Origin: Escherichia coli
GTDB lineage: Bacteria > Pseudomonadota > Gammaproteobacteria > Enterobacterales > Enterobacteriaceae
Length of the DNA stretch: 64,000 nucleotides
Assembly (NCBI RefSeq): GCF_048403405.1
Contig: NZ_CP183129.1
Reading direction: 5' to 3' (one strand)
Part shown: piece after piece, positions 1 to 64,000 of the stretch
How positions within the stretch are numbered: position 1 is the stretch's first letter
How the letters are laid out: each line of letters opens with the position of its first letter
Program-made: the position numbers and the translations under genes
The notes under the pieces: generated by a model
What the model saw: only the letters and a program-made list of their open reading frames with translations
What the model was told of the DNA's origin: nothing
Databases searched by the model: none

Positions 1-148
1 CGCCATCCTCGATGCAGAATTTGGTCTGAAAGAGAAAGGCTACACCAGTCTGGTGGTTGTTCCGGTAGGTCATCACAGCGTTGAAGATTTTAACGCTACG
101 CTGCCGAAATCTCGTCTGCCGCAAAACATCACCTTAACCGAAGTGTAA
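1..148 (+). CDS. nfsB: 3' end of oxygen-insensitive NAD(P)H nitroreductase (partial, start outside window)
   Basis: Open frame from position 2 ending TAA 146-148; translated tail ...[29 protein letters not shown] matches recalled NfsB C-terminus; synteny with ybdG/pheP. Confidence 0.85.
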
Positions 149-207
149 TTCTCTCTTGCCGGGCATCTGCCCGGCTATTTCCCCTCAGATTCTCCTGATT
201 TGCATAA

Positions 208-1503
<1,296 letters not shown>

Positions 1504-1512
1504 TTAAAAAAA

Positions 1513-1539
1513 CCGCTCTCATCGAATGGATGAGAGCGG
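1513..1539. terminator. Bidirectional rho-independent terminator hairpin between convergent ybdG and pheP
   Basis: Inverted repeat ccgctctcatcgaatggatgagagcgg flanked by A-run upstream and T-rich tract downstream. Confidence 0.6.
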
Positions 1540-1570
1540 ACATCGTTTTGTCGGATGTAGCGTGAATGCC

Positions 1571-2947
1571 TTATTTCCGACGCAGCGTTTTAAATGCCAC
1601 AAACAGGAATACAATCCACACCGGCAGCAGGATCGCTGACAAGCGCATATCATCCATCGTGCACATCAGCAGCAAAATCATGCCGAGGAAGGCAATACAA
1701 AGATAGTTGCCGAACGGATAAAGCAGCGCCTTAAACTGTGTTTCACGTCCCTGACGTCGCATCGCCGCGCGAAAACGCAGATGCGCCAGGCAGATCATAA
1801 TCCAGTTCAACAGCAGCGTTGCTACCACCAGCGCCATCAGCAGACCAAACGCTTTTTGCGGCAGCAGATAGTTGATTAACACCACCAGCGAAGTGATCGC
1901 TCCGGAAAGCATCAGCGAGTTAATCGGCACGCCGCGACGGCTGACGCGAGTCAAAAACTTCGGCGCATTACCCTGCACAGAAAGGCCAAACAGCATGCGG
2001 CTGTTAGAGTAAACCCCGCTGTTATACACTGACAGCGATGCTACCAGAATGACGAAGTTCAGCGCAGAAGCTACCACGTTGCTGTCGAGATTATGGAAAA
2101 TCATCACAAACGGGCTACTGTTGGATTTCACTTCCACCCACGGATAGAGCGCCAGTAAAACTACCAGTGAACCGATATAAAACAGCAGGATGCGATACAC
2201 TACCTGATTTACCGCTTTCGGAATGCTTTTTTCCGGATCGCGCGCTTCAGCGGCAGTAATCCCAATCAGCTCCAGACCGCCGAAGGAGAACATAATCACC
2301 GCCAGCGACAAAATCAGCCCATTCCAGCCGGTGGCAAAGAAACCACCGTAGCGCCAGAGGTTGTCGATACTGGCTTTCTCGCCGCCGTGCCCAGAAAACA
2401 GCAGCCACAGGCCAAAGCCGATCATACCGATGATCGCCAGCACTTTAATCAGCGCAAACCAGAATTCGGTTTCGCCATATAAGCGCACGTTTACCAGGTT
2501 AACGGCGTTGATGATAATAAAGAAGGCGGCAGCCCAAATCCACGTTGGAACATCCGGGAACCAGTACTGCATATAGATGCCCGCAGCGGTCAGCTCTGCC
2601 ATTCCCACCAGCACGAACATCACCCAGTAGTTCCAGCCGGAGAGGAACCCGGCGAACGGTCCCCAGTATTTATAGGCAAAGTGGGCAAATGAACCGGATA
2701 CCGGCTCTTCGACCACCATCTCGCCGAGCTGGCGCATAATCAGGAAAGCGATGATCCCGGCGACGCCGTAGCCCAGTAATACAGCCGGACCCGCCATCTG
2801 AATCGCCGGGCCAATGCCAAGAAACAGACCAGTACCAATTGCGCCACCCAGCGCAATCAGTTGAATATGACGGTTATGTAATCCGCGATGAAGCGTCGGC
2901 TCTTGATTCGACGCAGTATCTTCCGATACGGTTGACGCGTTTTTCAC
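1571..2947 (-). CDS. pheP: Phenylalanine-specific permease
   Basis: ORF 1571-2983; recalled 458-aa PheP starts MKNASTVSEDTASNQ, which corresponds to the in-frame GTG at 2945-2947. Confidence 0.9.
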   Translation of the reverse strand: MKNASTVSEDTASNQEPTLHRGLHNRHIQLIALGGAIGTGLFLGIGPAIQMAGPAVLLGYGVAGIIAFLIMRQLGEMVVEEPVSGSFAHFAYKYWGPFAGFLSGWNYWVMFVLVGMAELTAAGIYMQYWFPDVPTWIWAAAFFIIINAVNLVNVRLYGETEFWFALIKVLAIIGMIGFGLWLLFSGHGGEKASIDNLWRYGGFFATGWNGLILSLAVIMFSFGGLELIGITAAEARDPEKSIPKAVNQVVYRILLFYIGSLVVLLALYPWVEVKSNSSPFVMIFHNLDSNVVASALNFVILVASLSVYNSGVYSNSRMLFGLSVQGNAPKFLTRVSRRGVPINSLMLSGAITSLVVLINYLLPQKAFGLLMALVVATLLLNWIMICLAHLRFRAAMRRQGRETQFKALLYPFGNYLCIAFLGMILLLMCTMDDMRLSAILLPVWIVFLFVAFKTLRRK

Positions 2948-3048
2948 GCCTTTCCCCTGTGTGTCTTTTTTGTTGAGGGGCACCTTTTAACATTTAGTGC
3001 CCATCGTCGCAAGACACAATCCACACGGTTAAACCGGGTATCCTGCTT

Positions 3049-6000
3049 TTATTTCCGTACCCGATGTCGGTGCAGCCACATCAGCTTATACGCCGCCGGG
3101 ATAATAAACAGCGATAGCAAAGGCGCGGTGATCATGCCGCCAATCATCGGCGCGGCAATCCGGCTCATCACCTCTGAACCTGCTCCCGTTCCCCACAGAA
3201 TCGGCAGCAGACCGGCGATAATCACTGCCACCGTCATCGCTTTCGGGCGCACGCGCAGGACCGCGCCGTGATACAACGCCTCATCCAGCTTCTGCTCGCT
3301 GAATGTTTGCGGATTATTCAACGACGGCTCGACCTCTATGGCGTGACGTAAATACATCAGCATCACCACGCCAAATTCGGCGGCGACTCCGGCGAGGGCA
3401 ATAAAACCGGTGCCCGTCGCCACGGAAAGATGAAAGCCCATCCACCACAGCAACCAGATGCCGCCCACCAGCGCAAACGGTACGCTGCTGATAATCAGCA
3501 ACGCTTCGCCCACCCGACGGAACGCCAGATACAACAGCACGAAGATGATCATCAGCGTCATCGGCACCATGAGTTTCAGCTTATGGTTGGCGCGCTCCAG
3601 TAGCTCGAACTGCCCGGAGAATGTCACGCTGGTGCCCGGTTTTAACTGCACTTTTTCAGCTATCGCTTTTTGCAAATCGTGAACCACCGACACCATGTCA
3701 CGATCGCGGGCATCGATATAAATCCAGCTCGTCGGGCGCGCATTCTCGGTTTTCAGCATCGACGGTCCGGTAGAGACTTTAACGTCGGCCACGTCTGCCA
3801 GGGTGATTTGCTGCTTCATCGGCGTCAGGATCGGCAACTGGCGCAGTGCCTGCGGACTATTGCGCCAGCTTTGCGGATAACGCAGATTAATTGGATAACG
3901 GGCAATCCCTTCCACCGTTTCGCCAACCATCGCCCCGCCCACCGCAGAAGTCACAAACAACTGCACATCCGCCACCGTCATACCGTAACGTGCGGCTTTT
4001 TCACGGTTAATCTCAACGTTGATATAGCGCCCACCTTCCAGACGCTCGGCAAGCGCAGAAGCCACGCCTGGCACCGTTCGTGCCACCTCTTCAATTTGCT
4101 CCGCCATCGCGTCGATATCCGCCAGCACAGTGCCGGAAACTTTAATGCCGATGGGGCTCTTAATGCCGGTTGAGAGCATATCGATACGGTTACGAATTGG
4201 CGGCACCCACAGATTCGCCAGCCCCGGCAGACGCACGGTGTTATCCAGTTCCTCAATGATTTTGTCCATCGTCATGCCTGGCCGCCACTGATCTTGTGGC
4301 TTAAGCTGGATGGTCGTTTCTACCATCTCCAGCGGAGCAGAATCGGTGGCGGTTTCCGCTTTCCCGGTTTTGCCAAATACCCGCGCCACTTCAGGTACGC
4401 TCATAATCAGCTTGTCGGTTTTTTGCAGCATACTCGCCGCCTCTGCTGCGGAAATCCCCGGCAGCGTCGATGGCATATACAACAAGTCGCCTTCATTGAT
4501 CTGCGGTAAAAATTCCCCGCCAACTTTATTGAGCGGCCAGAGAACCGTCAGCACCGAAAGCGCTGCCACCAGCAGCGTGGTTTTTGGCCAGTGCAGTACT
4601 TTCAGCAACAGCGGATGATAAGCACGAATCAAAAAGCGATTGAGCGGGTTACTGCTTTCTGGCGGAATTTTGCCACGGATCCAGTAACCCATCAGGATAG
4701 GGATCACTACGATCGCCAGCAGCGCCGCACCCGCCATCGCATACGTTTTGGTGAACGCCAGCGGGCCAAACAGACGCCCTTCCTGCCCTTCCAGGGTGAA
4801 GATCGGGATAAACGACAACGTGATAATCAGCAGACTGATAAACAGCGCCGGCCCCACTTCAACAGATGCATCGGTGATCACCTGCCAGCGCGTTTTATTA
4901 TCCAGCGTGGCGTCAGGATGCTGGTGCTGCCACTCTTCCAGTCGTTTATGCGCATTCTCGATCATGACGATAGCGGCATCGACCATCGCCCCGACGGCAA
5001 TCGCAATGCCGCCCAGCGACATAATATTGGCATTCAGCCCCTGGAAGTGCATGACAATAAAAGCAATACACAACCCCAGCGGCAACGAAATAATCGCCAC
5101 CAGCGCCGAGCGCACATGCCAGAGAAACAGCGCACAGACTACCGCCACCACAATAAACTCTTCCAGCAACTTGCCGCTGAGGTTGTCGATGGCGCGGTCA
5201 ATGAGCTGGCTGCGATCGTATGTTGTAACTATCTCCACGCCTTCCGGCAGACTGCTTTTCAGCGTTTCCAGTTTGTCTTTCACGGCGGCGATCACTTCTC
5301 GGGCGTTTTTGCCGGAGCGCAGGATCACCACCCCGCCCGCCACTTCGCCTTCGCCGTTCAGTTCGGCAATGCCCCGGCGCATCTCCGGGCCAATCTGGAC
5401 CTTCGCAACATCGCGCAGATAAACGGGCACGCCATTTTCACTGGCTTTTAAAACGATGTGATTAAAGTCGTCGAGCGTTTGCAGATAGCCGCTGGCGCGC
5501 ACCATATATTCCGCTTCCGCCAGTTCGATCGACGAACCGCCCGCTTCCTGGTTTGAAGCATCCAGCGCGCTTTTTACTTCGGCGAGACTGATGCCATATT
5601 GCGCCAGGCGCTGGGGATCGATAACCACCTGATACTCTTTCACCACACCGCCCACCGACGCCACTTCCGCAACGTCAGGGATGGTTTTTAGCTCATATTT
5701 GAGAAACCAGTCCTGCAATGAGCGTAAATCGGCCAGATCGTGCTTACCGCTGCGATCCACCAGTGCATATTCATAGATCCAGCCAACACCCGTGGCATCT
5801 GGCCCCAGCTCAGCGCTGACTCCCGCAGGCAGCTTACCCTGTACCTGGTTGAGGTACTCCAGCACCCGCGAGCGCGCCCAGTATGGATCGGTGCCATCTT
5901 CGAAAATGACATACACATAAGAGTCGCCAAACTGCGAGAAACCGCGCACAGTCTTCGCGCCAGGCACCGACAACATAGTGGTGGTTAGCGGATAAGTCAC

Positions 6001-6192
6001 CTGATTTTCAACGATTTGCGGTGCCTGACCGGGATAGCTGGTTTTAATAATCACCTGCACATCAGAGAGATCCGGCAGTGCATCCACTGGCGTGTTAATG
6101 ATGGTCCAGGTGCCCCAGATACTCAGAAACAACGCGCCCATCAGCACCAGAAAACGGTTCGCCACCGAGCGACGAATAATCCATTCAATCAT
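3049..6192 (-). CDS. cusA: RND copper/silver efflux pump, inner membrane transporter CusA
   Basis: 1047-aa ORF, RND transporter; synteny cusCFBA. Confidence 0.95.
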
Positions 6193-6203
6193 TGGTTATT
6201 CCC

Positions 6204-7427
6204 TCAATGCGCATGGGTAGCACTTTCAGAGCGCATCCGCTCCAGTGCGCCAGAAATATTGGCTTCGGAATCAATCAGGAACAGGCCGCTGGAAACCACC
6301 TTTTCACCTTCCGCCAGACCAGAGCGTAATGCGGTGACGCCTTGCGATGCCTGGAAAACGGCAACGCGTTTCGGTACAAAGCGCCCGTCGGCATCAACGG
6401 TAATCACCCGCTGTTCGCTGCCGGTATCAATCAGCGCTTGTGACGGAATGAGCAGCATCGGTTCGCTGGCGGTGTTGAGTTGCAACCAGGCGTTCATTCC
6501 CGGCTTTAGCGCCTCGTCGGTGTTGTCGACTTCCAGGCGCAGCTGCAGCGTGCGGGTTGCGGCATCCACGCCGGGTAGCAGCGTCCATTTGCGGATGGTG
6601 AGTGTTTTATCAGGTCGTGCCGGAACGGTGAGCGTAAACTGCGAGGCATCTTTCACCAGCCAGGCGATGGACTCCGGGATCGCGGCAGTGATCCACACCG
6701 GATCCATACCCTGAATTTTCGCGACCACGTTATCTTTGGCGATATTCATTCCCGCGCGCAGATCAAACGCGGTGATCACGCCATCAATGGGCGCTTTGAG
6801 CGTAAAGCGAGTCTGGATTTTTTGCGTGGCGATCAGGCGGCGAATATCCGCCTCCGGCATTCCCGCCAGTCTCAGCCGCTCAAGAATGCCTTCAGTCTGG
6901 GTCGCCGTACCGCCAGTTTCGCGCAGCAGTAAATACTCACTCTGCGCTTCCACCCAGTCGGGAATGGTCAGGTCGAGAAGCGGCGCGCCCTTTTGTACTT
7001 TATCGCCCACGGTAAGCGGATACACCTTGTCGATAAACCCGGCGGCGCGGGCCTGCACAATGGCATACTGATACTCGTTGTAACTGACATTCGCCGGGAA
7101 ACTTTGGGCAAAAGTCAGCGGCCCGCGCGTGACGGTCGCCGTTTTCACCCCCAGATTCTGCGTCTGAGTCGGGTCAATGCGCACACCAGACGCAGAACTC
7201 TCTTCATCGGCATATTTCGGCACCAGATCCATATCCATAAACGGCGATTTACCTGGTTTATCGAACCGCGTATTGGGATACATCGGGTCGTACCAGAATA
7301 AGATTTTACGTTCTGCGGTCGACGTTTTTTCTGCGGGCGGTTCCGCCTTTGCAAACCAGGTAAAACCTGCCGCAGAAATAATACCGCCCGCGATCATGCT
7401 GCCGATAATAAGCGCGATTTTTTTCAT
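6204..7427 (-). CDS. cusB: Copper/silver efflux membrane fusion protein CusB
   Basis: 407-aa ORF with signal/TM N-terminus; position between cusF and cusA. Confidence 0.95.
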   Translation of the reverse strand: MKKIALIIGSMIAGGIISAAGFTWFAKAEPPAEKTSTAERKILFWYDPMYPNTRFDKPGKSPFMDMDLVPKYADEESSASGVRIDPTQTQNLGVKTATVTRGPLTFAQSFPANVSYNEYQYAIVQARAAGFIDKVYPLTVGDKVQKGAPLLDLTIPDWVEAQSEYLLLRETGGTATQTEGILERLRLAGMPEADIRRLIATQKIQTRFTLKAPIDGVITAFDLRAGMNIAKDNVVAKIQGMDPVWITAAIPESIAWLVKDASQFTLTVPARPDKTLTIRKWTLLPGVDAATRTLQLRLEVDNTDEALKPGMNAWLQLNTASEPMLLIPSQALIDTGSEQRVITVDADGRFVPKRVAVFQASQGVTALRSGLAEGEKVVSSGLFLIDSEANISGALERMRSESATHAH

Positions 7428-7442
7428 CTCATTAAACCTGGG

Positions 7443-7775
7443 TTACTGGCTGACTTTAATATCCTGTAATAAAGAAAGGTTGCCCTGCTGGACAAAATTA
7501 AACGCCACTTTGTCGCCGGTTTTTATTTCGCCCATCTTCGTCTGCGGGGTGATGGTAAAGCGCATGGTCATCTCCGGCCAGTTCACGGCAGCAATCGGAT
7601 CGTGATGGATAGTGATTTTTTTGCTTTCCAGATCAATACCTTTTACCACCCCTGTGGCACTAATGACCTGCGGTTGTGCTTCGCTCATGGTTTCATGATG
7701 ATGTTCGTTAGCCTGGGCATTAAAGCCAATAACGGTAAACAGACTGAACATTGCGACTTGCAGTGCTTTTTTCAT
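7443..7775 (-). CDS. cusF: Periplasmic copper/silver chaperone CusF
   Basis: 110-aa ORF, signal peptide MKKALQVAMFSLFTVIGFNAQA. Confidence 0.95.
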   Translation of the reverse strand: MKKALQVAMFSLFTVIGFNAQANEHHHETMSEAQPQVISATGVVKGIDLESKKITIHHDPIAAVNWPEMTMRFTITPQTKMGEIKTGDKVAFNFVQQGNLSLLQDIKVSQ

Positions 7776-7798
7776 TTATTCTCTCCTGGAGTTAAAAA

Positions 7799-9175
7799 TT
7801 ATTGCTGCCAACCGCCACCAAGTGCGGTATATAAAGAAATTTCGTTAACCTGACGGGCATAATTCAGGTCAAGTAAAGTTTGTCGGGTTGCAAATAAAGA
7901 ACGTTCGGCATCCAGCACTTCCAGATAACTGACTGCGCCGTGCTGATATAATGCCCGCGCCCGTTGCAAAGTAATTTGCAGCGATGCCAGATAACGCTGC
8001 TGGGCGCTAATTTGATCGTTCAGGCTTTGACGTAATGCCAGCGCATCTGCCACTTCTTTAAAGGCATTCTGGATTTTCTGTTCATAATTCACCACCGACT
8101 GCTGCTGGCGAATTTCGGCGATATCCAGATTGGCCTGGTTGCGTCCGGCATTAAAAATGGGGATCTCAATTTTGGGAATAAAATTCCACATCCCGCTGCT
8201 GGCGTTAAATAAGGACGACAGATCGCTGCTGGCGGTCGATATTCCGCTGGTCAGACTGATAGACGGGAAAAATGCCGCGCGTGCAGCGCCAATATTGGCA
8301 TTAGCCGCCATCAACGCGTGTTCAGCTTCCATAATATCCGGGCGCTGCAATAAGATTTGCGACGACAAGCCCGCCGGTAATTTAACGCTTTGCAGGCTGT
8401 CGCTGTTTACTGTTTGCGCTTGCGGCAGCTTGCCGTAGCTTCCCAGCAACAGTTGCAATGCATTATTCGCCTGCGCCAGTTCCCCCTGACGTTTAGCGAT
8501 GTCGCTGCGGGTACTTTCTATCACCCCGCGAGCCTGTTCCAGCGCCAGAACATTGCTGCTACCGGTCAACAGTTGTTTTTCGACAAACGCATATGACTGC
8601 TGATAATTACGCAGCGTTTCTTCGGCTATTTGCAATTGCGCATACGCCAGTTGCTGATTGAAATAGCTTTGCGCGACATTAGAAACCAGCAGAATATGCA
8701 CCGCGCGCTGGGCTTCCTCAGTGGCTAAATAATTTTGGCGCTCGGCTTCGCTCATGTTCTTTAAGCGACCGAAAAAATCGAGATCAAAGCTGGCGTTAAG
8801 GCCGGTCGAAAACTCCCGTGTCGTGGCGGTATTCCCTTTAAGATTACCGCTCCAGCTGCCGCTGCCCTCGCCATTGAGCTGTGGGTAGCGGTCGGCATCG
8901 GTCAGACGATATTGCGCCCGTGCCTCCTGCACTTTCAGCGTCGCCATGCGCAAATCCCGGTTATTCACCAGCGCCTCGCTAATCAGCGTCTTCACCTGAT
9001 TATCAATAAAAAAGGTGCGCCAGCCCGCGTTCTGGTAGTTATCTGCTGCGTTAACCAGGCCGTTCTGGCTGAGTGAGAACTGCTTCGGTACGGGCATTGC
9101 CGGACGCTGATAATCCGGTGCCAATGAACAACCGGTTAGCGCAAGGGCCACACAAAATGGCAGAAGTTTAGGCAC
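7799..9175 (-). CDS. cusC: Outer membrane factor CusC, 5' end and promoter replaced by IS26
   Basis: 458-aa ORF whose first codon (GTG, complement of 9173-9175) lies inside the IS26 terminal repeat; recalled native N-terminus MSPCKLLPFCV is here (V/M)PKLLPFCV. Confidence 0.85.
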   Translation of the reverse strand: MPKLLPFCVALALTGCSLAPDYQRPAMPVPKQFSLSQNGLVNAADNYQNAGWRTFFIDNQVKTLISEALVNNRDLRMATLKVQEARAQYRLTDADRYPQLNGEGSGSWSGNLKGNTATTREFSTGLNASFDLDFFGRLKNMSEAERQNYLATEEAQRAVHILLVSNVAQSYFNQQLAYAQLQIAEETLRNYQQSYAFVEKQLLTGSSNVLALEQARGVIESTRSDIAKRQGELAQANNALQLLLGSYGKLPQAQTVNSDSLQSVKLPAGLSSQILLQRPDIMEAEHALMAANANIGAARAAFFPSISLTSGISTASSDLSSLFNASSGMWNFIPKIEIPIFNAGRNQANLDIAEIRQQQSVVNYEQKIQNAFKEVADALALRQSLNDQISAQQRYLASLQITLQRARALYQHGAVSYLEVLDAERSLFATRQTLLDLNYARQVNEISLYTALGGGWQQ

Positions 9176-9990
9176 TGTTGCAAATAGTCGGTGGTGATAA
9201 ACTTATCATCCCCTTTTGCTGATGGAGCTGCACATGAACCCATTCAAAGGCCGGCATTTTCAGCGTGACATCATTCTGTGGGCCGTACGCTGGTACTGCA
9301 AATACGGCATCAGTTACCATGAGCTGCAGGAGATGCTGGCTGAACGCGGAGTGAATGTCGATCACTCCACGATTTACCGCTGGGTTCAGCGTTATGCGCC
9401 TGAAATGGAAAAACGGCTGCGCTGGTACTGGCGTAACCCTTCCGATCTTTGCCCGTGGCACATGGATGAAACCTACGTGAAGGTCAATGGCCGCTGGGCG
9501 TATCTGTACCGGGCCGTCGACAGCCGGGGCCGCACTGTCGATTTTTATCTCTCCTCCCGTCGTAACAGCAAAGCTGCATACCGGTTTCTGGGTAAAATCC
9601 TCAACAACGTGAAGAAGTGGCAGATCCCACGATTCATCAACACGGATAAAGCGCCCGCCTATGGTCGCGCGCTTGCTCTGCTCAAACGCGAAGGCCGGTG
9701 CCCGTCTGACGTTGAACACCGACAGATTAAGTACCGGAACAACGTGATTGAATGCGATCATGGCAAACTGAAACGGATAATCAACGCCACGCTGGGATTT
9801 AAATCCATGAAGACGGCTTACGCCACCATCAAAGGTATTGAGGTGATGCGTGCACTACGCAAAGGCCAGGCCTCAGCATTTTATTATGGTGATCCCCTGG
9901 GCGAAATGCGCCTGGTAAGCAGAGTTTTTGAAATGTAAGGCCTTTGAATAAGACAAAAGGCTGCCTCATCGCTAACTTTGCAACAGTGCC
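9171..9990 (+). mobile_element. IS26 (IS6 family), copy 1, 820 bp
   Basis: 14-bp terminal inverted repeats GGCACTGTTGCAAA at 9171-9184 and complement at 9977-9990; internal tnp26 ORF. Confidence 0.95.
9234..9938 (+). CDS. tnpA: IS26 transposase Tnp26 (R29H variant)
   Basis: 234-aa protein MNPFKGRHFQRDIILWAVRWYCKYGISY(H)ELQ... matches recalled Tnp26; codon 29 is CAT here and CGT in copy 2. Confidence 0.95.
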   Translation: MNPFKGRHFQRDIILWAVRWYCKYGISYHELQEMLAERGVNVDHSTIYRWVQRYAPEMEKRLRWYWRNPSDLCPWHMDETYVKVNGRWAYLYRAVDSRGRTVDFYLSSRRNSKAAYRFLGKILNNVKKWQIPRFINTDKAPAYGRALALLKREGRCPSDVEHRQIKYRNNVIECDHGKLKRIINATLGFKSMKTAYATIKGIEVMRALRKGQASAFYYGDPLGEMRLVSRVFEM

Positions 9991-10439
9991 AATTTTACGC
10001 CGTCGGCGGTACGCAGCCAGCGCGGGGATTTGAGTCCTTCCGTGAAATTCCAGACCAGCTCACACAGCAGCCCGGTCAGGGTTTGCTCCATTTTTGGTTC
10101 CGCCGGACGTTCCAGCAGAAGCTGGAGTAGTGCGAGGCAGTATTCGCACAAGGAATCAGGTTCGGAAATAAAGTGCTCTGGTGTGGCGGGAAGGGTATCC
10201 ACGGTCAGGCTTTCGGTAAGATGCGGTGGGATGGGGTCGTGTAGTGTGGGTTGCAGTAGCGCAAGAGCCGCGTGAAGCCGCCCGCAGAGCGCCAGTCGTA
10301 GCGCTGGATCGTCGGTTTCAATCAGGGTTTCGGCAAAGCGGGCGCAGTAGTCAGCAAGGACAGTGAAATCCGTGGTGGCATTGAAGGGGACGGTCAATAG
10401 ATCGAGTAAATCGCTGTCAGTGGTGAGGATTGTAGCCAT
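9972..10439 (-). CDS. Hypothetical protein, 3' end truncated by IS26 (last ~5 codons and stop supplied by IS26)
   Basis: 155-aa ORF with GGAGG 8 nt upstream of ATG; acidic, Leu-rich product; reading frame runs into the IS26 end at 9990. Confidence 0.5.
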   Translation of the reverse strand: MATILTTDSDLLDLLTVPFNATTDFTVLADYCARFAETLIETDDPALRLALCGRLHAALALLQPTLHDPIPPHLTESLTVDTLPATPEHFISEPDSLCEYCLALLQLLLERPAEPKMEQTLTGLLCELVWNFTEGLKSPRWLRTADGVKLALLQS

Positions 10440-10785
10440 AGGGCAACCTCCGATAAGTGGGTGTTCAAGCCACCACCGGAGAGGCTAATCTCGCGGGTGG
10501 TGGAACCGGGCAGGGTTAGCCTTACCAGCCTTATCGGACACTGGCGCGTCTTGCGACGCCCCCGCCCGGCCCACCATTGAGATGTAACCGTGCGAACAAC
10601 ACAAAAAAAGACGCTGGCGCGTCATGTGTCGCCGATAAGATTTCTTCAGGAGGCTAATCCCGACGCCTGATTTTGCAGGCGCGGGAGAAAGATACTGCGA
10701 TTGGTCATGAGTGGCAAGGGCTACATCATGTTTACCGACATCTCACGCAAAAATACCCTGATTATTAATAGCGAAAATCAGTTTC
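10440..10785 (-). other. GC-rich, repeat-rich non-coding region downstream of the RT gene; candidate structured ncRNA
   Basis: No ORF of 60 aa or more; hairpin ccaccacc/ggtggtgg (10481-10503); inverted pair ccgataag/cttatcgg (10451-10458, 10530-10537); direct repeats gaggctaatc (10490-10499 and 10651-10660) and ctggcgcgtc (10541-10550 and 10611-10620). Confidence 0.3.
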
Positions 10786-13700
10786 TTATTTTGGCGGTAG
10801 CTTTTTGCGGTTCTTTGCCAACTGGAATCCTTCAGGTAACGGTTTGAATTTATCGCCGCCTTTAGGCCAGCGTTTTGCCCTGCTCTGAAATGCCCTTAAC
10901 GAGTCGATATCCAGCGTTGCAGCGACCACAAAGTCATTATCACCGCCCTTCACACGAGCAATATCACGCATAAAGGGTTCTTTTGCCGGGGAACGTACGC
11001 GACTATCGCCGTATTTTCGGTTATTCACTAAAATAGTATAGGCATGAATATCCAGCGCTGCTGATTCAATCAACGATGCAAACGTATCTAGATCTTTATT
11101 CCAGCTCAATACCATTAATGCATCGAGTGCGCCCTGAAAACGGATCCTCGCTTTACTATTCTGGAGTTCAGAGCAAATCATAACGCCAAAATTGACGCCG
11201 TGATGAATATATACCGGCTTACGTTGTTTAACATTAAGTGTCGAATCCCAAGACTTACCATAAGTTGAAAATAATGCCTCATCTTCACCTACGGCGGGTT
11301 CCAGCTTGGGTTGCCATATTTTGACACTCGCTGGATAGCCGAGTCTGTTATCTGAAAGGACAAGTACGGCCTCACTCTTCAGTTGATTATCGTCTAAGTG
11401 GCGGTATTCTGTTCCCGCAATTAGACTGATACCCGCCGAACTCAAACGATCAGCAATACTGTTAACCCAGCGTAACGGGATTGAAAGCTCAGGGAATAAA
11501 ACATAATCAGGTTTAGGAGATAGTTTCAATGTTGCATTAACCAGTTCAGAAATCCGCTGGTACCTTGAACGGGACAAGTTAGATTTATTGCAGGCCATTT
11601 TAGCCCAGTCGTCCTCCTCTGTTTTAATGCTGGTTAGCGCAACGACAACTTTATGTTTCCTGTCTGTGCCAATATGAATGAATTTCTTAGGCCGAGCTTT
11701 TTTTGTCGCTTCATCTGAGTCCTGCTCCGATGCTAGCAACGTCGGTTTGATCCATACTCCGCGTAATGCTTGAGTATATTTTGCCCAAATGGTGGACGGT
11801 CTCTCATCTGGTTTTTTGTCGGATGTGGAGGGTAATCCAACACATTCGGGGGCCAGTTCTGATATTTCAGCGGGTGTTAAAGGACGTGTAGGGAAAATGT
11901 AAGGTAGGTAACTTTCGTTTTTACGATTTCCTTTAGCCACTTTTTCCAGTCGGGTATTCTTGGTTGATTTCAAAAATAGCTTAATAACGTCAATATCAAT
12001 AAGCGATGAGTCGCTCATTAATTTCAGTATTTTAACTTCTTTTTTACTATCACGCTGATTAACAAGTTTTTCTGCCGACTGACTCTTTACGATCTGTTTA
12101 TAAGGTTCCTTTGCTAAATCAGCTCGAGCTACCAATGGCGCTTTTAAATAAAAATCTGCTGAATCAAAGCGAAGATCCAGTAAATCCTTTAGATTCGTCA
12201 GACTTTGTGAAATATGATTAAAAAATGTATCCGCAAGGCACTCTTCTTTCTTTGAACGTTTATCAAGAAATAATCTGTCAGGACTGTAATATCGTGTCGC
12301 TGCATCAACAAATAGCCAGCTTAATGTGCCTTTTATACAGCGCCAAAGATCATTTACTGCTCGAGTTTTGCAACCATTTATATTCACTTCCTTACCTGAA
12401 GTAATCACCGATGCCAACAGGTTGATGGATTCGTAAGCTTTAAGTACAATTTTTTCCGCGTGCTGCCATTCATTCATACTGATAGCAAAGCCAAGCAGCC
12501 TTGGCAGATAACTAAAATGTGCAAATAGATTATCAGCCCTAAGAATATGGTTGTAGGCAAACTGATAAAACTCTTCCCGCTGTTCTTTCCATTCACTTGG
12601 AGGCAGATCTCGTGCCAGTGTTTCAACGTAGCGTAATTGCAGTGACCAGCCCAAACGACGAATGGTTAATCCATCCGCACGGCGCAGAGTATCGGCATTT
12701 TCACCTACACTACCGGCAGCGGAAAGGACTTTAGCTGCGGTGGAGTGTTCCAGTTGATCCGGTGAAGGCATCAAGCGGTGTTCACTAGAAAGCTCGTAGA
12801 TCTCCTTTTCGATACTGTCGAGCAGGTCTATTCCAGCCCTCCCTTGAAGCACGAAAAGTTTTTGCTTATCGGATTGTAACTGGATGGTGGTCTTACCCTG
12901 GAAATGCTCGCCCTGCTGTATTTGCCATATTTGTTTTTGCTCGTTTTTCAAATAAACGCAATCATTGCCAAGCCTATCTTGCAGCAATAACATAAATTCG
13001 TGATTATTAGTAATTGTCCCTGTATCGCGTATTACAAGGAACATATCATCGACATAACGACCGTAGTGAATTGGTGATAGTTTTTCAATGACTAATTTAT
13101 CCCAATGGTGTAGCAATATATTTGAAATGATCCGACTGGCTGTTAATCCAATGACCAGACCACCATTAATAACAGGTGTTTTGTACGCTATTTTCTTTCC
13201 AAATGCCGCTGCGCCGTCAGACCAGTGCTTTAAGAATACTGCTAACTGTGCAGTAAACGCTTTTTCATCCTCAGTCAGTTTTATGTTTAGTGTGTTATAG
13301 AGATCATCAGAGGTTATAGCCAGTGGATCAATAAAATGATAGTAACTTTTTAAATCCAGTGAGGCGGCGATAATGTCACGATCTTTTTCCAACTCGTCAC
13401 GTATAGCTTTTAAGCCATCACCACGCCATTTTTGGTAGGGCTGGAAGTAGGGGCTAAAAGAACCCACGGCACTGATATGGAATGGATTATCCTGCTCATT
13501 GCTAAATAATTCATCATTACGAATACGCTTTAGCCGCGCGCCATAGCAACAGTTATCTAAGCTGGCATCAAATTTATGCCCGACCATGTTAATCCATAGT
13601 GCAGAGATAATGTGACTATCAACCGGGAAGTCACCAATAATACGAAACTCTGGTATCAGATCAAAATTATTAAATAAATGGTCGGCTGCTCGTTTAGGAT

Positions 13701-13995
13701 TAGAAAAGTGGACGTGTCCATTTTGGGATTCATGTTTTTTCTTTGTGGTTAATTTTTTCGGTAACAAACGAAATTTGCCAATCAACTTCTTATTGCTACT
13801 GAATCCATCTTCGCTCTGCAAAAGATCTAAGAGTTTTTGCAGGTTTTCAAGTAATTCCTGCTCATACTCGGCAAATTTGATAGCAACAGGAAATGTATTC
13901 TCAAAGAAGCTATCGGCTTTTGCTTTCCGGTAAGCGACCAGAAGGTCTTCAATCGTCAGATCATCCCAGCCAGTGAAAATTGCCTGATATGTCAT
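10786..13995 (-). CDS. Defence-associated reverse transcriptase fused to C-terminal nitrilase (CN-hydrolase) domain, DRT type 1-like (UG1-like)
   Basis: 1069-aa ORF with AAGGA RBS; RT motifs LDLKSYYHFID, GGLVIGLTASRIISNILL, YVDD (complement of 13045-13056); nitrilase triad context FPELS, VKIWQPK, GVMICSEL (Cys codon complement of 11173-11175). Confidence 0.75.
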   Translation of the reverse strand: MTYQAIFTGWDDLTIEDLLVAYRKAKADSFFENTFPVAIKFAEYEQELLENLQKLLDLLQSEDGFSSNKKLIGKFRLLPKKLTTKKKHESQNGHVHFSNPKRAADHLFNNFDLIPEFRIIGDFPVDSHIISALWINMVGHKFDASLDNCCYGARLKRIRNDELFSNEQDNPFHISAVGSFSPYFQPYQKWRGDGLKAIRDELEKDRDIIAASLDLKSYYHFIDPLAITSDDLYNTLNIKLTEDEKAFTAQLAVFLKHWSDGAAAFGKKIAYKTPVINGGLVIGLTASRIISNILLHHWDKLVIEKLSPIHYGRYVDDMFLVIRDTGTITNNHEFMLLLQDRLGNDCVYLKNEQKQIWQIQQGEHFQGKTTIQLQSDKQKLFVLQGRAGIDLLDSIEKEIYELSSEHRLMPSPDQLEHSTAAKVLSAAGSVGENADTLRRADGLTIRRLGWSLQLRYVETLARDLPPSEWKEQREEFYQFAYNHILRADNLFAHFSYLPRLLGFAISMNEWQHAEKIVLKAYESINLLASVITSGKEVNINGCKTRAVNDLWRCIKGTLSWLFVDAATRYYSPDRLFLDKRSKKEECLADTFFNHISQSLTNLKDLLDLRFDSADFYLKAPLVARADLAKEPYKQIVKSQSAEKLVNQRDSKKEVKILKLMSDSSLIDIDVIKLFLKSTKNTRLEKVAKGNRKNESYLPYIFPTRPLTPAEISELAPECVGLPSTSDKKPDERPSTIWAKYTQALRGVWIKPTLLASEQDSDEATKKARPKKFIHIGTDRKHKVVVALTSIKTEEDDWAKMACNKSNLSRSRYQRISELVNATLKLSPKPDYVLFPELSIPLRWVNSIADRLSSAGISLIAGTEYRHLDDNQLKSEAVLVLSDNRLGYPASVKIWQPKLEPAVGEDEALFSTYGKSWDSTLNVKQRKPVYIHHGVNFGVMICSELQNSKARIRFQGALDALMVLSWNKDLDTFASLIESAALDIHAYTILVNNRKYGDSRVRSPAKEPFMRDIARVKGGDNDFVVAATLDIDSLRAFQSRAKRWPKGGDKFKPLPEGFQLAKNRKKLPPK

Positions 13996-14289
13996 GCGTT
14001 ATCGTCCTTAGATTACAGTCTGTACAGAATTAGCCAGCCGTTTCATGCCCGAAGGGGGGCTCTTGACACCAGTAATCCATCAGTGAGGCTGGCAATAATT
14101 TTGATTTGTATCCATGTTACACGCTCCCCGCAACCAGTCCGAGCATATATTTGTCACATTTTTCCCGAAAGTGATTAAGTTTGAATTTTTTGTTTAATGT
14201 CGATTTTTAGTCGACAAAATGAGGAATAAGTAAACTATTTCTTGCTGTGGCGTATCCCTGAATCTACACTGGTTTAAATATTTGTACTA
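13996..14289. promoter_or_regulatory. Divergent promoter region between RT gene and abiEi, with palindrome gtcgatttttagtcgac (14200-14216)
   Basis: AT-rich 294-bp spacer between divergently oriented genes; inverted repeat is a candidate AbiEi operator. Confidence 0.35.
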
Positions 14290-15093
14290 ATGTCTATTCA
14301 GAGGCGACAGTTGCCAAACTATCTAAACTGGCTGATGCAGCACACGCTACCCGGCCAGGTGCTGCTCCAGTCATGGCTTACCCGCAACGGCATAGATCGT
14401 AAGCTCTCTTATCTCTATGTGAAGAATGGCTGGCTCAGGCGGATCGCTCACGGCGTATACTGCCGGACGGGCCGTGAGCCGGATTGGGTAGACGCGGTTT
14501 ACTGCCTTCAAACACAGTGGGAAAAGCCTGTTCGGGTGGCGGGGCTAACCAGCCTTGCGCTTCAGGGCCATGCGCACTATACCGAACCGGGTAAGCCGCA
14601 GGTCTGGCTCGCGCTTCCGGCTTACGTTAAGCTGCCGGGATGGTTTGCTGCCTTCGAACAATCTGCAACATTTATCACGCTGTATACATCGGGGCTTACC
14701 GTAGATGTAACGTCATTGACTACGGAACTGAAAATTGGCGACCGCCAGTTAGCAGGCAGTGCCCCGGAACTGGCCGCGTATGAGATCGCCTGCGGCGTTC
14801 CTTCGTTGATATCGTTCGAACATGCCGATGCTCTGTTTCAGGGGATGAATCTTCTCAGCCCACGCAAATTGCAGGCACTGCTTCGCGCCAGCCATTCGGT
14901 TAAAACCAACCGGGTGATGCTTTACCTTGCCCGGCGTAATGGACACCCTTATTTTCAGTATATTGATCAAAGCGGTATAGAAACAGGTACGGGAAAGCGG
15001 CAAATCATACCCGGCGGCTGGCTGGAGCCGGATTATCAAATTACTGTTCCACGCGCATTTAAACCGGAAGGAGTCGAAGATGGATCTGCGTGA
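14290..15093 (+). CDS. abiEi: AbiEi-family antitoxin/transcriptional regulator (type IV TA / abortive infection)
   Basis: 267-aa ORF, N-terminal motif ...GWLRRIAHGVY typical of AbiEi; overlaps downstream AbiEii gene by 14 nt. Confidence 0.7.
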   Translation: MSIQRRQLPNYLNWLMQHTLPGQVLLQSWLTRNGIDRKLSYLYVKNGWLRRIAHGVYCRTGREPDWVDAVYCLQTQWEKPVRVAGLTSLALQGHAHYTEPGKPQVWLALPAYVKLPGWFAAFEQSATFITLYTSGLTVDVTSLTTELKIGDRQLAGSAPELAAYEIACGVPSLISFEHADALFQGMNLLSPRKLQALLRASHSVKTNRVMLYLARRNGHPYFQYIDQSGIETGTGKRQIIPGGWLEPDYQITVPRAFKPEGVEDGSA

Positions 15094-16000
15094 TAGCTAT
15101 GCCCGGCAGGTCAAACTGTTGATGGCCGCTCTGCCGTATGTGGCGAAGGAGTCCTGTTTCGCGTTGAAAGGCGGCACCGCAATCAATTTGTTTGTGCAGG
15201 ATTTTCCCCGTCTGTCGGTGGATATTGATCTGGCGTACAAGAGCTTTGCGGATCGCGATACTGATTTGGCGGCTATCAACGACGCTTTGAAGAGGATTAC
15301 TGCATCGCTGAACGGCAGACCGGGGATCACCGCGATTCGGCAGGAAAATAAAGCGGATGAAAAGCGCATCATTGTGAATACCGCTGATGCAAAGATTAAG
15401 ATCGAGGTTAGCCCGGTCTGGCGCGGGCTGTTGTTGCCTCCGGCAGAAATGCCTGTGTGCGAACGTGTGGAAATGGAGTATGGCTTCACCACCATGAGTG
15501 TCGTCTCGCTGGCGGATCTTTATGGCGGTAAAATCTGCGCTGCGCTTGATCGTCAGCACCCGCGCGATCTGTTTGATGTGCTGAATATGCTGGAGAAACC
15601 GGGACTGATGCGGGAGATCTTTGACGGTTTTCTTTGTTATCTGGCAGGCCATCCCCGCCCCATCGCCGAGTTGCTGGCTCCAAACTGGGATACAGAGCGG
15701 ATCGCCACGTTGTACGCGCAGGAATTTTCGGGGATGACTCAGCAGGAAACGTCGCTGGAATCGCTGCTGTCAGTAACGACTTTGCTGCCGCAGGCGTTGA
15801 AGTCACATCTTACGGATCTGGATCGCGAGTTCTTGCTCAGTTTTAAGCAAAACAGCCCTGACTGGTCGCGGTATCGCTATCCTGAAATTCAGCATCTTCC
15901 GGCTATTCGCTGGAAGCAACGTAATCTGGCGGTGCTGAAAGATAAAAATCCGGCGAAGTATGTGGCGGCGGTGAATAAGCTAGAGAGGGTGCTGGCGTAA
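15080..16000 (+). CDS. abiEii: AbiEii/AbiGii-family nucleotidyltransferase toxin
   Basis: 306-aa ORF with SD GGAAGGA; motif ALKGGTAINLF...RLSVDIDLAY characteristic of AbiEii (DUF1814). Confidence 0.75.
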   Translation: MDLRDSYARQVKLLMAALPYVAKESCFALKGGTAINLFVQDFPRLSVDIDLAYKSFADRDTDLAAINDALKRITASLNGRPGITAIRQENKADEKRIIVNTADAKIKIEVSPVWRGLLLPPAEMPVCERVEMEYGFTTMSVVSLADLYGGKICAALDRQHPRDLFDVLNMLEKPGLMREIFDGFLCYLAGHPRPIAELLAPNWDTERIATLYAQEFSGMTQQETSLESLLSVTTLLPQALKSHLTDLDREFLLSFKQNSPDWSRYRYPEIQHLPAIRWKQRNLAVLKDKNPAKYVAAVNKLERVLA

Positions 16001-16364
16001 TCAATAGACCAGCATTAATCACGGATGATTACCAATCAGACAGATATGGTTAAATCATCGAATTCATAATTAATACTTTTTCTTACGCCGCTGAACAGCT
16101 TGAAAAGGATACATATTTTAAATATCAGTGAAGTGGACAGTTTATTGCCGTTATTAATAGAGATGGAGGAATAAATACGCGTATTCTACTATTGCAACAA
16201 AAACAACGATGATGATCAGTTTTCATAATGAAGTAACCTGACAGATATAAAAATGTTGATTGAGGCTCAATGCCCGGATGAAGGTTGTCGAGGGAGCCAG
16301 GTGGTTTTTTCTTTTGGGTGATCTCCATTGCTGGATAGTCCCCTCTTTCTCGCTCAAAGCAGAC

Positions 16365-16689
16365 TGTACTGCACCCATTTTGTTGGACGATGAAATGGAA
16401 TAGCCCCTAATATGTCAAAGCCAAAATACCCTTTTGAAAAGCGCCTTGAAGTCGTGAATCACTACTTCACAACTGATGATGGTTACAGGATCATCTCGGC
16501 ACGTTTTGGTGTCCCCCGAACCCAGGTCAGGACATGGGTTGCCCTCTATGAAAAACATGGAGAAAAAGGTTTAATTCCCAAACCTAAAGGCGTTAGTGCT
16601 GATCCAGAGTTGCGTATTAAGGTCGTGAAAGCTGTGATCGAGCAGCACATGTCCCTTAATCAGGCTGCTGCTCACTTTATGCTTGCTGG
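16365..16689 (+). mobile_element. IS150 (IS3 family) left-end fragment, truncated by IS26
   Basis: Begins TGTACTGCACCCATTTTGTTGGACG; encodes the N-terminal ~90 aa of InsJ/OrfA (MSKPKYPFEKRLEVVNHYFTTDDGYRIISARFGVP...) ending at the IS26 boundary. Confidence 0.8.
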
Positions 16690-17509
16690 GGCACTGTTGC
16701 AAATAGTCGGTGGTGATAAACTTATCATCCCCTTTTGCTGATGGAGCTGCACATGAACCCATTCAAAGGCCGGCATTTTCAGCGTGACATCATTCTGTGG
16801 GCCGTACGCTGGTACTGCAAATACGGCATCAGTTACCGTGAGCTGCAGGAGATGCTGGCTGAACGCGGAGTGAATGTCGATCACTCCACGATTTACCGCT
16901 GGGTTCAGCGTTATGCGCCTGAAATGGAAAAACGGCTGCGCTGGTACTGGCGTAACCCTTCCGATCTTTGCCCGTGGCACATGGATGAAACCTACGTGAA
17001 GGTCAATGGCCGCTGGGCGTATCTGTACCGGGCCGTCGACAGCCGGGGCCGCACTGTCGATTTTTATCTCTCCTCCCGTCGTAACAGCAAAGCTGCATAC
17101 CGGTTTCTGGGTAAAATCCTCAACAACGTGAAGAAGTGGCAGATCCCACGATTCATCAACACGGATAAAGCGCCCGCCTATGGTCGCGCGCTTGCTCTGC
17201 TCAAACGCGAAGGCCGGTGCCCGTCTGACGTTGAACACCGACAGATTAAGTACCGGAACAACGTGATTGAATGCGATCATGGCAAACTGAAACGGATAAT
17301 CAACGCCACGCTGGGATTTAAATCCATGAAGACGGCTTACGCCACCATCAAAGGTATTGAGGTGATGCGTGCACTACGCAAAGGCCAGGCCTCAGCATTT
17401 TATTATGGTGATCCCCTGGGCGAAATGCGCCTGGTAAGCAGAGTTTTTGAAATGTAAGGCCTTTGAATAAGACAAAAGGCTGCCTCATCGCTAACTTTGC
17501 AACAGTGCC
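16690..17509 (+). mobile_element. IS26, copy 2, 820 bp, same orientation as copy 1
   Basis: Terminal repeats GGCACTGTTGCAAA at 16690-16703 and complement at 17496-17509. Confidence 0.95.
16753..17457 (+). CDS. tnpA: IS26 transposase Tnp26
   Basis: 234-aa protein matching recalled Tnp26 (R29). Confidence 0.95.
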   Translation: MNPFKGRHFQRDIILWAVRWYCKYGISYRELQEMLAERGVNVDHSTIYRWVQRYAPEMEKRLRWYWRNPSDLCPWHMDETYVKVNGRWAYLYRAVDSRGRTVDFYLSSRRNSKAAYRFLGKILNNVKKWQIPRFINTDKAPAYGRALALLKREGRCPSDVEHRQIKYRNNVIECDHGKLKRIINATLGFKSMKTAYATIKGIEVMRALRKGQASAFYYGDPLGEMRLVSRVFEM

Positions 17510-19543
17510 AAACCGTTAGCGATTATGGTTCCGGCGTGGAATGAAACGGGCGTCATCGGCAATATGGCCGAGCTGGCGGCGACCACGCTCGACTATGAAA
17601 ACTATCATATCTTTGTTGGCACCTACCCCAACGACCCCGATACACAGCGTGATGTTGACGAAGTGTGCGCTCGCTTCCCGAACGTGCATAAGGTAGTCTG
17701 CGCGCGTCCTGGCCCCACCAGCAAAGCCGACTGCCTGAACAACGTGCTGGACGCCATCACCCAGTTTGAGCGTAGCGCCAATTTCGCTTTTGCTGGTTTT
17801 ATTCTGCATGACGCCGAAGACGTAATTTCACCGATGGAATTGCGTCTGTTCAACTATCTGGTCGAGCGTAAAGATCTGATTCAGATCCCGGTGTATCCGT
17901 TCGAACGCGAATGGACGCACTTCACCAGCATGACTTACATTGATGAGTTTTCAGAACTGCATGGCAAAGATGTTCCGGTGCGTGAAGCCCTCGCCGGACA
18001 AGTGCCCAGCGCAGGCGTCGGTACCTGTTTCAGCCGCCGCGCCGTGACCGCACTGTTAGCTGACGGTGACGGTATTGCTTTCGACGTGCAGAGTCTTACT
18101 GAAGATTACGACATTGGTTTCCGCCTGAAAGAAAAAGGTATGACGGAAATTTTTGTCCGTTTTCCGGTGGTGGACGAAGCCAAAGAACGCGAGCAGCGTA
18201 AATTTTTACAGCACGCGCGGACGTCAAACATGATCTGCATGCGCGAATATTTCCCTGATACCTTTTCGACTGCGGTTCGACAAAAATCTCGCTGGATCAT
18301 CGGCATTGTTTTCCAGGGCTTTAAAACCCACAAATGGACCTCCAGCCTGACGCTGAACTACTTTCTCTGGCGCGACCGCAAAGGGGCAATCAGTAACTTT
18401 GTCAGCTTTCTCGCGATGCTGGTGATGATCCAGCTTCTGCTGTTACTGGCGTATGAAAGTTTGTGGCCCGATGCCTGGCATTTCCTTTCTATTTTCAGCG
18501 GCAGCGCATGGTTAATGACCCTGCTGTGGCTAAACTTTGGTTTGATGGTTAACCGCATCGTGCAGCGGGTGATTTTTGTCACTGGCTACTACGGTCTGAC
18601 GCAGGGGCTGCTATCTGTCCTGCGTCTTTTCTGGGGCAACCTGATTAACTTCATGGCCAACTGGCGCGCGTTAAAACAGGTACTTCAACACGGCGATCCA
18701 CGTCGTGTCGCGTGGGATAAAACAACGCATGACTTCCCCAGCGTGACTGGCGATACCCGCTCGTTGCGCCCGTTAGGCCAAATTCTGCTGGAAAATCAGG
18801 TCATCACTGAAGAACAACTCGATACAGCACTGCGTAATCGCGTCGAAGGTCTACGCCTGGGCGGTTCAATGCTGATGCAGGGGCTGATTAGCGCCGAACA
18901 GCTGGCACAGGCGCTGGCAGAGCAAAACGGCGTGGCGTGGGAATCCATCGACGCCTGGCAGATCCCGTCCTCGCTGATTGCCGAAATGCCGGCCTCCGTG
19001 GCGCTGCATTATGCAGTGCTGCCGCTGCGTCTGGAAAATGATGAGTTAATTGTCGGCAGTGAAGATGGTATTGACCCGGTTTCGCTGGCGGCCCTGACGC
19101 GTAAAGTCGGACGCAAAGTGCGTTACGTCATTGTTCTGCGGGGACAAATTGTCACGGGGTTACGTCACTGGTATGCACGCCGACGCGGTCACGATCCGCG
19201 GGCAATGTTGTACAATGCGATTCAGCATCAGTGGCTCACGGAACAGCAGGCCGGTGAAATCTGGCGGCAATATGTGCCGCATCAGTTCCTGTTCGCCGAA
19301 ATACTGACCACGCTCGGTCATATTAATCGTTCAGCAATTAACGTGTTGTTATTGCGCCATGAACGCAGTTCTCTGCCGCTCGGCAAGTTTTTGGTCACCG
19401 AAGGCGTTATCAGCCAGGAAACGTTGGATCGCGTCCTGACAATTCAACGCGAATTACAAGTTTCGATGCAATCACTATTACTCAAAGCAGGTTTAAACAC
19501 AGAACAGGTTGCGCAACTGGAGTCCGAAAATGAAGGAGAATAA
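17510..19543 (+). pseudogene. nfrB: nfrB (c-di-GMP-controlled glycosyltransferase, phage N4 adsorption protein B), 5'-truncated by IS26
   Basis: Native reading frame begins directly at the IS26 right end (KPLAIMVPAWNETGVIGN...); ~70 N-terminal codons of the recalled 745-aa NfrB are missing; longest ORF 17525-19543. Confidence 0.85.
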
Positions 19544-22502
19544 CCTTAATCGCGTCATCGGATGGTCTGGTTTACTGCTGACGTCTTTATTGAGTACCAG
19601 CGCACTCGCAGACAATATCGGCACCAGCGCAGAAGAGCTGGGGCTGAGCGATTATCGCCATTTTGTTATTTATCCCCGTCTCGATAAGGCGCTGAAGGCA
19701 CAGAAAAATAACGACGAAGCAACCGCCATCCGCGAATTTGAATATATACACCAACAGGTGCCGGATAATATTCCGCTAACTTTATACCTTGCGGAAGCCT
19801 ATCGCCATTTTGGTCATGATGACCGGGCGCGGCTGTTGCTTGAGGATCAACTGAAACGTCACCCAGGAGATGCCCGACTTGAGCGCAGTCTGGCGGCTAT
19901 TCCAGTTGAAGTGAAAAGCGTTACGACTGTTGAAGAACTGCTTGCCCAGCAAAAAGCGTGCGACGCTGCGCCGACCCTGCGTTGTCGCAGTGAAGTCGGG
20001 CAGAATGCCCTGCGGCTGGCACAATTACCTGTCGCCAGAGCGCAACTGAACGATGCGACGTTTACTGCATCGCCGGAAGGAAAAACGCTGCGAACCGATC
20101 TGCTGCAACGCGCAATCTACCTGAAACAATGGTCCCAGGCAGATACGCTATACAATGAAACACGCCAGCAGAACACATTAAGCGCGGCAGAACGCCGCCA
20201 GTGGTTTGATGTGCTTCTTGCCGGGCATCTGGACGATCGGATCCTGGCGCTGCAATCACAGGGGATCTTCACCGATCCTCAGTCATATATTACTTACGCG
20301 ACCGCGCTGGCTTATCGTGGCGAAAAAGCACGCCTCCAGCATTATCTCATTGAAAATACGCCGCTATTTACCACGGACGCACAAGAGAAAAGTTGGCTCT
20401 ATCTGTTATCTAAATACAGCGCCAACCCCGTTCAGGCGTTGGCGAATTATACGGTACAGTTTGCCGACAACCACCAGTATGTTGTTGGCGCGACGCTACC
20501 GGTGCTGTTAAAAGAAGGTCAGTACGACGCAGCGCAAAAACTGCTCGCCACCCTCCCCGCCAATGAAATGCTTGAGGAGCGTTATACCGTTAGCGTGGCG
20601 ACCCATAACAAGGCTGAAGCTCTGCGTCTGGCACGATTGCTGTATCAGCAAGAACCGGCAAATCTTACCCGCCTGGATCAACTGACCTGGCAACTGATGC
20701 AGAACGAGCAGTCACGCGAAGCTGCCGATTTATTGCTGCAACGCTATCCTTTCCAGGGCGATGCGCGTGTCAGCCAGACTTTAATGGCGCGACTGGCGTC
20801 TCTGCTGGAAAGTCATCCTTACCTGGCAACTCCGGCGAAGGTGGCGATTTTATCGAAACCCTTACCGCTGGCGGAGCAACGTCAGTGGCAAAGTCAGTTG
20901 CCGGGTATTGCAGATAATTGCCCGGCAATAGTTCGCTTGCTGGGCGATATGTCGCCTTCCTACGATGCCGCCGCCTGGAACCGTCTGGCAAAGTGTTATC
21001 GGGACACGCTACCCGGTGTGGCGTTGTATGCATGGCTTCAGGCCGAACAACGACAACCGAACGCCTGGCAACATCGTGCGGTAGCCTATCAGGCGTATCA
21101 GGTTGAGGACTACGCCACCGCACTGGCGGCCTGGCAGAAAATCAGTCTTCACGACATGAGCAATGAGGATCTGCTTGCTGCTGCCAATACCGCCCAGGCG
21201 GCAGGAAATGGTGCGGCTCGCGATCGCTGGCTTCAGCAGGCAGAACAACGTGGGCTGGGAAACAATGCCCTCTACTGGTGGCTACATGCGCAACGTTACA
21301 TTCCTGGTCAGCCGGAACTCGCACTGAACGATCTCACGCGCTCAATCAATATTGCGCCTTCTGCCAACGCTTACGTTGCGCGGGCGACAATTTATCGCCA
21401 ACGTCATAATGTCCCGGCGGCGGTGAGTGATTTGCGCGCCGCACTGGAACTGGAACCGAATAATAGCAACACCCAAGCAGCGCTCGGTTACGCCTTGTGG
21501 GATAGCGGTGATATCGCACAGTCGCGGGAAATGCTCGAACAGGCGCATAAAGGGCTACCGGACGATCCGGCACTTATCCGACAACTGGCCTACGTGAACC
21601 AGCGTCTGGATGACATGCCTGCGACGCAGCACTACGCCCGGCTGGTGATTGATGACATTGATAATCAGGCGCTGATAACCCCACTGACCCCAGAGCAAAA
21701 TCAGCAACGCTTCAATTTCCGCCGTCTGCATGAGGAGGTCGGTCGCCGCTGGACGTTCAGTTTCGATTCTTCCATCGGCTTGCGTTCCGGCGCGATGAGT
21801 ACCGCTAACAATAATGTCGGCGGCGCAGCGCCAGGGAAAAGCTATCGTAGCTACGGGCAACTGGAAGCCGAGTACCGCATCGGACGCAATATGCTGCTGG
21901 AAGGCGACCTGCTCTCAGTTTATAGCCGCGTCTTTGCCGATACCGGAGAAAACGGGGTGATGATGCCGGTGAAAAATCCGATGTCCGGCACCGGTCTGCG
22001 CTGGAAGCCGCTGCGCGATCAGATCGTTTTCCTCGCCGTCGAACAGCAGTTGCCGCTGAACGGGCAAAATGGCGCATCCGATACCATGCTGCGCGCCAGC
22101 GCCTCATTCTTTAATGGCGGCAAATACAGCGACGAATGGCACCCGAACGGTTCAGGCTGGTTTGCCCAAAACCTGTACCTCGATGCGGCGCAATATGTCC
22201 GCCAGGATATTCAGGCGTGGACGGCAGATTATCGCGTAAGCTGGCATCAGAAGGTGGCGAACGGACAGACTATTGAGCCTTACGCTCACGTTCAGGACAA
22301 CGGTTATCGTGATAAAGGCACTCAGGGCGCGCAGCTTGGCGGTGTCGGGGTCCGCTGGAATATCTGGACCGGCGAGACGCACTACGACGCCTGGCCGCAC
22401 AAAGTCAGTCTCGGCGTCGAATATCAACATACCTTTAAGGCGATTAATCAACGTAACGGAGAGCGCAACAACGCGTTTCTCACCATTGGAGTGCACTGGT
22501 AA
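19530..22502 (+). CDS. nfrA: Outer membrane protein NfrA (phage N4 adsorption protein A)
   Basis: ATG at 19530 gives 990 aa with signal peptide MKENNLNRVIGWSGLLLTSLLSTSALA; TPR-rich. Confidence 0.9.
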   Translation: MKENNLNRVIGWSGLLLTSLLSTSALADNIGTSAEELGLSDYRHFVIYPRLDKALKAQKNNDEATAIREFEYIHQQVPDNIPLTLYLAEAYRHFGHDDRARLLLEDQLKRHPGDARLERSLAAIPVEVKSVTTVEELLAQQKACDAAPTLRCRSEVGQNALRLAQLPVARAQLNDATFTASPEGKTLRTDLLQRAIYLKQWSQADTLYNETRQQNTLSAAERRQWFDVLLAGHLDDRILALQSQGIFTDPQSYITYATALAYRGEKARLQHYLIENTPLFTTDAQEKSWLYLLSKYSANPVQALANYTVQFADNHQYVVGATLPVLLKEGQYDAAQKLLATLPANEMLEERYTVSVATHNKAEALRLARLLYQQEPANLTRLDQLTWQLMQNEQSREAADLLLQRYPFQGDARVSQTLMARLASLLESHPYLATPAKVAILSKPLPLAEQRQWQSQLPGIADNCPAIVRLLGDMSPSYDAAAWNRLAKCYRDTLPGVALYAWLQAEQRQPNAWQHRAVAYQAYQVEDYATALAAWQKISLHDMSNEDLLAAANTAQAAGNGAARDRWLQQAEQRGLGNNALYWWLHAQRYIPGQPELALNDLTRSINIAPSANAYVARATIYRQRHNVPAAVSDLRAALELEPNNSNTQAALGYALWDSGDIAQSREMLEQAHKGLPDDPALIRQLAYVNQRLDDMPATQHYARLVIDDIDNQALITPLTPEQNQQRFNFRRLHEEVGRRWTFSFDSSIGLRSGAMSTANNNVGGAAPGKSYRSYGQLEAEYRIGRNMLLEGDLLSVYSRVFADTGENGVMMPVKNPMSGTGLRWKPLRDQIVFLAVEQQLPLNGQNGASDTMLRASASFFNGGKYSDEWHPNGSGWFAQNLYLDAAQYVRQDIQAWTADYRVSWHQKVANGQTIEPYAHVQDNGYRDKGTQGAQLGGVGVRWNIWTGETHYDAWPHKVSLGVEYQHTFKAINQRNGERNNAFLTIGVHW

Positions 22503-23393
22503 ATGCGTAAGTTCATTTTCGTATTGCTGACACTGCTTTTGGTCAGCCCTTTTTCCTTTGCGATGAAAGGTATTATCTGGCAACCACAAAACCGTGATAG
22601 TCAGGTTACCGATACCCAGTGGCAGGGGCTGATGAGTCAGTTACGTTTGCAAGGCTTCGATACCCTGGTTTTGCAATGGACCCGTTACGGCGATGCATTC
22701 ACCCAGCCAGAACAGCGCGCGTTATTGTTTAAGCGTGCAGCAGCTGCGCAACAGGCTGGCCTGAAGCTGATTGTCGGGCTGAATGCCGATCCGGAATTTT
22801 TTATGCACCAGAAACAGTCATCCGCGGCGCTGGAAAGCTATCTTAACCGCCTACTGGCTGCCGATCTCCAGCAAGCCAGATTATGGAGCGCCGTACCTGG
22901 CGTAACGCCGGATGGCTGGTACATCAGCGCGGAAATTGACGACCTGAACTGGCGCAGCGAAGCCGCCCGTCAGCCTTTGCTGACATGGTTAAACAACGCG
23001 CAGCGGTTGATTAGCGATGTTTCAGCAAAACCGGTTTATATCAGTAGTTTTTTCGCCGGAAACATGTCGCCCGATGGCTATCGCCAACTGCTGGAACAAG
23101 TTAAAACAACCGGCGTTAATGTCTGGGTACAGGATGGCAGCGGCGTGAATAAACTTACCGCTGAACAGCGTGAACGTTATCTACAGGCCAGCGCCGATTG
23201 CCAAAGCTCCGCCCCAGCAAGCGGCATTGTTTATGAACTGTTTGTCGCCGGCAAAGGCAAAACCTTTACAGCGAAACCGAAACCGGATGCAGAGATCGCC
23301 TCGCTGTTAGCGAAACGTTCCTCTTGCGGTAAAGACACGCTCTATTTCTCTCTGCGCTATTTGCCCGTTGCGCACGGCATTCTCGAGTATTAA
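22503..23393 (+). CDS. ybcH: DUF4434 family protein YbcH
   Basis: 296-aa ORF with signal peptide; synteny. Confidence 0.85.
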   Translation: MRKFIFVLLTLLLVSPFSFAMKGIIWQPQNRDSQVTDTQWQGLMSQLRLQGFDTLVLQWTRYGDAFTQPEQRALLFKRAAAAQQAGLKLIVGLNADPEFFMHQKQSSAALESYLNRLLAADLQQARLWSAVPGVTPDGWYISAEIDDLNWRSEAARQPLLTWLNNAQRLISDVSAKPVYISSFFAGNMSPDGYRQLLEQVKTTGVNVWVQDGSGVNKLTAEQRERYLQASADCQSSAPASGIVYELFVAGKGKTFTAKPKPDAEIASLLAKRSSCGKDTLYFSLRYLPVAHGILEY

Positions 23394-23575
23394 ATCTCCT
23401 CCAGGTAAGTCGGGTACGACCTGGCTTACCTCTTTCGCTCTCGTCAGAATTCCATCAAGATTAATTGCTAAAAAGCGTGCTAAAGAAAGAAGATCGTTAT
23501 CGGCGAACGGGCCGATCACTCATGCAGGAAGCATAGATCCTTTGAGCGGAGTTTCTGATATCTGAGGAGTGCGAA

Positions 23576-24337
23576 ATGCAATTGAGCAGCAGTGAACCTT
23601 GCGTGGTGATCCTGACCGAAAAAGAGGTAGAGGTAAGCGTCAATAACCATGCTACGTTTACCCTTCCGAAAAACTACCTGGCCGCCTTCGCGTGCAACAA
23701 TAACGTCATTGAACTCTCAACGTTAAATCACGTATTAATCACCCACATCAACCGTAACATCATCAACGATTATCTGTTGTTTTTAAATAAGAACTTAACC
23801 TGTGTAAAGCCCTGGTCGCGGCTGGCTACCCCGGTTATCGCTTGTCATAGCCGTACACCGGAAGTGTTCCGGCTAGCCGCCAACCACAGCAAGCAGCAAC
23901 CCAGCAAACCCTGCGAAGCGGAGTTGACGCGCGCATTGCTTTTTACCGTATTGTCTAACTTTCTTGAGCAATCGCGGTTTATTGCCCTACTGATGTATAT
24001 CTTACGCAGCAGCGTCCGCGACAGCGTCTGCCGCATTATTCAAAGCGATATTCAGCATTACTGGAATCTGCGAATTGTCGCCAGTTCGCTATGTTTAAGC
24101 CCCAGCCTGCTCAAAAAGAAATTAAAAAACGAAAATACCAGCTATAGCCAGATTGTCACAGAGTGTCGTATGCGTTACGCCGTACAGATGTTATTGATGG
24201 ATAACAAAAATATCACTCAGGTAGCGCAATTATGTGGCTATAGCAGCACGTCGTACTTTATCTCTGTTTTTAAGGCGTTTTACGGCCTGACACCGTTGAA
24301 TTATCTCGCCAAACAGCGACAAAAAGTGATGTGGTGA
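23576..24337 (+). CDS. envY: AraC-family porin thermoregulator EnvY
   Basis: 253-aa ORF with C-terminal AraC HTH; synteny. Confidence 0.85.
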   Translation: MQLSSSEPCVVILTEKEVEVSVNNHATFTLPKNYLAAFACNNNVIELSTLNHVLITHINRNIINDYLLFLNKNLTCVKPWSRLATPVIACHSRTPEVFRLAANHSKQQPSKPCEAELTRALLFTVLSNFLEQSRFIALLMYILRSSVRDSVCRIIQSDIQHYWNLRIVASSLCLSPSLLKKKLKNENTSYSQIVTECRMRYAVQMLLMDNKNITQVAQLCGYSSTSYFISVFKAFYGLTPLNYLAKQRQKVMW

Positions 24338-24382
24338 AGGGCAAAGCGGAAACGGATAGGACGGGGATAAATGAAGAAGAAA

Positions 24383-24459
24383 TGGCGCGCCCTGCAGGAT
24401 TCGAACCTGCGGCCCACGACTTAGAAGGTCGTTGCTCTATCCAACTGAGCTAAGGGCGC
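24383..24459 (-). tRNA. argU: tRNA-Arg (anticodon UCU)
   Basis: Reverse complement reads GCGCCCTTAGCTCAGTTGGATAGAGCAACGACCTTCTAAGTCGTGGGCCGCAGGTTCGAATCCTGCAGGGCGCGCCA, 77 nt with CCA end. Confidence 0.95.
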
Positions 24460-24701
24460 GTTGATACCGCAATGCGGTGTAATCGCGTGAATTATACGGT
24501 CAACCCTTGCTGAGTCAATGGCTTTTGATCTGGTTGCTGAACAAGTGAACGACCGCGTCTGATTTTCTGATTTATTTCGCTATAGCGGCAAACAAACGTA
24601 CACCGCTGCGCGTCTGAATCAAGAAAACCCGTATTTTCATGTATCAAAGTACAATTTCCCGCCCTAACGGAAAATTGTCCGATCCTATGAGACTGGTAAC
24701 T

Positions 24702-25334
24702 ATGAAACCAACGTCGGTGATCATTATGGATACTCATCCTATCATCAGAATGTCTATTGAAGTTCTGTTGCAAAAAAACAGTGAATTGCAAATTGTCCTG
24801 AAAACGGATGATTATCGCATAACCATCGATTATCTCCGAACCCGTCCTGTTGATTTAATCATTATGGATATAGACTTGCCCGGTACAGACGGTTTTACCT
24901 TCCTGAAAAGGATCAAACAAATCCAGAGTACAGTGAAAGTATTATTTTTATCATCGAAATCAGAATGCTTTTATGCTGGCAGAGCGATACAAGCTGGTGC
25001 TAACGGCTTTGTCAGTAAATGCAATGATCAGAATGATATTTTTCATGCCGTTCAGATGATCCTCTCCGGATACACTTTTTTTCCCAGCGAAACGCTCAAC
25101 TATATAAAAAGCAATAAATGTAGCACGAATAGTTCAACGATCACTGTGCTATCTAATCGTGAAGTGACCATATTACGTTATCTGGTTAGCGGATTATCCA
25201 ATAAAGAAATTGCCGATAAGTTATTACTTAGCAATAAAACAGTTAGTGCGCATAAATCTAATATTTATGGCAAGCTAGGTTTGCATTCAATTGTAGAGCT
25301 TATCGACTATGCCAAATTATATGAATTAATATAA
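24702..25334 (+). CDS. fimZ: LuxR-family response regulator FimZ
   Basis: 210-aa protein from MKPTSVIIMDTHPIIRMSIEVLL; receiver plus LuxR HTH. Confidence 0.9.
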   Translation: MKPTSVIIMDTHPIIRMSIEVLLQKNSELQIVLKTDDYRITIDYLRTRPVDLIIMDIDLPGTDGFTFLKRIKQIQSTVKVLFLSSKSECFYAGRAIQAGANGFVSKCNDQNDIFHAVQMILSGYTFFPSETLNYIKSNKCSTNSSTITVLSNREVTILRYLVSGLSNKEIADKLLLSNKTVSAHKSNIYGKLGLHSIVELIDYAKLYELI

Positions 25335-25336
25335 TA

Positions 25337-25852
25337 TTAATTATAATTGATCATAAATATCGCATCCGCTTTCGCCACACCTGGCTGAACACCACTGGCT
25401 AACGCTCGATAATTGGCAAAAAAGTTTAGTGTGACATTGCCATTTGCATCTACTTCCTCAGTCGGGCTCGCCTCCCCCAGTGCGAGCCGGGAGCGATCGC
25501 TATTACGTAATTCGATGGCGACGGTTTGTGCCATTGCGGGATCATCCAGAGCCAGCAGGTTGGCATCAGATGCCGGCGTTCCCGTAAATAAAATTGCAAC
25601 TGAACCCGGAGGACATCCCTCCAGCCGCAGGCTAAAAGGGACGAGTGCCGTGGTATCGCCAGCGCTCAGTAATTGTGTCGTAGGCCATCTGCCTAAATCT
25701 ACTGTCTTATCCTTATCCGCTGTGTTTACGGTACAGGAGAAATCAACAACGTTACCGTGCAAATTGATATTAATCGTTCCTAAAGGGTCAACTGCCCATC
25801 CACTGGAACTCCACAGTAGCCCGCAGAAACAGCTAAAGAGTACTCTTCTCAT
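25337..25852 (-). CDS. sfmF: Fimbrial-like protein SfmF
   Basis: 171-aa protein from MRRVLFSCFCGLLWSSSGWA within the longer ORF 25337-26047. Confidence 0.85.
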   Translation of the reverse strand: MRRVLFSCFCGLLWSSSGWAVDPLGTININLHGNVVDFSCTVNTADKDKTVDLGRWPTTQLLSAGDTTALVPFSLRLEGCPPGSVAILFTGTPASDANLLALDDPAMAQTVAIELRNSDRSRLALGEASPTEEVDANGNVTLNFFANYRALASGVQPGVAKADAIFMINYN

Positions 25853-25862
25853 TCTCCGTACC

Positions 25863-26870
25863 TCATTGATAATCGACGCGTAAATACCCCAGCGCGCTAA
25901 ACGGCCCTTCGGTCGGTTTTTGACCGGTAATACTGATAGGCCAGGCGCGAAGTGTGACATTGGCTGCCGCAGCTGCATCCAGACGGAAAGGAATAACGCT
26001 ATTGAGATCGTTAGGCGTGATCGGCGTATCGTTCTGATCGGCGACAATAAAACCTAAATCCTGATTGTCCGACACCATCGCCTGACCAGAAACGGCACTG
26101 GCTTCCAGACGCATTGTTAAATAAGCCTGCGCAGCAACATTCGTACATTTGATCGCAATATTCCTGGTTTGCGGCATGACACCATTAGGTCGATTCCCCG
26201 GCCCTGCCGCACTAAATAACGATGCACCGATATCACCAAAATCAAATTCAACAATTTGCCCGGCATTTAATTCGCAGTTTTGCGGTACTTCAACCCGGCC
26301 ACCAAAACTAATGGTATAAACAGGTGTAACCAACGGATCGTAAGGCGTTGATGTCACATACACGGTAAACATCACCTGTCTGGGGATCTCCACCATGTTA
26401 ATAAAGGGACGAATAACCTTTAAACGAAATATTAAACGAGAATCCATCACCCCGAATGGAAGGTTTTGCGAAACGTTAGGATCTGTTCCCATCCGAATAT
26501 AATTTTGCGGGGGGAACTGAATATCCATCACACTATCAACCAGACTCATCGCACCTAATAGATAATCATTTAATTGCATATATTTATAATTATCGATAGT
26601 TTCCTGAACAATAAAGTTAGTGACATAACTACGGTATGTATAATTCACCAGCGTGCCGGGTGGACAAATTGCTGATACACCTACCCAGCCGGATTTTTCC
26701 GGTAAAACAACAATCTGCCCTGGCTGGTTATTGGTGCTATTAAAGACATTTGAGAGATCATAGTGTTCATCTTCTGCTACGCCAGTACTATTTGCACAAA
26801 CAGTAGCCCAGGATATGTTTGCCAGACACAAACATGCCATCGCCAATAATAATCTGCAGATTATCTTCAT
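25863..26870 (-). CDS. sfmH: Fimbrial adhesin-like protein SfmH
   Basis: 335-aa ORF with signal peptide; position in sfm operon; exact start not verified. Confidence 0.85.
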   Translation of the reverse strand: MKIICRLLLAMACLCLANISWATVCANSTGVAEDEHYDLSNVFNSTNNQPGQIVVLPEKSGWVGVSAICPPGTLVNYTYRSYVTNFIVQETIDNYKYMQLNDYLLGAMSLVDSVMDIQFPPQNYIRMGTDPNVSQNLPFGVMDSRLIFRLKVIRPFINMVEIPRQVMFTVYVTSTPYDPLVTPVYTISFGGRVEVPQNCELNAGQIVEFDFGDIGASLFSAAGPGNRPNGVMPQTRNIAIKCTNVAAQAYLTMRLEASAVSGQAMVSDNQDLGFIVADQNDTPITPNDLNSVIPFRLDAAAAANVTLRAWPISITGQKPTEGPFSALGYLRVDYQ

Positions 26871-26882
26871 TGATAATTTCCT

Positions 26883-29492
26883 TTATGAGCCAGAATGTGT
26901 GCAAACTGCCGAAATAACAGTGACGGCTTGCTGTAAGCTTTGCTTCGGCAATACATAGTGCGCAATGCAGCGTGAGTTCGCGCCGTCTCCCCACTGAACC
27001 AGTAATTCACCAGACAATGGCGCACCACTTAAATAAACTTGCCCGTCATCACCCACCATACTGGTTATTCCGGTACTGTTTTCCCGTACCAGTGATCCAA
27101 ACGGCACCGGTTTTCCGCCCTGGGTAACGGTAATGAGCGCCCGCACGCCTATGCGGGTGTCAAAATTGGCACGAACCAACGCGCCTTGCGTCGGCACAAC
27201 GCTGCTAATATTTTTTTCAACATCGATGGAATTCCCCATCGTATTGGTATCAAGCGCGATACGGTTATACCGATAAACCGTGGCATACGGCATCACCGCA
27301 TAGCCGCGCCAGTCGGTTAAAATTCCAGTTTGATTTTCAATGCGTACACCGCCTGCGCCTGGCGCTTTAATCAAAACATTGGTATCCCCTAAAGGCTGGC
27401 TCAGCGTTATGCCATTTTCATGTCCGACCACACCGCCAGACAGCTGCCAGTTAACGTCATGTTGATCGCGGTCGTAGTTATACCCGACCCCCAGCGTACC
27501 GTAAGCGGCCTGCCAGTTTGCCGTGGCGCTGCCCGTATACCCATTATTCGAGGTATCGCCCTGGCTTACGTGATAACTCAGGTTGTGGCCTTCCAGTAAG
27601 GTCCCACCAACGCCTGCCAGCCAGCTATTTTGCCCGTTGCTGTTACGGTTGGCGTTAAAGGAGGCATAAGCGCGGTCGAGCGCATTTTCCCGGGTGTAGC
27701 GACGTTTGGTCAAAACATTGAAAGGCACTGAAACATTAAGTCCGACAATACGTTCGTTATCGGGGATCCCTACAGATTCATTCCACGAAAATGAGAGTGA
27801 ATAACTGATGCCAACCCAGCTGCTGGTATACCCCACCTGATACCAGGTATCTGAATCCGAAGTATTCCAGTATTTTTGATGGGTACCAGAAATATAAAGC
27901 GAGCCAAAGTCATTAAGTGATTGTGAAATATTTAACTGTAAACGGTCTTTACGACTAAAGCGTAAATTGTGGTAATTCACGATTATCGGTTCATCGCGAT
28001 GCTCACCGTCATAATCGTAATCATATTCGTACCCCTCCATTCGACGATACGCAACATCATCAAGGGTATAAAAACCTTGTGTCGAATAGCGGTAACCCAT
28101 TAACTGAAAATTGGTGCCGAAAGTGTTCATTGATTTCGCATAGAGGAAGCGAATGGAATCCCCCTCATGACGACTGTCGTCGGCTAACTGACTGCGCGCA
28201 TGCGTTACATCCAGCGACACTGCGCCCCAGTTCCCGAGGTTGCGCCCCAACCCTAACAAAAAGGCGGTGTAATTTGCAGATAATTGCGTCCCGCCGTAGG
28301 CAGTAAATTCCTGTGGTAAACCGCCGAGTGCCGTGCCCTGAAAAAAGAAAGGCGACGATTGCTGACTATTACCGCTACGAAAATCACCCGCCGTCAGGTC
28401 AAATTTGAAACGCCCTTCGCGTTGTAAAATTGGCACTGTCGAATACGGAATAGTGTAATTCTGCTGATTACCATCGCGCTCGTCGATGGTGACGTCCAGA
28501 TCGCCATTTGAAGATGTCGGGTGTAAATCTGTAATTTCAAAAGCGCCGGGGGAAACATAGCTTTGATAGATAATAAAACCATTTTGCCGAATCGTTAGCT
28601 GGGCCGCCGTACGGGCAATCCCACGTACCGTTGGGGCAAACCCTTGCTGGCTATCAGGATACATATTATCGGAAGAATAAAGCCGTACACCTCGAAATCC
28701 GACGCCATCGAAAATATCACTCCCTGTATTACCGTCTCCCATTACCAGTTCACTTTTCAGCGGAATAATGGCGCGCTGTACCCAGGTGCCAATATTATTC
28801 CACTGTTCTGAATGATATCCATTTCCGCGAAAATAGTTCCAGGAACCATTGTTGCGTAAACGCCACGGGCCAATATTAATCCCGCTGAGTTCACTAAAAA
28901 AATAGCTATCGTTACCATTACCTCTGTTACCGGTGAAATTATAATTCAGGAGTAAAGCAGGAATACCTTCATCCCACTCTTCAGGCGGAATGTAACCGTG
29001 AGCGCTACTCAACAACGCTATCTGAGGAATAGTGATGTTCAGGCGCATCGCTGCAAAATCAAAGTTAATTGTGGCATCAGGTACAGCTTTCAGTAAATTA
29101 ATGCATTTATTATTTTGCTGCTGGGCTAACTCGGGGAATGCACTGCTATTAAGGCCAATTCGTTCAAGGAGTGCCTGATTAAAACAAGGCATTAACCCAC
29201 CTGATTTATCACCTGTATTTACTGTCGTCGATTCAAATACGATATCCTGTGAACCAATGAACTCATCATTACGCCAGAGATCCACCCGATACACACCCGC
29301 AGGTTGATGATTACCTCTCTCAAAGCGCGATAAATCAGCAACGGATGTGCCATTCTCTAATAAAAATGCCGGGTTGAAATAACTTTCCGCATAGCTTAAA
29401 AAGGAGGGTAAAATGGCAAGAGATGAATAACAAATTCCGGCCAGACACCAGCTATACCTCTGCGGAATATCCGTAGTAGTGGGTATTTTCAT
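26883..29492 (-). CDS. sfmD: Fimbrial usher protein SfmD
   Basis: 869-aa ORF typical of outer membrane ushers. Confidence 0.9.
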
Positions 29493-29522
29493 AATTAGCT
29501 CTGATATTGTCAGATGATTCGG

Positions 29523-30215
29523 TTAGTTTAAGTTCACTTCTCTGACCGGGGTTACTGAACCATAATCATTAACGGTCTGAAATTTCAGCTTTCCCTGCAC
29601 TCCTGAGGGTAAGGGAATTTGTGAATTAACTCTGGGTGCAGCCATAGCATTCCCCAGTTTTTGGCTGCCCACTTGCAAGTTAACCAGGGTGACATAAAAA
29701 GGTGATGGATTATGAACATTGATATAGTTACCGGATCGCGAAAACTTGAGTGTGTCCGGCGCTTCTGCGGGTAATTCTTGTAATTGAATTGGACGGAGAA
29801 ATAACTTCATGCGCGATAAAATCGCCAGTTGCAAAACATTCCTGCCGTTCAATGCATTTTTATCTACCGAAGGGATCGTCTTAACATTCATCCAGAACAG
29901 AGACTCACGATCTGCCGCCAGCGGTGGACCGGTGTAAATAATACGCAAGGTATTTTCGCTTTTGGGTTCACTAACAAACAGTGGCGGTGTAATGATGAAT
30001 GACTTTTCTTTTACACCGCTGCTGTTTTCAATCCACGAATTGACCAGAAAGCGCTCATTGGTATGGCTATTTCTAATCCATACCGCAGTCTGTTTAGCAT
30101 CAGCGGGATAAATAATACGCGTGGCACCTAATGCGATCCCTCCGGCAGCATGGGCGCTGGCCGAAATGATTAAATAAAATATAATGAGCATCAATAACTT
30201 TATTTTAGTCATCAT
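29523..30215 (-). CDS. sfmC: Periplasmic fimbrial chaperone SfmC
   Basis: 230-aa ORF with signal peptide, PapD-like. Confidence 0.9.
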
Positions 30216-30434
30216 AGTTAATACGCCTTGTGTATTCCTGACGGCAAAAATAAGGAGTATAAAGAAATGATTGCTTTGGTTTCTTACAACACATCATTCC
30301 CTTTTCATTTAATAAAGCGGCATGATACAAAGTGAACATGATTTCGATTTACATTGCCACCATACCGCTTCAGACAACCGGTACATTACTTTGTTATAAG
30401 ACGTGATATATAATTCAAAACAACGTGGTTTTGA

Positions 30435-30977
30435 TTATTCGTATCTCATAATAAAAGTCGCGTCAGCATTTGCTTGCCCTGCTGATGCACTTGTACCGGT
30501 GCCTTTATAACGTGCAGAAAAATGAAGAACGTTGGTCCCGGGGATCAAGTTCTGGTTGGTTGAGAAGCTATTCCCATCAGGTTTGAGAATTGCGGATGTA
30601 TTATCAAGTATTTCAATACCGACACCCGTTGCTGTTGTTGTATTAGTACTGGATGCAATGGCCAATAAATTATCATTGATTGCATCCGCCTGACCAGAAA
30701 ATGCAACGGCAGCATTAGCGGCAACGACAGGATCGCAGTCGTTCAACTGTATAGTGAATGGAATTAATGCAGAGGTATTACCAACAGCATTGAAAATATC
30801 GGTACGATATTGACCGAGTGTGACAACCTGGTCTGCCGAGTCAGTATTCACTGAACAGGCAGCATTCACCAGTTCGCCTTCAAAGTGAATTGTACCGCCA
30901 TCTACAACGGCAGCATAACTACCCGTAGCGGCGAATAGTGCGGCGGCCAGCGCAGACGAAATAAATCTTAATTTCAT
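30435..30977 (-). CDS. sfmA: Type 1-like fimbrial major subunit SfmA
   Basis: 180-aa protein from [22 protein letters not shown] within ORF 30435-31010. Confidence 0.9.
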
Positions 30978-31447
30978 ATATATTCCTTCAATCTCATTTA
31001 TCGACTCCACATCCGTATATAACCGATTACTTTATTTAAGACACTGATAGTAGTAAATTCCTTTTTATCCTCTAAGAATGTCTTAATTGAAAATATGCAC
31101 TCTATTCTAAAAAATAGAGAGCCCCGTTAGATGAATACTTCCGCGCAAAATATATTCAACACAAATATAGACCTGAAGCGGTAAATTACCAGGCTGAAAA
31201 TTCTTTTTATATTGTCAGGTATTTCTTAAATTATCTTAATCCTTTGACAAGGAAATAAGTCAGTTCCAGATTTACAACGCCATCATGGACGAAAAATGAA
31301 GCTTTCAATCTCAGCGACAGTGCGCCTCACCTTCGCACGAGGTCGCTTCACGCGATAAATCTGAAACGAAACCTGACAGCGCGCCCCGCTTCTGACAAAA
31401 TAGGCGCATCCCCTTCGACCTACGTAACAGATGGAATCCTCTCTCTG

Positions 31448-32314
31448 ATGGCAGCAAAGATTATTGACGGTAAAACGATTGCGCAGCAGGTGCGCTCTGA
31501 AGTTGCTCAAAAAGTTCAGGCGCGTATTGCAGCCGGACTGCGGGCACCAGGACTGGCCGTTGTGCTGGTGGGTAGTAACCCTGCATCGCAAATTTATGTC
31601 GCAAGCAAACGCAAGGCTTGTGAAGAAGTCGGGTTCGTCTCCCGCTCTTATGACCTCCCGGAAACCACCAGCGAAGCGGAGCTGCTGGAGCTTATCGATA
31701 CGCTGAATGCCGACAACACCATCGATGGCATTCTGGTTCAACTGCCGTTACCGGCGGGTATTGATAACGTCAAAGTGCTGGAACGAATTCACCCGGACAA
31801 AGACGTAGACGGTTTCCATCCTTATAACGTCGGTCGCCTGTGCCAGCGCGCGCCGCGTCTGCGTCCCTGCACCCCGCGCGGTATTGTCACGCTGCTTGAG
31901 CGTTACAACATTGATACCTTCGGCCTCAACGCCGTGGTGATTGGCGCATCGAATATCGTTGGCCGCCCGATGAGCATGGAACTGCTACTGGCAGGTTGCA
32001 CCACCACCGTGACTCACCGTTTCACTAAAAATCTGCGTCACCACGTAGAAAATGCCGATCTATTGATCGTTGCCGTCGGTAAGCCAGGCTTTATTCCCGG
32101 TGACTGGATCAAAGAAGGCGCAATTGTGATTGATGTCGGCATCAACCGTCTGGAAAATGGCAAAGTTGTGGGCGACGTCGTGTTTGAAGACGCGGCTAAA
32201 CGCGCCTCATACATTACGCCTGTTCCCGGCGGCGTTGGCCCGATGACGGTTGCCACGCTGATTGAAAACACGCTACAGGCGTGCGTTGAATATCATGATC
32301 CACAGGGTGAGTAA
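31448..32314 (+). CDS. folD: Bifunctional methylenetetrahydrofolate dehydrogenase/cyclohydrolase
   Basis: 288-aa [26 protein letters not shown]... Confidence 0.95.
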
Positions 32315-32315
32315 C

Positions 32316-32528
32316 ATGGCGACATTTTCTTTAGGTAAACATCCGCACGTTGAGCTGTGCGACTTGCTGAAACTGGAAGGCTGGAGCGAAAGCGGCGCGC
32401 AGGCGAAAATCGCGATTGCCGAAGGCCAGGTGAAAGTCGACGGTGCGGTTGAAACGCGCAAACGCTGCAAAATCGTTGCCGGGCAGACAGTGAGTTTTGC
32501 CGGTCACAGCGTACAGGTTGTTGCCTGA
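32316..32528 (+). CDS. ybcJ: Ribosome-associated S4-domain protein YbcJ
   Basis: 70-aa protein from MATFSLGKHPHVELCDLLK; ATG immediately after folD stop. Confidence 0.85.
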   Translation: MATFSLGKHPHVELCDLLKLEGWSESGAQAKIAIAEGQVKVDGAVETRKRCKIVAGQTVSFAGHSVQVVA

Positions 32529-32635
32529 TCCCTTTCCCGGCCTGTAACAACAGGCCGGTTCTCTTTTCAGACTTTTGCCCTCTACGCCCCGTTCATCCAT
32601 GCTGATAGCATCGACATTTTGCCGAAGCGACCATC

Positions 32636-33157
32636 ATGCCAACCGTTATTACGCACGCCGCCGTTCCCCTTTGCATTGCTTTAGGGTTGGGTTCGAAAGT
32701 CATCCCTCCGCGCCTGTTATTTGCCGGAATCATCCTGGCGATGCTGCCCGATGCCGACGTCTTGTCGTTTAAATTTGGCGTTGCTTACGGCAATGTTTTT
32801 GGTCATCGCGGGTTTACCCATTCGCTGGTGTTTGCGTTTGTTGTCCCGCTGTTATGTGTGCTGATTGGACGCCGATGGTTCAGGGCTGGGCTGATTCGCT
32901 GCTGGCTGTTTTTAACCGTCTCGTTGCTATCGCACAGCTTGCTGGATTCGGTAACCACTGGCGGTAAGGGCGTTGGCTGGCTGTGGCCGTGGTCAGATGA
33001 ACGCTTTTTCGCTCCCTGGCAGGTGATTAAAGTCGCGCCGTTTGCATTGTCTCGTTACACCACGCCGTACGGACATCAGGTGATTATTTCTGAATTGATG
33101 TGGGTATGGTTGCCGGGGATGCTACTGATAGGAATGTTGTGGTGGCGCAGACGATAA
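32636..33157 (+). CDS. ybcI: Inner membrane protein YbcI (DUF457)
   Basis: 173-aa hydrophobic ORF; synteny. Confidence 0.85.
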   Translation: MPTVITHAAVPLCIALGLGSKVIPPRLLFAGIILAMLPDADVLSFKFGVAYGNVFGHRGFTHSLVFAFVVPLLCVLIGRRWFRAGLIRCWLFLTVSLLSHSLLDSVTTGGKGVGWLWPWSDERFFAPWQVIKVAPFALSRYTTPYGHQVIISELMWVWLPGMLLIGMLWWRRR

Positions 33158-33192
33158 CCGGATGCGAAAACTCGCATCCGGCAATAGCGCAA

Positions 33193-34578
33193 TTACTTAC
33201 GACGCCAGGTGGTCCCTTGCGGGCCATCTTCCAGCACGATCCCCATCTCGTTAAGACGGTCACGCGCCGCATCTGCCGCCGCCCAGTCTTTCGCTTTACG
33301 GGCATCCAGACGCTGTTGAATTAACGCTTCAATCTCAGCCACTTCGCTGTCGTCTGCCTGCGCGCCGCTTTGCAGGAACGCTTCCGGTTCTTGCTCCAGC
33401 AGGCCCAATACGGCGGAAAGTTTACGCAGATGAGACGCCATTGCATTCGCCGCTGCCATATCTTCTGCTTTCAGACGGTTCACTTCACGGGCCATATCAA
33501 ACAGCACGGAATAGGCTTCCGGGGTGTTGAAATCGTCGTCCATCGCTTCAATAAAGCGCGCTTCAAACGCTTCCCCACCCGCAGGCGCAACGGTTTTATC
33601 TGTGCCGCGCAGCGCAGTGTAGAGACGCTCCAGCGCCGCACGCGCCTGCTTCAGGTTCTCTTCGCTGTAGTTCAACTGGCTGCGATAGTGCCCCGACATC
33701 AGGAAGTAACGCACGGTTTCGGCATCGTAGTATTTCAGCACATCGCGCACGGTGAAGAAGTTACCCAGCGATTTGGACATCTTCTCGCGGTCAACCATTA
33801 CCATCCCGGAGTGCATCCAGTAGTTCACATACTGACCATCATGCGCACAGGTGGACTGAGCGATTTCGTTCTCGTGGTGCGGGAACATCAGGTCTGAACC
33901 GCCGCCGTGGATATCAAAGTGGTTACCCAGCTGCTTGCAGTTCATTGCCGAACATTCAATGTGCCAGCCAGGACGGCCCGCGCCCCACGGAGACGGCCAG
34001 CTCGGTTCGCCCTCTTTCGACATCTTCCACAGAACGAAATCCATCGGGTTGCGTTTGTCGTCGACCACGTCAACGCGCGCGCCTGCCTGCAGCTGGTCGA
34101 GATCCTGACGCGACAGCACGCCATATGTCGGATCGGTCGGGACGTCGAACATCACGTCGCCGTTGTCCGCCACATAAGCGTGACCTTTGGCGATCAGTTG
34201 TTCAGTGAGTTCAATAATTTCGGCGATATGGTGCGTCGCACGCGGCTCCATATCCGGGCGCAGAATGTTCAAAGCATCAAAATCTTTGTGCATTTCGGTG
34301 ATCATGCGATCCACCAGCGCCACAAAGCTTTCGCCATTTTCATTGGCGCGTTTGATGATTTTGTCGTCGATATCAGTAATGTTGCGCACATACTTCAGCT
34401 TATAGCCGAGGAAACGCAGATAGCGCGCGACCACGTCAAAGGCAACAAAGGTACGCCCGTGACCGATATGACAGAGATCGTAAACGGTGATTCCACACAC
34501 GTACATGCCGACTTCCCCGGCGTGAATAGGCTTAAATTCCTCTTTTTGGCGTGTCAGAGTATTGAAGATTTTTAGCAT
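33193..34578 (-). CDS. cysS: Cysteine--tRNA ligase
   Basis: 461-aa ORF with HIGH-type motif ([16 protein letters not shown]) and KMSKS. Confidence 0.95.
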
Positions 34579-34751
34579 CGAAGATTCCGTTTAGACATGT
34601 GTGGGTAATTGAGTTGCGTATAATACCCATATTTCCCGCGCGAATCAGCATACATTGCGAGATGATCCGATCGTGCGGTTATGCTATAACACCACCCTAT
34701 ATATGACCCGAACCGGGTTGAAGCACCAATCAAACGGAACAGGATGCAAAA

Positions 34752-35246
34752 ATGGTTACTTTCCACACCAATCACGGCGATATTGTCATCAAAACTTTTG
34801 ACGATAAAGCACCTGAAACAGTTAAAAACTTCCTGGACTACTGCCGCGAAGGTTTTTACAACAACACCATTTTCCACCGTGTTATCAACGGCTTTATGAT
34901 TCAGGGCGGCGGTTTTGAACCGGGCATGAAACAAAAAGCCACCAAAGAACCGATCAAAAACGAAGCCAACAACGGTCTGAAAAATACCCGTGGTACACTG
35001 GCAATGGCCCGTACTCAGGCACCGCACTCTGCAACTGCACAGTTCTTCATCAACGTGGTTGATAACGACTTCCTGAACTTCTCTGGCGAAAGCCTGCAAG
35101 GTTGGGGTTACTGCGTGTTTGCTGAAGTGGTTGAAGGCATGGACGTGGTAGACAAAATCAAAGGTGTTGCAACCGGTCGTAGCGGTATGCACCAGGACGT
35201 GCCAAAAGAAGACGTTATCATTGAAAGCGTGACCGTTAGCGAGTAA
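34752..35246 (+). CDS. ppiB: Peptidyl-prolyl cis-trans isomerase B
   Basis: 164-aa cyclophilin-type ORF. Confidence 0.95.
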
Positions 35247-35248
35247 TC

Positions 35249-35971
35249 GTGGCGACACTCTTTATTGCAGATCTTCATCTCTGCGCGGAAGAACCGGCGA
35301 TCACCGCCGGTTTTCTGCGTTTTTTAGCGGGGGAAGCCCGCAAGGCCGACGCGCTGTATATTCTTGGCGATCTGTTTGAAGCGTGGATTGGCGACGACGA
35401 TCCCAACCCACTCCATCGCCAGATGGCGGCAGCGATCAAAGCGGTGTCCGATTCCGGCGTTCCCTGTTATTTCATTCATGGCAACCGTGATTTTCTGCTC
35501 GGCAAACGCTTTGCCCGTGAAAGCGGCATGACGTTATTGCCGGAAGAAAAGGTGCTCGAACTGTATGGTCGCCGGGTGTTGATTATGCATGGCGACACGC
35601 TGTGCACCGATGACGCCGGTTATCAGGCTTTTCGCGCCAAAGTCCACAAACCCTGGCTGCAAACGCTATTCCTCGCCCTGCCGTTGTTTGTGCGCAAACG
35701 CATTGCCGCGCGAATGCGAGCGAACAGCAAAGAAGCCAACAGCAGTAAATCGCTGGCGATCATGGACGTTAACCAAAACGCGGTGGTCAGTGCGATGGAA
35801 AAACATCAGGTGCAATGGCTGATCCACGGGCATACCCATCGCCCGGCGGTGCATGAACTTATCGCCAATCAGCAACCTGCTTTTCGCGTGGTACTCGGTG
35901 CCTGGCATACGGAAGGTTCAATGGTGAAAGTCACGGCAGATGACGTTGAGCTGATTCATTTTCCGTTTTAA
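35249..35971 (+). CDS. lpxH: UDP-2,3-diacylglucosamine hydrolase
   Basis: 240-aa ORF with metallophosphoesterase motifs; synteny. Confidence 0.9.
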
Positions 35972-36087
35972 ATACCCGCAACTTTGCTGATTTCACAGCC
36001 ACGCAACCGTTTTCCTTGCTCTCTTTCCGTGCTATTCTCTGTGCCCTCTAAAGCCGAGAGTTGTGCACCACAGGAGTTTTAAGACGC

Positions 36088-36597
36088 ATGTCTTCCCGCA
36101 ATAATCCGGCGCGTGTCGCCATCGTGATGGGGTCCAAAAGCGACTGGGCTACCATGCAGTTCGCCGCCGAAATCTTCGAAATCCTGAATGTCCCACACCA
36201 CGTTGAAGTGGTTTCTGCTCACCGCACCCCCGATAAACTGTTCAGCTTCGCCGAAAGTGCCGAAGAAAACGGTTATCAGGTGATTATTGCGGGCGCAGGC
36301 GGCGCAGCGCACCTGCCTGGCATGATTGCCGCCAAAACGCTGGTGCCAGTGCTGGGCGTGCCAGTACAGAGCGCCGCACTGAGCGGTGTCGATAGCCTCT
36401 ACTCCATCGTACAAATGCCGCGTGGCATTCCGGTGGGTACGCTGGCGATTGGTAAAGCTGGCGCGGCAAACGCGGCGTTACTGGCAGCACAAATTCTTGC
36501 AACTCATGATAAAGAGCTACACCAGCGTCTGAATGACTGGCGCAAAGCCCAGACTGACGAAGTGCTGGAAAACCCGGACCCGCGAGGTGCGGCATGA
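36088..36597 (+). CDS. purE: N5-carboxyaminoimidazole ribonucleotide mutase
   Basis: 169-aa protein from [20 protein letters not shown] within ORF 36061-36597. Confidence 0.95.
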
Positions 36598-37661
36598 AAC
36601 AGGTTTGCGTCCTCGGTAACGGGCAGTTAGGCCGTATGCTGCGTCAGGCAGGCGAACCGTTAGGCATTGCTGTCTGGCCGGTCGGGCTGGACGCTGAACC
36701 GGCGGCGGTGCCTTTTCAACAAAGCGTGATTACCGCTGAGATCGAGCGCTGGCCGGAAACCGCATTAACCCGCGAGCTGGCGCGCCATCCGGCCTTTGTG
36801 AACCGCGATGTATTCCCGATTATTGCTGACCGTCTGACTCAGAAGCAGCTTTTCGACAAGCTTCACCTACCGACCGCACCGTGGCAGTTACTTGCCGATC
36901 GCAGCGAGTGGCCTGCGGTGTTTGATCGTTTAGGTGAGCTGGCGATTGTTAAGCGTCGCACTGGTGGCTATGACGGTCGCGGTCAATGGCGTTTACGCGC
37001 CGATGAAACCGAACAGTTACCGGCTGAATGCTACGGCGAATGTATTGTCGAGCAGGGCATTAACTTCTCTGGCGAAGTGTCGCTGGTTGGCGCGCGCGGC
37101 TTTGATGGCAACACCGTGTTTTATCCGCTGACGCATAACCTGCATCAGGACGGTATTTTGCGCACCAGCGTCGCTTTCCCGCAGGCCAACGCACAGCAAC
37201 AAACACAAGCCGAAGAGATGTTGTCGGCGATTATGCAGGAACTGGGCTATGTGGGCGTGATGGCGATGGAGTGTTTTGTCACCCCGCAAGGTCTGTTGAT
37301 CAACGAACTGGCTCCTCGTGTGCATAACAGCGGTCACTGGACACAAAACGGTGCCAGCATCAGCCAGTTTGAGCTGCATCTGCGGGCGATTATCGATCTG
37401 CCGTTACCGCAACCGGTAGTGAATAGTCCGTCGGTGATGATCAACCTGATTGGTAGCGATGTGAATTATGACTGGCTGAAACTGCCGCTGGTGCATCTGC
37501 ACTGGTACGACAAAGAAGTCCGTCCGGGGCGTAAAGTGGGTCATCTGAATTTGACCGACAGCGACACATCGCGTCTGACCGCGACGCTGGAAGCCTTAAT
37601 TCCGCTGCTGCCGCCGGAGTATGCCAGCGGCGTGATGTGGGCGCAGAGTAAGTTCAGTTAA
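36594..37661 (+). CDS. purK: N5-carboxyaminoimidazole ribonucleotide synthase
   Basis: 355-aa ATP-grasp ORF overlapping purE stop by 4 nt. Confidence 0.95.
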
Positions 37662-37675
37662 CCTGGTGCTCATTT

Positions 37676-37762
37676 GATTGCCGGATGCGGCGTGAACGCC
37701 TTATCCGACCTGTGGAAACAGTGATATTTCCAGGTCGGATAATCAGCATCGCATCAGGCACA
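37676..37762. repeat. REP/BIME-type extragenic palindromic repeats
   Basis: gccggatgcggcgtgaacgccttatccgacc and an inverted partner aggtcggataa...gcatcgcatcaggc between convergent purK and ybcF. Confidence 0.6.
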
Positions 37763-37780
37763 AATACCGAATGCCTACGA

Positions 37781-38674
37781 CTACAGCGAAATACAGGTCC
37801 CCGCTTCGCCCGCCAGCGTCTCTTCAATCCGCGATAACGCCCCAATCCACGCAGGTTTACCACGGCTTCTGACATAGCCACTCACCGCAGTCACCTTCGG
37901 CCCCATCGAACCATCGGCTTTGGCAAATGGCGCTAACTCATCCGGTGTGGCATGGCGAATGGCACGTTGCTGCGGCGTTCCCCAGTTTTCATATACCGCA
38001 TCAGCATCGGTGAGGATCACCAGTCCATCGGCATTAATCTGCTCGGCAAGCAACGCAGCGGCGAGATCTTTATCAATCACCGCTTCACTCCCTGCTCCGT
38101 CATCCGTCACCGGCACACCGCCGCCGCCACTGCAAATTACCACATGCCCCTCTTTGAGCAACAACTCAATGGCTTCGCTGTCGAGAATTTTACGCGGTTG
38201 CGGAGACGCCACCACCCGGCGTAAATATTTACCATCACGTTTCATCTGCCAGCCATAAGCCGCTTCCAGTGCCTCTTGTTCTTCTGGCTGATAAACCGGA
38301 CCGATAAACTTCTCTGGCTGCAAAAACGCCGGATCATCAGGCGAAACTTCAATGCGCGTCAGCACCGTCGTGACAGGCGGCATCTGCGGCTGTGCGCCCA
38401 AACTCTGCGCCAGCATATAGCCAATCATCCCCTGGCTTTCCGCAACCAGCACATCCAGCGGATACGGTTCTACCTCTTTCCACGCCAGATTCTGCAATGC
38501 CAGCAGCCCCACCTGCGGCCCGTTGCCGTGAACAATCGCCAGCCGATAAGAACGGGCCTGGCGCGCCAGCGCGGGTACAGCACTGGCGATATTGCGATAT
38601 TGATTTTCTGCCGTCAGCGCCTCACCGCGCTGGAGTAAGGCGTTGCCCCCAAGAGCCACAACCAGTGTTTTCAT
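37781..38674 (-). CDS. ybcF: Carbamate kinase-like protein YbcF
   Basis: 297-aa [21 protein letters not shown]..., amino-acid kinase fold. Confidence 0.85.
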
Positions 38675-39486
38675 GGTTTTCCTTGTAATAATTGTTGGCC
38701 AAGCCAGAACCCCAGCAGCGTATCTGCCCCTGACGTATGCCCCAGCGCCAGCAGCGAATCAATCGCAACAGCGGTACGTTTCGGGCAACTCAGAGCATGA
38801 ACAAAGTGCAGGAGTGGCGAGGCGAAATATCCTTGCGCGGCATAACGTAAATAACTGACGCTCACCGCTGTGGTAACGAGTTGAAGATTGTCGGAACAGG
38901 CAAAAAACGGGCGACCGGAGCGCGCATCTAAAGCGCCATAATACCAGGCCGCCAGCAGCATTCCGCTCAGCGTGTCATCATGACTTGGCGTTAATCCGGG
39001 GCCTTTACCCAACCAGTGCCGCCAGTCGGTCTTAACGCCATTGAGCGCGGCCTGAAAACAGTGACGAAACTGGCGTAATTCAGCAGGCAGCGGATCGCTT
39101 GCCGCCAATGCCAGTGGCCCGAAAAGCCCGGTTTCCTCCGCGCGTTGCATCCATGCAACGGCAAGCGGTTGAGGATGCGCAGGCGGCGTAATACGCAGCA
39201 AACAATAACGCTGTGGCTGTTTAACCGTGAAACGCCCGAGGCGAATCCCTTGTGCCACAACCTGTGGTCGTTCATTGCCGCATAATCCACCGCATAACGC
39301 ATCGAATTGCGCGCGGCGAAGCACCCATCCTCCGGGGCCGAAACCACTACCCTGACGATGCAGTGTTAACAATTCACCGCTTTCCGTCATCAGGTTAATC
39401 GCCCGCCGCCACACGCCCGCTAACCGCCAGGACTGGCGATAATTCGGTGCACTACGGCTGGCAAGCAGAGGATGGATGATCGTCAT
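38671..39486 (-). CDS. ylbF: DUF2877 protein YlbF
   Basis: 271-aa protein from [10 protein letters not shown] within longer ORF 38671-39579. Confidence 0.8.
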
Positions 39487-39496
39487 TGTGCGTTCC

Positions 39497-40756
39497 TCAA
39501 CCAATCCCCATGCTTTCAGCCAGTGCTTCCAGCGCCTGTTCAAAGCACGCCAGCGGTGCCCGCACAGTGCCTGCGCCAATCTGCCCGATCCCCGCCTCTT
39601 TATGGGCGATACCGGTATTGATGAGTGGCGTAATGCCGGTTTCTACCACGCGACGAATATCCAGCCCCAGGCACGCGCCCTGAAAATCCCAGCCGGGGAT
39701 CTGCAACTGCATATTGCGTTCAAGGAAGATTTCCGCCATCTCTTCAGATACCGCTCTGGCCGCTTCCATGCCACCCGCACCGACAAAGCGCGTTACGCCA
39801 GGCGCTGCGATCATCGCCGCACCTCCGATACCAAAGGTTTCGGTAATTGCGCTATCGCCCATATCCGGGTTCGCCTGCTCCTGCGAGAAACCGGTGAAAA
39901 ACAGACCTTGGGGAGTGTTTACAGGCGCAGTAAACCAGCGTTCGCCCAGCCCGCTGACCCGAATCCCGAACATATTGCCGTTGCGGGTCATAGCCGTGAC
40001 GATGCTGCCTGCGCGGATCATCGCACCAGCATCCATCGCCGCCTTGCAGTAAGCCATCGCGAGGTTGAGGAAGAACTGATCGGTCACGCTGAGGAAATCC
40101 ATCACTTCCGCGATGTGCTGTTTATCATGATCGAGGCGAGCAATTTGTGGGGCCAGCGCACGCATTAACAGTGCTGAGGAAGCAATATTGCGTTGATGGA
40201 ACTCATCGCCCATGGTAATGCCCTGCGCCATCATCGCGGTAAGATCGATACCGTGCTCCATGCGCCCCAGCGCCGCGCTTAATACTGGCATTAACACATC
40301 GCGCATCCAGCGATGGCGAGTCAGGACATCTTCGCCGTAAGCGCCAAAACGCATCACTTTGCCGATACCTTCGTTGAGGTTGCAGTACGCCCGGTTGCCG
40401 TCGGTCACGTTCTCGACCACCAGCATCGGCATACTGGCAGAAGTAATGCCACCCATTGGCCCGACGGCATTTACATGGTGACAAGGAATGAAGTTCACTT
40501 CCCCCTGCTCCAGCATTGCCAGCGCCTGCGCTTCATCTTTCGCCCAGCCTTCGAACAGACATGCGCCCACGCACGCCCCTTTCATGGGTCCGGTCATCTC
40601 CTGCCAGCGCATTGGCGGCCCGGCGTGAAGCAGTGTTTTGCCCTCGTTTAGTTCGCTGATAAGTGAAGAAGCCGGTTGCACATCCAGCCAGTGTGGACGA
40701 GCACGACGAATTTGTTCGATAACCGCAGCATTGGCTTGCGCCACTGATGTAAACAT
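39497..40756 (-). CDS. ylbE: DUF1116 protein YlbE (intact)
   Basis: 419-aa uninterrupted ORF. Confidence 0.8.
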
Positions 40757-40765
40757 GGGAACCCC

Positions 40766-42433
40766 TTATTGCAAACGTTCTAATAAACGAGCCAGTTTTT
40801 TATTGCCGCCGGCGACTGGCGACCATTGGTAATGCACAACCGGTTTGCTGGCGCTTTGTAGCGCCAGCGCAAAGCTGCGTAATCCGATGTTAATCACGGC
40901 GACGTTTTCCAGTAATGACGGTGTGTGTTGCTGTGTGGCAGGCGAGAGCGGATGAATTAACGCTGCCGCCAGCAAGGTGGCTTCCGGCAGCGAACTCACG
41001 ACCGCGATCCCCGCATCTTCCAGCGTGGCGATTTGTTGCGAGCGGCATTGCGGGTCACGTTCGGTGCCTGTCACCGTGGCAATGGCATACAGTGGTTGAT
41101 TGTCTGGACGCGCGGCACAGGCTTTTTGCCAGGCGCTCACCAGCGAGGCGGCAGGATCGGCAGTCGCACCGAAGCCAATCACGACATCAAGCAGCAACAC
41201 GCGCACTTGCGGTTTAGCGCCGAGATCGGCAATTAACAGGTTGCGTAAGGTCGGGTCGATCATCGGATGGGGACGCCCGACGGTGTAAAAATCATCGCCC
41301 AGGTCGAGGATCTGATGTCCGTCGGCGTCGAGCATCATGCCATGTTGATGGGTATCGTCGGCTTCCACGCCAAGGTGTCCGGCAAGTAATCCCGCCGCTT
41401 CAGCAGCCAGCGTACCGCCGGTATACAAACCGCAAATAAATCCGCTGCTGACAGGTGCTATTGCGTTACGTCGCGCCGTGACGCGTGAAAGCAGGCAAGC
41501 CAGGCGTGCGGCCTCATCAAGCGAGGAGGCAAACCAGACATTCTCGTCGCGGGCCACCGCCGGGGTATAACCTAAAAACAGCGCCACCGTCGGTTTGCCA
41601 GTTGCTTTCATGGCATTAACAATTTTCAGACGCACAGCTTCGGCAGGTGGTTTTGAAACAAATGCCAGCACTTCGCTTTTCGCGTCGGCGCTTAACATTT
41701 CCAGCGCCGTTAGCGCACTGATGCCGCCCACTTCACGGCTGAGGTCGCGCCCGCCAAGACCAATCGCGTGAGTAATTCCCTCCTCTGCCAGCGCAATCTG
41801 TGAGCACAGCTCCTGAATCCCGGTACCGGAAGCGCCAATGACGCCAATGTTGCCTTCCGGCATCACGTTAGCAAAAGCCAGCGGCGTGGCGGCAATCATC
41901 GACGTACCGCAGTCCGGCCCCATCACCAGCAAGCCTTTATCGCGTGCGCGGGTTTTGAGTTGGATTTCATCTTCCAGCGTGACGTTATCGGAGAACATCA
42001 TCACGTTGAGGTTGCGATCCAGCGCCTGATTAGCCAGCTCCGCCGCATACTCGCCAGCCACTGAAATCAGCGCCAGACTGGCATCGGGTAATTTCTGACA
42101 GGCACTGTCCCAGCGACGCACCTGCGTCAACGCCTGGCTGCTGCCTGAACCCTGCGCCAGTTGTTTTAGCGCCTCTTCAAGCTGTTGCATAATCGCCTGC
42201 GCGATCCCCGCATCCGCCGCTTCGCTACGAATTGCCACGCAAATATCGTTCGGCGTGGCGTTATTAAAATCGTCATGCCAGAAACCTGTCGTCTCTAATA
42301 ACGCTTTATTGGCGGGCGTACCCATCATTACAGAAACATCATCAACATTTTCTGATTCGCTTAGTTTTCGTGAAATAATCATTAAACTGACCGAATCCTG
42401 AAAACACCCTTTTTTAATAAAGGCGTGGATCAT
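40766..42433 (-). CDS. fdrA: FdrA, CoA-binding/succinyl-CoA synthetase-like protein
   Basis: 555-aa ORF; synteny. Confidence 0.85.
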   Translation of the reverse strand: MIHAFIKKGCFQDSVSLMIISRKLSESENVDDVSVMMGTPANKALLETTGFWHDDFNNATPNDICVAIRSEAADAGIAQAIMQQLEEALKQLAQGSGSSQALTQVRRWDSACQKLPDASLALISVAGEYAAELANQALDRNLNVMMFSDNVTLEDEIQLKTRARDKGLLVMGPDCGTSMIAATPLAFANVMPEGNIGVIGASGTGIQELCSQIALAEEGITHAIGLGGRDLSREVGGISALTALEMLSADAKSEVLAFVSKPPAEAVRLKIVNAMKATGKPTVALFLGYTPAVARDENVWFASSLDEAARLACLLSRVTARRNAIAPVSSGFICGLYTGGTLAAEAAGLLAGHLGVEADDTHQHGMMLDADGHQILDLGDDFYTVGRPHPMIDPTLRNLLIADLGAKPQVRVLLLDVVIGFGATADPAASLVSAWQKACAARPDNQPLYAIATVTGTERDPQCRSQQIATLEDAGIAVVSSLPEATLLAAALIHPLSPATQQHTPSLLENVAVINIGLRSFALALQSASKPVVHYQWSPVAGGNKKLARLLERLQ

Positions 42434-42750
42434 AACAACTCCTTAAAAATTGCACCCATGGCAATTGCACGAGCAGTGTTAATGTGGCGATTACGGTATC
42501 GATGACAACGAGTAAATAAGGTGATGAATATCACACAGGGATTATTAACAAAAGAATTCAAATAACCGCCAGGCTATTACGTGTTATTTTTTTAATAAGC
42601 GTGGTTGTTTTAAAAACCAGGTTAAAAGCGAGCGGATTATCAAATAAATTCTAACTATATTTTTTTGCCTGTCTGGATCACATAATCCAGATATTTTCCC
42701 TGTATGTTAATTGCAGTCATGCTTCACACCGTCGTTAAAAAGGAAGACAG

Positions 42751-43800
42751 ATGAAAATCAGTCGGGAAACACTCCACCAGCTAATCGAGAATAAACTCTG
42801 CCAGGCTGGGTTAAAACGTGAGCACGCTGCAACCGTGGCTGAAGTATTGGTTTACGCCGATGCCAGAGGGATCCACTCTCATGGCGCGGTGCGCGTGGAA
42901 TACTACGCGGAACGCATTTCAAAAGGCGGCACCAACCGCGAACCGGAGTTTCGTCTTGAGGAAACCGGGCCGTGTTCGGCAATTTTACATGCCGACAATG
43001 CTGCCGGACAGGTCGCGGCGAAAATGGGTATGGAACATGCCATCAAAACCGCCCAGCAAAAAGGCGTTGCGGTGGTCGGTATCAGCCGGATGGGTCACAG
43101 CGGCGCAATCTCTTATTTTGTACAGCAGGCAGCTCGCGCCGGGTTAATTGGCATTTCGATGTGCCAGTCCGATCCAATGGTGGTGCCGTTTGGCGGCGCG
43201 GAAATTTACTACGGTACTAACCCACTGGCCTTTGCCGCGCCGGGAGAAGGCGACGAGATCCTTACCTTTGATATGGCGACTACCGTACAGGCATGGGGAA
43301 AAGTGCTCGACGCCCGCTCGCGTAATATGTCTATCCCGGATACCTGGGCGGTCGATAAAAACGGAGCACCAACAACCGATCCATTTGCAGTTAACGCCCT
43401 GCTCCCTGCCGCCGGACCGAAAGGGTATGGCCTGATGATGATGATTGACGTCCTCTCAGGCGTCTTACTCGGCTTACCGTTCGGGCGACAGGTTAGTTCG
43501 ATGTATGACGATTTACACGCCGGGCGTAATTTGGGGCAATTACATATCGTTATTAACCCGAACTTTTTCTCCTCCAGCGAACTATTCCGTCAACATCTTA
43601 GCCAGACCATGCGCGAATTAAATGCCATAACCCCCGCGCCCGGTTTTAACCAGGTTTATTATCCCGGACAGGATCAGGATATTAAACAACGCAAAGCCGC
43701 CGTCGAAGGCATCGAAATTGTTGATGATATTTACCAGTATTTAATTTCTGACGCGCTTTATAACACGTCATACGAAACGAAAAATCCCTTTGCGCAATAA
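42751..43800 (+). CDS. allD: Ureidoglycolate dehydrogenase
   Basis: 349-aa ORF MKISRETLHQLIENKL...; Ldh_2 family. Confidence 0.9.
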   Translation: MKISRETLHQLIENKLCQAGLKREHAATVAEVLVYADARGIHSHGAVRVEYYAERISKGGTNREPEFRLEETGPCSAILHADNAAGQVAAKMGMEHAIKTAQQKGVAVVGISRMGHSGAISYFVQQAARAGLIGISMCQSDPMVVPFGGAEIYYGTNPLAFAAPGEGDEILTFDMATTVQAWGKVLDARSRNMSIPDTWAVDKNGAPTTDPFAVNALLPAAGPKGYGLMMMIDVLSGVLLGLPFGRQVSSMYDDLHAGRNLGQLHIVINPNFFSSSELFRQHLSQTMRELNAITPAPGFNQVYYPGQDQDIKQRKAAVEGIEIVDDIYQYLISDALYNTSYETKNPFAQ

Positions 43801-43821
43801 TTATTGAGACAGGACTTTCTT

Positions 43822-45057
43822 ATGATTACACATTTCCGTCAAGCCATAGAAGAAGCGCTGCCCTGGCTTTCCTCTTTTGGCGCTGACCCAACGGGTGGGA
43901 TGACCCGTTTACTTTATTCGCCGGAATGGCTGGAAACCCAGCAGCAATTTAAAAAAAGAATGGCAGCAAGCGGGCTGGAAACACGTTTCGATGAAGTGGG
44001 GAATTTATATGGTCGCCTGAGTGGCACCGAATATCCACAGGAAGTGGTTCTGAGCGGTTCGCATATCGATACCGTGGTTAACGGCGGTAACCTCGACGGG
44101 CAATTCGGCGCGCTGGCGGCGTGGCTGGCAATTGACTGGCTGAAAACGCAATACGGCGCGCCGTTACGTACGGTCGAAGTGGTGGCGATGGCAGAAGAAG
44201 AAGGCAGCCGCTTCCCGTATGTCTTCTGGGGCAGTAAAAATATCTTTGGGCTGGCGAATCCTGACGACGTGCGGAATATCTGTGATGCCAAAGGAAATAG
44301 TTTTGTCGATGCGATGAAGGCTTGCGGATTTACTCTGCCGAACGCCCCACTAACTCCGCGTCAGGATATTAAAGCCTTTGTCGAACTGCATATCGAACAG
44401 GGCTGTGTGCTGGAAAGTAATGGTCAATCAATTGGCGTGGTGAATGCAATTGTCGGGCAACGTCGCTATACGGTGACGCTGAACGGCGAATCAAACCATG
44501 CAGGCACCACGCCGATGGGTTATCGTCGTGATACGGTTTACGCTTTCAGTCGCATTTGCCATCAGTCGATCGAAAAAGCGAAAAAGATGGGCGACCCGCT
44601 GGTGCTGACCTTTGGTAAGGTGGAGCCGCGCCCGAATACGGTGAATGTGGTGCCGGGTAAAACCACGTTCACCATTGATTGTCGTCATACCGATGCTGCC
44701 GTGCTGCGCGATTTCACCCAACAGTTAGAAAACGACATGCGGGCGATTTGCGATGAAATGGACATTGGTATTGATATCGATTTATGGATGGACGAAGAAC
44801 CCGTGCCGATGAACAAGGAACTGGTCGCCACCCTGACAGAATTGTGTGAACGCGAAAAACTGAATTACCGGGTGATGCACAGTGGTGCCGGGCACGACGC
44901 ACAAATTTTCGCGCCGCGCGTGCCGACCTGCATGATTTTTATCCCCAGCATCAACGGGATCAGCCATAACCCGGCAGAACGCACCAATATTACCGACCTT
45001 GCCGAAGGGGTCAAAACGTTGGCACTCATGCTTTATCAACTTGCCTGGCAGAAATAA
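43822..45057 (+). CDS. allC: Allantoate amidohydrolase
   Basis: 411-aa protein from MITHFRQAIEE within ORF 43804-45057; M20 peptidase family. Confidence 0.9.
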   Translation: MITHFRQAIEEALPWLSSFGADPTGGMTRLLYSPEWLETQQQFKKRMAASGLETRFDEVGNLYGRLSGTEYPQEVVLSGSHIDTVVNGGNLDGQFGALAAWLAIDWLKTQYGAPLRTVEVVAMAEEEGSRFPYVFWGSKNIFGLANPDDVRNICDAKGNSFVDAMKACGFTLPNAPLTPRQDIKAFVELHIEQGCVLESNGQSIGVVNAIVGQRRYTVTLNGESNHAGTTPMGYRRDTVYAFSRICHQSIEKAKKMGDPLVLTFGKVEPRPNTVNVVPGKTTFTIDCRHTDAAVLRDFTQQLENDMRAICDEMDIGIDIDLWMDEEPVPMNKELVATLTELCEREKLNYRVMHSGAGHDAQIFAPRVPTCMIFIPSINGISHNPAERTNITDLAEGVKTLALMLYQLAWQK

Positions 45058-45067
45058 GGAGTTATAA

Positions 45068-45853
45068 ATGGGATATTTAAATAACGTCACCGGTTACCGC
45101 GATGATTTACTGGCTAACCGTGCGATTGTGAAACACGGTAATTTCGCGCTGCTAACCCCGGACGGTCTGGTAAAAAATATTATTCCGGGCTTTGAAAATT
45201 GTGACGCGACAATCCTCTCCACGCCAAAGCTGGGTGCCTCTTTTGTTGATTATCTGGTCACACTGCATCAAAACGGTGGCAACCAACAGGGCTTCGGGGG
45301 CGAAGGCATTGAAACGTTCCTGTATGTGATCTCTGGAAATATCACTGCCAAAGCCGAAGGTAAAACATTTGCCTTAAGCGAAGGTGGCTATCTTTATTGC
45401 CCACCAGGCTCCTTAATGACGTTTGTTAACGCCCAGGCCGAAGACAGCCAAATCTTTTTATATAAGCGTCGCTATGTTCCGGTAGAAGGTCATGCGCCGT
45501 GGCTGGTTTCTGGCAATGCCAGCGAACTCGAACGCATTCATTATGAAGGCATGGACGATGTTATTCTGCTGGATTTTCTGCCCAAAGAGTTAGGTTTTGA
45601 TATGAACATGCATATCCTCTCTTTTGCGCCAGGTGCCAGCCACGGTTATATCGAAACTCACGTCCAGGAACACGGTGCCTATATTCTTTCCGGTCAGGGG
45701 GTTTATAACCTCGACAATAACTGGATCCCGGTGAAAAAAGGCGATTACATCTTTATGGGCGCTTATTCCTTACAGGCCGGTTATGGCGTAGGGCGTGGTG
45801 AAGCGTTTAGTTATATTTACTCAAAAGATTGCAACCGCGACGTAGAGATTTAA
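45068..45853 (+). CDS. allE: (S)-ureidoglycine aminohydrolase (cupin)
   Basis: 261-aa ORF; synteny. Confidence 0.85.
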   Translation: MGYLNNVTGYRDDLLANRAIVKHGNFALLTPDGLVKNIIPGFENCDATILSTPKLGASFVDYLVTLHQNGGNQQGFGGEGIETFLYVISGNITAKAEGKTFALSEGGYLYCPPGSLMTFVNAQAEDSQIFLYKRRYVPVEGHAPWLVSGNASELERIHYEGMDDVILLDFLPKELGFDMNMHILSFAPGASHGYIETHVQEHGAYILSGQGVYNLDNNWIPVKKGDYIFMGAYSLQAGYGVGRGEAFSYIYSKDCNRDVEI

Positions 45854-45895
45854 GTCATACCACTCGCCTGATTATTTTTAGCTATGTTGGATTTT

Positions 45896-45922
45896 GCCAC
45901 GGTTTATACCGTGGCTTTTTTT
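45896..45922 (+). terminator. Rho-independent terminator after allE
   Basis: Hairpin gccacggtttataccgtggc followed by TTTTTTT. Confidence 0.6.
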
Positions 45923-45982
45923 GCGGTAAATTCAGGTAAAAAACGGATGCGGGATAAAATGCATCCGCTCTAATGGCAAGAG

Positions 45983-47128
45983 TCAGTTTTTAATTCCCTG
46001 ACCTATTTTAATGGCGCAGGCAATATTTCGTGCGCTGTTGAAGAGATTGGTTTCACCGCTGGCGAGCACTTCGGCTAAAGGTGCCAGACGTGGCAAAATG
46101 CTGAACACCGCGTCAATGCCGTACTGGTGCACCACTTCCACGCCATCACCCAATACGCCAGCAATCCCAATCACCGGGACATTAAACTGCTTCGCCACCG
46201 ACGCCACGCCCAGCGGCGCTTTACCACCTGCCGTTTGCGAGTCGATGCGCCCTTCCCCGGTGATCACCAGCGCTGCGCCCTGCACCGCCTGCTCCAGGTT
46301 GACCGCCCGCAGTACAATCTCAATACCCGGTTTAATATCCGCATTGAGGAATACCGCCGCCGCAATACCCATCCCGCCCGCCGCGCCGCCGCCCGCCATC
46401 TGGCAGACATTAATTTCAGTTTGCTGTTGTAAAACACGGGCGTAATTTTGCAGCCCCTGTTCCAGCTCTTCGACCATTTCCGGTGTTGCCCCTTTTTGCG
46501 GGCCAAACACCGCCGCCGCGCCGCGTGCCCCTACCAGCGGGTTATCAACGTCACATGCTACTTCAATATGGCAGTTCGCCAGACGCGGATCGCATTCCTC
46601 CATCTCAATGCTTGCCACGCGCGCTAAATTGCCGCCGTTAGCCGCCAGCACCTGGCCGTCGGCATCAAGGAAACGCACACCAAGCGCCTGCGCCATGCCC
46701 ATACCGCCGTCGACCGTCGCACTGCCGCCAATGCCGAGAATAATATGGCGAATACCGTTATCCAGCGCATGACGAATTAACTCCCCCGTACCAAAACTGG
46801 AGGCCAGCAACGGATTACGCTTTTCAGGCGCGACCAGCATCAGGCCGCTTGCCGCAGCCATCTCAATCACCGCTGTTTTCCCGTCGCCGGTAAGGCCATA
46901 AAAAGCATTCACTGTTTCGCCCATCGGCCCGCAGACTTCAAGCGTCACGATGTTGCCGCCCGTCGCGGCGACCATCGCATCCACCGTCCCTTCGCCGCCA
47001 TCCGCTATCGGCAAACAGATATAGTGCGCATCGGGAAAGAGGGTCGAAAACCCGGCTTTAATTGCCTGACAACATTTTTCTGCACTTAAGCTCTCTTTAA
47101 ACGAGTCTGGCGCAATGACAATCTTCAT
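45983..47128 (-). CDS. glxK: Glycerate 2-kinase
   Basis: 381-aa protein from [16 protein letters not shown] within ORF 45983-47134. Confidence 0.9.
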
Positions 47129-47149
47129 TATCAATCCTTTTTCAACAAA

Positions 47150-48457
47150 TTATTCGATGCGTTCCCACGGAATAAGATTATCCATAAGAACAGCCAGTAA
47201 AATCCCGACCAGTAAGCCGTTACTGAGCAGAGGACGCAGCGTTAATGGAAGGTCTTGCAGATACACAGGCGGTAATGCCATTAAAAATATGCCGACAAAT
47301 AACGGCAATGCGAGTCGATAAATATTGCGAGCGGTAAAGGTTATTTGCTGGCTAAACACCAGCGCCGAAAAGAGTAAAGGCAGATAAGAAACCAGCATGA
47401 CCGCGCTACTCACTGGTAAGGGGATACTGCAAAACAGACGCGTGAGTGCCGGAACCAGCGCCACCAGCAGGCAAATAACGCTGCCATAAATAAACGAACG
47501 CCGCGTGTAATCGCCAGTCTGGGTTAATAAACCAATGGATGAAACAAACGGTGAAAATGGAATTACCGCCAGCGGTACGGTTATCAGCGTCATAAATCCG
47601 GTCGCCACAAAGCTACGACGATAACGCGTATTCCCCGCGCCCTGCTGCGGATAAAAAACATCCGTGCCCCGAATCGCACCGTAGGTATTGCTGATATTAA
47701 CCAGACCTGTAATCACCGCCGTCAGAATAATCCCCGGCGACAAAGCACCGCCACTGCCGAGCGGGAACCACTGCCAGTGCAACTCACCGGAGAGCGAATG
47801 CGAAGAAGGAAAGCAAAAGTACCACAACAACCAGCCGGTTATCGTACCGACCAGCAGGCCATAACGGGCAAAACGTTGCGGCAGAAAGATAATCATCGCC
47901 AGTACCAGGCACATCACCGCGACCGAAAGCGCGAACGGCGGTAACTGAATTTTAAAATTCGGGTCGGCTATGCCAAACGGCAGCCCGAGCATACCTTTGA
48001 AAAAGATAGTGGTCAGCTGCGCGCCCAGCATCAACATAAACAAGACCATCACCGACGGCGTAAATAACCGCGCCAGACGATGACCTAATCCGCTAAAACC
48101 AATCAACATCGTCAGCACGCCAGAGAGCGCAATTCCCACCGCCAGGCTGGTAGCGATATCGTTGATCGGTGTCCCGCGCGATGCTTCGCCAAGGGTGATA
48201 GTAAGGATGGTTCCCCACCACAGGCCACCCGGCCCTTCCATAATAGCGCGACGATGACCGCAGAACGCCTGAGCGAAGCAGGCCAGTGCAGTAGCAAGAA
48301 AAGCATATTGCGTGAGCGTAAGCAGGCTACTTTGCGGCAACTGAAAAGCAGAAAGTAGCGTAGGAGGAACCACAACCGTGTTGCAAAAAATAAAGAAAAA
48401 CCACTGAAATCCTGATAACAGGCTTTCGCGGCTGACTGCAAAATTGAACATAAACAC
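47150..48457 (-). CDS. ybbY: Putative purine/uracil permease YbbY
   Basis: 435-aa polytopic membrane ORF; synteny. Confidence 0.85.
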   Translation of the reverse strand: MFMFNFAVSRESLLSGFQWFFFIFCNTVVVPPTLLSAFQLPQSSLLTLTQYAFLATALACFAQAFCGHRRAIMEGPGGLWWGTILTITLGEASRGTPINDIATSLAVGIALSGVLTMLIGFSGLGHRLARLFTPSVMVLFMLMLGAQLTTIFFKGMLGLPFGIADPNFKIQLPPFALSVAVMCLVLAMIIFLPQRFARYGLLVGTITGWLLWYFCFPSSHSLSGELHWQWFPLGSGGALSPGIILTAVITGLVNISNTYGAIRGTDVFYPQQGAGNTRYRRSFVATGFMTLITVPLAVIPFSPFVSSIGLLTQTGDYTRRSFIYGSVICLLVALVPALTRLFCSIPLPVSSAVMLVSYLPLLFSALVFSQQITFTARNIYRLALPLFVGIFLMALPPVYLQDLPLTLRPLLSNGLLVGILLAVLMDNLIPWERIE

Positions 48458-48507
48458 ACCTTAACCGGAGAATGCCCGCCGCAAGGACGGGCATTGCAGG
48501 GGCCAGA

Positions 48508-49869
48508 TTACTGCTGATGTTTAAGGATAAATTGACCTTTCGGCGCAACAGGGAAGCCCTGTTCAATGTCGTAAATCACATCACCACGTAAGATGGTTTT
48601 CGTGATACGCGCGCCAATGGTACGGCCAACATACGGGCTGACTTTGTGGCGATATTCCAGATCGTCATTGGTAAGAACATAGCTGCTATTCGGCTGAATG
48701 AAGACGAAGTCGGCATCTTTTCCTGGGGCGATACGGCCTTTTTGCTGCAGACCGAAAATATCTGCTGCGTTAGTCGCCATTAATTTGCCGAACATTGGCA
48801 GAGACATTCCGCGTTTCTGTACCGCTTCATCGAACATCACGTCCATGCAGCTTTGCAGACCGGCGATACCGCCCCATGCTTTCATGATGTTACCGGCTTT
48901 CATTTCCGGCGGGCATGGAGAGTGGTCGGAAACCAGGCAGTCGATTTCACCGTTAAACAGTTTTTCCCACATGCCTTTCTGGTTTTCCAGATCGCGGATC
49001 GGCGGTGAACACTTCGCCAGAGTACCGATTTCTTCGAACTGATCGGTATCCAGTACAAAGTAATGCGGGCAGGATTCACAGGTAACATCCTGGCCTTCCT
49101 GACGTGCACGAGTCACTTCCTCAACACCTTCCGGGCTGCTGATATGGCAAACGTGCAGACGGCAACCAGCAACTTTCGCCAGGTACAGCACGCGGCGAAT
49201 CGCTTCCACTTCGGTAAATACCGGACGCGAAGCCACATAGTCATGTGCGGTTACGCGACCTTCACGCTTCGCTTCTTCGCCCAGTTCGTCACAGATCAGC
49301 GCGTTTTCGCAGTGCACCAGCACCGGCTGACCCAGTTCGCCCAGCTTCTGCGCACCTTTGAAGAACTGCCAGTCGTTTACATCACGGAAGTCGTTGTCGA
49401 TACCGCGATCGCCACAGGTCGCAACGAAGCATTTGAAGCCGACAACGCCCACTTCATCCAGCTCATGCAGACGGTCGATGTTGTAAGACACCAGGCCACC
49501 GAGTTGCGCCGCATCGATAGTCAGCTTGCCTTTAGCGGCATCAAACTTCAGTTCAATCGATGCGCGGTCAACCGTTGCAGGCAGCTGGTTGAGCGGCATT
49601 TCGATCATGGTGGTGATACCGCCTTTTGCCGCTGCGCGAGTACCAGTTTCATAACCTTCCCAGTGGCTACGACCCGGTTCAGAAATATGGGTGTGCGCAT
49701 CAACCATGCCCGGCGAAACCACCAGACCAGACGCATCCATAACTTCTTTTGCATCGCCCAGATCCTGACCGATAGCAGCAATTTTCCCGCCTTTAACGGC
49801 GATATCTACAACGCGAGCTTCGTTTTCTAAAATAACGGTGCCGTTTTTAATGATTAAATCAAAAGACAT
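48508..49869 (-). CDS. allB: Allantoinase
   Basis: 453-aa amidohydrolase ORF with metal-binding His motif ([12 protein letters not shown]). Confidence 0.95.
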
Positions 49870-49928
49870 AACAAACTCCTTGTAAAATACAGATTGTTTT
49901 TTAACTCAATGTTCAATATCGGGATTAA

Positions 49929-51383
49929 TTAACCTATGGTTTTTTGCTCTCCTGTTTTTTCTGCTGTTGTACGTTTCTTTAATAAGGCGTAGGCCGCAAA
50001 GGCGACGATGACGCCGACAAACCATGAAACACGAGATAACGGTTCCATAAAGGGAATAAACTTACCGCCAAGAGATAAAATAACGGCGACCAAAGTTACT
50101 GAGAACGCGGTAAGGTTAAAGCCGTTATCGTAATATTTGAAATCCCCTGCTGCGGTATACAGTTCATCAAGATTAATTTGTCCGCGCATTACCACAAAAT
50201 AATGCGCCATCATGACACCAATTACCGGACCCAGCATTCCGCCAATAATATCGAGGAACAGATAAATACTGTCCTGATTTTCCATTAATTTCCACGGGCA
50301 GATCAGCAGGCTGATAATACTGGCAATCAGTACGCCGTTTTTATAGGTCAGTTTCGTCGGTGCAATAGCGGCAATCTGATAACCGGCCGGAATAATATTA
50401 CCGGTGGCGTTAGTGGAGATAGTTGTCATCAGAATAACCAGTACCGCAAAGAACGAGGCGAACAGGCTGTCCCAACGCTGAACAATATCCAGCACGTTCC
50501 AGGTATCAGCGCCGTAGTGAATACTGGCTCCGGCAATAATACATACCCCGGCGACCGCAAACAGAATATAGGCCACAACTAAACCCAGCGTTTGCCCCAG
50601 CGCTTGCTCACGAAACGAGTGGGCGTTTTGCGTAAAGTCGGATGCGCTCACCGCCGGTGCCGCCCAGACCGCAACTACCGCGTTAATCACCACCAGGAAC
50701 AGGAAGCCACTGTTTTCTGCTTTCTGAATACCGCTCGGAATGTAGTCAAAGATTGGACCGAGCCCGACCAGCGAAATCGCCCAAATCGCCATACCGCCGA
50801 AAACGATATAGATGCACGGGTTAAGAATGGCAGTGAATTTATTTAAAACTTTGCCACCGCCAAAACCTATACCAACGTTGACCAGCCAGAAGAGTAAGAA
50901 AGTAATTAAGCCCGGTAGAGAAAGGCCTAACAGAGTGAAATCATCACCGAGAGTTAAAAATCCCGGCCAGATTTTGCCAATCAGGATCAAGCAGGCCAGC
51001 GATCCAGCGTAACATTGCAGGCCAAACCACATAATGGCAGCAATCCCGCCTCTTAATAATCCGGGAAACAGTGCACCACGTACGCCGTAAGAAGCACGCA
51101 GGATCATGGCAAAAGGCACACCGTATTTACTGCCCGCAGCACCGTTTAATACCATTACCGCGGCAATGAAAAAGGCGCTGAGGATAATTGCCAGCATAAT
51201 ACTAAAGGTAGACAAGCCGAGAATAAAAAAGCCGCCGACCATCACATAATTGGGAACGTTATGAACCGAACCCATCCATAAGGTAAAATAGTTAAATGTT
51301 TTCCAGGTCCGCTGGCTTTGCGTTTTCGGCAATAGATCTTCGCTATAGCCGCGTTGCTGGAATAGTTTTCTCTGATGTTCCAT
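49929..51383 (-). CDS. ybbW: Allantoin permease (NCS1 family)
   Basis: 484-aa membrane ORF; synteny. Confidence 0.9.
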   Translation of the reverse strand: MEHQRKLFQQRGYSEDLLPKTQSQRTWKTFNYFTLWMGSVHNVPNYVMVGGFFILGLSTFSIMLAIILSAFFIAAVMVLNGAAGSKYGVPFAMILRASYGVRGALFPGLLRGGIAAIMWFGLQCYAGSLACLILIGKIWPGFLTLGDDFTLLGLSLPGLITFLLFWLVNVGIGFGGGKVLNKFTAILNPCIYIVFGGMAIWAISLVGLGPIFDYIPSGIQKAENSGFLFLVVINAVVAVWAAPAVSASDFTQNAHSFREQALGQTLGLVVAYILFAVAGVCIIAGASIHYGADTWNVLDIVQRWDSLFASFFAVLVILMTTISTNATGNIIPAGYQIAAIAPTKLTYKNGVLIASIISLLICPWKLMENQDSIYLFLDIIGGMLGPVIGVMMAHYFVVMRGQINLDELYTAAGDFKYYDNGFNLTAFSVTLVAVILSLGGKFIPFMEPLSRVSWFVGVIVAFAAYALLKKRTTAEKTGEQKTIG

Positions 51384-51552
51384 AAATCCCTCTTAATTTC
51401 ACGTATCGAATAACGTCTTTTTAATCTAGCTATGAGGAACAAATAAAATAAAAATATTATTTTTAATACTGAAGCAACATCTTTGGCTGCTTTCTTTTTT
51501 TAATATTGCTGGCCGATTCATTTTCTGATATCGGCCATTTTTATTGCGGGTA

Positions 51553-52431
51553 TCAGGCCAGTTTATGGTTAGCCATTAATTCCAGCGCCTGCACTAACGC
51601 AGAGTGATCCAACTGGCTGCCACCGTTTGCCGCACAGGTATTAAACAATTCCTGGCAGGTCGCGGTGTTTGGCAGGTTCAGCGCCAGTGCTTTCGCACTT
51701 TGCAGTGCCAGGTTGAGATCTTTCTGGTGCAGCGCAATTTTAAAACCTGGATTAAAGGTGCGTTTAATCATGCGCTCACCGTGAACTTCCAGAATACGTG
51801 AGGAAGCAAAGCCGCCCATCAGCGCCTGGCGCACACGTACCGGATCTGCACCGGCTTTTGAAGCAAACAGCAGGGCTTCAGAAACCGCTTCAATATTGAG
51901 CGCCACGATAATCTGATTTGCCACTTTGCAGGTTTGACCGTCGCCGTTACCGCCCACGAGGGTGATATTTTTACCGAGCAGTTCAAACAGCGGTTTAACA
52001 CGTTCAAATACCGCTTCGTCACCGCCAACCATAATCGACAACGTCCCTTCACGCGCGCCGATTTCACCGCCGGAGACGGGCGCATCGAGATAATCGCCGC
52101 CCAGTTCATTCACCTGACGAGCGAAACGCTTAGTTTCAATCGGGGAAATGGAGCTCATATCAACAATGGTTTTGCCCTTCAGCGAGGCTTTGGTACAACC
52201 ATTTTCACCGAACAGAACTTCTTCAACCTGTGGCGTATCCGGCACCATAATAAAAATGATGTCCGATGCTTCCGTTACCTGGCGCGCAGTTTCAACACTG
52301 ACGGCACCCAGTGACAGTAATTCATCAGCAACCGGACCAATGGTTGTGACATGCAGTTGATGACCGGCACGCGACAGATTAATGGCCATCGGTGTACCCA
52401 TAATGCCTAAGCCAATAAATCCCAGTTTCAT
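51553..52431 (-). CDS. glxR: Tartronate semialdehyde reductase
   Basis: 292-aa ORF with N-terminal NAD-binding GLGIMG motif. Confidence 0.95.
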   Translation of the reverse strand: MKLGFIGLGIMGTPMAINLSRAGHQLHVTTIGPVADELLSLGAVSVETARQVTEASDIIFIMVPDTPQVEEVLFGENGCTKASLKGKTIVDMSSISPIETKRFARQVNELGGDYLDAPVSGGEIGAREGTLSIMVGGDEAVFERVKPLFELLGKNITLVGGNGDGQTCKVANQIIVALNIEAVSEALLFASKAGADPVRVRQALMGGFASSRILEVHGERMIKRTFNPGFKIALHQKDLNLALQSAKALALNLPNTATCQELFNTCAANGGSQLDHSALVQALELMANHKLA

Positions 52432-52530
52432 AATTAACCTCTTTTAAATTTCGCTTTTCCTGAATTCAGACAACACGATCCCCTGCCAACTTAGCGGCCT
52501 AAAAAAGCATTGTCTGAATAGCGTTACGTT

Positions 52531-53307
52531 TTAACGGTACGGATCCATCCAGCGTAAACCGGCTTCCGTGGTGGTTTGGGGTTTATATTCACACCCAACC
52601 CAACCGTTGTAGTCAGAATTTTCGATTACCTTAAAGAGATAATCATAATTAATTTCTCCGGTCCCCGGTTCGCCGCGATGCGGATTATCGGCAATTTGCA
52701 GGTGACCAATTTTATCGGCCCATTGCGTCATAGTGTTGGTTAATTCACCTTCCATCCGCTGCATGTGATAAATGTCATACTGAATTTTCAAATTGCAGCA
52801 ACCAACATCATCAATCAATTTCAGCGCCTGCCGAGTTCCGGTGAGATGGAAACCAGGAATATCAAAATGGTTAATAGGTTCAATCAGTAATAAAATATCT
52901 TCTTTCATCAGCATATTCGCGGCATAACGCAGGTTTTCTACAAGCGTTGCGTGAATCTGTTCACTGCTGAAACCAGCCGGCGTTTTACCGACCAGACAGT
53001 TAATTTTTTTATTACCCAGCGCACGAGCATAACGAATCGCTGCTGCTACGCCATCCCGAAACTCTTCTTCACGACCAGGAATACAAGCAATACCCCGCTC
53101 GCCCGCCGCCCAGTCACCTGCCGGTAAATTGTGCAACGTATGTTCGAGTTTATTACTCGCCAGCACCTGTTTTAATTCTTCAATGTCATAGTCATAAGGG
53201 AACATAAATTCAACGCCGCGAAAACCACACTGCGCAGCTTTCTCAAAACGGGCGAGAAAATCATATTCACCAAATAACATCGATAAATTAGCAGAGAAAC
53301 GTAACAT
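52531..53307 (-). CDS. hyi: Hydroxypyruvate isomerase
   Basis: 258-aa TIM-barrel ORF; synteny. Confidence 0.9.
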   Translation of the reverse strand: MLRFSANLSMLFGEYDFLARFEKAAQCGFRGVEFMFPYDYDIEELKQVLASNKLEHTLHNLPAGDWAAGERGIACIPGREEEFRDGVAAAIRYARALGNKKINCLVGKTPAGFSSEQIHATLVENLRYAANMLMKEDILLLIEPINHFDIPGFHLTGTRQALKLIDDVGCCNLKIQYDIYHMQRMEGELTNTMTQWADKIGHLQIADNPHRGEPGTGEINYDYLFKVIENSDYNGWVGCEYKPQTTTEAGLRWMDPYR

Positions 53308-53319
53308 TATTTATCTCCC

Positions 53320-55101
53320 TTATTCATAGTGCATGAAGCAGGTTTCAGTTGGTGCATCCACTGCGTTATCGGCGATATCTTCAAATTCCATGACATTATC
53401 CAGTTCGCTGCCCATCGAAATATTGGTCACACGCTCGAGAATAACTTCCACGACTACCGGTACCCGATATTGCGCCATTAAGGCTTTCGCCTGTTCAAAG
53501 GCTGGTGCTATATCTTCCGGTTTGAAAACGCGAATCGCTTTACAACCCAAACCTTCCGCTACTTTTACGTGGTCGACGCCGTAACCGTTCACTTCGCTGG
53601 AGTTAATATTTTCGAACGCGAGCTGTACGCAGTAATCCATATCAAACGCGCGCTGCGACTGGCGAATCAGACCCAGATAGGCGTTATTGACCAGTACATG
53701 GATGTACGGAATGTTGAACTGTGCGCCAACGGCTAATTCTTCAATCAGGAACTGGAAGTCGAAGTCACCGGAAATCGCCACCACATTGCGCTCTGGATCA
53801 GCGGCACACACGCCCAGCGCCGCCGGAATGGTCCAGCCCAACGGGCCTGCCTGCCCACAGTTGATCCAGTGGCGGTCTTTAAAGACATGTAGCATTTGTG
53901 CCGCAGCGATTTGTGACAGGCCAATGGTGGTGACATAACAAACATCGCGACCAAAGGCTTTGTTCATCTCTTCATACACGCGCTGCGGTTTCACCGGCAC
54001 ATTGTCGAAGTGGGTTTTGCGCAGCAAAGTGCGTTTGCGCTGCTGGCAGTCGGCGACCCATTCTTTACGACACGGCAGACGACCCGCTTTTTGCATCTCC
54101 TGCGCCACTTCAACCAGCAGCGTCAGCGCCGCTTTAGCATCAGAGACAATGCCCAGATCCGGACACAGCACGCGGCCAATTTGCGTCGGCTCAATATCGA
54201 TATGAACGATTTTGCGCCCTTCGGTGTATTTCTCTACCGAACCGGTATGACGGTTCGCAAAACGGTTACCGATACCAAACACCATGTCGGACGCCAGTAA
54301 CGTTGCGTTACCGTAACGATGCGCGGTTTGCAGACCCACCATCCCGGCCATCAGTTCATGATCGTCCGGGATACAGCCCCAGCCCATCAGCGTTGGGATC
54401 ACCGGAACGCTGGTCAGTTCAGCAAACTGTTGTAACAGTGCAGCTGCGTCAGCATTGATTACCCCGCCCCCGGCAACAATCACCGGACGTTCGGCCTGAA
54501 TTAACATTTCTACCGCTTTTTCGATCTGCATACGGCTGGCAGCAGGTTTGTAGACCGGCAGCGGTTCGTACATGTCAGGATCAAACTCGATTTCCGCAAC
54601 CTGAACGTCGAACGGTAAATCCACCAGTACCGGACCCGGACGACCAGAACGCATCAGGTGAAATGCCTGTTGCAGCACGCGAGGCACCAGCGCCGCTTCA
54701 CGAACTGTAACCGCCATTTTGCTGACCGGTTTAGCAATTGCTTCAATATCTACGGCCTGAAAATCTTCTTTATGCAGACGGGCGCGCGGAGCCTGGCCGG
54801 TAATACACAGAATAGGAATGGAATCAGCAGAAGCGGAATAGAGCGCGGTGATCATGTCCGTGCCTGCAGGACCGGAAGTCCCCAGACATACGCCGATATT
54901 CCCTGCCGTTGCGCGGGTATAACCTTCCGCCATGTGCGAAGCACCTTCCACATGACGCGCCAGAATGTGACGAATACCGCCGTGCTTACGCATCGCTGAG
55001 TAGAACGGATTGATTGCAGCTCCCGGAACGCCGAAGGCGGTGGTGATACCTTCTTTCTCCAGCACATACATTGCCGCGTCAACGGCTCTCATTTTTGCCA
55101 T
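53320..55101 (-). CDS. gcl: Glyoxylate carboligase
   Basis: 593-aa protein from [18 protein letters not shown] within ORF 53320-55191; ThDP enzyme. Confidence 0.95.
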
Positions 55102-55190
55102 TTTATTCCTACCTCTATTAATTGGAAAAATTTTCCAACTTTCAAATTTTGTCAAAAAAACCCGCTCCGCAGAGCGGGATGCGACAGACA

Positions 55191-56006
55191 CTATGGATGT
55201 GCTTTCAGTCCCAACGCCGTGCTGATATCGCGGGCGGTGTCTCTGACCAGCTCACCCTGACTGACAAAACGATCTTCTGTCAGTCTTGATGAAGGCCCGG
55301 AGATGGAGATAGCGGCAACAACACTACCTACATCATCGTAAATTGCTGAAGCTATGCAATTCAGGCCTACAACATGCTCTTCTTTATCTACGGTATAGCC
55401 CAGTTCACGCGCTTGTTCCAGGTCCTTCAGCAAGGTGGGCATATCCACAAGCGTCGTTGGCGTAAACTGCTGCAAACCGGTTTGCAGAATGATGCTCATC
55501 AACTCCTCTTCCGCCAGCGGATAAAGCAGCGCCTTGCCCGCACCAGAAGCATGCAGCGGCAGACGACTGCCCAGCGGCGCACACATCCTGACCATCGATT
55601 TACACTCTAACTGACCAATTAATACTGCTTCATTGCCGTTACGAATCGCGACATTGACCGTTTCGCCGGAAAGTAACATCAGGCGGCGCATAAACGGCCC
55701 GGCTACGGAGAGGACATCGCGGTTATGGATGTACGCCGCACCGACGTTAAAGACACCTAATCCTATATGCCACCAGCCTAACTGACTGTCCTGATAGACA
55801 AAATCCGCTGCCTGTAAAACCTTCAGCAAGCGAAAGGTCGTGGAGAGCGGCAAATCCAGATTGAGAGAAATATCGCTAACCGATGAACTTCCCCCACTTT
55901 TTTCCAGATATTGCAGAATCGCAATTCCCCGCTCTAACGCCTGTGCGCCCTTCTGTGCCACAGGCTCCGCCTGTCCTGGCCTGCCGCGCCGTCTAACTTC
56001 CGTCAT
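55191..56006 (-). CDS. allR: IclR-family repressor of allantoin regulon
   Basis: 271-aa ORF; synteny. Confidence 0.9.
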
Positions 56007-56083
56007 ACCTACGTTAACTCCGACCTACAAGTGAGCATAAACAATGAACAATTAGTTTATCTTATGCAAGTCGGTTGCAGGCG

Positions 56084-56566
56084 TCACGCAAAACAGAGTT
56101 CCTGTTCAGGAATACTTTCAACATCACAGTTGTCACTGCCGCCGCGATCGATGGTCAGAAAATCGGTGACGCGCTGCCAGGCGAAAAGTGGGTGATGCCA
56201 GACGTTACGATGGTAATTCACCCCCTGTTCACCGTTGGTGATAAACGCCCGCAGCGTTGACAGGTCTGGTTTGTCGTCACCTAACGCCACGACCACCACA
56301 AACACTTCACCTTTCATCGGGATAAAGGCCTGAGTGCCCAGCGGATGACGTTCGAGTTCGTGAATGGTCAGCGGCAGATTCGCCGGTTGCGCGCGGTTAA
56401 TGCTGATGAGCGTACGGTCTTGCTCAAGAATCTCAACCAGCGCCAAATCGTGGTAACGCTCTACCAGACCATTGTTAATATGGAAAAAATCCCGTTGCTG
56501 CGTTTCGATTACATCGCCATAAGCACTAAAGGCTTCCTGACTTAACGGTAATACCTGAAGTTTCAT
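56084..56566 (-). CDS. allA: Ureidoglycolate lyase
   Basis: 160-aa [24 protein letters not shown]... Confidence 0.9.
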
Positions 56567-56795
56567 CTTTTTGTCCTTGTAACATAATTCCGTTCAACCA
56601 CCGCCGACCGGTCAGCTTGGTTTCAATAACAGGCAATCTAAAACCTTAAGAGAACAACATCAACACAAAAGTTGGAATATTTTTCCAAAACTAGATTTAG
56701 TCCACAAATTGAACAGGGTTATCATGTAAAAATACTGATAAATCAGAGGATAAGAAAATCACGCAACTTGCGGATTTAAAAGGGGATACCTGAAG

Positions 56796-57722
56796 ATGTT
56801 CGATCCAGAAACCTTGCGGACTTTCATTGCGGTTGCTGAAACAGGAAGTTTTTCAAAAGCGGCAGAACGATTATGTAAAACCACGGCGACAATCAGTTAT
56901 CGCATTAAACTTCTGGAAGAGAATACCGGAGTAGCGCTGTTTTTCCGCACGACTCGCAGCGTGACATTGACAGCGGCTGGCGAGCATCTACTTTCCCAGG
57001 CCAGAGACTGGCTGAGCTGGCTGGAAAGTATGCCCAGCGAGCTGCAACAGGTGAATGATGGCGTGGAACGCCAGGTGAATATTGTCATCAACAACCTGCT
57101 CTACAACCCCCAGGCCGTCGCCCAGTTGCTGGCGTGGCTGAATGAACGTTACCCCTTTACCCAGTTTCACATCTCCCGACAAATCTATATGGGCGTCTGG
57201 GATTCGCTATTATACGAAGGTTTTTCACTGGCTATCGGCGTCACGGGAACCGAGGCGCTGGCAAATACCTTTAGTCTTGATCCCTTAGGATCGGTGCAAT
57301 GGCGCTTTGTCATGGCGGCGGATCATCCGCTGGCGAACGTTGAAGAGCCGCTAACAGAAGCGCAGTTGCGGCGCTTTCCGGCGGTCAATATTGAAGACAG
57401 CGCCCGCACACTAACCAAACGCGTCGCCTGGCGATTGCCGGGGCAAAAAGAGATTATTGTTCCCGATATGGAAACGAAAATCGCCGCCCATCTGGCGGGC
57501 GTTGGCATTGGTTTTTTGCCAAAATCACTTTGCCAGTCAATGATCGATAATCAACAACTGGTCAGCCGGGTAATCCCAACGATGCGCCCTCCTTCGCCAT
57601 TGAGTCTGGCATGGCGCAAATTTGGCAGCGGCAAAGCGGTAGAAGATATTGTGACCTTGTTTACCCAGCGCAGGCCAGAAATCAGCGGATTTTTAGAAAT
57701 TTTCGGCAACCCACGCAGTTAA
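56796..57722 (+). CDS. allS: LysR-family activator of allD
   Basis: 308-aa ORF with N-terminal LysR HTH. Confidence 0.9.
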
Positions 57723-57775
57723 AAATCAAGTTTCCTTGCGCGTTGGCGCGTAAAATAGCGCGCAAGCTGATTTGA

Positions 57776-58885
<1,110 letters not shown>

Positions 58886-58964
58886 TGAGGGACGTATTTG
58901 TATTAGTCGCGACTTGATCTGACACATGGCCTTGAAAGGTTGAGAGTTACCGGTTTTGATATGA

Positions 58965-59372
58965 GTGTCGAATCCTTATCCAAAACAAGAGGTAACTCTC
59001 ATGCTTCATACTGCCAATCCCGTCATCAAACACAAAGCCGGTTTGCTCAATCTGGCTGAAGAACTCAGCAACGTATCAAAAGCCTGTAAAATCATGGGCG
59101 TTTCGCGTGAAACGTTTTATCGTTACCGCGAACTGGCCGCTGAAGGCGGTGTGGATGCGCAGATTAATCGTAGTCGCCGCGCTCCTAACCTTAAGAACCG
59201 TACCGATGAGGCAACTGAACAGGCTGTTGTTGATTACACCGTCGCTTTCCCGACACATGGTCAGCACCGGGCCAGCAACGAGCTGCGTAAACAGGGGGTT
59301 TTTATCTCCGACAGTGGTGTCCGTTCTGTCTGGTTACTCCATAACCTTGAGAATCTCAAAAGACGATACTGA
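58965..59372 (+). pseudogene. Transposase N-terminal HTH fragment (ybbD-like remnant)
   Basis: 135-aa ORF containing ...KIMGVSRETFYRYRELAAEGG..., typical transposase HTH; no catalytic domain follows. Confidence 0.5.
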
Positions 59373-59886
59373 ACAAATTTTATCAGGTGACGTTCCGTAA
59401 AAAGTTGTATGGAGTTCTCGATGCAGTCGGCGCGACTATCAGTACCCCCGCTGAACCCTGGACTATCGGGCCGCCGTACTGGGGCATGTCACCCTGGCGT
59501 GCCGCTGGTTTTCCGCTAATGGTTTATTTCCTCTTTCTTTCCCGGCGAGAATTTATTTTAATCCGGAAGGATTATTTATTTTCAGATAGGGACTCACATT
59601 AAACACGAAACATTTTAATTAATGCATGGCTGAATATGTATTACACAATGTCAGATATCGTAAAAGACCAGTGCAATTCTATGTAAACTCTCTGACTGTT
59701 CATTTTATTTGTTGTTTCAGGGTCGGAACTCACCCTCAATAAACAACTGAATACGAGTAGATATTCATCGTCTGAGCTATATGGCTTTACACAATAGCCG
59801 ACATGTCTTTTCTCAGTCAGGGATTTTACTTTTCCTCACTACGAAGTTGACGACTTCGATATGGGATAGACTCTTAATTCAAGCAA

Positions 59887-60378
59887 TTACTCTGCACAAG
59901 CATCAGGCAATCCAGCTCCAATATTTGTTATAAAATAATGCGCAACATTAATTTCACCAACAAAAAAAAGGTTTACGCTATCCCCTTGCCCTGGTATTTT
60001 ACCATATTTACACCACACTTCTTTTGTATCTGGATCATTCTCTGATACGATTTTCGCCACTTGTTCCCTGGCCCTCACCGTCAATGTTTTCTTAAACCTC
60101 CCCCCATCATCGATTGTTAGGGAAAAATAAGAAAAAAAATAATCATCTTCTACATTTGTGGATATTGATATATCCACCGCTACATGCGGAAAAAAATCTG
60201 GGAGCCATGTAAAAACCCCATCACTTTCTGGTATTGCCATATAGTTTATGTAATGCTTACTTACAAGAGATTCATCTTTGTGTAAATAAAGATAAGTAGT
60301 CACGCATAAAAAAACAACGATTATAATAGCAAAAATAAATATTACCATCTTTGAGATGTTACTTGAGATAGCCAGCAT
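59887..60378 (-). CDS. Small membrane protein immediately downstream of Rhs toxin tip; candidate cognate immunity protein
   Basis: 163-aa ORF (alternative start MVIFIF...) with N-terminal TM helix; AT-rich; overlaps rhs stop; does not match my recollection of K-12 YbbC. Confidence 0.5.
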
Positions 60379-63300
60379 CTTGTAAAGCCTTTATCGTTTT
60401 TTTATGCTCTGGATTAATATAATTAATACATCTATTTGAGCAATCTTGTGTTAATGGACATGTCAACCCATGTTCATTTACAGCCAAGTCTTTTTTATTA
60501 TCTTCAATCATCTCAGAATGGGATAACTTTACTTTTCTGCCGTACATACCGAACATATTTAACCCGTAATCTCTAATCTCTTTTTCATAACCCAGCCCTT
60601 TCGCTGATCGGCTAACACCAGCGTCATTTAATTTAGACACTCGACAAAATGCCATACAATGGAAAAATTGATCAGTCCCACCTAAATTTAATCTCTTCAT
60701 ATCATCATAAGTATCAGATAATATATCCCATGCTCTTTGATGGTTTAGTTGTTCTTTTTTTCGCATTAACGCTACATCTGCAGGACTTAACCCTAATGGA
60801 TCAATACCATTCACCGGATTCAGCGGATACGCATACAGACTCCATCCCCCCGCCAGCCCAATCGGGTCCTGAGTAATATATCGTCCCAGCAACGGATTGT
60901 AGTACCGGTTCCGGTTATAATACAGCCCTGACTCCTCATCGTGTTGCTGCCCTGGCAGACGGTACGGCTGGTGCAGGTGATGCGGGTTTTCCTCATTCAG
61001 CAGGTTTCCCCACTCATCATACTCCCCGCTCCACGCCGTATTGCCGTCTTCGCTGATGAGCGCCAGCGGCAGCCCCCGGTGGTCACAGTGATAAAGATGA
61101 ATTTTTCGCTCAGGTAAATAAACCGGCTCTATCTGTGTCGCCAGCCGCTCCACCGTCAGCCCGCACTGTGCCAGCCACTGGCGGCTTTCACTGCTCACGC
61201 GGTCTGCCCGGATTTCCCCCTCCAGCCTGTCCAGCAGCCGCACCAGTTCAGCCGGGAACACCACGCCGTGTCCGTCCTCGCTCCCTTCCTGCTGGAGCTT
61301 CTCCGCCAGGCTCCGCCGCTGCGTTTTCTCCCGCTCGCCGTTGTCTGTTTCGATGCGGATGAGCGGTGTGAAGCTTCCCGGCTCGTATACCGTCTGGATA
61401 CGTGTGCTGTCGGTCTGCACCGTCGTCAGGTGGTCGCCGTCCCAGCCGTACCACGTCACCTCCGGTTTACGCGACAGCGACATCCACCCCGTCAGGTCAC
61501 GCTCCCGCCGCCATACCCGTTTCGCCATTCGCCGTCCCAGCGGGTCGTAGAGGTAGCGGCTCTCGACCAGTGGCTCGCCATGCTGTATCCGCGTGTAGAA
61601 CTCCAGGCGGTGCTGGCTGTCGTAGTGGTAGTGGTGGGTCCGCTCGTCGTCCGTCCGTATCACACCCGCCGGGATGCGGTCCGTCTTCTCCGTCAGCCTG
61701 CCGTATTCATCGTGGCGGTAGACATAGTGCGCATCCTCCGCGATGCGGTTATCCGGCCACGCCGTGAGTGTACTGTCCGGGTGCAGCTCCGGGTCCTGCA
61801 GCCGGTTGCCCGCCGGGTCCGTGGCATACGGGATGCGGATGTCCAGGTCCGGTGCGAGGGTGCGTACACTCGCCAGCCTGCCCGTGGCACTGTAGCCGTA
61901 TTCCCGCGTCTGTCGCGGGCCGCTGATGCGCACAAGGTCGCCGTTGTCATTCCACCCGTAGTCACGGTCATACACCAGGCTGTTCAGGTGCTGGCTCTGT
62001 AACTGGCCTGCAGGGGTGTATGTGCTGGTCAGTTCGTATGCGGCATTACTGCCTGCCATGCTGCCAAAGCTGCGCACCGTTTCTCTGTGCAGGCGGTCGC
62101 GCGCGTACTCCAGCAGCGGCGTGTCGCCCAGCTTCATGCCCGCCAGATAACCGCTACCGTAGGTCAGCCACTCCACCGGCGGCAGGCTGTCCGGCGTGAC
62201 GCGGTTTGCCAGCCCCTGTTCGTTGTATGCCTGTTTCGTCTCATGCTGCCACAGCAGTTCCCCCGTCTCCGGGTTCTCCACCGTCTGGCGCTCCCCGGTC
62301 AGACGGCCCTTATCGTCATAGCCATAGTGGACGGCAACACGGTGGCCTTCGCTCAGGTGGCTGATTTCTCTCAGCCAGCCGTGGCCATCATACCGCCACT
62401 GTTCTGCCGGTTCGCCGTTCACCGTGCGGTGAGTGATACGGTCCGATTCGTCGTAGTGCCAGAGGGTGACAAGCCCCTCATCTTCACTCTGCGTGAGTTT
62501 TCCGGTCAGGTCATAGTGGTAACGTTGCGTCCGCCCGTCAAAGCCGCGCTGCTGTACCAGCCGGTCCAGCGCATCGTAGCTGAAGTCGCTGTGACTGCCG
62601 TTCTCGTTGGTCAGGCTGATGACACGTCCTGCCGCGTCATACTCCATACTGCGCGTCAGCCCGCCCTGTGTGGTGCTGACCGCCTTTCCCCACGCATCGT
62701 ACTGTGTCTCGCTCCGGTTGCCGTCCGGGGTGATAACGGCAGTCAGGTCGCCTGCGGCGTTGTATTCATACCGCGTTTCACGGCCCTGTGCGTCTTTCAC
62801 CGAGGTTAACCGGCCACGGTTGTCATAGCGGCGGTAACGGCTGATACCTTCCTCGCGGTGAACCGCCGTCATCTGGCCGAAGCGGTCGTATTCATAACGG
62901 GTCTGGTAGCCCGAGCAGTCAGTGAACGCCAGCAACTGCCCGTAGCGGCTCCACGTCATCTGCCGGGTGCTGCCCGTCGCATCCGTTGTCGTCGCCGGTA
63001 ACTCACTGTGCGCGTCATCGTAGCGGTAGCGTACTGTCTCCCCGCTGCGCGATGTCTCCGATACCAGCCTGTCCCGCTCATCATACGCCCGGCGGCTCTC
63101 CAGCCCGTCCGGGTACACCACCGCCGTCAGCCGGTTCCCGTCGTTATAGTAAAATTTCGTCTCCCGCCCGTCCGGCGTGGTGATGTCCGTGATGTCGCCT
63201 GACACCACATTCAGACCGTACTCTGTCCGCCGTCCCGCCGCGTCCGTCTGCGCCGTGAGCCTTCCTGCCGCGTCATACCCGCTGTGCGTGACGCTGCCGT

Positions 63301-64000
63301 CCGCCAGTTCTTTTTTCACCACCCGCTTCAGCCCGGCCCCGCCTTCTGTATGCAGCACCTCTCGCCGGTTCAGGCTGTCGGTGACGGTGATGCGGTCCTG
63401 CTCATACTGGTAGCGGTAACTCAGGCCTGCCGGGTTCAGCTGCTCCACCACCCGCCCCGCATCGTCGTAGCGGTAGCGCATCTCCGGCCTTCCCGCATAA
63501 CGGTGCCCCACCATCCGGCCCGGGTGCTGCGGGTCATACGTGAAAGCGCGCACCTGTGTCCCGCTGCGGTCATATACCGCCAGCAGTTCACCGGCTTCCG
63601 TATACGTGTACCGCACCAGTGGCGCACCGGGCAGATTCTCCGGGTATGCCGGGTCGTGCATCAGCCACACCGCCGAAAGGCGGATACCCCTGTCGGGGCC
63701 GTATTCCGTACCGGGCAGTGTGTCGGGGAACGCTGAGGCTGAGAGAGGGCGGGAACGGTCAGAAGAAGATAGCGAAGAGGTGCGGGCCTCTTCCGCACGC
63801 TGCGCCTGTGTGGTCAGCACCAGACGGAACTCCCGCCCGGCACCGTCCGTCACGCCGGTGATTTCCCCGGCCAGGTCACCGGCGGCCTCACGCCGGTACG
63901 TCAGCGTCTGCCCGAAGCGGTCCGCCAGCCCGGTAAGCACCCGGTACGGCGGCAGCGGCGCTGGCAGTACGTCCTCAGTGCCCGGCACCCGCTCTGACCA
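60359..64000 (-). CDS. Rhs family protein (RhsD locus position), partial, with variable C-terminal toxin domain
   Basis: YD-repeat-rich ORF running off the window; core ends ...DPIGLAGG...[11 protein letters not shown], followed by ~140-aa low-GC C-terminal extension. Confidence 0.85.

Follow-up and report, generated by a model that had tools for sequence, protein, structure and literature searches.

A UG5-large reverse transcriptase-nitrilase gene of Escherichia coli with a predicted role in anti-phage defence

To which group of defence-associated reverse transcriptases (RTs) does an RT-nitrilase fusion encoded by E. coli belong, and how might it act against phages? The gene lies in a 64,000-nucleotide stretch of E. 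coli DNA, referred to here as the window. A preliminary description of this DNA had reported an open reading frame with a good ribosome-binding site, encoding an RT with a C-terminal nitrilase as a stand-alone gene of foreign origin in a defence context, and all of these points are supported. The reading frame (10786..13995, minus strand) is intact, begins with ATG and specifies 1069 amino acids. Its Shine-Dalgarno sequence is kept as AAGGAC at the E. coli, Serratia, Salmonella, Yersinia and Citrobacter loci. The reported AT-richness also holds, with a GC content of 0.418 (41.8%; GC3 0.383) against 0.512 (51.2%) for the window. The gene and its product are laid out as follows.

10786..13995, minus strand: RT-nitrilase gene (assigned to UG5-large, class 3 UG/Abi), 1069 aa plus stop
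14005..14009, minus strand: Shine-Dalgarno AAGGA, 9 nt before the ATG, read from the sequence
12775..13995, minus strand: N-terminal extension and RT fingers, palm and thumb (aa 1-407), with motif A D214 and YVDD
12766..12789, minus strand: SSEHRLMP motif (aa 403-410), where the thumb helix ends, ahead of a low-confidence loop (aa 409-441)
11716..12672, minus strand: alpha-helical middle domain (aa 442-760), nearly all helices in the AF2 model, pLDDT mostly 85-93
10885..11682, minus strand: nitrilase (CN-hydrolase) domain (aa 772-1037)
11488-11490, 11305-11307, 11284-11286 and 11173-11175, minus strand: nitrilase tetrad E836, K897, E904 and C941, respectively
10789..10884, minus strand: C-terminal tail (aa 1038-1069), with KPLPEGF (aa 1051-1057) at 10825-10845

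Every RT and nitrilase motif quoted in the preliminary description is found where it had been placed, including YVDD (aa 314-317; window 13045-13056). The others are LDLKSYYHFID (aa 213-223), the motif B-like GGLVIGLTASRIISNILL (aa 278-295), FPELS (aa 834-838), VKIWQPK (aa 891-897) and GVMICSEL (aa 937-944). Residue conservation was assessed in a 60-sequence alignment of relatives at 27-76% identity, across which D214, Y314, D316, D317, E836, K897, E904 and C941 are invariant. Because the catalytic residues persist unchanged over this range, the motifs are, as judged from sequence, functional signatures and not chance matches. The Glu-Lys-Cys context described earlier is present, but the catalytic lysine is K897, the last lysine of VKIWQPK, and not K892; E904 is the fourth catalytic residue, completing an E836-K897-E904-C941 tetrad.

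The AF2 model of the full protein is of high confidence (pLDDT 87.2, pTM 0.89) and displays RT and CN-hydrolase folds that are backed by fold comparison and by PADLOC models. The N-terminal region of about 200 residues and the linker between the two domains had been described as lacking any assignable motif; both are in fact conserved and well folded, the former as part of the RT and the latter as an alpha-helical domain in the model. The loop at aa 409-441 has a pLDDT of 43-63. Just ahead of it, the SSEHRLMP motif is strongly conserved (S404 in 60/60 sequences, E405 in 58/60, R407 in 58/60 and P410 in 57/60), and the region is common to the related proteins DRT11 and DRT5L in the alignment. 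Conservation is also high in the C-terminal tail (K1051, P1054 and R1063 in 60/60, G1056 in 56/60), whose KxxPxGF sequence aligns with K1219..P-A-G-F1225 of DRT1 and also with DRT11 and DRT5L.

The preliminary description had assigned the protein to the UG1/DRT1 class and called the mechanism of that class poorly characterised. Neither statement stands, the second being out of date. The PADLOC model RT_UG5-nitrilase (PDLC03780) matches aa 1-1068 with 1034 bits (E=0), covering positions 9-901 of a 907-position profile, whereas the Drt1a model (PDLC03745) reaches 89 bits (4.3e-26) over the RT part alone, aa 151-409. The intact catalytic aspartates of the RT (motif A D and motif C YxDD), which UG5-large membership needs, and the C-N hydrolase fused C-terminally in the same polypeptide with its catalytic Glu-Lys-Cys agree with this group. 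So does size: UG5-large proteins are about 1000 aa long, below UG1, and the relatives of the window protein span 950-1130 aa, whereas UG1 proteins measure 1200-1300 aa (PMC9226505). By these sequence comparisons the gene is a UG5-large (class 3 UG/Abi) RT-nitrilase and not DRT1, and a placement of the protein outside the UG1 clade is already implied by the HMM scores. A downstream transmembrane protein, a frequent but optional component, accompanies 31/299 UG5-large members (PMC9226505); DRT11 of Sinorhizobium meliloti shows that the group can do without it.

That the gene is nonetheless a DRT type 1 (UG1) system working exactly as DRT1 does is exceedingly improbable. The two proteins share their domain order, the Drt1a models match both the RT and, through PDLC02171, the nitrilase end (34 bits, 1.2e-9, aa 940-1045), DRT1 is the only solved structure in which both domains are matched, and UG1 nitrilases are nested within the UG5 radiation. 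Against these likenesses stand the partial Drt1a score, the size difference and the outcome of direct comparison with the DRT1 structure 9YFD. A single-sequence phmmer search gives 30 bits at the nitrilase end only, and the middle domain fails to align. A family profile identifies 9YFD as the best solved relative (101 bits, E 5e-28), again over the RT core and nitrilase only, and hhalign of the family alignment against DRT1 (with the DRT1 sequence taken from a machine-read supplement) covers 105 columns at the nitrilase end only.

Other profile collections are less informative. A Pfam-A scan of the whole protein matched neither RVT_1 nor CN_hydrolase, so a test of the fusion by RT and nitrilase profile matches would misfire on Pfam alone; the PADLOC models, also suggested earlier, do match. 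NCBIfam yields only sub-threshold matches to retron, Drt2, Drt3a and Drt4 RTs, PHROGs yields a weak RT match only, and a protein-mode search of a phage genome collection returned no match. The preliminary description had named a best match to a group II intron or retron RT without a nitrilase as evidence against its reading; the best match is instead RT_UG5-nitrilase. An assignment to retron or group II intron RTs was rejected: the retron_St85_RT score of 32 bits lies under the cutoff of 235, and an Rfam scan of the window returned neither retron nor intron RNAs.

No characterised relative exceeds 30% identity. The closest validated one is DRT11, a UG5-large protein from S. meliloti RMO17 (bioRxiv 10.64898/2025.12.16.694600), which is encoded on pSymA and is collinear with window residues 13-1067 (29.8% identity by tblastn, 33% in the alignment). 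Both proteins carry YVDD, a serine equivalent to Ser404, the E-K-E-C tetrad and the FKPxPxGF tail; both are encoded by single genes with neither membrane partner nor non-coding RNA (ncRNA), and an AbiEii-type toxin lies nearby in each case. DRT11 differs in its length (1005 aa against 1069 aa), in its location on an alphaproteobacterial megaplasmid, and in that its defence activity has been demonstrated experimentally, that of the window protein being predicted. DRT11 depends on DD296-297 and on C876, and its protection is confined to low MOI; RNA-seq revealed no ncRNA, and deletion of the upstream region is tolerated (bioRxiv 10.64898/2025.12.16.694600).

The second UG5 relative comes from the same species. 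The ‘RT-nitrilase + 1TM’ system of E. coli E101, found on a P4-like satellite (Rousset 2022), is the DRT5L of PMC13275509. Its RT and nitrilase domains are 27-29% identical to those of the window protein, with the middle domain left unaligned by BLASTP, and the two share the SS-x-x-R-L motif and the K-x-x-P-x-G-F tail. Purified DRT5L, like purified DRT5S, makes protein-linked DNA without a template (PMC13275509). The E101 system worked at room temperature only, and its downstream membrane protein is reported as required (PMC9226505). The window gene has no such partner and lies in a decayed thrW island carrying a C4/isrK (‘ash’) cassette.

DRT1 itself (UG1, class 3; cryo-EM structure 9YFD, PMC13275509) has the same order of RT, helical domain and nitrilase, its alpha-helical repeat domain sitting where the window protein has its middle domain. 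The nitrilase tetrad and a C-terminal lid motif (K1219..PAGF, resembling K1051..PEGF) are common to both, as is a serine 77-87 residues after YVDD beside a disordered loop. DRT1 is about 160 aa longer, and only the RT core and nitrilase align. Its DNA synthesis is template-free, uses Ser402 as the primer and yields protein-linked DNA; the DNA adducts drive assembly into tetramers and filaments, abortive infection requires both RT and nitrilase activities, and the C-terminal tail forms a domain-swapped lid over the nitrilase site, such that K1219A abolishes defence (PMC13275509). Filament formation, Ser priming and Dda dependence are established for DRT1 only. The class 1 protein-primed Abi polymerases (AbiK, Abi-P2 and AbiA) and DRT4, unlike the window protein, have no nitrilase effector; they have different helical domains and oligomers and prime on other residues.

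Taken together, these comparisons favour, at a probability of roughly 0.6, a UG5-large defence RT-nitrilase of the DRT11 kind, lacking a membrane partner and working as follows. By analogy with its relatives, the RT would carry out template-free synthesis of short single-stranded DNA and use one of its own residues as the primer, for which the invariant Ser404 is the candidate. The DNA adduct would drive oligomerisation via the nitrilase domains, and the KxxPxGF tail would cover a neighbouring nitrilase active site and keep it closed. A phage replication function would disturb this closed state, upon which the E836-K897-E904-C941 nitrilase would act on an essential small molecule, and the infected cell would stop growing or die before phage release (abortive infection). 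Ser404 lies 87 residues after YVDD, beside the disordered loop, and its putative priming role derives from the analogy with Ser402 of DRT1. As neither HMM nor hhalign aligns the Ser402/Ser404 region with DRT1, the argument for Ser404 as the primer is positional only. The DRT1 priming serine is stated not to be conserved in other class 3 DRTs (PMC13275509).

A different mode of action, in which the RT copies a neighbouring ncRNA in the manner of retrons, DRT2 or DRT9, would draw its template from a flank such as 10440-10785 or 13996-14290. The gene is flanked by long non-coding spacers of 346 nt downstream and 295 nt upstream; the downstream one, which the preliminary description had proposed to include or leave out when testing the cloned gene, is highly structured. 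Its structures, however, are phage immunity RNAs.

10493..10695, minus strand: antisense immunity cassette of phage type, located in the downstream spacer and separate from the RT system
10493-10581, minus strand: C4 RNA (Rfam, 71.1 bits)
10604-10682, minus strand: isrK (Rfam, 68.8 bits)
10643-10695, minus strand: c4-a1b1 target (Rfam, 43.8 bits, just under the gathering threshold of 46.7)

This cassette has its own promoter-like (10717-10689) and terminator-like (10623-10610) sites, is annotated as ‘ash family protein’ and is not conserved beside the gene in other genera. Neither spacer is kept next to the gene outside close relatives: in blastn comparisons, homology to other loci ends at the RT stop codon and on the upstream side merely enters the neighbouring gene. 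The 500 nt downstream show no conservation across the family, no conserved flanking RNA was found at related loci, and the upstream spacer is unstructured, its folding being no stronger than that of shuffled sequence (z +0.93). The gene ahead of the RT ends, in most relatives, between 4 nt inside and about 20 nt before the RT start, which leaves no room for an RNA gene. With retron and group II intron RNAs absent and the retron RT profile far below its cutoff, a templating RNA is very unlikely, and template-free synthesis as in the UG5-large reading is preferred.

The surroundings of the gene bear on whether it is a complete system.

13996..14056, minus strand: residual 3' end of a KwaB-like gene, immediately preceding the RT start
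14290-15093, plus strand: AbiEi (PADLOC 2.5e-79), RefSeq start equivalent to 14311
15080-16000, plus strand: AbiEii (PADLOC 4.4e-116)
9171..9990, plus strand: left-hand IS26 copy bounding the relocated block, with terminal repeats GGCACTGTTGCAAA at 9171-9184 and 9977-9990
16690..17509, plus strand: right-hand IS26 copy bounding the relocated block, with terminal repeats at 16690-16703 and 17496-17509

The AbiEi/AbiEii toxin-antitoxin defence pair (14290..16000) is divergent from the RT gene and is annotated by RefSeq in E. coli 042 and others. The two IS26 copies moved the RT-nitrilase gene together with AbiE in the window; a 300-nt exact direct repeat links the left copy with 16690-16989, and IS26 is annotated in matching records. 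The open reading frame at 9216-9938, considered as cusR, was rejected as such and is the IS26 transposase. At 19 of 37 related loci the RT-nitrilase ends a type I restriction-modification (R-M) operon, separated from the R-M genes by Kiwa, PDC-M59, PDC-S06 or an ATPase; other loci lie beside a short pAgo system or within Tn7-like elements.

Alternatively, the E. coli gene could be a remnant that has been orphaned, is poorly expressed or lacks its partner; the unit that functions would then be the larger operon found at other loci (RT-nitrilase with type I R-M, or with Kiwa or an ATPase) or an RT paired with a membrane protein. The KwaB-like remnant of about 60 nt points to excision from a Kiwa-RT arrangement, and blastn homology to Salmonella, Yersinia and Citrobacter loci reaches 55-60 nt upstream of the start codon, into the end of the KwaB-like gene of those loci. 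The RT start of relatives overlaps the preceding gene or follows it at a distance of a few to about 20 nt, which suggests co-transcription. We found no sigma-70 consensus promoter in 13996-14290, so that expression of a copy cut from its ancestral upstream operon is not assured; integrase and HTH pseudogenes show the thrW island to be in decay. As for a membrane partner, none is present among the downstream reading frames (maximum Kyte-Doolittle 19-residue scores of 0.89-1.14), whereas distant members (48-66% identity) carry a small hydrophobic reading frame just downstream and the E101 membrane protein is reported as necessary. Against a remnant, the reading frame is intact, keeps every catalytic residue and recurs at no less than 99% identity in 259 of 5426 complete E. 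coli genomes. The AbiE-RT arrangement recurs in Serratia at 81% RT protein identity, with a partly conserved divergent spacer and Shine-Dalgarno, and has therefore persisted through divergence; the gene upstream of the RT varies by locus, which argues against an obligate partner, and DRT11 works alone. We accordingly regard the remnant interpretation as unlikely, though it is the least improbable of the alternatives, and retain a self-sufficient UG5-large system.

Carriage by islands and Tn7-like elements, and by an IS26 unit in the window, might also suggest that the gene serves the mobile element and not the host, or that its product is a metabolic nitrilase whose polymerase domain has degenerated. 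Even in relatives at 27-76% identity the RT catalytic residues are invariant, the neighbours are overwhelmingly defence genes, the validated relatives DRT11 and DRT1 require both activities for phage defence, and class 3 RT nitrilases form their own clade apart from metabolic ones. Either role is thus highly unlikely beside defence by a UG5-large RT-nitrilase.

The gene extends the known UG5-large anti-phage group and leaves the current family picture unchanged; relatives in the group are already validated, and a defence role is predicted for this member. Class 3 RT-nitrilases are the least understood defence RTs, and the window protein offers a UG5-large member native to E. coli, without a membrane partner, with a high-confidence predicted structure and with three sites that can be tested sharply, namely S404, C941 and K1051-F1057. 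The recurring layout of type I R-M, variable slot and RT-nitrilase, together with the IS26-borne copy, shows how such genes travel.

A tight subfamily of about 1067 aa, about 70% identical, extends from E. coli to Vibrio, Marinobacter and Alteromonas. A broader and unlikely proposal is that this subfamily does not simply ride along in defence islands but is the dedicated last gene of type I R-M operons, and that Ser404 and KxxPxGF are the universal priming site and lid of all class 3 RT-nitrilases. If so, a swappable slot before the RT-nitrilase would hold Kiwa, PDC-M59, PDC-S06 or an ATPase, and the RT-nitrilase would be a co-transcribed abortive-infection backstop, fired when restriction fails. 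Universal priming on Ser404 would contradict the published view of the DRT1 priming serine as family-specific.

A literature search on the protein accessions of the RT-nitrilase found no mention of it. The cluster 100% identical to the window protein comprises 1122 E. coli sequences, and the 259 complete genomes with a copy at least 99% identical amount to about 5% of the 5426. The well-studied E. coli strain 042 also carries the gene.

The RT-nitrilase gene (10786-13995, minus strand) opens with ATG and comprises 1069 codons plus a stop. Its ribosome-binding site, AAGGA, is placed 9 nt 5' of the ATG, in line with the good RBS noted in the preliminary description, and every motif quoted there is present at the given residues, with YVDD falling exactly at 13045-13056. 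The AT-richness it noted is likewise evident, with a GC content of 41.8% (GC3 38.3%) versus 51.2% for the window and 52-56% for the native flanks. In an alignment of 60 relatives sharing 27-76% identity, the RT residues D214 (motif A), Y311, R313, Y314, D316, and D317 and the nitrilase residues E836, K897, E904, and C941 are invariant, which indicates that the RT and nitrilase motifs exceed chance. In the proposed Glu-Lys-Cys context, the catalytic lysine is K897 rather than K892.

The PADLOC RT_UG5-nitrilase model covers residues 1-1068 at 1034 bits and a second PADLOC nitrilase model spans 783-1058, whereas Drt1a (UG1) is limited to residues 151-409 at 89 bits. Current defence-annotation models (PADLOC) thus recognize the protein outright. 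It belongs to a known family, and the original observation of an RT-nitrilase fusion stands; the DRT1 label does not. The profile searches suggested as a check were divided: the two PADLOC models match, but a Pfam-A scan of the protein detected neither an RT nor a nitrilase domain, and the RT matches in an NCBIfam scan were all sub-threshold. The folds were therefore checked with an AlphaFold2 model built from a 60-sequence alignment (mean pLDDT 87.2, pTM 0.89), which divides the protein as follows:

aa 1-407, RT with N-terminal extension
aa 409-441, poorly ordered loop
aa 442-760, alpha-helical domain
aa 772-1037, nitrilase
aa 1038-1069, extended C-terminal tail

By this division, the N-terminal region and the linker, earlier left without an assignable motif, are conserved and well-predicted parts of the fold.

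The RT-nitrilase family is large: scanning the cluster representatives in full with HMMER gave 2013 matches at E ≤ 1e-3, of which 856 reach E ≤ 1e-30. The window protein falls in a tight subfamily of ~1067 aa that shares 69-82% identity across Citrobacter, Salmonella, Yersinia, Serratia, Vibrio, Marinobacter, Alteromonas, Idiomarina, Pseudomonas, and other genera. The database cluster for the exact E. coli sequence has 1122 members, and of 5426 complete E. coli genomes, 259, strain 042 among them, match a 3.85-kb query comprising the gene and both spacers at ≥99% identity and ≥80% query coverage. Earlier publications already describe and classify the family and report its role in defence (PMC9226505; Rousset 2022); our literature search returned no experimental report on the subfamily or the E. 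coli protein. Being native to E. coli, the latter would make a convenient model for class 3 RT-nitrilase questions, for which the conserved serine and tail motifs and the type I R-M operon link described below are leads rather than surprises.

The nearest characterized protein is S. meliloti DRT11, with 29.8% identity over residues 13-1067 (tblastn against plasmids); the match, at 109347-112340 of pSymA from strain RMO17, coincides with the published DRT11 coordinates. The E. coli E101 'RT-nitrilase + 1TM' system and DRT5L of Neville et al. are one protein, the supplement sequences of both papers starting identically (PMC13275509; Rousset 2022), and it shares 27-29% identity with the window protein in the RT and nitrilase domains only. 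By family profile, the best PDB relative is the DRT1 cryo-EM structure 9YFD (E 5e-28), in an alignment restricted to the RT core and nitrilase.

DRT1 and purified DRT5L and DRT5S synthesize DNA without a template, the product remaining covalently on the protein; the DRT1 priming residue is Ser402, which belongs to a disordered segment past the RT (PMC13275509). A-rich adducts lead to tetramer and filament assembly via the nitrilase domains, the last 19 residues are exchanged between protomers, shutting the nitrilase site, and K1219A or A1223F abolishes defence (PMC13275509). DRT1 needs both activities and acts by abortive infection, with triggering dependent on T4 Dda (PMC13275509); DRT11 requires DD296-297 and C876 and protects at low MOI only (bioRxiv 10.64898/2025.12.16.694600). 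In the window protein, Ser404, within the motif S-S-E-x-R-L-[LM]-P, is invariant (60/60 relatives) and is also conserved in DRT11 and DRT5L. It lies 87 residues past YVDD, versus 77 for DRT1 Ser402, directly before the low-confidence loop of the AlphaFold2 model. Across the 60 relatives, K1051-x-x-P1054-x-G-F in the tail is fully or almost fully conserved, and DRT1 K1219-T-Q-P-A-G-F and the DRT11 and DRT5L tails align with it.

Direct observations comprise family membership, intact catalytic sites, folds, a defence context, and the lack of a partner or RNA; beyond them, the mechanism can be inferred from relatives. Given the invariance of Ser404 and the fit of the tail motif to the relatives' scheme, we propose that the RT would make DNA template-free, primed on Ser404, that the DNA adduct would bring about oligomerization with the nitrilase lidded by the C-terminal tail, and that phage-triggered release would lead to abortive infection. 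Caution applies to Ser404, as the DRT1 priming serine is described as not conserved in other class 3 DRTs (PMC13275509), and profile methods did not align the Ser404/Ser402 region of the window family and DRT1.

No membrane protein is encoded 3' of the window gene, where the next ORFs reach 0.89-1.14 in a 19-residue Kyte-Doolittle scan; no defence family matches the 155-aa ORF. The 'RT-nitrilase + TM' layout known from the literature does not occur in the E. coli subfamily but is present at four related loci (L021, L026, L029, and L041; 48-66% identity), where the RT-nitrilase is immediately followed by a small ORF that is hydrophobic (42-157 aa, Kyte-Doolittle 1.55-2.93). This pattern among divergent members agrees with the report of a membrane protein at only a fraction of UG5-large loci (PMC9226505).

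The 346-nt downstream spacer (10440-10785), which RefSeq labels 'ash family protein', contains promoter-like and terminator-like sites of its own and yields these Rfam matches:

10493-10581, minus strand, C4 antisense RNA
10604-10682, minus strand, isrK
within 10493-10695, minus strand, c4-a1b1 (C4 target element), just below threshold

It is a complete phage-type antisense immunity cassette (isrK, c4-a1b1 target, C4) serving the following gene, and the role for the RT once suggested for this spacer is not borne out. The cassette lies upstream of the 155-aa ORF (9972-10439), whose last six codons were replaced by an IS26 end. Nucleotide homology between the window and loci of other genera stops at the RT stop codon, and 500-nt segments downstream of the RT are shared only among closely related islands. 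Folding of the 295-nt upstream spacer is no more stable than that of shuffled sequence (z +0.93). The gene ahead of the RT terminates, in most relatives, anywhere from 4 nt inside the RT gene to ~20 nt short of its start, a few loci having a somewhat larger gap. Because the flanks are not conserved, the upstream spacer is unstructured, and preceding genes are tightly placed, we find no candidate template RNA, in agreement with DRT11 RNA-seq and deletion data (bioRxiv 10.64898/2025.12.16.694600).

Of 37 informative loci, 19 have the RT-nitrilase as the final gene in a co-directional hsdR-hsdM-hsdS cluster (L004, L006, L008-L011, L014-L016, L021, L023, L028, L030, L034, L036, L040, and L044-L046). 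Between hsdS and the RT, a variable slot is occupied by Kiwa KwaA/KwaB (9 loci), PDC-M59A/B (3), a 588-aa ATPase (3), or PDC-S06 (1), and is empty in 3. At least two type I hsdM forms occur among the loci, of 544 aa and about 474 aa. At L010 (hsd-linked, PDC-S06) and L007 (588-aa ATPase; hsd not detected), the upstream gene runs 4 nt into the RT gene. Among other loci, the RT-nitrilase adjoins a short pAgo system, an LmuB-like ATPase, or transposition genes of Tn7-like type. The gene ahead of the RT in Salmonella, Yersinia, and Citrobacter is KwaB-like, and the ~60 nt before the window RT start (13996-14056, minus strand) are homologous to the 3' end of that gene. This retained segment is a scar, marking the E. 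coli copy as excised from a Kiwa-RT arrangement.

In complete E. coli genomes, the gene forms part of a decayed island at tRNA-Thr (thrW), in the order integrase and HTH pseudogenes, 156-aa ORF, ash/C4 cassette, RT-nitrilase, and divergent AbiEi/AbiEii. Serratia marcescens keeps the AbiE-RT-ash order (RT protein identity 81%), and the divergent RT-AbiEi spacer is partly conserved between the two species. It contains one shared element:

14200-14225, palindrome ATGTCGAC-N-TCGACAT, with equivalents at the related loci L012 and L013

This palindrome, common to E. coli, Serratia, and an Enterobacteriaceae MAG, is a possible AbiEi operator and might act on RT transcription as well. A consensus promoter was not found upstream of the E. 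coli RT gene, so expression of this copy is not assured. An AbiEii-type nucleotidyltransferase toxin module adjoins the RT-nitrilase both at L048 (S. meliloti pSymA, DRT11) and at the E. coli/Serratia loci, whose RT proteins are only ~30% identical; the shared neighbour may reflect chance or a recurrent pairing.

In the window, the block is bounded by IS26:

7799-9175, cusC, start clipped by the IS26-bounded insertion
9171-9990, complete IS26 copy
16690-17509, complete IS26 copy
17525-19543, nfrB, first 67 codons missing, replaced by the insertion

The two IS26 copies, in direct orientation, flank a 6.7-kb thrW block (9991-16689) carrying the RT-nitrilase and AbiE and form with it an IS26 pseudo-compound transposon; an 8-bp target duplication is absent at the block. 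None of the 5426 complete E. coli genomes has the window's IS26 junctions; in these genomes the block sits at thrW. The block was relocated by IS26, which directly confirms that the RT-nitrilase gene is mobile. The insertion also replaced cusR and cusS. CusR/CusS mediate copper/silver sensing and NfrB function is required by phage N4; the strain should lack both.

Identical gene copies occur on CP088862.1 (35 kb), where phage tail and baseplate genes lie nearby, and NZ_CP146678.1 (64 kb), listed as E. coli plasmids typed non-mobilizable; both may represent chromosomal or prophage segments that were excised or misassembled. Elsewhere in the window, an STnc480 sRNA match (45860-45926, minus strand) and tRNA-Arg(TCT) (argU; 24383-24459, minus strand) are ordinary enterobacterial features unrelated to the RT-nitrilase.

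Follow-up and report, generated by a model that had tools for sequence, protein, structure and literature searches.

A probable AbiE toxin-antitoxin operon of the AbiEi_3 subfamily, with a candidate four-repeat operator, beside an exchangeable UG5 reverse transcriptase in Escherichia coli

The described AbiE systems include the pair Rv2827c/Rv2826c (MenA4/MenT4) of M. tuberculosis, in which Rv2827c binds four 23-bp inverted repeats, arranged as two pairs, within positions -1 to -131 of its own start (PMC7319586). Neutralization has been described as a type VII mechanism, in which the toxin is auto-phosphorylated, at T65 in S. agalactiae AbiEii and at S78 in MenT3, and tRNA modification has likewise been reported (bioRxiv 10.64898/2026.01.19.700257). 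In Serratia sp. ATCC 39006, the phospho-acceptor of the toxin AbiE-T2 is S46; this protein is toxic in E. coli, tRNA levels are perturbed by it, and no antitoxin other than the cognate one counters it (PMC7725324). The nucleotidyltransferase motifs (hG[G/S]-x15-DhD, K..A...R and (+)DxxD) and the sites of lethal mutations were defined by Dy et al. 2014 (PMC3985639). In SanaTA and RlegTA, finally, the toxin is of the DUF1814 type and the antitoxin is COG5340-like; phenotypes with phage T7 have been described for these systems.

The gene pair that we analyze here is of this already known kind and adds a further member to it. It lies in a stretch of 64,000 nucleotides of E. coli DNA (contig NZ_CP183129.1; hereafter the window), in which the AbiEi reading frame occupies 14290..15093 and that of AbiEii 15080..16000, both on the plus strand, next to a reverse transcriptase (RT) of 1069 aa at 10786..13995 on the minus strand. 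These coordinates agree with the overlapping two-gene module of the preliminary description, and the overlap of 14 nt (15080-15093) is also found in the orthologous loci with both reading frames intact; the antitoxin gene is placed 5' of the toxin gene, an order pointing to a bicistronic arrangement, and a generic promoter and terminator scan called no terminator directly 3' of abiEii. All the peptides quoted when the pair was first recognized (NGWLRRIAHGVY, GGTAINLF and VDIDLAY) are present in the translations, and its identity as AbiEi/AbiEii is upheld by Pfam and PADLOC matches, by fold comparison and by the PGAP annotation of the pair in 832 genomes. No NCBIfam model and no PHROGs entry matched either AbiE protein, and PDB sequence searches with single proteins and with profiles returned nothing relevant for either, fold comparison being used instead. 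The predicted folds of the pair matched best those of Rv2827c/Rv2826c. The likeness to this mycobacterial pair is thus one of fold and of four-repeat operator layout, whereas sequence identity is just 14-17% and the E. coli antitoxin belongs to the Pfam family AbiEi_3. The system of S. agalactiae (Dy 2014; Hampton 2018; Arrowsmith 2026 preprint) shares about 12% identity with the E. coli pair, has an AbiEi of 195 aa instead of 260 aa from a different Pfam family (described as DUF4095-like), and two half-sites instead of four; the antitoxins of SanaTA and RlegTA are also smaller (136-205 aa). Serratia AbiE-2 (AbiE-A2/AbiE-T2) resembles the E. coli pair in its AbiEi_3-family antitoxin, its origin in the Enterobacterales and the S46 numbering, and is the only characterized system that we noted with an antitoxin of that family.

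The toxin gene abiEii (15080..16000, plus strand) encodes a DUF1814 nucleotidyltransferase of 306 aa and is preceded by its own Shine-Dalgarno sequence, AAGGAG. The AbiEii (DUF1814) assignment made in the preliminary description was confirmed by the profile PF08843 (COG2253; E = 3.9e-35 over residues 14-221) and by a full-length PADLOC AbiEii match (E = 4.4e-116), while the AF2 model of the protein (pLDDT 91.3) had its best fold match in MenT4/Rv2826c (6y56; E = 6.5e-8, TM 0.57). Motifs I-II (K30-G31-G32, x15, D48-I-D50, with R44 in motif II), motif III (K151-I-C-A154-A-L-D-R158) and motif IV (R162-D163-L-F-D166) agree with Dy et al. 2014 (PMC3985639) both in motif definition and in the positions of lethal mutations. 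In the alignment of 27 homologues, residues G31, G32, R44, S46, D48, D50, K151, R158, R162, D163 and D166 are invariant. Ser46, two residues before the first catalytic aspartate (R44-L-S46-V-D48-I-D50), is a candidate phospho-acceptor, the R44-x-S46-x-D48-x-D50 spacing being that of S. agalactiae R63/T65/D67/D69, an equivalence drawn from the motif register and not from superposition. Both genes have evolved under purifying selection (dN/dS 0.07-0.15, and 0.07-0.09 for abiEii, with dS up to 1.25).

The antitoxin, which is also the predicted autorepressor of the operon, matches the Pfam families AbiEi_3_N and AbiEi_3 and has two domains, a winged helix for DNA binding at the N-terminus and an antitoxicity domain (AbiEi/COG5340-like) at the C-terminus. 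Membership of AbiEi_4 (PF13338), which had been proposed, did not stand, as that profile gave a marginal match of just 17 residues (E = 0.0046). The start codon also needed revision. The ATG at 14290 is probably not the true start, which is most likely the TTG at 14311, giving a gene at 14311..15093 (plus strand), a protein of 260 aa and an intergenic region of 315 bp. PGAP places the start at this TTG, homologues with 32-50% identity have their first residue in the aligned MxxxLNWL, a Shine-Dalgarno sequence AGAGG (14299-14303) lies 7 nt 5' of it, and the frame from ATG 14290 is interrupted by in-frame stops in E. coli TB06052, Affinibrenneria and Brenneria alni.

The preliminary description had drawn attention to an AT-rich gap of 294 bp containing a palindromic candidate operator. 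Measured between reading frames the gap is indeed 294 bp (13996-14289), becoming 315 bp with the TTG start, and it is moderately AT-rich (G+C 0.40 in 13996-14310, against 0.51 in the window). The GTCGA and TCGAC arms are real but had been placed off by one, GTCGA-N7-TCGAC lying at 14199-14215; the extended form TGTCGA-N7-TCGACA (14198-14216) is the sole exact match in the 64-kb window. Of the 14 orthologous promoters in which this distal region is present, nearly all keep both arms, whose columns carry 1.66-1.78 bits each where flanking columns carry 0.64; as judged from these alignments, this conservation exceeds chance. The palindrome is hence a good operator candidate, by arm conservation and by repeat structure, to which binding is predicted; what changed is its extent, because it appears to be the inner core of a larger candidate operator of four repeats.

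These repeats, IR1 to IR4, are 25 bp each and span 14179-14328. The distal candidate pair consists of IR1 (14179-14203) and the inverted IR2 (14211-14235), separated by 7 bp and with the palindrome as inner core; its half-site consensus is GTTTAaatAtTt-N4-AaaTGTCGA, of which nearly all orthologous loci with the distal region retain GTTT at the outer end and TGTCnA at the inner end. This pair is missing from E. coli TB06052 and from Mixta, and in the commonest E. coli variant (SE15 type) the inner arm of IR2 is mutated to TGGACG. The proximal candidate pair, IR3 (14272-14296) and the inverted IR4 (14304-14328), is conserved in all 15-16 loci aligned; its 7-bp gap holds the Shine-Dalgarno AGAGG, IR4 spans the TTG start and codons 1-6 of abiEi, and an outer GTTTAAnAAT box stands exactly at -39 from the abiEi start, as it does in three homologues of 43-50% identity. 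In a search 5' of AbiEi_3 homologues of that same identity range, the TGTCGA palindrome was absent and the outer GTTTA box at -39 alone was kept. Within the 36 bp between the pairs we infer a sigma-70 promoter on the plus strand (-35 TTGCTG at 14242-14247, -10 TACACT at 14265-14270, 17-bp spacer), the TTG at 14242-44, A14266 and T14270 being invariant in the 14 orthologous promoters, and transcription is predicted to begin near 14277; the generic promoter scan called none in the intergenic region. The four half-sites are 62% identical to one another in a register picked after inspection of the data, compared with 27.4 +/- 3.6% in shuffled sequences, none of 5000 shuffles reaching the observed value. 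They are conserved across 13-15 loci, and the repeats have persisted across the Enterobacterales despite saturated synonymous divergence. IR4 lies partly within conserved coding sequence and IR3 is AT-rich, and constraints on the encoded protein, on the ribosome-binding site or on the promoter could account for part of their conservation. Two earlier schemes, one of two separate palindromes with separate GTTTAAnAAT boxes and one of a promoter with its -10 inside the palindrome spacer, were dropped for the four-half-site model, which covers all conserved blocks. By analogy with Rv2827c, whose operator has a parallel layout, the four inverted half-sites around the predicted promoter form a candidate AbiEi operator. 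The two differ in half-site length (25 bp in E. coli, 23 bp for Rv2827c) and spacing (7-bp gaps within pairs and 36 bp between them in E. coli, 13-bp and 4-bp gaps for Rv2827c), and in E. coli the promoter is between the pairs and the proximal pair enters the coding sequence.

The neighbor on the other side is a UG5-large reverse transcriptase-nitrilase fusion (10786..13995, minus strand), its description as a defence RT being supported by PADLOC (RT_UG5-nitrilase, E = 0, 1034 bits). In E. coli islands AbiE adjoins a type I restriction-modification (R-M) system in 552 genomes, the UG5 RT-nitrilase in about 260 and a DUF4747 pair in one strain examined, and in some related species there is no cargo next to it; throughout, AbiE and its control region of about 180-220 bp stay constant while the neighbor varies. 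The E. coli islands of the RT type and of the hsdR type are homologous from 14087 (query position 92) onwards, so that the junction of the swap is 5' of the repeats and the 91 bp at 13996..14086 (minus strand) form a leader specific to the RT, moving with it. The RT is therefore exchangeable cargo, an independent defence gene and not a partner of AbiE.

This bears directly on the earlier suggestion that the two modules share a promoter region and are possibly co-regulated, a reading in which they would form one two-system unit and AbiEi at the palindrome would also govern RT transcription from a divergent promoter. In its favor, the RT and abiEi are divergent and only 315 bp apart, a UG5 gene is also found near an AbiEii-like gene in S. 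meliloti, and the cargo-specific upstream DNA is short (91 bp for the RT, about 56 bp for SE15-type hsdR), so that a cargo promoter within the shared 14087-14178 is possible. We nevertheless regard co-regulation as unsupported and very unlikely, because the same AbiE control region stands beside changing neighbors or none, the RT-proximal 91 bp go with the RT, and G+C content differs between the RT (0.42) and AbiE (0.53-0.54). Moreover, loci without cargo have the distal pair, which the cargo-bearing TB06052 lacks, IR1 is about 185 bp away from the RT start codon, the promoter scan called no leftward promoter, and inspection of 13996-14200 by eye showed no convincing one. A different objection is that the repeats are not AbiEi sites at all but promoter or UP-element sequences, host-factor sites or relics of duplication, with AbiEi regulating at another place or having no regulatory role. 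In its favor, the repeats are AT-rich, in some species the distal palindrome spacer reads like a -10 hexamer (Atlantibacter and Kluyvera have TATAAT there), distant AbiEi_3 loci do without TGTCGA palindromes, and the SE15 type tolerates its broken arm. Yet the most conserved columns are the G/C-containing positions of the TGTCGA/TCGACA arms while the AT-rich spacers vary, a four-fold repeat with fixed 7-bp gap and dyad symmetry is unexpected for a promoter alone, and the closest structural homologue has the same layout, all of which makes this objection unlikely to be right.

The surroundings of the pair identify its origin. The AbiE module occurs in 832 of 5426 complete E. coli genomes (15%), at the thrW island, whose integrase is a pseudogene, and its carriers include ST131-type strains; the RT occurs in 260 of the 5426. 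As first proposed, the segment is a mobilized piece of a defence island: it derives from the thrW island and is bounded by IS26. The left copy (9171..9990, plus strand; 14-bp terminal inverted repeats, IS6-family transposase at 7.5e-82) sits after codon 4 of cusC, as read at the junction, and the right copy (16690..17509, plus strand), a 100% identical direct repeat of the left one, abuts nfrB, which has lost about 67 N-terminal residues. The two IS26 copies thus moved (copied) the RT-AbiE segment into the cus/nfrB locus in this strain. Identity to thrW islands stops at 16364; the right boundary of the DNA from that island is marked by a fragment of an IS3-family element (orfA; 16365..16689, plus strand), which IS26 has cut and which has weak matches to IS3/IS481 transposase N-termini. 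Downstream of the cargo lies framework DNA of the island with a pair of small RNAs (10493..10682) also found in orthologous islands, namely a C4 antisense RNA (10493-10581, minus strand), which scores 71.1 bits against Rfam C4 (gathering score 45), and isrK (10604-10682, minus strand), at 68.8 bits (gathering score 50), followed by a framework gene of about 155 aa (9972..10439, minus strand) whose last codons have been replaced by the IS26 end. Orthologues of this gene flank AbiE in Pectobacterium, Trabulsiella, Serratia and Symbiopectobacterium, and profile searches gave no family match for its product. Beyond the chromosome, a plasmid collection contained no real plasmid copy, its single full match being a 64-kb MS 69-1 record that duplicates chromosomal DNA, and a scan of viral contigs returned two distant loci alone and was uninformative; literature searches on AbiE with thrW, or on thrW as a defence hotspot, found nothing.

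Such a setting might suggest that the pair is a decaying remnant, inactive in this strain, since the island is degraded, pseudogenes and IS elements adjoin the pair, and AbiEii has 306 aa where most orthologues have 309. We hold this to be highly improbable, because both reading frames are intact and 100% identical to their counterparts in seven other records, dN/dS is low, all catalytic residues are present and the structure models are confident. A stronger case can be made that AbiE is mainly an addiction system that stabilizes the thrW island or the IS26-bounded unit, residual toxin arresting the cells that lose it, instead of a phage defence. AbiE systems stabilize plasmids (PMC3985639) and an ICE (PMC11062541), in an island whose integrase is a pseudogene the gene that stays constant is AbiE, and Mixta and Kluyvera have a frameshifted toxin next to an intact antitoxin, as is typical of toxin-antitoxin decay. 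S. agalactiae AbiE in E. coli gave no protection against 32 coliphages, and a defence role is therefore not to be assumed. On the other hand, addiction is compatible with defence, defence genes are what is regularly found next to AbiE (UG5 RT, type I R-M, JetC in Kluyvera), and protection against phages is known for lactococcal AbiE and for related DUF1814 systems; a mainly addictive role is possible, if less likely than not.

Taking these analyses together, we conclude with a probability of about 0.78 that the pair is an intact, autonomously regulated AbiE toxin-antitoxin or abortive-infection operon of the AbiEi_3 subfamily, its functions being assigned by homology. What is predicted on toxicity and its neutralization, on DNA binding and phosphorylation, on tRNA as target and on defence against phages is carried over from homologues of at most 17% identity. 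Toxicity and neutralization gain indirect support from the purifying selection on both genes and from the toxin-only frameshifts in Mixta and Kluyvera, and phage resistance gains it from the defence-island context. By comparison with these, AbiEii would act as a Mg2+-dependent nucleotidyltransferase adding nucleotides onto tRNA 3' ends, thereby arresting translation and growth, and the C-terminal domain of AbiEi would neutralize it, most likely through induced auto-phosphorylation of Ser46. The winged-helix domain of AbiEi would bind the four 25-bp half-sites and repress the operon, IR1 and IR2 being located 5' of the -35 and IR3 and IR4 across the transcription start region and on to the ribosome-binding site and the start codon; the toxin would be set free when phage infection, or the loss of the element, tips the balance. 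The slot that the UG5 RT would occupy is an exchangeable one, with the abiE control region on one side and the isrK/C4 module of the thrW-integrated island on the other. Extending this, and only as a speculation that we think unlikely to hold as a whole, these two borders may delimit a dedicated cargo slot in tRNA-Thr islands of the Enterobacterales, in which whole defence systems (UG5 RT, type I R-M, the DUF4747 pair) are exchanged, with AbiE as an addiction-type keeper that makes the island, or the IS26 translocatable unit with its two defence systems, hard to lose and with the distal operator pair possibly setting cargo expression.

AbiE is among the commonest defence and toxin-antitoxin systems, and the members studied are Gram-positive and mycobacterial, with one from Serratia; the E. 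coli subfamily is at most 17% identical to any characterized member. The pair could therefore provide a native E. coli model for the type VII (auto-phosphorylation) mechanism, the tRNA target and the four-site candidate operator. The locus also indicates that two adjoining defence genes need not be coupled, the RT being one of several interchangeable neighbors, and the IS26-bounded copy that IS26, an element associated with resistance, can move defence systems too.

The two plus-strand open reading frames that the preliminary description had read as an AbiEi antitoxin and an AbiEii nucleotidyltransferase toxin were correctly identified. The frames (abiEi, 14290..15093 as first read from an ATG at 14290, and abiEii, 15080..16000) do overlap by 14 nt and contain the peptides quoted for them. 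The first product matched the Pfam families AbiEi_3_N (4.5e-29) and AbiEi_3 (2.7e-35) instead of the proposed AbiEi_4, whose match was marginal and covered 17 residues only, and the second matched AbiEii (PF08843, 3.9e-35) as expected. PADLOC recognised both proteins (AbiEi, 2.5e-79; AbiEii, 4.4e-116) and named the divergent minus-strand gene of 1069 aa (10786..13995) RT_UG5-nitrilase (E = 0), a UG5 reverse transcriptase-nitrilase hereafter called RT. The NCBIfam search returned a model for neither AbiE protein, and none of the solved structures searched by sequence, including with profiles, was detectably related to them. AlphaFold2 models were confident (pLDDT 91.3 for AbiEii and 91.2 for AbiEi); in Foldseek the AbiEii model was most similar to MenT4/Rv2826c (E 6.5e-8, TM 0.57), and in their predicted folds both genes correspond to the halves of the mycobacterial AbiE system, fold for fold, at 12-17% identity.

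Alignment of the toxin with 27 homologues identified residues invariant in all of them, namely K30-G31-G32, R44-L-S46-V-D48-I-D50, K151, A154, R158, R162-D163 and D166, which fit the motifs hG[G/S]-x15-DhD (with a family-specific Arg), K..A...R and (+)DxxD. Mutating the nucleotidyltransferase motifs abolishes the toxicity of Streptococcus agalactiae AbiEii (PMC3985639), and Ser46 falls in the register of the phospho-acceptor T65 of that protein (R63/T65/D67/D69). It also shares its residue number with the conserved Ser of Serratia AbiE-T2, the sole characterised toxin paired with an antitoxin that is likewise of the AbiEi_3 family (PMC7725324). Both AbiE genes are under strong purifying selection (dN/dS 0.07-0.15, with dS up to 1.25).

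The intergenic region is moderately poor in G+C (40%, against 51% for the window), and we compared it with 14 orthologous loci from other Enterobacterales (AbiEi 81-92% identical) and with two other E. coli variants. Mean identity across the aligned upstream regions was just 68%, yet sharply conserved islands stood out, all of which are accounted for by four copies of a 25-bp half-site with the consensus GTTTAaatAtTt-N4-AaaTGTCGA. These form a distal pair, IR1 (14179-14203) and IR2 (14211-14235, inverted), and a proximal pair, IR3 (14272-14296) and IR4 (14304-14328, inverted), with 7 bp between the members of each pair. Their mutual identity in the window is 62%, against 27.4 +/- 3.6% for shuffled sequences (0 of 5000 as high), a comparison to be read knowing that the half-site register was picked after inspection. 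The palindrome formerly proposed as a candidate operator is real but is shifted by one base to the left of the position first given and is longer (TGTCGA-N7-TCGACA, 14198-14216, its single exact match within the 64 kb); it makes up the inner core of IR1 and IR2. The idea of an operator is strengthened and extended. Between the two pairs, a 36-bp gap contains an invariant TTG (14242-44) and, after a 17-bp spacer, TAnAnT (14265-70, with A2 and T6 invariant), together a promoter predicted from conservation. Only the proximal pair is kept in E. coli TB06052 and Mixta, and in the SE15 type, a common variant in E. coli, the inner arm of IR2 is mutated. The TGTCGA core is absent from three homologues of 43-50% identity, in which the outer GTTTA box is nevertheless retained, exactly at position -39. 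The layout parallels that of the sites bound by Rv2827c, four inverted repeats of 23 bp arranged as two pairs between -1 and -131 relative to its start (PMC7319586), and S. agalactiae AbiEi binds two repeats (PMC3985639); by analogy we infer that E. coli AbiEi would bind these half-sites.

IR4 covers the start codon, and the Shine-Dalgarno sequence lies in the 7 bp that separate IR3 from IR4. The start of abiEi is most likely TTG 14311, as annotated by PGAP and in agreement with three observations: in-frame stops close the extension to ATG 14290 in TB06052, Affinibrenneria and Brenneria alni, homologues down to 32% identity start at the aligned MxxxLNWL, and AGAGG stands 7 nt 5' of this codon. 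The TTG is kept in 16 of 16 loci. The antitoxin start is weak beside the strong AAGGAG-ATG of the toxin, a difference that would be consistent with catalytic action of the antitoxin.

The suggestion that RT and AbiE are co-regulated is not supported. Of 5426 complete E. coli genomes, 832 carry AbiE together with its upstream region, and just 260 carry RT; in all five AbiE genomes whose surroundings were inspected, the module lies at the tRNA-Thr (thrW) island adjoining proA, or beside that island. The gene divergent from abiEi varies: hsdR of a type I restriction-modification system in 552 genomes, a DUF4747 gene in TB06052, and in other genera a UG5 RT (Serratia marcescens, a MAG), type I restriction-modification (B. 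alni) or nothing. Homology between RT-type and hsdR-type islands starts at 14087, so the 91-bp leader is RT's own and the four repeats are part of AbiE; cargo-less loci join the homology at ~14125-14140. G+C differs as well (RT 0.42, AbiE 0.53-0.54). We conclude that RT and AbiE are neighbours in a defence hotspot rather than one co-regulated unit; AbiEi might have some residual effect on a leftward promoter in 14087-14178. A stretch of ~40 bp (AACGTGTAACATnGnT..AAA, minus strand; window 14087-14124, locus L002 ~8001-8040, and upstream of RT in locus L015) is common to RT-type and hsdR-type islands and missing from cargo-less loci, and may be a shared cassette border or a cargo promoter.

On its opposite side the cargo slot is bounded by an isrK and C4 small RNA gene pair, followed by a conserved gene of ~155 aa (MATI.T..HPLL..., 9972-10439, minus strand). 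Directly downstream of RT, Rfam placed C4 antisense RNA (71 bits) and isrK (69 bits) at 10493-10695 (minus strand), with a c4-a1b1 target element near threshold, where PGAP annotates an 'ash family protein'. The isrK promoter remains with isrK. In Pectobacterium, Trabulsiella, Serratia and E. coli SE15 the RNA pair is likewise found beside AbiE, and it appears to be a P1 immI-like / Gifsy-1 isrK-like module forming the second fixed border. The 155-aa gene, without a match in PADLOC, PHROGs or NCBIfam, always lies 3' of the C4 RNA, adjoining AbiE or cargo, in several genera; in the window IS26 has replaced its 3' end. Elsewhere the AbiE module is decaying: a frameshift interrupts the toxin gene, next to an intact antitoxin gene, in Mixta theicola (L005, 6770-7698) and Kluyvera (L013, 6770-7721), and in a MAG (L018, 6001-6157) AbiEi is truncated and RT split. 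A JetC (Wadjet) gene a few kb 3' of the Kluyvera module (9079-12366) adds to the defence-island context.

In the window, identical, direct IS26 copies (9171-9990 and 16690-17509) enclose 6699 bp. Positions 9991-16364 show 100% identity to the thrW island of strain TUM14771 and of six further records, and 16365-16689 is an IS3-family fragment. This 6.7-kb segment looks like a translocatable unit carrying defence rather than resistance genes, and the IS26-RT-AbiE arrangement was found in 0 of the 5426 complete genomes. On the left, IS26 interrupts cusC behind codon 4 and removes the first four codons, and a GTG within the end of the element reads in frame into the remainder (region 9120-9200); the right copy adjoins nfrB, which lacks ~67 residues (region 17510-19543), and cusR and cusS are deleted. 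As nfrB is required for phage N4 adsorption, the rearrangement itself may alter N4 sensitivity, as well as copper and silver sensing. The thrW-island segment recurs with 100% identity, and without IS26, at 20418-26791 of NZ_CP146678.1, a 64,057-bp E. coli MS 69-1 record filed as a plasmid; the MS 69-1 chromosome holds the segment too, and the second copy may be a duplication made in assembly or an element that was excised.

The AbiE operon is intact and conserved: its active site is complete, and its control region has four conserved repeats. Going by its homologues, AbiEii would add nucleotides to tRNA 3' ends and translation would stop; AbiEi would hold the toxin inactive, probably through induced auto-phosphorylation of Ser46, and would repress the operon as well, until infection or DNA loss freed the toxin. 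The operon may serve abortive infection, may stabilise the island or may do both, and the E. coli AbiE pair is an uncharacterised addition to a well-known type of system.

Follow-up and report, generated by a model that had tools for sequence, protein, structure and literature searches.

In the 64-kb stretch of E. coli DNA analyzed here (hereafter the window), two copies of IS26 enclose a block that lies between truncated cusC and nfrB genes. Copy 1 (9171..9990, + strand) and copy 2 (16690..17509, + strand) are both complete elements of 820 bp, and they are bounded by perfect 14-bp terminal repeats, GGCACTGTTGCAAA, found at 9171/9990 and 16690/17509, respectively. The transposase of copy 1 was assigned to the IS6 family (E = 7e-82), and that of copy 2 was recognized by the NCBIfam model transpos_IS6 (E = 3.7e-83). 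Both tnp26 genes, coding for the single DDE transposase Tnp26 of 234 aa, are intact. The two copies are directly oriented and bracket positions 9991-16689 (6,699 bp), which is the arrangement of a pseudo-compound transposon. They differ by one base at IS26 nt 149, where copy 1 has A (window position 9319) and copy 2 has G (16838). The change in copy 1 gives Tnp26 the replacement R29H, which falls within helix alpha-2 of the HTH that binds DNA and adjoins E30. Replacement of E30 abolishes the activity of Tnp26 (PMC8477213), and a search for experimental work on R29 returned only tests of this neighboring residue and of other positions. The 8-bp flanks of the four IS26 ends are GAAGTTTA, AATTTTAC, CTTGCTGG, and AAACCGTT, and no matching 8-bp duplications were found among them, either directly or in reverse complement.

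Most of the DNA between the IS26 copies is apparently the end of a P4-like island associated with thrW (9991..15989), and all 6,374 bp of the stretch 9991-16364 are shared at 100% identity with six other E. coli chromosomes. Next to copy 1 lies a hypothetical island gene (9991-10439, - strand), from which 22 nt are missing at the 3' end relative to the annotation of MS 69-1 (NZ_CP146678.1). The C4 antisense RNA (10493-10581, - strand) and isrK (10604-10682, - strand), both identified with Rfam, are adjacent and overlap an ORF annotated as 'ash family'. We take this pair as pointing to a P4-like (CP4-6-like) satellite with thrW as its integration site, the end of which the segment would represent. 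Two anti-phage systems follow. A gene of 1069 aa (10786-13995, - strand) matched the DRT model RT_UG5-nitrilase of PADLOC from end to end (E = 0), while this reverse transcriptase-nitrilase gave no match in Pfam. It is followed by the genes for AbiEi (14290-15093, + strand; PADLOC, 2.5e-79; Pfam AbiEi) and AbiEii (15080-16000, + strand; PADLOC, 4.4e-116; Pfam AbiEii). Homology to the chromosome of FDAARGOS_1289 (NZ_CP069882.1) starts at 15990, and the 375 bp from there to 16364 are chromosomal backbone from the side of the island that faces a LysR-type gene. Within it, 16001-16364 is native E. coli chromosome, an AT-rich spacer located between the thrW-associated island and the LysR-type regulator gene, and it contains a remnant of ykgR (about 16154-16222, - strand) that is annotated as a pseudogene. 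The remaining 325 bp, up to the left end of IS26 copy 2, are a fragment of IS150.

The flanks of the block belong to the cus/nfr locus. On the left, cusC (7799..9170, - strand; NCBIfam Cu(I)/Ag(I) efflux outer-membrane protein, E = 6.7e-271) lacks its first 11 nt and its promoter, and it is collinear with MG1655 from CDS nt 12 onward. On the right, nfrB (17510..19543, + strand) lacks its first 204 nt (68 codons), is collinear with MG1655 from CDS nt 205, and matches positions 68-722 of the 723 in the NCBIfam NfrB equivalog profile. Compared with MG1655, the block replaces 2,636 bp (6976-9611 of the compared cus/nfr region) that include the 5' end of nfrB, the genes cusS and cusR, the promoter region between cusR and cusC, and 11 nt at the start of cusC. 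Elsewhere the flanks are collinear. A search of 5,426 complete E. coli genomes turned up neither the cusC::IS26 nor the IS26::nfrB junction, and no complete E. coli genome record covered at least 80% of the whole block (8000-19000). The loss of cusRS and of the start of cusC would be expected to affect the regulation of copper/silver efflux, and the truncation of nfrB would be expected to affect adsorption of phage N4 and exopolysaccharide secretion. To the right of the block, the window also contains a tRNA-Arg(TCT) gene (argU, the attachment site of DLP12 in K-12) at 24383-24459 (- strand), and the sRNA STnc480 was found at 45860-45926 (- strand).

The IS150 Fragment and Its Junction With IS26

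The original prediction placed a left terminus of IS150 at 16365, followed by about the first 90 codons of InsJ. When the stretch was aligned to a reference IS150, a step that the prediction had itself suggested, positions 16365-16689 corresponded to the left end without a mismatch (IS150 nt 1-325, 325/325 identical). The reference was the copy of MG1655 at 3720633-3722075, which is annotated as 'insertion sequence:IS150', is 1443 bp in length, and contains insJ/insK. The fragment is equally identical to the intact IS150 of FDAARGOS_1289 (blastn, E = 1e-169). It begins at 16365 with TGTACTGCACCCATTTTGTTGG... and carries the left terminal repeat TGTACTGCACCC..., and the 34-nt pattern of the left end occurs once in the window, with 0 occurrences expected in shuffled sequences. 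The 325/325 identity and the shuffles rule out a chance resemblance to IS150.

The fragment (16365..16689, + strand) consists of the left terminal repeat, a 47-nt leader, and 278 coding nt of insJ (orfA), which starts at 16412. On comparison with the K-12 protein (173 aa), residues 1-93 of InsJ are retained and identical, so the predicted number of codons was right. The retained part contains the HTH_28 domain (Pfam, E = 6e-16). Codon 93 of insJ is completed by the first G of IS26, which leaves the Gly unchanged, and the frame reads on for 16 codons into the left end of IS26 and stops at 16741, resulting in a chimeric ORF of 109 codons (16412..16741, + strand).

The fragment makes up 23% of the whole element, and it is without the frameshift site, orfB (insK), the catalytic domain, and the right repeat. 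A complete IS150 has 1443 bp with a right terminal repeat and joins orfA and orfB by a programmed -1 frameshift, and here only residues 1-93 of the 173 of InsJ are left. When the remainder was sought across the 64-kb window with full IS150 as the blastn query, only nt 1-325 were present. As it has no right end and no orfB, the stub is a fragment that, judged by its gene content, is non-functional as a transposon. The fusion peptide, InsJ(1-93) with its IS26-encoded tail, still has the HTH domain and might influence further copies of IS150 in trans. In addition, transcription from the IS150 leader might continue into tnp26. A promoter and terminator scan of 16000-16900 found no signal exceeding that of shuffled sequence and therefore lends no support to read-through or to a hybrid promoter.

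The junction between the two elements lies at 16689/16690. The prediction that insJ runs straight into the repeat of IS26 copy 2 was borne out to the base, since the terminal repeat begins exactly at 16690 and the stub ends at the outermost base of this complete IS26. The sequence is ...CTTGCTGG|TAGTGG in the intact IS150 but ...CTTGCTGG|GGCACTG in the window. In a three-way alignment, the window and the intact IS150 were identical through ...GCTTGCTGG and diverged after it, so the breakpoint is unambiguous.

The IS150(325)::IS26 junction was absent from the 5,426 complete E. coli genomes. Two places in these genomes that seemed to give full coverage were two-piece matches spanning 508 and 532 bp, and they represent other breakpoints. 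The junction was also absent from GTDB representative genomes and JGI metagenome contigs. In PLSDB, where a full-length match would outrank matches to IS26 only, none of the matches listed covered at least 80% of the junction query. IS150 truncated by IS26 was found in plasmid pNORD8_2 (NZ_CP139796.1) and on a plasmid of Ecol_244. In pNORD8_2 the same two elements stand in the same relative orientation and insJ' reads into IS26 as it does here; however, 486 nt of insJ are retained there and the context is a plasmid, whereas 278 nt are retained in the window. These other truncated copies are evidently independent events. In the collections searched, the junction found here is thus a private marker of the strain, while events of this class recur elsewhere.

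Origin of the Segment and Order of the Insertions

The six chromosomes that match 9991-16364 at 100% are those of 4621, MS 69-1, TUM1226, OX030728, GN02461, and TUM14771. The recipient flank to the right of the block (17510-27000) is 100% identical to exactly these six chromosomes, and the next best match is 99.1%. In each of the six sister genomes, ~319-321 kb separate the segment from the breakpoint in nfrB, and its orientation with respect to that gene is the reverse of the one found here. As one and the same set of six chromosomes matches both the segment and the recipient flank at 100%, these comparisons show that the segment moved inside one genome or, at the least, inside one lineage, its source apparently being the strain's own thrW-island region ~320 kb away. 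The same shared set rules out a foreign or plasmid donor of the segment.

The site of IS150 is empty in all six sister genomes, where the flanks match at 100% and read ...CAAAGCAGAC|CCTGGAATTG. In FDAARGOS_1289, a full IS150 of 1443 bp occupies 9365-10807 of NZ_CP069882.1 at the identical nucleotide and in the identical orientation, and it has GAC on both sides as a 3-bp duplication. In the window, the target triplet GAC (16362-16364) precedes the left end of the stub, and the right end of this IS150 lies outside the window. The flank of FDAARGOS_1289 differs at two positions, 16057 and 16136, and this strain has no island at thrW. It is not a close relative, and its IS150 insertion looks independent. 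Since an unrelated, island-free strain was hit at the identical nucleotide and in the identical orientation, ...CAAAGCAGAC|CCTGG hints at a target preference of IS150.

These observations establish the order of events. IS150 came first and the break by IS26 later, because a genuine IS150 terminus stands on native DNA, the site is empty in the sister genomes, and FDAARGOS_1289 has an intact IS150 there. IS26 was the active partner, since the break lies precisely where an intact IS26 has its outermost base. Two further statements of the original prediction, that IS150 had inserted in the previous context of the segment and that IS26 then cut into it, agree with these findings. It had also proposed that the layered insertions help to date and trace the donor. 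Tracing succeeded, leading to the same six chromosomes, whereas dating did not go beyond the order of the events. The donor in the sense of an outside source was not supported, as the segment is chromosomal and island DNA with anti-phage genes rather than resistance genes of a foreign replicon.

Discussion

Our results indicate that the fragment is very probably the relic of two successive IS events in the E. coli chromosome, IS150 followed by IS26, and that the resulting block was then placed at the cus/nfr locus. The identities of the parts, the breakpoints, the sequence of the two IS events, and the same-lineage origin are given by the comparisons above, and the exact route is what we infer from them. 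In the first step, IS150, a member of the IS3 family, would have inserted at GAC between the ykgR remnant and the LysR-type gene, outside the thrW island. In the second step, IS26 would have attacked IS150 between nt 325 and 326 by replicative copy-in, joining its left repeat to nt 325. An IS26-associated deletion of 2,636 bp at the cus/nfr locus would have preceded the arrival of the block.

IS26 is known to form cointegrates either by copy-in or by a targeted conservative reaction between two IS26 (PMC4196232). The conservative reaction is ~60-fold commoner than copy-in, does not duplicate the target, and invariably yields directly oriented copies (PMC4196232). Within one molecule, copy-in in cis removes the DNA in between, as a circle that carries a single IS copy, while copy-in in trans inverts DNA and leaves inverted IS copies (PMC4471558). 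In either case the two occurrences of the duplicated 8 bp come to adjoin different IS copies, and unmatched 8-bp flanks are taken there as a signature of such intramolecular replicative events (He et al., 2015, PMC4471558). The four unmatched flanks in the window therefore rule out a simple copy-in insertion of a compound transposon. They are expected after deletion, inversion, or conservative incorporation, and they do not speak against the identity of the IS26 copies.

In the route that we favor, an IS26 at the island end would have attacked IS150 in cis, and a circular unit consisting of IS26 and the 6.7-kb segment would have been excised. This unit would then have been incorporated beside a resident IS26 between cusC' and 'nfrB, through either the targeted conservative reaction of Tnp26 or RecA. 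Such an incorporation would make no target duplication and would leave the IS copies in direct orientation. The same elements in the same order could also have been brought together by two intramolecular trans transpositions, that is, by inversions and with no free unit. In that case, the IS26 between cusC' and 'nfrB would have attacked the island gene, inverting ~320 kb and bringing the island end beside copy 1, and the new, inverted IS26 would have attacked IS150 at nt 325/326, so that the 320 kb flipped back. This would yield cusC'-IS26-segment-IS26-'nfrB, and a further IS26, the third, would remain inverted at the thrW locus. When worked by hand, the orientations match what is found, with both IS26 direct, nfrB' joined to copy 2 at its right, and IS150 nt 325 at its left; the segment runs opposite to the way it lies natively in 6/6 sister genomes. 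A single arrival of IS26 in the chromosome would suffice for it, and inversion through intramolecular transposition in trans has been described for IS26 (PMC4471558). However, two rare copy-in events would be needed, each inverting ~320 kb, whereas targeted incorporation at an existing IS26 is reportedly ~60-fold commoner than copy-in (PMC4196232). We therefore regard a history of paired inversions as possible but rather unlikely. Worked by hand, it and the favored excision and incorporation yield the same final arrangement, including the inversion of the segment, and the sequence does not separate them because the end products, including the 8-bp duplications, are identical. In either case, the third IS26, in inverted orientation at thrW, would be attached to the remainder of IS150 (nt 1443 to about 318). 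The partner junctions, namely that of the rest of IS150 with this IS26 and the one holding the second AATTTTAC, fall beyond the ends of the 64-kb window. The one-base difference between the IS26 copies is predicted by neither, so a later mutation has to be assumed.

Two other readings were weighed. The four IS26 junctions might be real and yet mispaired in the assembly across the 820-bp repeat, in which case the block would not exist as drawn. Repeats of this length are a well-known cause of misjoins, and the pairing of the flanks depends on the assembly; the cusC::IS26, IS26::nfrB, and IS150::IS26 junctions and the whole block occur in 0/5,426 complete E. coli genomes, as would be seen with an artefact. 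Nevertheless, the IS150::IS26 junction is a unique sequence and is independent of how the repeat is resolved, the arrangement is what IS26 biology predicts, and the SNP between the copies argues against a collapsed or duplicated consensus, which makes a misassembly very unlikely. Alternatively, the stub could have been imported already fused to IS26, for example on an F-type plasmid, a type in which the two elements are common, and homologous recombination with an IS150 of the chromosome could then have joined it to the flank at ykgR. IS150 is present on more than a thousand plasmids, and copies truncated by IS26 are known from plasmids such as pNORD8_2 and one of Ecol_244. However, this breakpoint is in no PLSDB record among the matches listed, nor was it found in the complete E. 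coli genomes, the GTDB representatives, or the JGI metagenome contigs. An import would still require a chromosomal IS150 at the ykgR site, adding steps and explaining nothing more, and we consider it extremely improbable.

The arrangement is similar to known systems in several respects. Like the IS26 pseudo-compound transposon or translocatable unit (Harmer, Moran and Hall, 2014, PMC4196232), it has two direct, complete IS26 copies around a unique segment, it lacks an 8-bp duplication around the block or the copies, and it is accompanied by an IS-adjacent deletion. In contrast to that system, the cargo here is chromosomal DNA of the same lineage rather than an antibiotic-resistance gene of a plasmid, and the target is the chromosomal cus/nfr locus. 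The intramolecular deletions and inversions by IS26 (He et al., 2015, PMC4471558) likewise leave partial genes at IS26 ends, as with cusC', 'nfrB, the island gene, and insJ' in the window, but those events took place on plasmids, whereas the events here span ~320 kb of chromosome. With respect to IS150 itself (IS3 family; insJ/insK in K-12), nt 1-325 are identical in the stub, while the known element has 1443 bp and the stub is truncated. Both elements match catalogued ones exactly, and it is routine in Enterobacteriaceae for IS26 to cut a neighboring element; elements and mechanism alike are textbook knowledge.

The stub is of little importance alone. Its practical value is that of a marker, as its junction was found in no collection searched. 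The nested IS elements make the history readable: IS150 was followed by IS26, and the segment apparently came from the thrW island of the same chromosome, ~320 kb away. The interest of the context is modest, in that IS26 appears to have packaged two anti-phage systems from a P4-like island, with cusRS deleted and nfrB truncated. The relocation of the DRT and AbiEi/AbiEii systems into an IS26-bounded block has a possible bearing on phenotype. It is conceivable, although we think it doubtful, that the block is a newly formed and still mobile translocatable unit whose cargo, taken from a P4-like satellite island, is anti-phage defence and not antibiotic resistance. If that were true, IS26 would have been caught converting chromosomal defence systems into a form able to hop onto IS26-bearing plasmids.

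A separate observation concerns the record from which the annotation of the truncated island gene was taken. NZ_CP146678.1 (64,057 bp), deposited as 'plasmid unnamed3' of MS 69-1, is at least partly chromosomal DNA of the thrW island, pao, and yagU, and the same stretch is also present in the MS 69-1 chromosome (CP146675.1). This record could reflect either a faulty assembly or a large circle that was excised.

What the first reader, a model, noticed from the sequence alone, without database searches (positions are those of the whole stretch)
17496..19543. nfrB lacks about 70 N-terminal codons: predicted loss of the phage N4 receptor pathway alongside gain of defence genes
The IS26 right end is joined directly to nfrB sequence encoding ...KPLAIMVPAWNETGVIGN..., which I recall lies about 60-70 residues into NfrB (native N-terminus MDWLLDVFATWLYGLKV... 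with the first membrane segment). nfrB mutants are classically resistant to phage N4. The downstream nfrA appears intact but depends on NfrB function. The same mobile-element event therefore both brought in defence systems and probably inactivated a phage-adsorption pathway. tnp26 reads toward nfrB, so a truncated product from the ATG at 17525 could still be made.
Basis: partly seen in the sequence, partly recalled or inferred. Interest (0 to 1): 0.55.

Follow-up and report, generated by a model that had tools for sequence, protein, structure and literature searches.

The report
IS26-truncated nfrB phage-receptor gene
An IS26 insertion sequence has cut off the promoter and the first 68 codons of nfrB, the E. 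coli gene that makes the sugar receptor for phage N4; this very probably inactivates the receptor pathway, but it is an ordinary type of lesion seen before in other strains.

Summary
IS26 ends at 17509, and nfrB resumes at 17510, the first base of codon 69. The native promoter and 68 codons are missing.

The lost residues form a long N-terminal membrane helix and a DDxxxD motif. Both are conserved across 56 homologues (D37 invariant). The first in-frame ATG (17525, Met74) has no Shine-Dalgarno sequence and lies inside the first beta-strand of the glycosyltransferase fold. A null allele with polar loss of nfrA-ybcH expression is therefore the best reading. It predicts resistance to N4 and other phages that use the same glycan receptor.

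The interpretation needs three corrections:
- **Size of the lesion.** About 19.6 kb is replaced relative to a near-identical sister strain: the cusC start, cusRS, a Vgr/RHS island, ISAs1 and the nfrB 5' end.
- **The "gained" defence genes.** The UG5 reverse transcriptase-nitrilase and AbiE genes are a 100% identical copy of an island that sister strains carry beside thrW. This is relocation or duplication, not acquisition.
- **Number of events.** There are no target-site duplications and the two IS26 copies differ by one base, so several events are implied, not one.

Natural nfrB lesions are already documented. Novelty and interest are low.

The parts
7799..9170 (-). cusC remnant lacking its first 11 nt (start codon and codons 2-4) and its promoter. 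cusF, cusB and cusA (7775..3049) follow intact.
   Evidence: the match to K-12 and to strain 4621 stops 11 nt inside cusC, directly at the IS26 left inverted repeat.
9171..9990 (+). IS26 copy 1, 820 bp. It differs from copy 2 at position 149 (A instead of G; Tnp26 R29H).
9991..16364 (+). Passenger segment, 100% identical to the thrW-adjacent island of sister strains. It carries a hypothetical gene that has lost its last 22 nt, an ash-family gene, the DRT gene, abiEi/abiEii and a ykgR remnant.
10786..13995 (-). Defence-associated reverse transcriptase-nitrilase (UG5 class), 1069 aa.
   Evidence: PADLOC PDLC03780 RT_UG5-nitrilase, E=0, 1034 bits, full length.
14290..16000 (+). abiEi (14290/14311..15093) and abiEii (15080..16000), a type IV toxin-antitoxin / abortive-infection pair.
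   Evidence: AbiEi E=2.5e-79 and AbiEii E=4.4e-116. RefSeq annotation of the identical genes.
16364..16689 (+). Left-end fragment of IS150 (326 bp, start of insJ), cut by IS26 copy 2.
16690..17509 (+). IS26 copy 2 (canonical sequence). tnp26 at 16753..17457 reads toward nfrB. The right inverted repeat at 17496..17509 contains a -35-like TTGCAA at 17497..17502.
   Evidence: (NF033587, E=3.6e-83).
17510..19543 (+). nfrB remnant, codons 69-745 plus stop, 100% identical to the sister-strain allele. The first in-frame start is ATG 17525 (Met74; 672-aa ORF). The promoter and codons 1-68 are absent.
   Evidence: NF008411 matched from profile position 68. Pfam GT2 domain begins at residue 70.
19530..22502 (+). 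nfrA, intact (990 aa). It overlaps the nfrB end by 14 nt, has its own Shine-Dalgarno sequence, and now lacks the operon promoter.
   Evidence: (NF007302, positions 1-990 of 990), and the operon structure in PMC8669469.
22503..23393 (+). ybcH, intact, the third gene of the nfrBA-ybcH operon.
   Evidence: (NF007404, positions 1-296 of 296).

Best explanation
**Structure (shown).** In a clone otherwise almost identical to E. coli strain 4621, a 19,579-bp chromosomal interval has been replaced. The lost interval runs from nt 12 of cusC to nt 204 of nfrB and contains cusR, cusS, a vgrG/RHS island and ISAs1. In its place is an 8,339-bp structure bounded by two directly oriented IS26 copies (a pseudo-compound transposon). 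Its passenger is a copy of the lineage's own thrW-adjacent island plus an IS150 end.

**History (inferred).**
- A translocatable unit (one IS26 plus the passenger) formed at the thrW locus.
- It was incorporated at or next to an IS26 in the cus-nfr interval.
- IS26 adjacent deletions removed the flanking DNA up to cusC on one side and up to nfrB codon 69 on the other.

**Consequence (predicted).**
- nfrB has lost its FliA-dependent promoter, its start codon, its N-terminal membrane helix and a conserved acidic motif. It is a null allele.
- nfrA and ybcH have lost their operon promoter.
- The cell should no longer make the NfrB-dependent ManNAc-derived surface glycan (NGR).
- It should therefore be resistant to N4 and, fully or partly, to other NGR-dependent phages.
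- The cus copper/silver efflux system should also be silent.
For: **Junction and extent**
- The junction is defined to the base.
- Window 1..9170 is 100% identical and 17510..64000 is 100%/99.994% identical to strain 4621. The 19,579 bp between these blocks in strain 4621 occur nowhere else in the window.

**IS26 copies**
- The two copies are directly oriented, have no target-site duplications and differ by 1 nt.

**Origin of the passenger**
- It is 100% identical to the thrW island in six sister genomes.

**Deleted N-terminus**
- Hydropathy places the strongest N-terminal membrane segment at residues 7-30.
- In 56 homologues of 29-60% identity, a hydrophobic 19-mer is present in 54/56, D32 and D33 in 51/56, and D37 in 56/56.
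- All six related NCBIfam models align the remnant only from profile position 54-76.
- The AlphaFold2 model (pLDDT 92.1, pTM 0.90) shows one helix over residues 2-54 and beta-strand 1 at residues 71-76.
- The closest solved folds are the membrane-integrated synthases BcsA, hyaluronan synthase and CesA.

**Expression signals**
- Shine-Dalgarno pairing is -0.2 kcal/mol for ATG 17525, against -3.9 for the native start and a random mean of -2.08.
- No consensus promoter was found.

**Literature**
- nfrBA-ybcH is one operon expressed from upstream of nfrB, and nfrB or nfrA knock-outs are not lysed by N4 (PMC8669469).
- Delta-nfrB also protects against Vequintavirinae, phi92-like phages and Enquatrovirus (PMC8669472).
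- IS26 adjacent deletions, translocatable units and loss of target-site duplications are described in PMC8722046 and PMC7986276.
Against: - No phenotype was measured.
- The catalytic GT2 motifs, the C-terminal membrane helices and the MshEN domain are intact and undecayed.
- tnp26 read-through is plausible, since no terminator was predicted, and IS26 ends are known to form hybrid promoters (PMC7986276). Some transcript, and some NfrA, could therefore be made.
- The role of the NfrB N-terminal helix has never been tested experimentally.
- The order and number of IS26 events is inferred, not observed.
- The rest of the genome is unseen, so a second intact nfr locus cannot be formally excluded. 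However, the median and near-universal number of nfrB places per E. coli genome is 1.
Confidence: 0.85

Rival explanations
1. A truncated NfrB (Met74 or Met87 to Glu745) is expressed from tnp26 read-through or from an IS26 hybrid promoter, and keeps enough activity for NGR synthesis. The strain would then remain sensitive to N4.
For: - The ORF 17525..19543 is intact and 100% identical to the functional allele.
- The GT2 domain from residue 70, the membrane helices at about 348-462 and the MshEN domain are all retained.
- No terminator was predicted between tnp26 and nfrB.
- The IS26 inverted repeat carries TTGCAA, with GATTAT 18 nt downstream (sequence).
- IS26 hybrid promoters are well known (PMC7986276).
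Against: - The invariant D37, the near-invariant D32/D33 and the N-terminal membrane helix present in 54/56 homologues are all lost.
- Met74 lies inside beta-strand 1.
- There is no Shine-Dalgarno sequence at ATG 17525 (-0.2 kcal/mol), and only random-level pairing at Met87.
- The candidate hybrid promoter matches only 8 of 12 consensus positions. It would start transcription downstream of ATG 17525.
- The promoter scan found nothing.
Confidence: 0.06
2. The placement of the 6.7-kb passenger between the two IS26 copies is an assembly artefact of the IS26 repeat. The true chromosome would have a single IS26 joining cusC' to 'nfrB, with the island still at thrW.
For: - IS26 (820 bp) is a classic source of repeat-mediated mis-joins.
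- The passenger is identical to a locus present elsewhere in sister genomes.
- None of the four junctions is seen in 5,426 complete genomes.
Against: - The IS26-passenger and IS150-IS26 junctions exist in the sequence, and sister genomes have no IS26 at thrW. So IS26 has in any case acted on that island in this strain.
- The two IS26 copies differ by one base, which argues against a collapsed repeat.
- This rival does not affect the nfrB truncation, because the IS26-nfrB junction is a short-range feature.
Confidence: 0.08
3. The lesion is a by-product of IS26 activity with no phage-related selection. It would be neutral, or selected for another reason such as loss of the cost of the Nfr glycan or its drag on motility, loss of cus, or loss of the RHS island.
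For: - Sellner et al. attribute natural nfrB and dgcJ lesions to fitness costs (PMC8669472).
- The Nfr system impedes motility when c-di-GMP is high (PMC8669469).
- The deletion removes many unrelated genes.
- About 1% of complete genomes that keep the downstream part of nfrB lack most of its first 204 nt, and about 7% lack nfrB altogether.
Against: Nothing in the sequence discriminates between these options. This rival concerns why the allele persists, not what it is, and it is compatible with the best explanation.
Confidence: 0.5

Closest known systems
Natural nfrB/nfrAB-null alleles of E. coli (B strains including BL21, and other strains with insertion sequences, deletions or stop codons in nfrB)
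   Same: These are loss-of-function lesions in the same gene, with N4 resistance as the documented or expected outcome (PMC8669472 section 9; PMC7553319).
   Different: This allele is made by IS26 at codon 69. It is coupled to a 19.6-kb deletion and to an IS26-bounded passenger. It was not found in 5,426 complete genomes or as an exact protein on record.
PAAR/RHS::nfrB, VgrG::nfrB and ISAs1::nfrB N-terminal replacement alleles (for example P0029, P0006, P0005)
   Same: The first 23-54 codons of nfrB, and with them the N-terminal membrane helix, are replaced through rearrangements of the variable cusS-nfrB island. P0029 is seen on 527 contigs.
   Different: Those alleles are in-frame fusions to upstream genes of the neighbouring island. 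Here there is no fusion (in-frame stop at 17492), and the breakpoint lies further in, at codon 69.
IS26 pseudo-compound transposons, translocatable units and IS26 adjacent deletions in resistance regions
   Same: Two directly oriented IS26 copies flank a passenger, target-site duplications are absent, and neighbouring DNA is deleted (PMC8722046, PMC7986276).
   Different: The passenger is a chromosomal defence island (DRT UG5-nitrilase plus AbiE) rather than antibiotic-resistance genes, and the target is a chromosomal phage-receptor operon.
Membrane-integrated processive GT2 synthases (BcsA, hyaluronan synthase, plant CesA)
   Same: These are the best structural matches to the NfrB model (4p00_A E=9e-13). 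The QxxRW, TED and DxD motifs are present, and as in BcsA the enzyme is activated by c-di-GMP.
   Different: NfrB senses c-di-GMP through a C-terminal MshEN domain rather than a PilZ domain, and sequence identity is only 9-15%. No experiment has tested the role of the NfrB N-terminal helix.

Membership tests
NfrB (c-di-GMP-activated GT2 exopolysaccharide synthase, NCBIfam NF008411) | Equivalog HMM score above the curated cut-off | tested here: met
   1208 bits against a cut-off of 1170 for the 672-aa remnant. The DNA is 100% identical to the annotated nfrB of strain 4621.
NfrB (c-di-GMP-activated GT2 exopolysaccharide synthase, NCBIfam NF008411) | Complete protein including the N-terminal membrane helix and the DDxxxD motif (profile positions 1-67) | tested here: not met
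   the match starts at profile position 68; codons 1-68 are absent; the helix is present in 54/56 homologues and D37 in 56/56.
NfrB (c-di-GMP-activated GT2 exopolysaccharide synthase, NCBIfam NF008411) | GT2 active-site signatures (DxD with D169, TED with D267, QxxRW with W330) and the MshEN c-di-GMP motif (L490, G491, G519) | tested here: met
   The translation contains HDAEDV, LTEDYD, QKSRW and RPLGQILL...GLRLGGS. Pfam PF13641, PF13632 and PF05157 match. Residue roles are taken from PMC8669469 and PMC8669472.
NfrB (c-di-GMP-activated GT2 exopolysaccharide synthase, NCBIfam NF008411) | Expression as the first gene of nfrBA-ybcH from the FliA-dependent promoter upstream of nfrB | tested here: not met
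   The upstream region is absent from the window. Operon and promoter are described in PMC8669469.
NfrB (c-di-GMP-activated GT2 exopolysaccharide synthase, NCBIfam NF008411) | Requirement for N4 adsorption and infection (phenotype) | not testable with these tools
   This needs a plaque or adsorption assay on the strain.
IS26 (IS6/IS26 family) | 820-bp element with 14-bp perfect terminal inverted repeats and a 234-aa Tnp26 | tested here: met
   NF033587, E=3.6e-83.
IS26 (IS6/IS26 family) | 8-bp target-site duplication from simple copy-in insertion | tested here: not met
   the flanks are GAAGTTTA / AATTTTAC and CTTGCTGG / AAACCGTT, with no match in direct or inverted form. This is expected after an adjacent deletion or targeted conservative incorporation.
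IS26 pseudo-compound transposon / translocatable unit | Two directly oriented IS26 copies bounding a passenger whose origin is identifiable | tested here: met
IS26 pseudo-compound transposon / translocatable unit | Demonstrated movement as a circular unit carrying a single IS26 | not testable with these tools
   This would need outward PCR or long-read detection of the circle, or the sequence of the thrW locus of the same genome.
Defence systems DRT (UG5 RT-nitrilase) and AbiE | Full-length match to the PADLOC models, with the AbiEi/AbiEii genes adjacent | tested here: met
   Anti-phage activity of these particular genes was not tested.

The most novel reading that the evidence does not exclude
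IS26 has captured a chromosomal defence island (UG5 reverse transcriptase-nitrilase plus AbiE) as a translocatable unit and re-inserted it into a phage-receptor operon. A single mobile structure would then couple portable intracellular defence with receptor loss. It would also show IS26 mobilising defence cargo in the way it mobilises resistance genes, potentially onward to plasmids.
Probability: 0.15. Interest if true: 0.45.

Novelty: new member of a known kind. Interest (0 to 1): 0.2.

Why it matters
**Predicted phenotypes**
- If the prediction holds, this clinical-lineage clone is resistant to N4. It should also be fully or partly resistant to the other phages that depend on the NfrB glycan: Vequintavirinae, phi92-like phages and Enquatrovirus. 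This is relevant when choosing therapeutic phages.
- The same lesion should abolish Cus-mediated copper/silver efflux and remove a Vgr/RHS effector island.

**General points**
- IS26 is usually discussed for antibiotic resistance. Here it remodels chromosomal phage-interaction loci within a clone that otherwise differs by only 2 SNPs over about 56 kb.
- None of this changes current understanding. Receptor-gene loss through insertion sequences is routine, and nfrB lesions are already reported.

Tried and rejected
- **Plasmid origin of the passenger.** The only plasmid-labelled record with at least 80% coverage is MS 69-1 "plasmid unnamed3", which itself consists of chromosomal thrW-region DNA plus phage genes. 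An external plasmid origin was rejected.
- **Plasmid origin of the IS150'-IS26 joint.** Plasmids pNORD8_2 and Ecol_244 have IS26 inside IS150, but at a different IS150 position (insJ is cut after about 486 nt there, whereas only 326 bp of IS150 remain here). They are independent events.
- **Same junctions elsewhere.** No record among 5,426 complete E. coli genomes covers any of the IS26 junctions. Exact-protein look-ups of the Met74 and Met87 products found nothing.
- **Displaced copy of the missing DNA.** No part of the missing 19.6 kb, including the nfrB 5' end, is anywhere else in the window.
- **Target-site duplications.** None was found in direct or reverse-complement form. A simple insertion or a single inversion is therefore rejected.
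- **Promoter and terminator scan of 16600..17800.** It found nothing. The TTGCAA / 18 nt / GATTAT candidate was identified by eye and is below the scan threshold.
- **Fusion with Tnp26.** Rejected: tnp26 is in a different frame, and an in-frame TAA lies at 17492.
- **Solved NfrB structure.** None exists. Sequence searching matches only MshEN-domain relatives.
- **75-aa in-frame MshEN deletion allele (P0074 and related).** I first thought it might be widespread, but 5,051 complete genomes retain that segment, so it is rare there.
Full report
**1. Checking the observation**

The region was read directly. An 820-bp IS26 lies at 16690..17509. It has perfect 14-bp terminal inverted repeats (GGCACTGTTGCAAA; 4 matches in the window against 0.03 expected). 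Its 234-aa transposase gene at 16753..17457 is on the + strand (NCBIfam IS6-family transposase, E=3.6e-83).

Immediately after the right inverted repeat, the sequence AAACCGTTAGCGATTATGGTT... encodes KPLAIMVPAWNETGVIGN. A megablast search against 5,426 complete E. coli genomes shows that homology to nfrB begins at exactly window position 17510 in every top hit.

In strain 4621 the annotated nfrB is 2,238 nt, and the match begins 204 nt into it. The same holds in K-12 MG1655. A three-way alignment shows a sharp, unambiguous breakpoint at the first base of codon 69.

The native protein is 745 aa, starts with GTG, and begins MDWLLDVFATWLYGLKV.

The first in-frame start is ATG 17525 (Met74), giving a 672-aa ORF. 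An in-frame TAA at 17492..17494 inside IS26, together with the different frame of tnp26, excludes any fusion protein.

**2. What is really there: a much larger replacement**

A second IS26 in the same orientation lies at 9171..9990. To its left is cusC lacking its first 11 nt, followed by intact cusF, cusB and cusA.

BLAST of the whole window against fetched loci gave these results against strain 4621 (NZ_CP103479.1):

| Window | Identity to strain 4621 |
|---|---|
| 1..9170 | 100% |
| 17510..31600 | 100% |
| 31039..64000 | 99.994% |

The window strain is therefore essentially the same clone as 4621, MS 69-1, TUM1226, TUM14771 and GN02461.

In strain 4621 the two blocks are separated by 19,579 bp (3704892..3724470). 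That interval holds the cusC start, cusR, cusS, a vgrG gene, a DcrB-related gene, several RHS/PAAR fragments, an ISAs1 transposase, the nfr promoter region and nfrB codons 1-68. In K-12, which lacks the Vgr/RHS island, the equivalent interval is 2,636 bp. None of the interval occurs anywhere else in the window.

It is replaced by 8,339 bp: IS26, a 6,374-bp passenger, a 326-bp IS150 left end, and IS26.

**3. The "gained" defence genes**

The passenger does encode defence candidates:
- a 1,069-aa reverse transcriptase-nitrilase that matches PADLOC RT_UG5-nitrilase over its full length (E=0, 1034 bits);
- an AbiEi/AbiEii pair (E=2.5e-79 and 4.4e-116).

However, the passenger is 100% identical to a segment that the same sister strains carry next to tRNA-Thr (thrW). 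There it sits between proA and a LysR-family gene, about 320 kb from nfrB and in the opposite orientation. About 258 complete genomes carry at least 80% of it.

No plasmid source exists. The only "plasmid" hit is a 64-kb MS 69-1 record that is itself made of chromosomal thrW-region DNA plus phage genes.

The lineage therefore already possessed these genes. The window shows their relocation or duplication by IS26, not an acquisition.

**4. How many events?**

None of the four IS26 flanks share an 8-bp duplication, in direct or inverted form. The two IS26 copies differ by one base (position 149; R29H in copy 1).

Directly oriented IS26 copies without target-site duplications are the signature of three things: pseudo-compound transposons, incorporation of a translocatable unit next to a resident IS26, and IS26 adjacent deletions (PMC8722046, PMC7986276).

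The most economical history has three parts:
- a translocatable unit (one IS26 plus the passenger) forms at thrW, after IS26 hit an IS150 that had inserted beside the island;
- the unit is incorporated at or beside an IS26 in the cus-nfr interval;
- one or two adjacent deletions extend to cusC nt 11 and nfrB nt 204.

The order is unresolvable from the window. nfrB could have been cut by the arrival of the unit, or by an earlier or later deletion. "The same event" is therefore not supported, though "the same element family acting at one locus" is. None of the junctions occurs in 5,426 complete genomes. IS150::IS26 joints on plasmids are at a different IS150 position.

**5. Consequence for NfrB**

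*What was removed.* Pfam places the GT2 catalytic domain from residue 70 (PF13641, model position 2 of 230). The MshEN domain is at residues 542-628. The breakpoint thus falls exactly between an N-terminal module and the catalytic domain. Hydropathy gives the strongest N-terminal membrane segment at about residues 7-30.

*Conservation of the removed part.* A search of 1.84 billion representative proteins returned homologues of 32-62% identity whose alignments mostly begin within query residues 2-24. I aligned 56 family members of 29-60% identity:
- 54 of 56 have a hydrophobic 19-mer (Kyte-Doolittle score of at least 1.6) before the position of residue 31;
- D32 and D33 are present in 51 of 56;
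- D37 is one of only 13 invariant columns in the whole protein (motif sGlDDlfiDxxYW, followed by a basic stretch).

All six related NCBIfam models align the remnant only from profile position 54-76.

*Structure model.* An AlphaFold2 model built on this alignment (pLDDT 92.1, pTM 0.90) shows a single long helix over residues 2-54, a short helix at 60-63, and beta-strand 1 at 71-76. A product starting at Met74 would begin in the middle of that strand. The nearest solved folds are the membrane-integrated processive synthases BcsA (4p00_A, E=9e-13), hyaluronan synthase and plant CesA. No NfrB structure is solved.

The lost segment is a conserved functional part of the enzyme. Its exact role has not been tested experimentally.

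**6. Expression**

According to PMC8669469, nfrB, nfrA and ybcH form one operon. Its promoter activity, measured upstream of nfrB, depends on the flagellar sigma factor FliA. That promoter is gone.

A consensus scan of 16600..17800 found no sigma-70-like promoter and no terminator, so tnp26 read-through is possible. The IS26 inverted repeat supplies a -35-like TTGCAA (17497..17502), and a weak -10 (GATTAT, 17521..17526) lies 18 nt downstream. This pair matches only 8 of 12 consensus positions. It would also start transcription downstream of ATG 17525.

Pairing with the anti-Shine-Dalgarno sequence:

| Start site | Pairing energy (kcal/mol) |
|---|---|
| ATG 17525 (Met74) | -0.2 |
| Met87 | -2.7 |
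| Native nfrB GTG | -3.9 |
| nfrA start | -5.9 |
| Random 20-mers from the window (mean ± sd) | -2.08 ± 2.28 |

A truncated NfrB is therefore unlikely to be made in meaningful amounts. If it were made, it should be mis-folded or mis-localised. NfrA might be made from read-through transcripts, but nfrB and nfrA are each required for N4 lysis (PMC8669469).

**7. Predicted phenotype and what is known**

- nfrB and nfrA knock-outs of K-12 are not lysed by N4, and NfrB GT-domain and MshEN-domain point mutants also fail (PMC8669469, PMC8669472).
- Transposon screens recover nfrA and nfrB as the top N4-resistance hits (PMC7553319).
- Delta-nfrB also gives full or partial resistance to Vequintavirinae, phi92-like phages and Enquatrovirus (PMC8669472, section 9).
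- The same paper shows that the encapsulated, O-antigen-bearing uropathogen UTI89 is infected by N4, and that this depends on wecB and is blocked by pdeL expression. The prediction is therefore relevant to clinical strains.

The predicted phenotype is loss of the NGR glycan and resistance to these phages. No phenotype was measured here.

**8. Novelty**

[quoted passage not shown] BL21 lacks nfrAB (PMC7553319).

My own searches show a rich set of natural lesions:
- PAAR/RHS::nfrB fusions replacing the first 53-54 residues (P0029, seen on 527 contigs);
- VgrG::nfrB and ISAs1::nfrB fusions;
- in-frame deletions inside the GT, membrane and MshEN regions.

Among the 5,426 complete genomes:
- 5,044 retain the 404 nt just downstream of the breakpoint;
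- 4,993 retain at least 80% of the first 204 nt;
- so about 1% have a 5'-end lesion, and about 7% have no nfrB at all.

The present allele is new in detail: it is absent from those genomes and not on record as an exact protein. But it belongs to a known class. The mildly unusual feature is that the IS26 passenger is a chromosomal defence island rather than resistance genes.

**9. Verdict**

- Observation: confirmed.
- Interpretation: partly supported. The truncation and the predicted receptor loss stand. The "gain", the "same event" and the "product could still be made" claims do not.
- Novelty: a new member of a known kind.
- Interest: low (0.2).

Noticed in passing
window 3049..9170 (cusA, cusB, cusF, cusC'): The same replacement removes cusR, cusS, the cusR-cusC control region and the first 11 nt of cusC. 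The intact cusFBA genes are left without a promoter, regulator or first-gene start. Loss of Cus-mediated Cu(I)/Ag(I) efflux is predicted.
   Followed up: partly
absent between window 9170 and 17510; strain 4621 NZ_CP103479.1 3707917..3724069 (L006 27918.. and L001 1..11599): Sister strains carry a roughly 17-kb vgrG / DcrB-like / RHS / PAAR / ISAs1 island between cusS and nfrB, and K-12 lacks it. It is entirely deleted here. This variable island seems to be the source of recurrent nfrB 5'-end lesions such as the PAAR/RHS::nfrB, VgrG::nfrB and ISAs1::nfrB fusion ORFs (P0029, P0006, P0005).
   Followed up: partly
window 9171..9990 versus 16690..17509: The two IS26 copies differ at one base (position 149, A versus G), giving Tnp26 R29H in copy 1. 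This argues against their being twins from one recent copy-in event.
   Followed up: partly
window 9972..10439 (-): The hypothetical 155/156-aa gene at the edge of the thrW-island passenger has lost its last 22 nt to IS26 copy 1 and now ends inside the IS26 inverted repeat.
   Followed up: no
L004 (NZ_CP146678.1, E. coli MS 69-1 'plasmid unnamed3', 64,057 bp circular): This record is labelled a plasmid, but it consists of a tailed-phage structural module plus chromosomal thrW-region genes (the same DRT/AbiE island, pao, ecp, ykg) that are also present in the MS 69-1 chromosome. It may be an excised or transducing circle, or an assembly artefact.
   Followed up: no
proteins P0074, P0071, P0076 (670 aa): This nfrB allele has an in-frame 75-aa deletion (residues 471-545) between the short repeats RRVAW and NGVAW. 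It removes the MshEN c-di-GMP-binding residues L490, G491 and G519. It is seen on hundreds of contigs in the large collection but is rare in complete genomes (5,051 keep the segment).
   Followed up: partly
H119, NZ_AP045173.1 (E. coli JNEC-KY177) 3632968..3635112: This is an independent lesion at the same locus. nfrB homology starts at nt 95 of the gene and is annotated next to cusA, which suggests another cus-nfrB deletion in a different strain.
   Followed up: no

Follow-up and report, generated by a model that had tools for sequence, protein, structure and literature searches.

Bacteriophages with a tyrosine integrase recombine at a core sequence that is common to them and to the 3'-terminal part of a tRNA gene; the tRNA gene is regenerated at attL, and a partial copy of it comes to lie at attR. 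For argU of Escherichia coli, Ramisetty and Sudhakari described DLP12 as integrated at the 3' end of the gene, gave a 47-bp attR copy for the opposite end of the prophage, and compared DLP12-carrying strains with strains that lack it (PMC6379469); the original description is that of Lindsey et al., as cited in PMC6379469. Additionally, the genome paper of strain SE11 lists a lambda-like prophage of 50 kb that occupies argU, where 47 nt are duplicated (PMC2608844). Both the 47-bp att duplication at argU and strains that carry or lack DLP12 are known, having already been published. The present analysis concerns the argU locus of the window, by which we mean the whole 64,000-nt stretch of E. coli DNA analyzed here, and compares it with these systems and with complete E. 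coli genomes.

The envY-argU junction and its att core

ARAGORN detected a single tRNA gene in the window, a tRNA-Arg with anticodon tct on the minus strand, and the Rfam tRNA model agreed with this call. The gene is intact and identical to K-12 argU at all 77 nucleotides, the encoded CCA included. Convergent with it lies a 253-amino-acid ORF named envY at the matching position of genome GN02461. On the other side of argU, a promoter-like site is followed by fimZ and then by the sfm fimbrial cluster; the GN02461 annotation of the matching region lists envY, tRNA-Arg, and fimZ only. The features of the junction are the following.

23576 to 24337, plus strand: envY, AraC-family regulator, convergent with argU (ORF list, GN02461 annotation, ~99% DNA identity to K-12 envY)
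24338 to 24382, no strand assigned: 45-bp gap from the envY stop to the argU 3' end, right-hand flank of the assigned attB (colinearity with K-12)
24381 to 24427, minus strand: 47-bp att core, formed by the 3'-terminal 45 nt of argU and TT (exact 47-mer, single copy in the window)
24383 to 24459, minus strand: argU, tRNA-Arg(UCU), intact, encoded CCA (ARAGORN; Rfam RF00005, 72.1 bits; 77/77 identity to K-12)
24491 to 24518, minus strand: sigma-70 promoter-like site upstream of argU, TTGACT, 16-nt spacer, TATAAT (consensus scan, 11/12)
24702 to 25334, plus strand: fimZ, left-hand (sfm fimbrial cluster) side of the assigned attB (NCBIfam FimZ equivalog, 446 bits; GN02461 annotation)

The envY stop (24337) and the argU 3' end (24383) are separated by exactly 45 bp, and neither an integrase nor a phage remnant was found in this gap (24338-24382), as the original prediction had it. 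The promoter-like site of argU is a candidate based on a consensus match only, and its sequence is kept in the K-12 attL. A consensus scan found no intrinsic-terminator-like hairpin between the two convergent genes (24338-24382).

As the K-12 reference, we used the region from sfm to ybcH of substrain AG100, where argU is directly followed by intD, then by lambdoid remnants, appY, and ompT, and then by envY. The last 45 nt of argU are the longest portion of the gene to recur in this region and, together with the next two bases, form an exact 47-bp repeat. The two copies of this core are 18,944 bp apart, one within argU (attL) and the other (attR) on the far side of ompT, 45 bp away from the envY stop, so that they bracket intD and the phage genes through appY and ompT. 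Because the attR core lies beyond ompT and so close to envY, appY and ompT are cargo at the right end of the element. This placement corrects the original prediction, which had both genes between the prophage and envY; they are instead part of the att-bounded element. The other part of that claim, the absence of both genes from the locus, stands, and given their position within the element, this absence and that of the prophage are one event.

This anatomy of K-12, with attL in argU and attR by envY, fits the scheme of integration at a tRNA core exactly. DLP12-type phages integrate by tyrosine-integrase recombination across the 47-bp core formed by the last 45 nt of argU and two further nucleotides. 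Such an event keeps argU intact at attL and leaves a partial copy of the gene at attR, beside envY. The window shows the state that precedes integration or follows excision.

The comparison of the K-12 argU-intD and envY-ompT junctions with the window, suggested at the outset as a check, gave a clear outcome. When the 18,944-bp interval was taken out of the K-12 sequence, the remainder aligned with the window without gaps over 1,247 bp, with 14 mismatches. Within this alignment, the 45-bp gap at 24338-24382 is colinear with the 45 bp adjoining the K-12 attR core on its envY side, with three substitutions and no indels. The junction is thus what K-12 would have if all DNA between its two 47-bp cores were lost, which bears out the prediction of an unoccupied site, and the window sequence is the exact empty-site configuration.

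Searches of the window for traces of an element were negative throughout. The exact 47-mer occurs once, at 24381-24427, and no second, att-like copy was found in a fuzzy search of the whole 64 kb on both strands that allowed up to 8 substitutions; shorter 3' substrings of the core are likewise single in the window. No part of the K-12 DLP12 element gave a blastn match in the 64-kb window. By tblastn, neither OmpT nor IntD had a match in the window better than E = 2, and the sole match of AppY was envY, its AraC-family paralogue. Thus, the signs named beforehand as speaking against an empty site, that is, a repeat of the argU 3' end, integrase fragments, or a nearby ompT in another orientation, were all absent from the window, and the locus is ompT-negative, as had been expected. 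Since an intact argU holds the only core, no element is present, and its cargo, appY and ompT, is also missing. We therefore regard the envY-argU junction as, almost certainly, an unoccupied attB for argU-targeting DLP12-type lambdoid phages. Judging from the identity of its core to both attL and attR of K-12, the site should still be able to take a phage. An empty argU would offer lambdoid phages an open landing pad. Beyond the description of the strain, the finding is of little import.

The empty site and ompT across E. coli

Occupancy was assessed with a query of 2 kb across the junction, requiring one contiguous place with at least 80% coverage. By this measure, envY-argU-fimZ is uninterrupted in 2,446 of 5,426 complete E. 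coli genomes (~45%). The empty argU site is an ordinary, common polymorphism that has already been described.

The companion question concerns ompT. OmpT matters for protein-expression hosts. PCR panels that screen extraintestinal E. coli for virulence factors also include its gene as a marker (PMC2947995). We searched with a concatenated query made of the 1.4-kb junction and 450 bp of K-12 ompT and counted the places per record. It is important to consider that this megablast is an indirect test, which sees matches of ~85% identity or more and misses omptins below that level. Among the 60 best-matching empty-site genomes, K-12-type ompT was found nowhere else on the chromosome, each having one place. 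Genomes GN02461, TUM14771, TUM1226, OX030728, 4621, and MS 69-1 match the window at 99.9 to 100% over the 1.4-kb junction and have no chromosomal ompT by this test. A second sample of 60 records, spaced evenly down the whole ranking, was distributed as follows.

Empty site, no second (ompT) place on the chromosome: 23 of 60
Empty site and a second (ompT) place: 4 of 60
ompT beside envY, K-12-like: 17 of 60
Best place is ompT, with no envY/fimZ match there: 12 of 60
Other (truncated junction, or the fimZ/argU side only): 4 of 60

Among the empty-site genomes of this even sample, 23 of 27 thus have no ompT fragment elsewhere on the chromosome, and 4 of 27 do. The latter (H95, H99, H100, and H102) have chromosomes of ~5.4 Mb, and three of the four come from cattle. 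As a genome of the same series shows one place for the junction alone, the extra place in these four must be the ompT fragment.

The records whose best place is ompT point to a different state of the locus. In Ecol_AZ153 (NZ_CP019000.1), the order is ybcH, ompT, a methyltransferase gene, a tail-fiber fragment, an integrase fragment, argU, and folD, so that a decayed remnant of ~3 kb, with ompT retained, lies between ybcH and argU; envY and the whole sfm/fimZ cluster are absent from this genome. The other 11 sampled genomes of this class probably carry the same reduced argU element of ~3 kb. The ompT of the Ecol_AZ153-type remnant looks like domesticated prophage cargo.

These results indicate that, across E. 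coli, ompT closely follows the argU element and that chromosomes with an empty argU site usually lack the gene. Together with appY, ompT is cargo of an argU-integrated element and hence absent from the locus wherever the site is empty. The closest genomes point to a source strain free of ompT in its whole genome, or at any rate on its chromosome. On the other side, an ompT could be present at another position of the source genome or be plasmid-borne, as the 4 of 27 sampled empty-site genomes with ompT at another chromosomal place and the plasmid copies in the collection illustrate. The query of junction plus ompT had 27 plasmid places in the collection, and no omptin was found in the first 50 kb of one GN02461 plasmid.

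Origin of the empty site

A never-occupied site and a cleanly excised one cannot be distinguished from the sequence, and the history of the locus can be discussed in terms of likelihood. The strongest of the alternatives is that this lineage once carried an element at the site, which was later restored to attB, either by precise Int/Xis excision or by homologous replacement with an empty-site allele. Precise excision would leave exactly the sequence observed, and at argU the DLP12-type element is both old and widely distributed, with ompT beside envY in 17 of the 60 sampled genomes. Furthermore, an ancient gain followed by losses is conceivable, as a B2-type genome keeps a decayed remnant of ~3 kb between argU and ybcH. 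However, a secondary loss leaves no mark that would set it apart from a site never occupied, and nothing in the window is specific to it. The K-12 element is defective, and the 45% of genomes with an empty site are as easily explained by repeated gains. On this balance, we consider a past occupation possible but unlikely. If the site had been restored by excision, a DLP12-type element that is defective elsewhere would still have been excision-proficient in the ancestor of the lineage.

A related, wider reading concerns the lineage as a whole. The genomes closest to the window were obtained from human samples; for GN02461, the sample was blood. The source strain may belong to a clinical E. coli clade that is entirely without the omptin protease OmpT because its argU was never colonised or was cleanly cured; we put this forward as a doubtful, tentative proposal.

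The two other readings fare far worse. In an assembly artifact, a prophage would be present, and its two 47-bp repeats would have been collapsed, joining envY to argU. Repeats can indeed misjoin short-read assemblies, but a 47-bp repeat is shorter than a normal read, and a collapse would leave the prophage as a separate contig instead of giving a clean junction. In addition, the window equals GN02461 at 99.99% over 27.9 kb spanning the junction, and the same junction occurs in the 2,446 complete genomes, six of them at 99.9 to 100% over its 1.4 kb. Assembly collapse is accordingly rejected, given the exact core-to-core junction and its recurrence in thousands of complete genomes, and we hold it to be extremely improbable.

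An IS-mediated deletion of the ompT region is known from E. coli B strains. A non-integrase deletion of this kind, removing the prophage with appY and ompT, might be considered here, as IS26 copies in the same window removed the stretch from cusRS through the 5' end of nfrB; yet there is no IS at the junction, the 47-bp core itself marks the end points exactly, a single core being kept and both flanks being intact, and an illegitimate deletion would not restore attB so precisely, so that the gapless core-to-core reconstruction from K-12 effectively refutes this explanation and leaves it with a negligible probability.

The IS26-bracketed region and known argU systems

The window is identical to GN02461 at 99.99 to 100% over 1-9170 and 17510-64000 and differs from it between these two segments. 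Two direct copies of IS26 (IS6 family), at 9171-9990 and 16690-17509, flank a 6.4-kb block there. On the minus strand at 10786-13995, this block encodes a 1,069-amino-acid UG5 reverse transcriptase-nitrilase of the DRT defense type (PADLOC DRT model, 1,034 bits), followed by AbiEi (14290-15093) and AbiEii (15080-16000). A 326-bp fragment after the block matches the IS150 region of GN02461 and plasmid places annotated as IS150. In the window, the block replaces cusRS, a T6SS vgrG/Rhs island, ISAs1, and the 5' end of nfrB. The arrangement occurs in no complete E. coli genome of the collection, and this IS26-bracketed anti-phage block (9171-17509) is more unusual than the empty argU site.

The same DRT/AbiE genes have other locations in related genomes. 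In GN02461, they lie beside thrW, ~313 kb from argU, and in the other closest genomes they are also found elsewhere on the chromosome. MS 69-1 carries the block on its chromosome and again on its "plasmid unnamed3" (NZ_CP146678.1; 64,057 bp), which is typed as non-mobilizable. The latter record also holds chromosomal neighbors (a LysR regulator, an MFS transporter, and paoD) together with phage tail and pinE genes, and it may be a chromosome-derived circle or a phage-plasmid.

The insertion also affects its neighbors. The right-hand IS26 truncates the 5' end of nfrB (17510-19543), whose ORF begins at position 68 of the 723-position NfrB profile. NfrB acts with NfrA in the adsorption of phage N4, and the strain may be N4 resistant through this truncation. 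The loss of cusRS would remove copper/silver sensing for the retained cusCFBA. At the right end of the window (~60360-64000), a gene for an RHS element core protein runs off the edge, beside ylbG (a pseudogene) and mnmH, according to colinearity with GN02461. GN02461 has a second Rhs/T6SS island, between cusS and nfrB, that is missing from the window.

Compared with the described systems, the locus shares with K-12 argU::DLP12 the gene order on both sides (nfrB-nfrA-ybcH-envY on one, argU-fimZ-sfm on the other), the 47-bp core, an identical argU, and the 45-bp envY-proximal flank. The difference lies between the cores: 18.9 kb with intD, lambdoid remnants, emrE, rusA, bor, appY, and ompT in K-12 AG100, and nothing, with one core, in the window. 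PP_SE11-1 of strain SE11 and Sp8 of O157 Sakai use the same argU target and show the same 47-nt duplication (PMC2608844), but both are 50-kb prophages, whereas the window is without a prophage. The B2-type remnant of Ecol_AZ153 has argU and the ybcH-nfrA-nfrB flank in common with the window. In contrast to the window, which has envY and sfm/fimZ and neither a remnant nor ompT, Ecol_AZ153 lacks envY and sfm/fimZ and has an integrase fragment, a tail-fiber fragment, a methyltransferase gene, and ompT between argU and ybcH. The closest counterparts are the empty-site genomes GN02461, MS 69-1, and TUM14771, which show the same envY-tRNA-Arg-fimZ order at 99.9 to 100% identity over 1.4 kb and no chromosomal ompT; at argU, they do not differ from the window, and only the IS26-bracketed region at 9171-17509 sets them apart from it.

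Follow-up and report, generated by a model that had tools for sequence, protein, structure and literature searches.

Whether an intact ylbE gene sets an Escherichia coli strain apart from K-12 MG1655, in which the gene has been regarded as split by a frameshift, is the question raised by this locus, together with that of whether the fdrA-ylbE-ylbF-ybcF cluster could be functional. The gene was analysed within a stretch of 64,000 nt of E. coli DNA (hereafter the window), where it reads as follows:

39497..40756, minus strand: ylbE (= allG), 419-aa ORF with ATG start and TGA stop; AllG subunit of oxamic transcarbamylase (OXTCase)

We hold with near certainty that this ORF is an ordinary, functional allG within the allFGHK operon, that the "split ylbE" belongs to a superseded reference and that the intact state is universal and ancestral; none of the data contradicted this explanation. 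An intact ylbE/allG is, in itself, already known and ordinary.

The coordinates and length of the intact 419-aa ORF, as given in the earlier note, were confirmed by the ORF list and by translation, and the strand, which it lacked, has now been added: all 419 codons are translated from the minus strand of the window without an internal stop, and the plus strand of 39497-40756 is full of stops. By Pfam, the protein belongs to PF06545 ("AllG, oxamate carbamoyltransferase subunit", formerly DUF1116), membership of which means a score above the curated gathering threshold; it reached 325.8 bits against a cut-off of 27, with YlbE residues 87-302 covering profile positions 1-215 of 215. Moreover, PDB entry 3CLQ, a structural-genomics "uncharacterized protein" without assigned function that we take to come from Enterococcus faecalis, is a distant orthologue colinear with YlbE over its whole length (query residues 3-413 on residues 9-418 of the 421-aa chain; 46% identity; E = 1.5e-111). 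Since this chain of 421 aa aligns end to end, about 420 aa represents the native full-length architecture of the AllG family, and the window protein is likewise colinear over its full length with the E. coli AllG of 419 aa that has been characterised by experiment. An open frame of 419 codons with a full-length PDB homologue is far beyond chance. When AllG and AllH were scanned against Pfam at a relaxed threshold (E up to 10), a second family was not found, so that no sequence-level link of these proteins with the folds of CoA ligases or transcarbamylases emerged. For AllG, the AlphaFold2 model built from a three-sequence alignment (window, MG1655 and 3CLQ), with a mean pLDDT of 39.8 and a pTM of 0.38, is too poor for any structural statement.

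The ylbE region (39300-40950, 1.65 kb) matched 5,420 of 5,426 complete E. coli genomes, and the feature beneath these matches is annotated as ylbE, located between fdrA and ylbF. Two of the 5,423 places matching this region lie in records labelled as plasmids.

In the current MG1655 record (NC_000913.3), ylbE (b4572, YP_009029994.1) is annotated as an intact CDS at 548357..549616, i.e., 1260 nt or 419 aa. The ungapped alignment of 1260 nt with the window gene contains 28 substitutions (97.78% identity) and 0 indels, and 415 of 419 residues are identical, the changes from MG1655 to the window being I81M, R168H, Y344F and S355G. With a dN/dS of 0.048 between the two, ylbE is under strong purifying selection on both lineages. 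Beyond the equal length of YlbE/AllG, the operon order fdrA-ylbE-ylbF-ybcF and the intergenic spacings are as in the window, and the allFGHK operon is divergent from allDCE in both. The very observation that the earlier note had set against its own claim, an intact MG1655 ylbE of the same length, is what NC_000913.3 holds (1260 nt, ungapped alignment). Its statement that the gene is frameshifted in MG1655 consequently fails for the current record, and the split form traces to the superseded MG1655 reference. Given that ylbE of present-day MG1655 is intact, its intactness cannot separate the window strain from MG1655.

The historic K-12 "frameshift" can be located to a single nucleotide, accompanied by one silent difference:

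40501..40505, minus strand: GGGGG run (CCCCC on the plus strand), ylbE nt 252-256; site of the historic K-12 "frameshift"
40643, minus strand: ylbE nt 114; G in the window and in MG1655 v3, A in old K-12 records; silent

Deleting one G from the G5 run in silico brought up a stop at codon 87 and left an 86-aa fragment plus a 344-codon frame; this simulated loss of 1 nt matches the old split annotation (252-nt fragment, 86-aa truncation). The same state is found in the W3110 RefSeq record NC_007779.1, where ylbE (Y75_RS02660, 547581-548839) has 1259 nt, is flagged "frameshifted" and is distinguished from MG1655 v3 by two features only, A at nt 114 and the lack of one G at nt 252. Strain CIT (NZ_CP026028.1), with coordinates as in W3110 (547581-548839), likewise carries GGGG and A114 in a ylbE flagged "frameshifted". 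The older K-12 pseudogene (ylbE_1/ylbE_2) is therefore the same gene at the same locus, with GGGG, A114 and a frame truncated at codon 87, whereas the window has the G5 and G114 state and does not qualify as this pseudogene allele.

In the literature, ylbE is listed as a pseudogene in the older MG1655 reference, and two differences, A to G at 547,694 and +G at 547,831, distinguish K-12 strains from that reference (PMC5460176, PMC4404585, PMC3045373). They sit at nt 114 (silent) and at nt 252/253 (extra G) of ylbE (same three papers), and in combination they make the annotated pseudogene intact (PMC5460176); the change was worded elsewhere as having "restored an intact ancestral gene" (PMC3045373). 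We infer the state of the superseded MG1655 reference (NC_000913.2/U00096.2) from these three papers and from four records with old coordinates; a literature search for an explicit statement on the correction of ylbE in U00096.3 returned nothing useful. It is to this superseded K-12 reference that the "split ylbE of MG1655" belongs, and neither present-day MG1655 nor E. coli in general shows it. In annotation or resequencing pipelines, this means that calls of "ylbE +G / A->G" against NC_000913.2 trace to one G in the G5 run, and the "frameshifted" flag in W3110 and in at least one old-coordinate K-12 assembly has the same single-G origin.

The state of the run was surveyed across 5,426 complete E. 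coli genomes by means of 32-mer queries whose position forces any 28-nt megablast seed to cross it; the resulting genome-wide count covers the ylbE G-run site only:

G5 with identical flanks: 4,941 genomes
G4: 4 genomes, all K-12 records (W3110, CIT, LIM, CAR)
G6: 0 genomes
one difference in the 32-mer: 468 genomes (by identity, this class takes in the G4 records)
two differences in the 32-mer: 9 genomes

Four of four sampled records with one or two differences span exactly 32 nt, so these differences are substitutions and not indels. The K-12 derivative BW25113, which was sequenced independently, has an intact ylbE of 1260 nt, and JM109 and C41(DE3) carry the exact G5 form. Judged from these genomes, an intact ylbE is the near-universal and ancestral state and holds no strain information. 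CIT, LIM and CAR match the G4 form at old K-12 coordinates (about 547,824) and may have been assembled with the old reference as a guide, taking over its state. All three are "essential oils isolation" strains, and the CIT genome has 4,639,673 bp.

It could nevertheless be argued that G4 with A114 is a real null allele of some K-12 sub-lineage and not a sequencing error, with a slippage-prone G5 run and the window representing the ancestral form; we regard this as unlikely. Homopolymer runs are known slippage sites, and the silent SNP and the 1-nt indel, 138 nt apart, are identical in W3110 and in one aligned old-coordinate assembly, two linked differences being a pattern unusual for independent base-calling errors. 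However, G4 occurs in only 4 of 5,418 genomes and G6 in none, so that the run is not variable in nature, and the placement of CIT, LIM and CAR on old-reference coordinates, two of them with near-reference lengths, suggests reference-guided assembly. The MG1655 reference itself was later changed to the intact form, and PMC4404585, citing Freddolino et al. (2012), calls the G insertion a variation in common MG1655 stock cultures. That G4 with A114, as recorded for W3110 and for the superseded MG1655 reference, reflects a genuine allG null allele kept in some K-12 stocks is a shade less probable still; if it were true, such stocks would be natural OXTCase knock-outs, using allantoin nitrogen via the glyoxylate branch.

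Returning to ylbE as an ordinary allG, its neighbours form a compact operon facing the genes for the preceding pathway steps:

40766..42433, minus strand: fdrA (= allF), 555 aa; succinyl-CoA-synthetase-alpha-like OXTCase subunit; Pfam CoA_binding and Ligase_CoA
38671..39486, minus strand: ylbF (= allH), 271 aa; third OXTCase subunit; Pfam PF11392 AllH
37781..38674, minus strand: ybcF (= allK), 297 aa; catabolic carbamate kinase; NCBIfam PRK09411 equivalog, 615.8 bits
42434..42750, no strand: allD/allF divergent intergenic control region, 317 nt (316 nt in MG1655)
42751..45853, plus strand: allD-allC-allE, preceding pathway steps; all intact and of MG1655 lengths

FdrA matches NCBIfam PRK06091 (FdrA) with 1033.8 bits and has a structural homologue in PDB 3DMY; for AllH, no PDB relatives were found. 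All three proteins have the same length as in MG1655, with 12 (FdrA), 2 (AllH) and 3 (AllK) amino acid differences. The genes are tightly packed: allF and allG are separated by 9 nt (TAAGGGGTTCCCATG) and allG and allH by 10 nt (TGAGGAACGCACAATG), AllH starting at the ATG 10 nt after the ylbE stop and not at the upstream TTG of the mechanical ORF list, and allK overlaps the allH stop by 4 nt. The gene order allFGHK, with all genes intact and divergent to allDCE, is present in the window, and the synteny is identical in MG1655 and in strain TUM14771. Moreover, allS, allR, allA, gcl, hyi, glxR, allW, allB, ybbY and glxK are all intact, which leaves the allantoin regulon at MG1655 lengths. A promoter and terminator scan of the operon, including the allD-allF region, gave matches no more frequent than in shuffles, and no internal promoter or terminator above chance was seen within allFGHK. 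The glxK-allE intergenic region contains an Rfam match to the STnc480 sRNA (45860-45926, minus strand; 84.9 bits against a gathering score of 72).

The biochemical role of these genes has been clarified recently. AllF, AllG and AllH were described as the long-sought oxamic transcarbamylase, catalysing oxalurate + Pi <-> oxamate + carbamoyl phosphate (Kim and Kim, 2024; PMC11326118). In that work, AllG is given as 419 aa, the MG1655 wild type produced 17.7 mM oxamate from 19.5 mM allantoin and an allG deletion produced 0, and the AllFGH complex, purified after cloning from MG1655 DNA, had OXTCase activity (PMC11326118). Furthermore, ybcF/allK encodes a catabolic carbamate kinase and the four operon genes are co-transcribed (PMC9843812), and under anaerobic conditions with allantoin the operon is activated by AllS and ArcA, as described for the K-12 allF promoter (PMC12535856). 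With oxamic transcarbamylase, an orphan-enzyme problem of which this gene is a part was recently solved (2024), and ylbE should accordingly now carry the name allG.

For the window, the integrity, identity, context and purifying selection of ylbE are observed directly. In the proposed pathway, transcription of allFGHK would start in the allD-allF intergenic region and run along the minus strand, with allG as the second cistron. Ureidoglycolate dehydrogenase would make oxalurate, the OXTCase substrate, and AllFGH, a three-protein oxamic transcarbamylase of which AllG would be an obligatory subunit, would phosphorolyse it to oxamate and carbamoyl phosphate during anaerobic allantoin catabolism. 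AllK would then convert carbamoyl phosphate and ADP to ATP, NH3 and CO2. Because of the 99% protein identity and the preserved context, the functions established in MG1655 can be extended to the window strain, so that an active enzyme that requires allG, and a co-transcribed operon under the control of AllS and ArcA, would be expected there as well. The suggestion that the fdrA-ylbE-ylbF-ybcF cluster is potentially functional is supported, with all four genes and the allantoin regulon intact at MG1655 lengths and an operon function that is experimentally established (PMC11326118, PMC9843812).

An intact ORF could in principle reside in an operon that is silent or inactive in the window strain, owing either to the nine control-region differences or to the 4 AllG and 12 AllF substitutions. 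The allD-allF intergenic region does differ from that of MG1655 by 8 substitutions and by an indel of 1 nt within an A run, but we consider this reading very improbable: a dN/dS of 0.04-0.11 across all four allFGHK genes argues for continued selection, I81M, R168H, Y344F and S355G affect none of the columns that are unchanged between E. coli and 3CLQ, and allS and allR are intact. In addition, the ylbE region, and with it the window allele, is 100% identical in at least seven other complete genomes, including GN02461, 4621 and MS 69-1. That MG1655 harbours a genuine ylbE pseudogene, an intact copy then marking another strain with a functional cluster that K-12 lacks, is scarcely credible: older literature and records list the K-12 gene as a pseudogene, and the W3110 RefSeq record still does so, but ylbE of NC_000913.3 is intact and of identical length, BW25113, JM109 and C41(DE3) carry G5, oxamate production by MG1655 depends on allG, and active AllFGH was obtained from MG1655 DNA.

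With ylbE read as an ordinary allG, an outdated belief is corrected, namely that the current MG1655 reference carries the gene as a pseudogene, and an intact copy is unusable as a strain marker. The earlier note's conclusion that the strain is not MG1655 survives on other grounds, i.e., 94-98% identity, the absence of DLP12 and an IS26-bounded unit, and not as a deduction from an intact ylbE. Shared segments of the window and MG1655 are 94-98% identical, mostly 97-98%. The DLP12 cryptic prophage (21 kb; MG1655 564,755-586,056, with ompT, appY, nmpC and emrE) is absent from the window:

24381-24459: tRNA-Arg UCU, argU; the window passes directly from envY to argU

Strain TUM14771 is far closer to the window, with 99.96-99.99% identity from 17510 to 60950. 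At the end of the window, the rhsD-like region (60816-64000) is 94.2% identical to MG1655, compared with 97-98% elsewhere, and its alignment overlaps or repeats around 60816-61067; this suggests a different Rhs tip or an orphan arrangement.

The IS26-bounded unit and its cargo are composed as follows:

9171-17509: IS26-bounded unit, 8.3 kb; IS26 copies at 9171-9990 and 16690-17509, 820 bp each, direct repeats
10493-10581: C4 antisense RNA, in the IS26 cargo
10604-10682: isrK, in the IS26 cargo
10786..13995, minus strand: defence reverse transcriptase of the UG5-nitrilase class, 1069 aa; PADLOC RT_UG5-nitrilase, 1034 bits
14290..15093 and 15080..16000, plus strand: AbiEi/AbiEii, known anti-phage system in the IS26 cargo
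about 16364-16689: IS150 fragment, in the IS26 cargo

The two IS26 copies differ by 1 nt, and no 8-bp target duplications were seen at the outer or inner IS26 flanks of the unit. Compared with MG1655, the unit takes the place of cusR and cusS, together with ~11 nt at the start of cusC and ~200 nt at the start of nfrB, and the window strain should consequently lack the CusRS copper/silver sensor; compared with TUM14771, it replaces also a ~14-kb vgrG/Rhs/ISAs1 island. Neither junction of the unit is present among the 5,426 complete E. coli genomes. The cargo (9991-16689) thus holds two known anti-phage systems, the UG5-nitrilase reverse transcriptase and AbiEi/AbiEii, as well as a 155-aa ORF without family; the 1069-aa reverse transcriptase had no Pfam match at E<=0.001. 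Over its first 6,374 nt, the cargo matches with 100% identity an island located ~300 kb away in TUM14771 and relatives, and because of this identity it seems that a chromosomal defence island was moved or copied by IS26. In these genomes, the matching island adjoins a tRNA-Thr (proA side) and a ykgR fragment and looks like a decayed, integrase-bearing and possibly P4-like element.

A related record is NZ_CP146678.1, "plasmid unnamed3" of strain MS 69-1 (64,057 bp), which is made up of chromosomal genes (ykgR, the ecp operon, paoABCD and the DRT/AbiE island) and a prophage. It duplicates a chromosomal segment of MS 69-1, and a frameshift is flagged in many of its CDSs; its appearance is that of an assembly artefact, or of a circle that was excised or amplified, and not that of a true plasmid.
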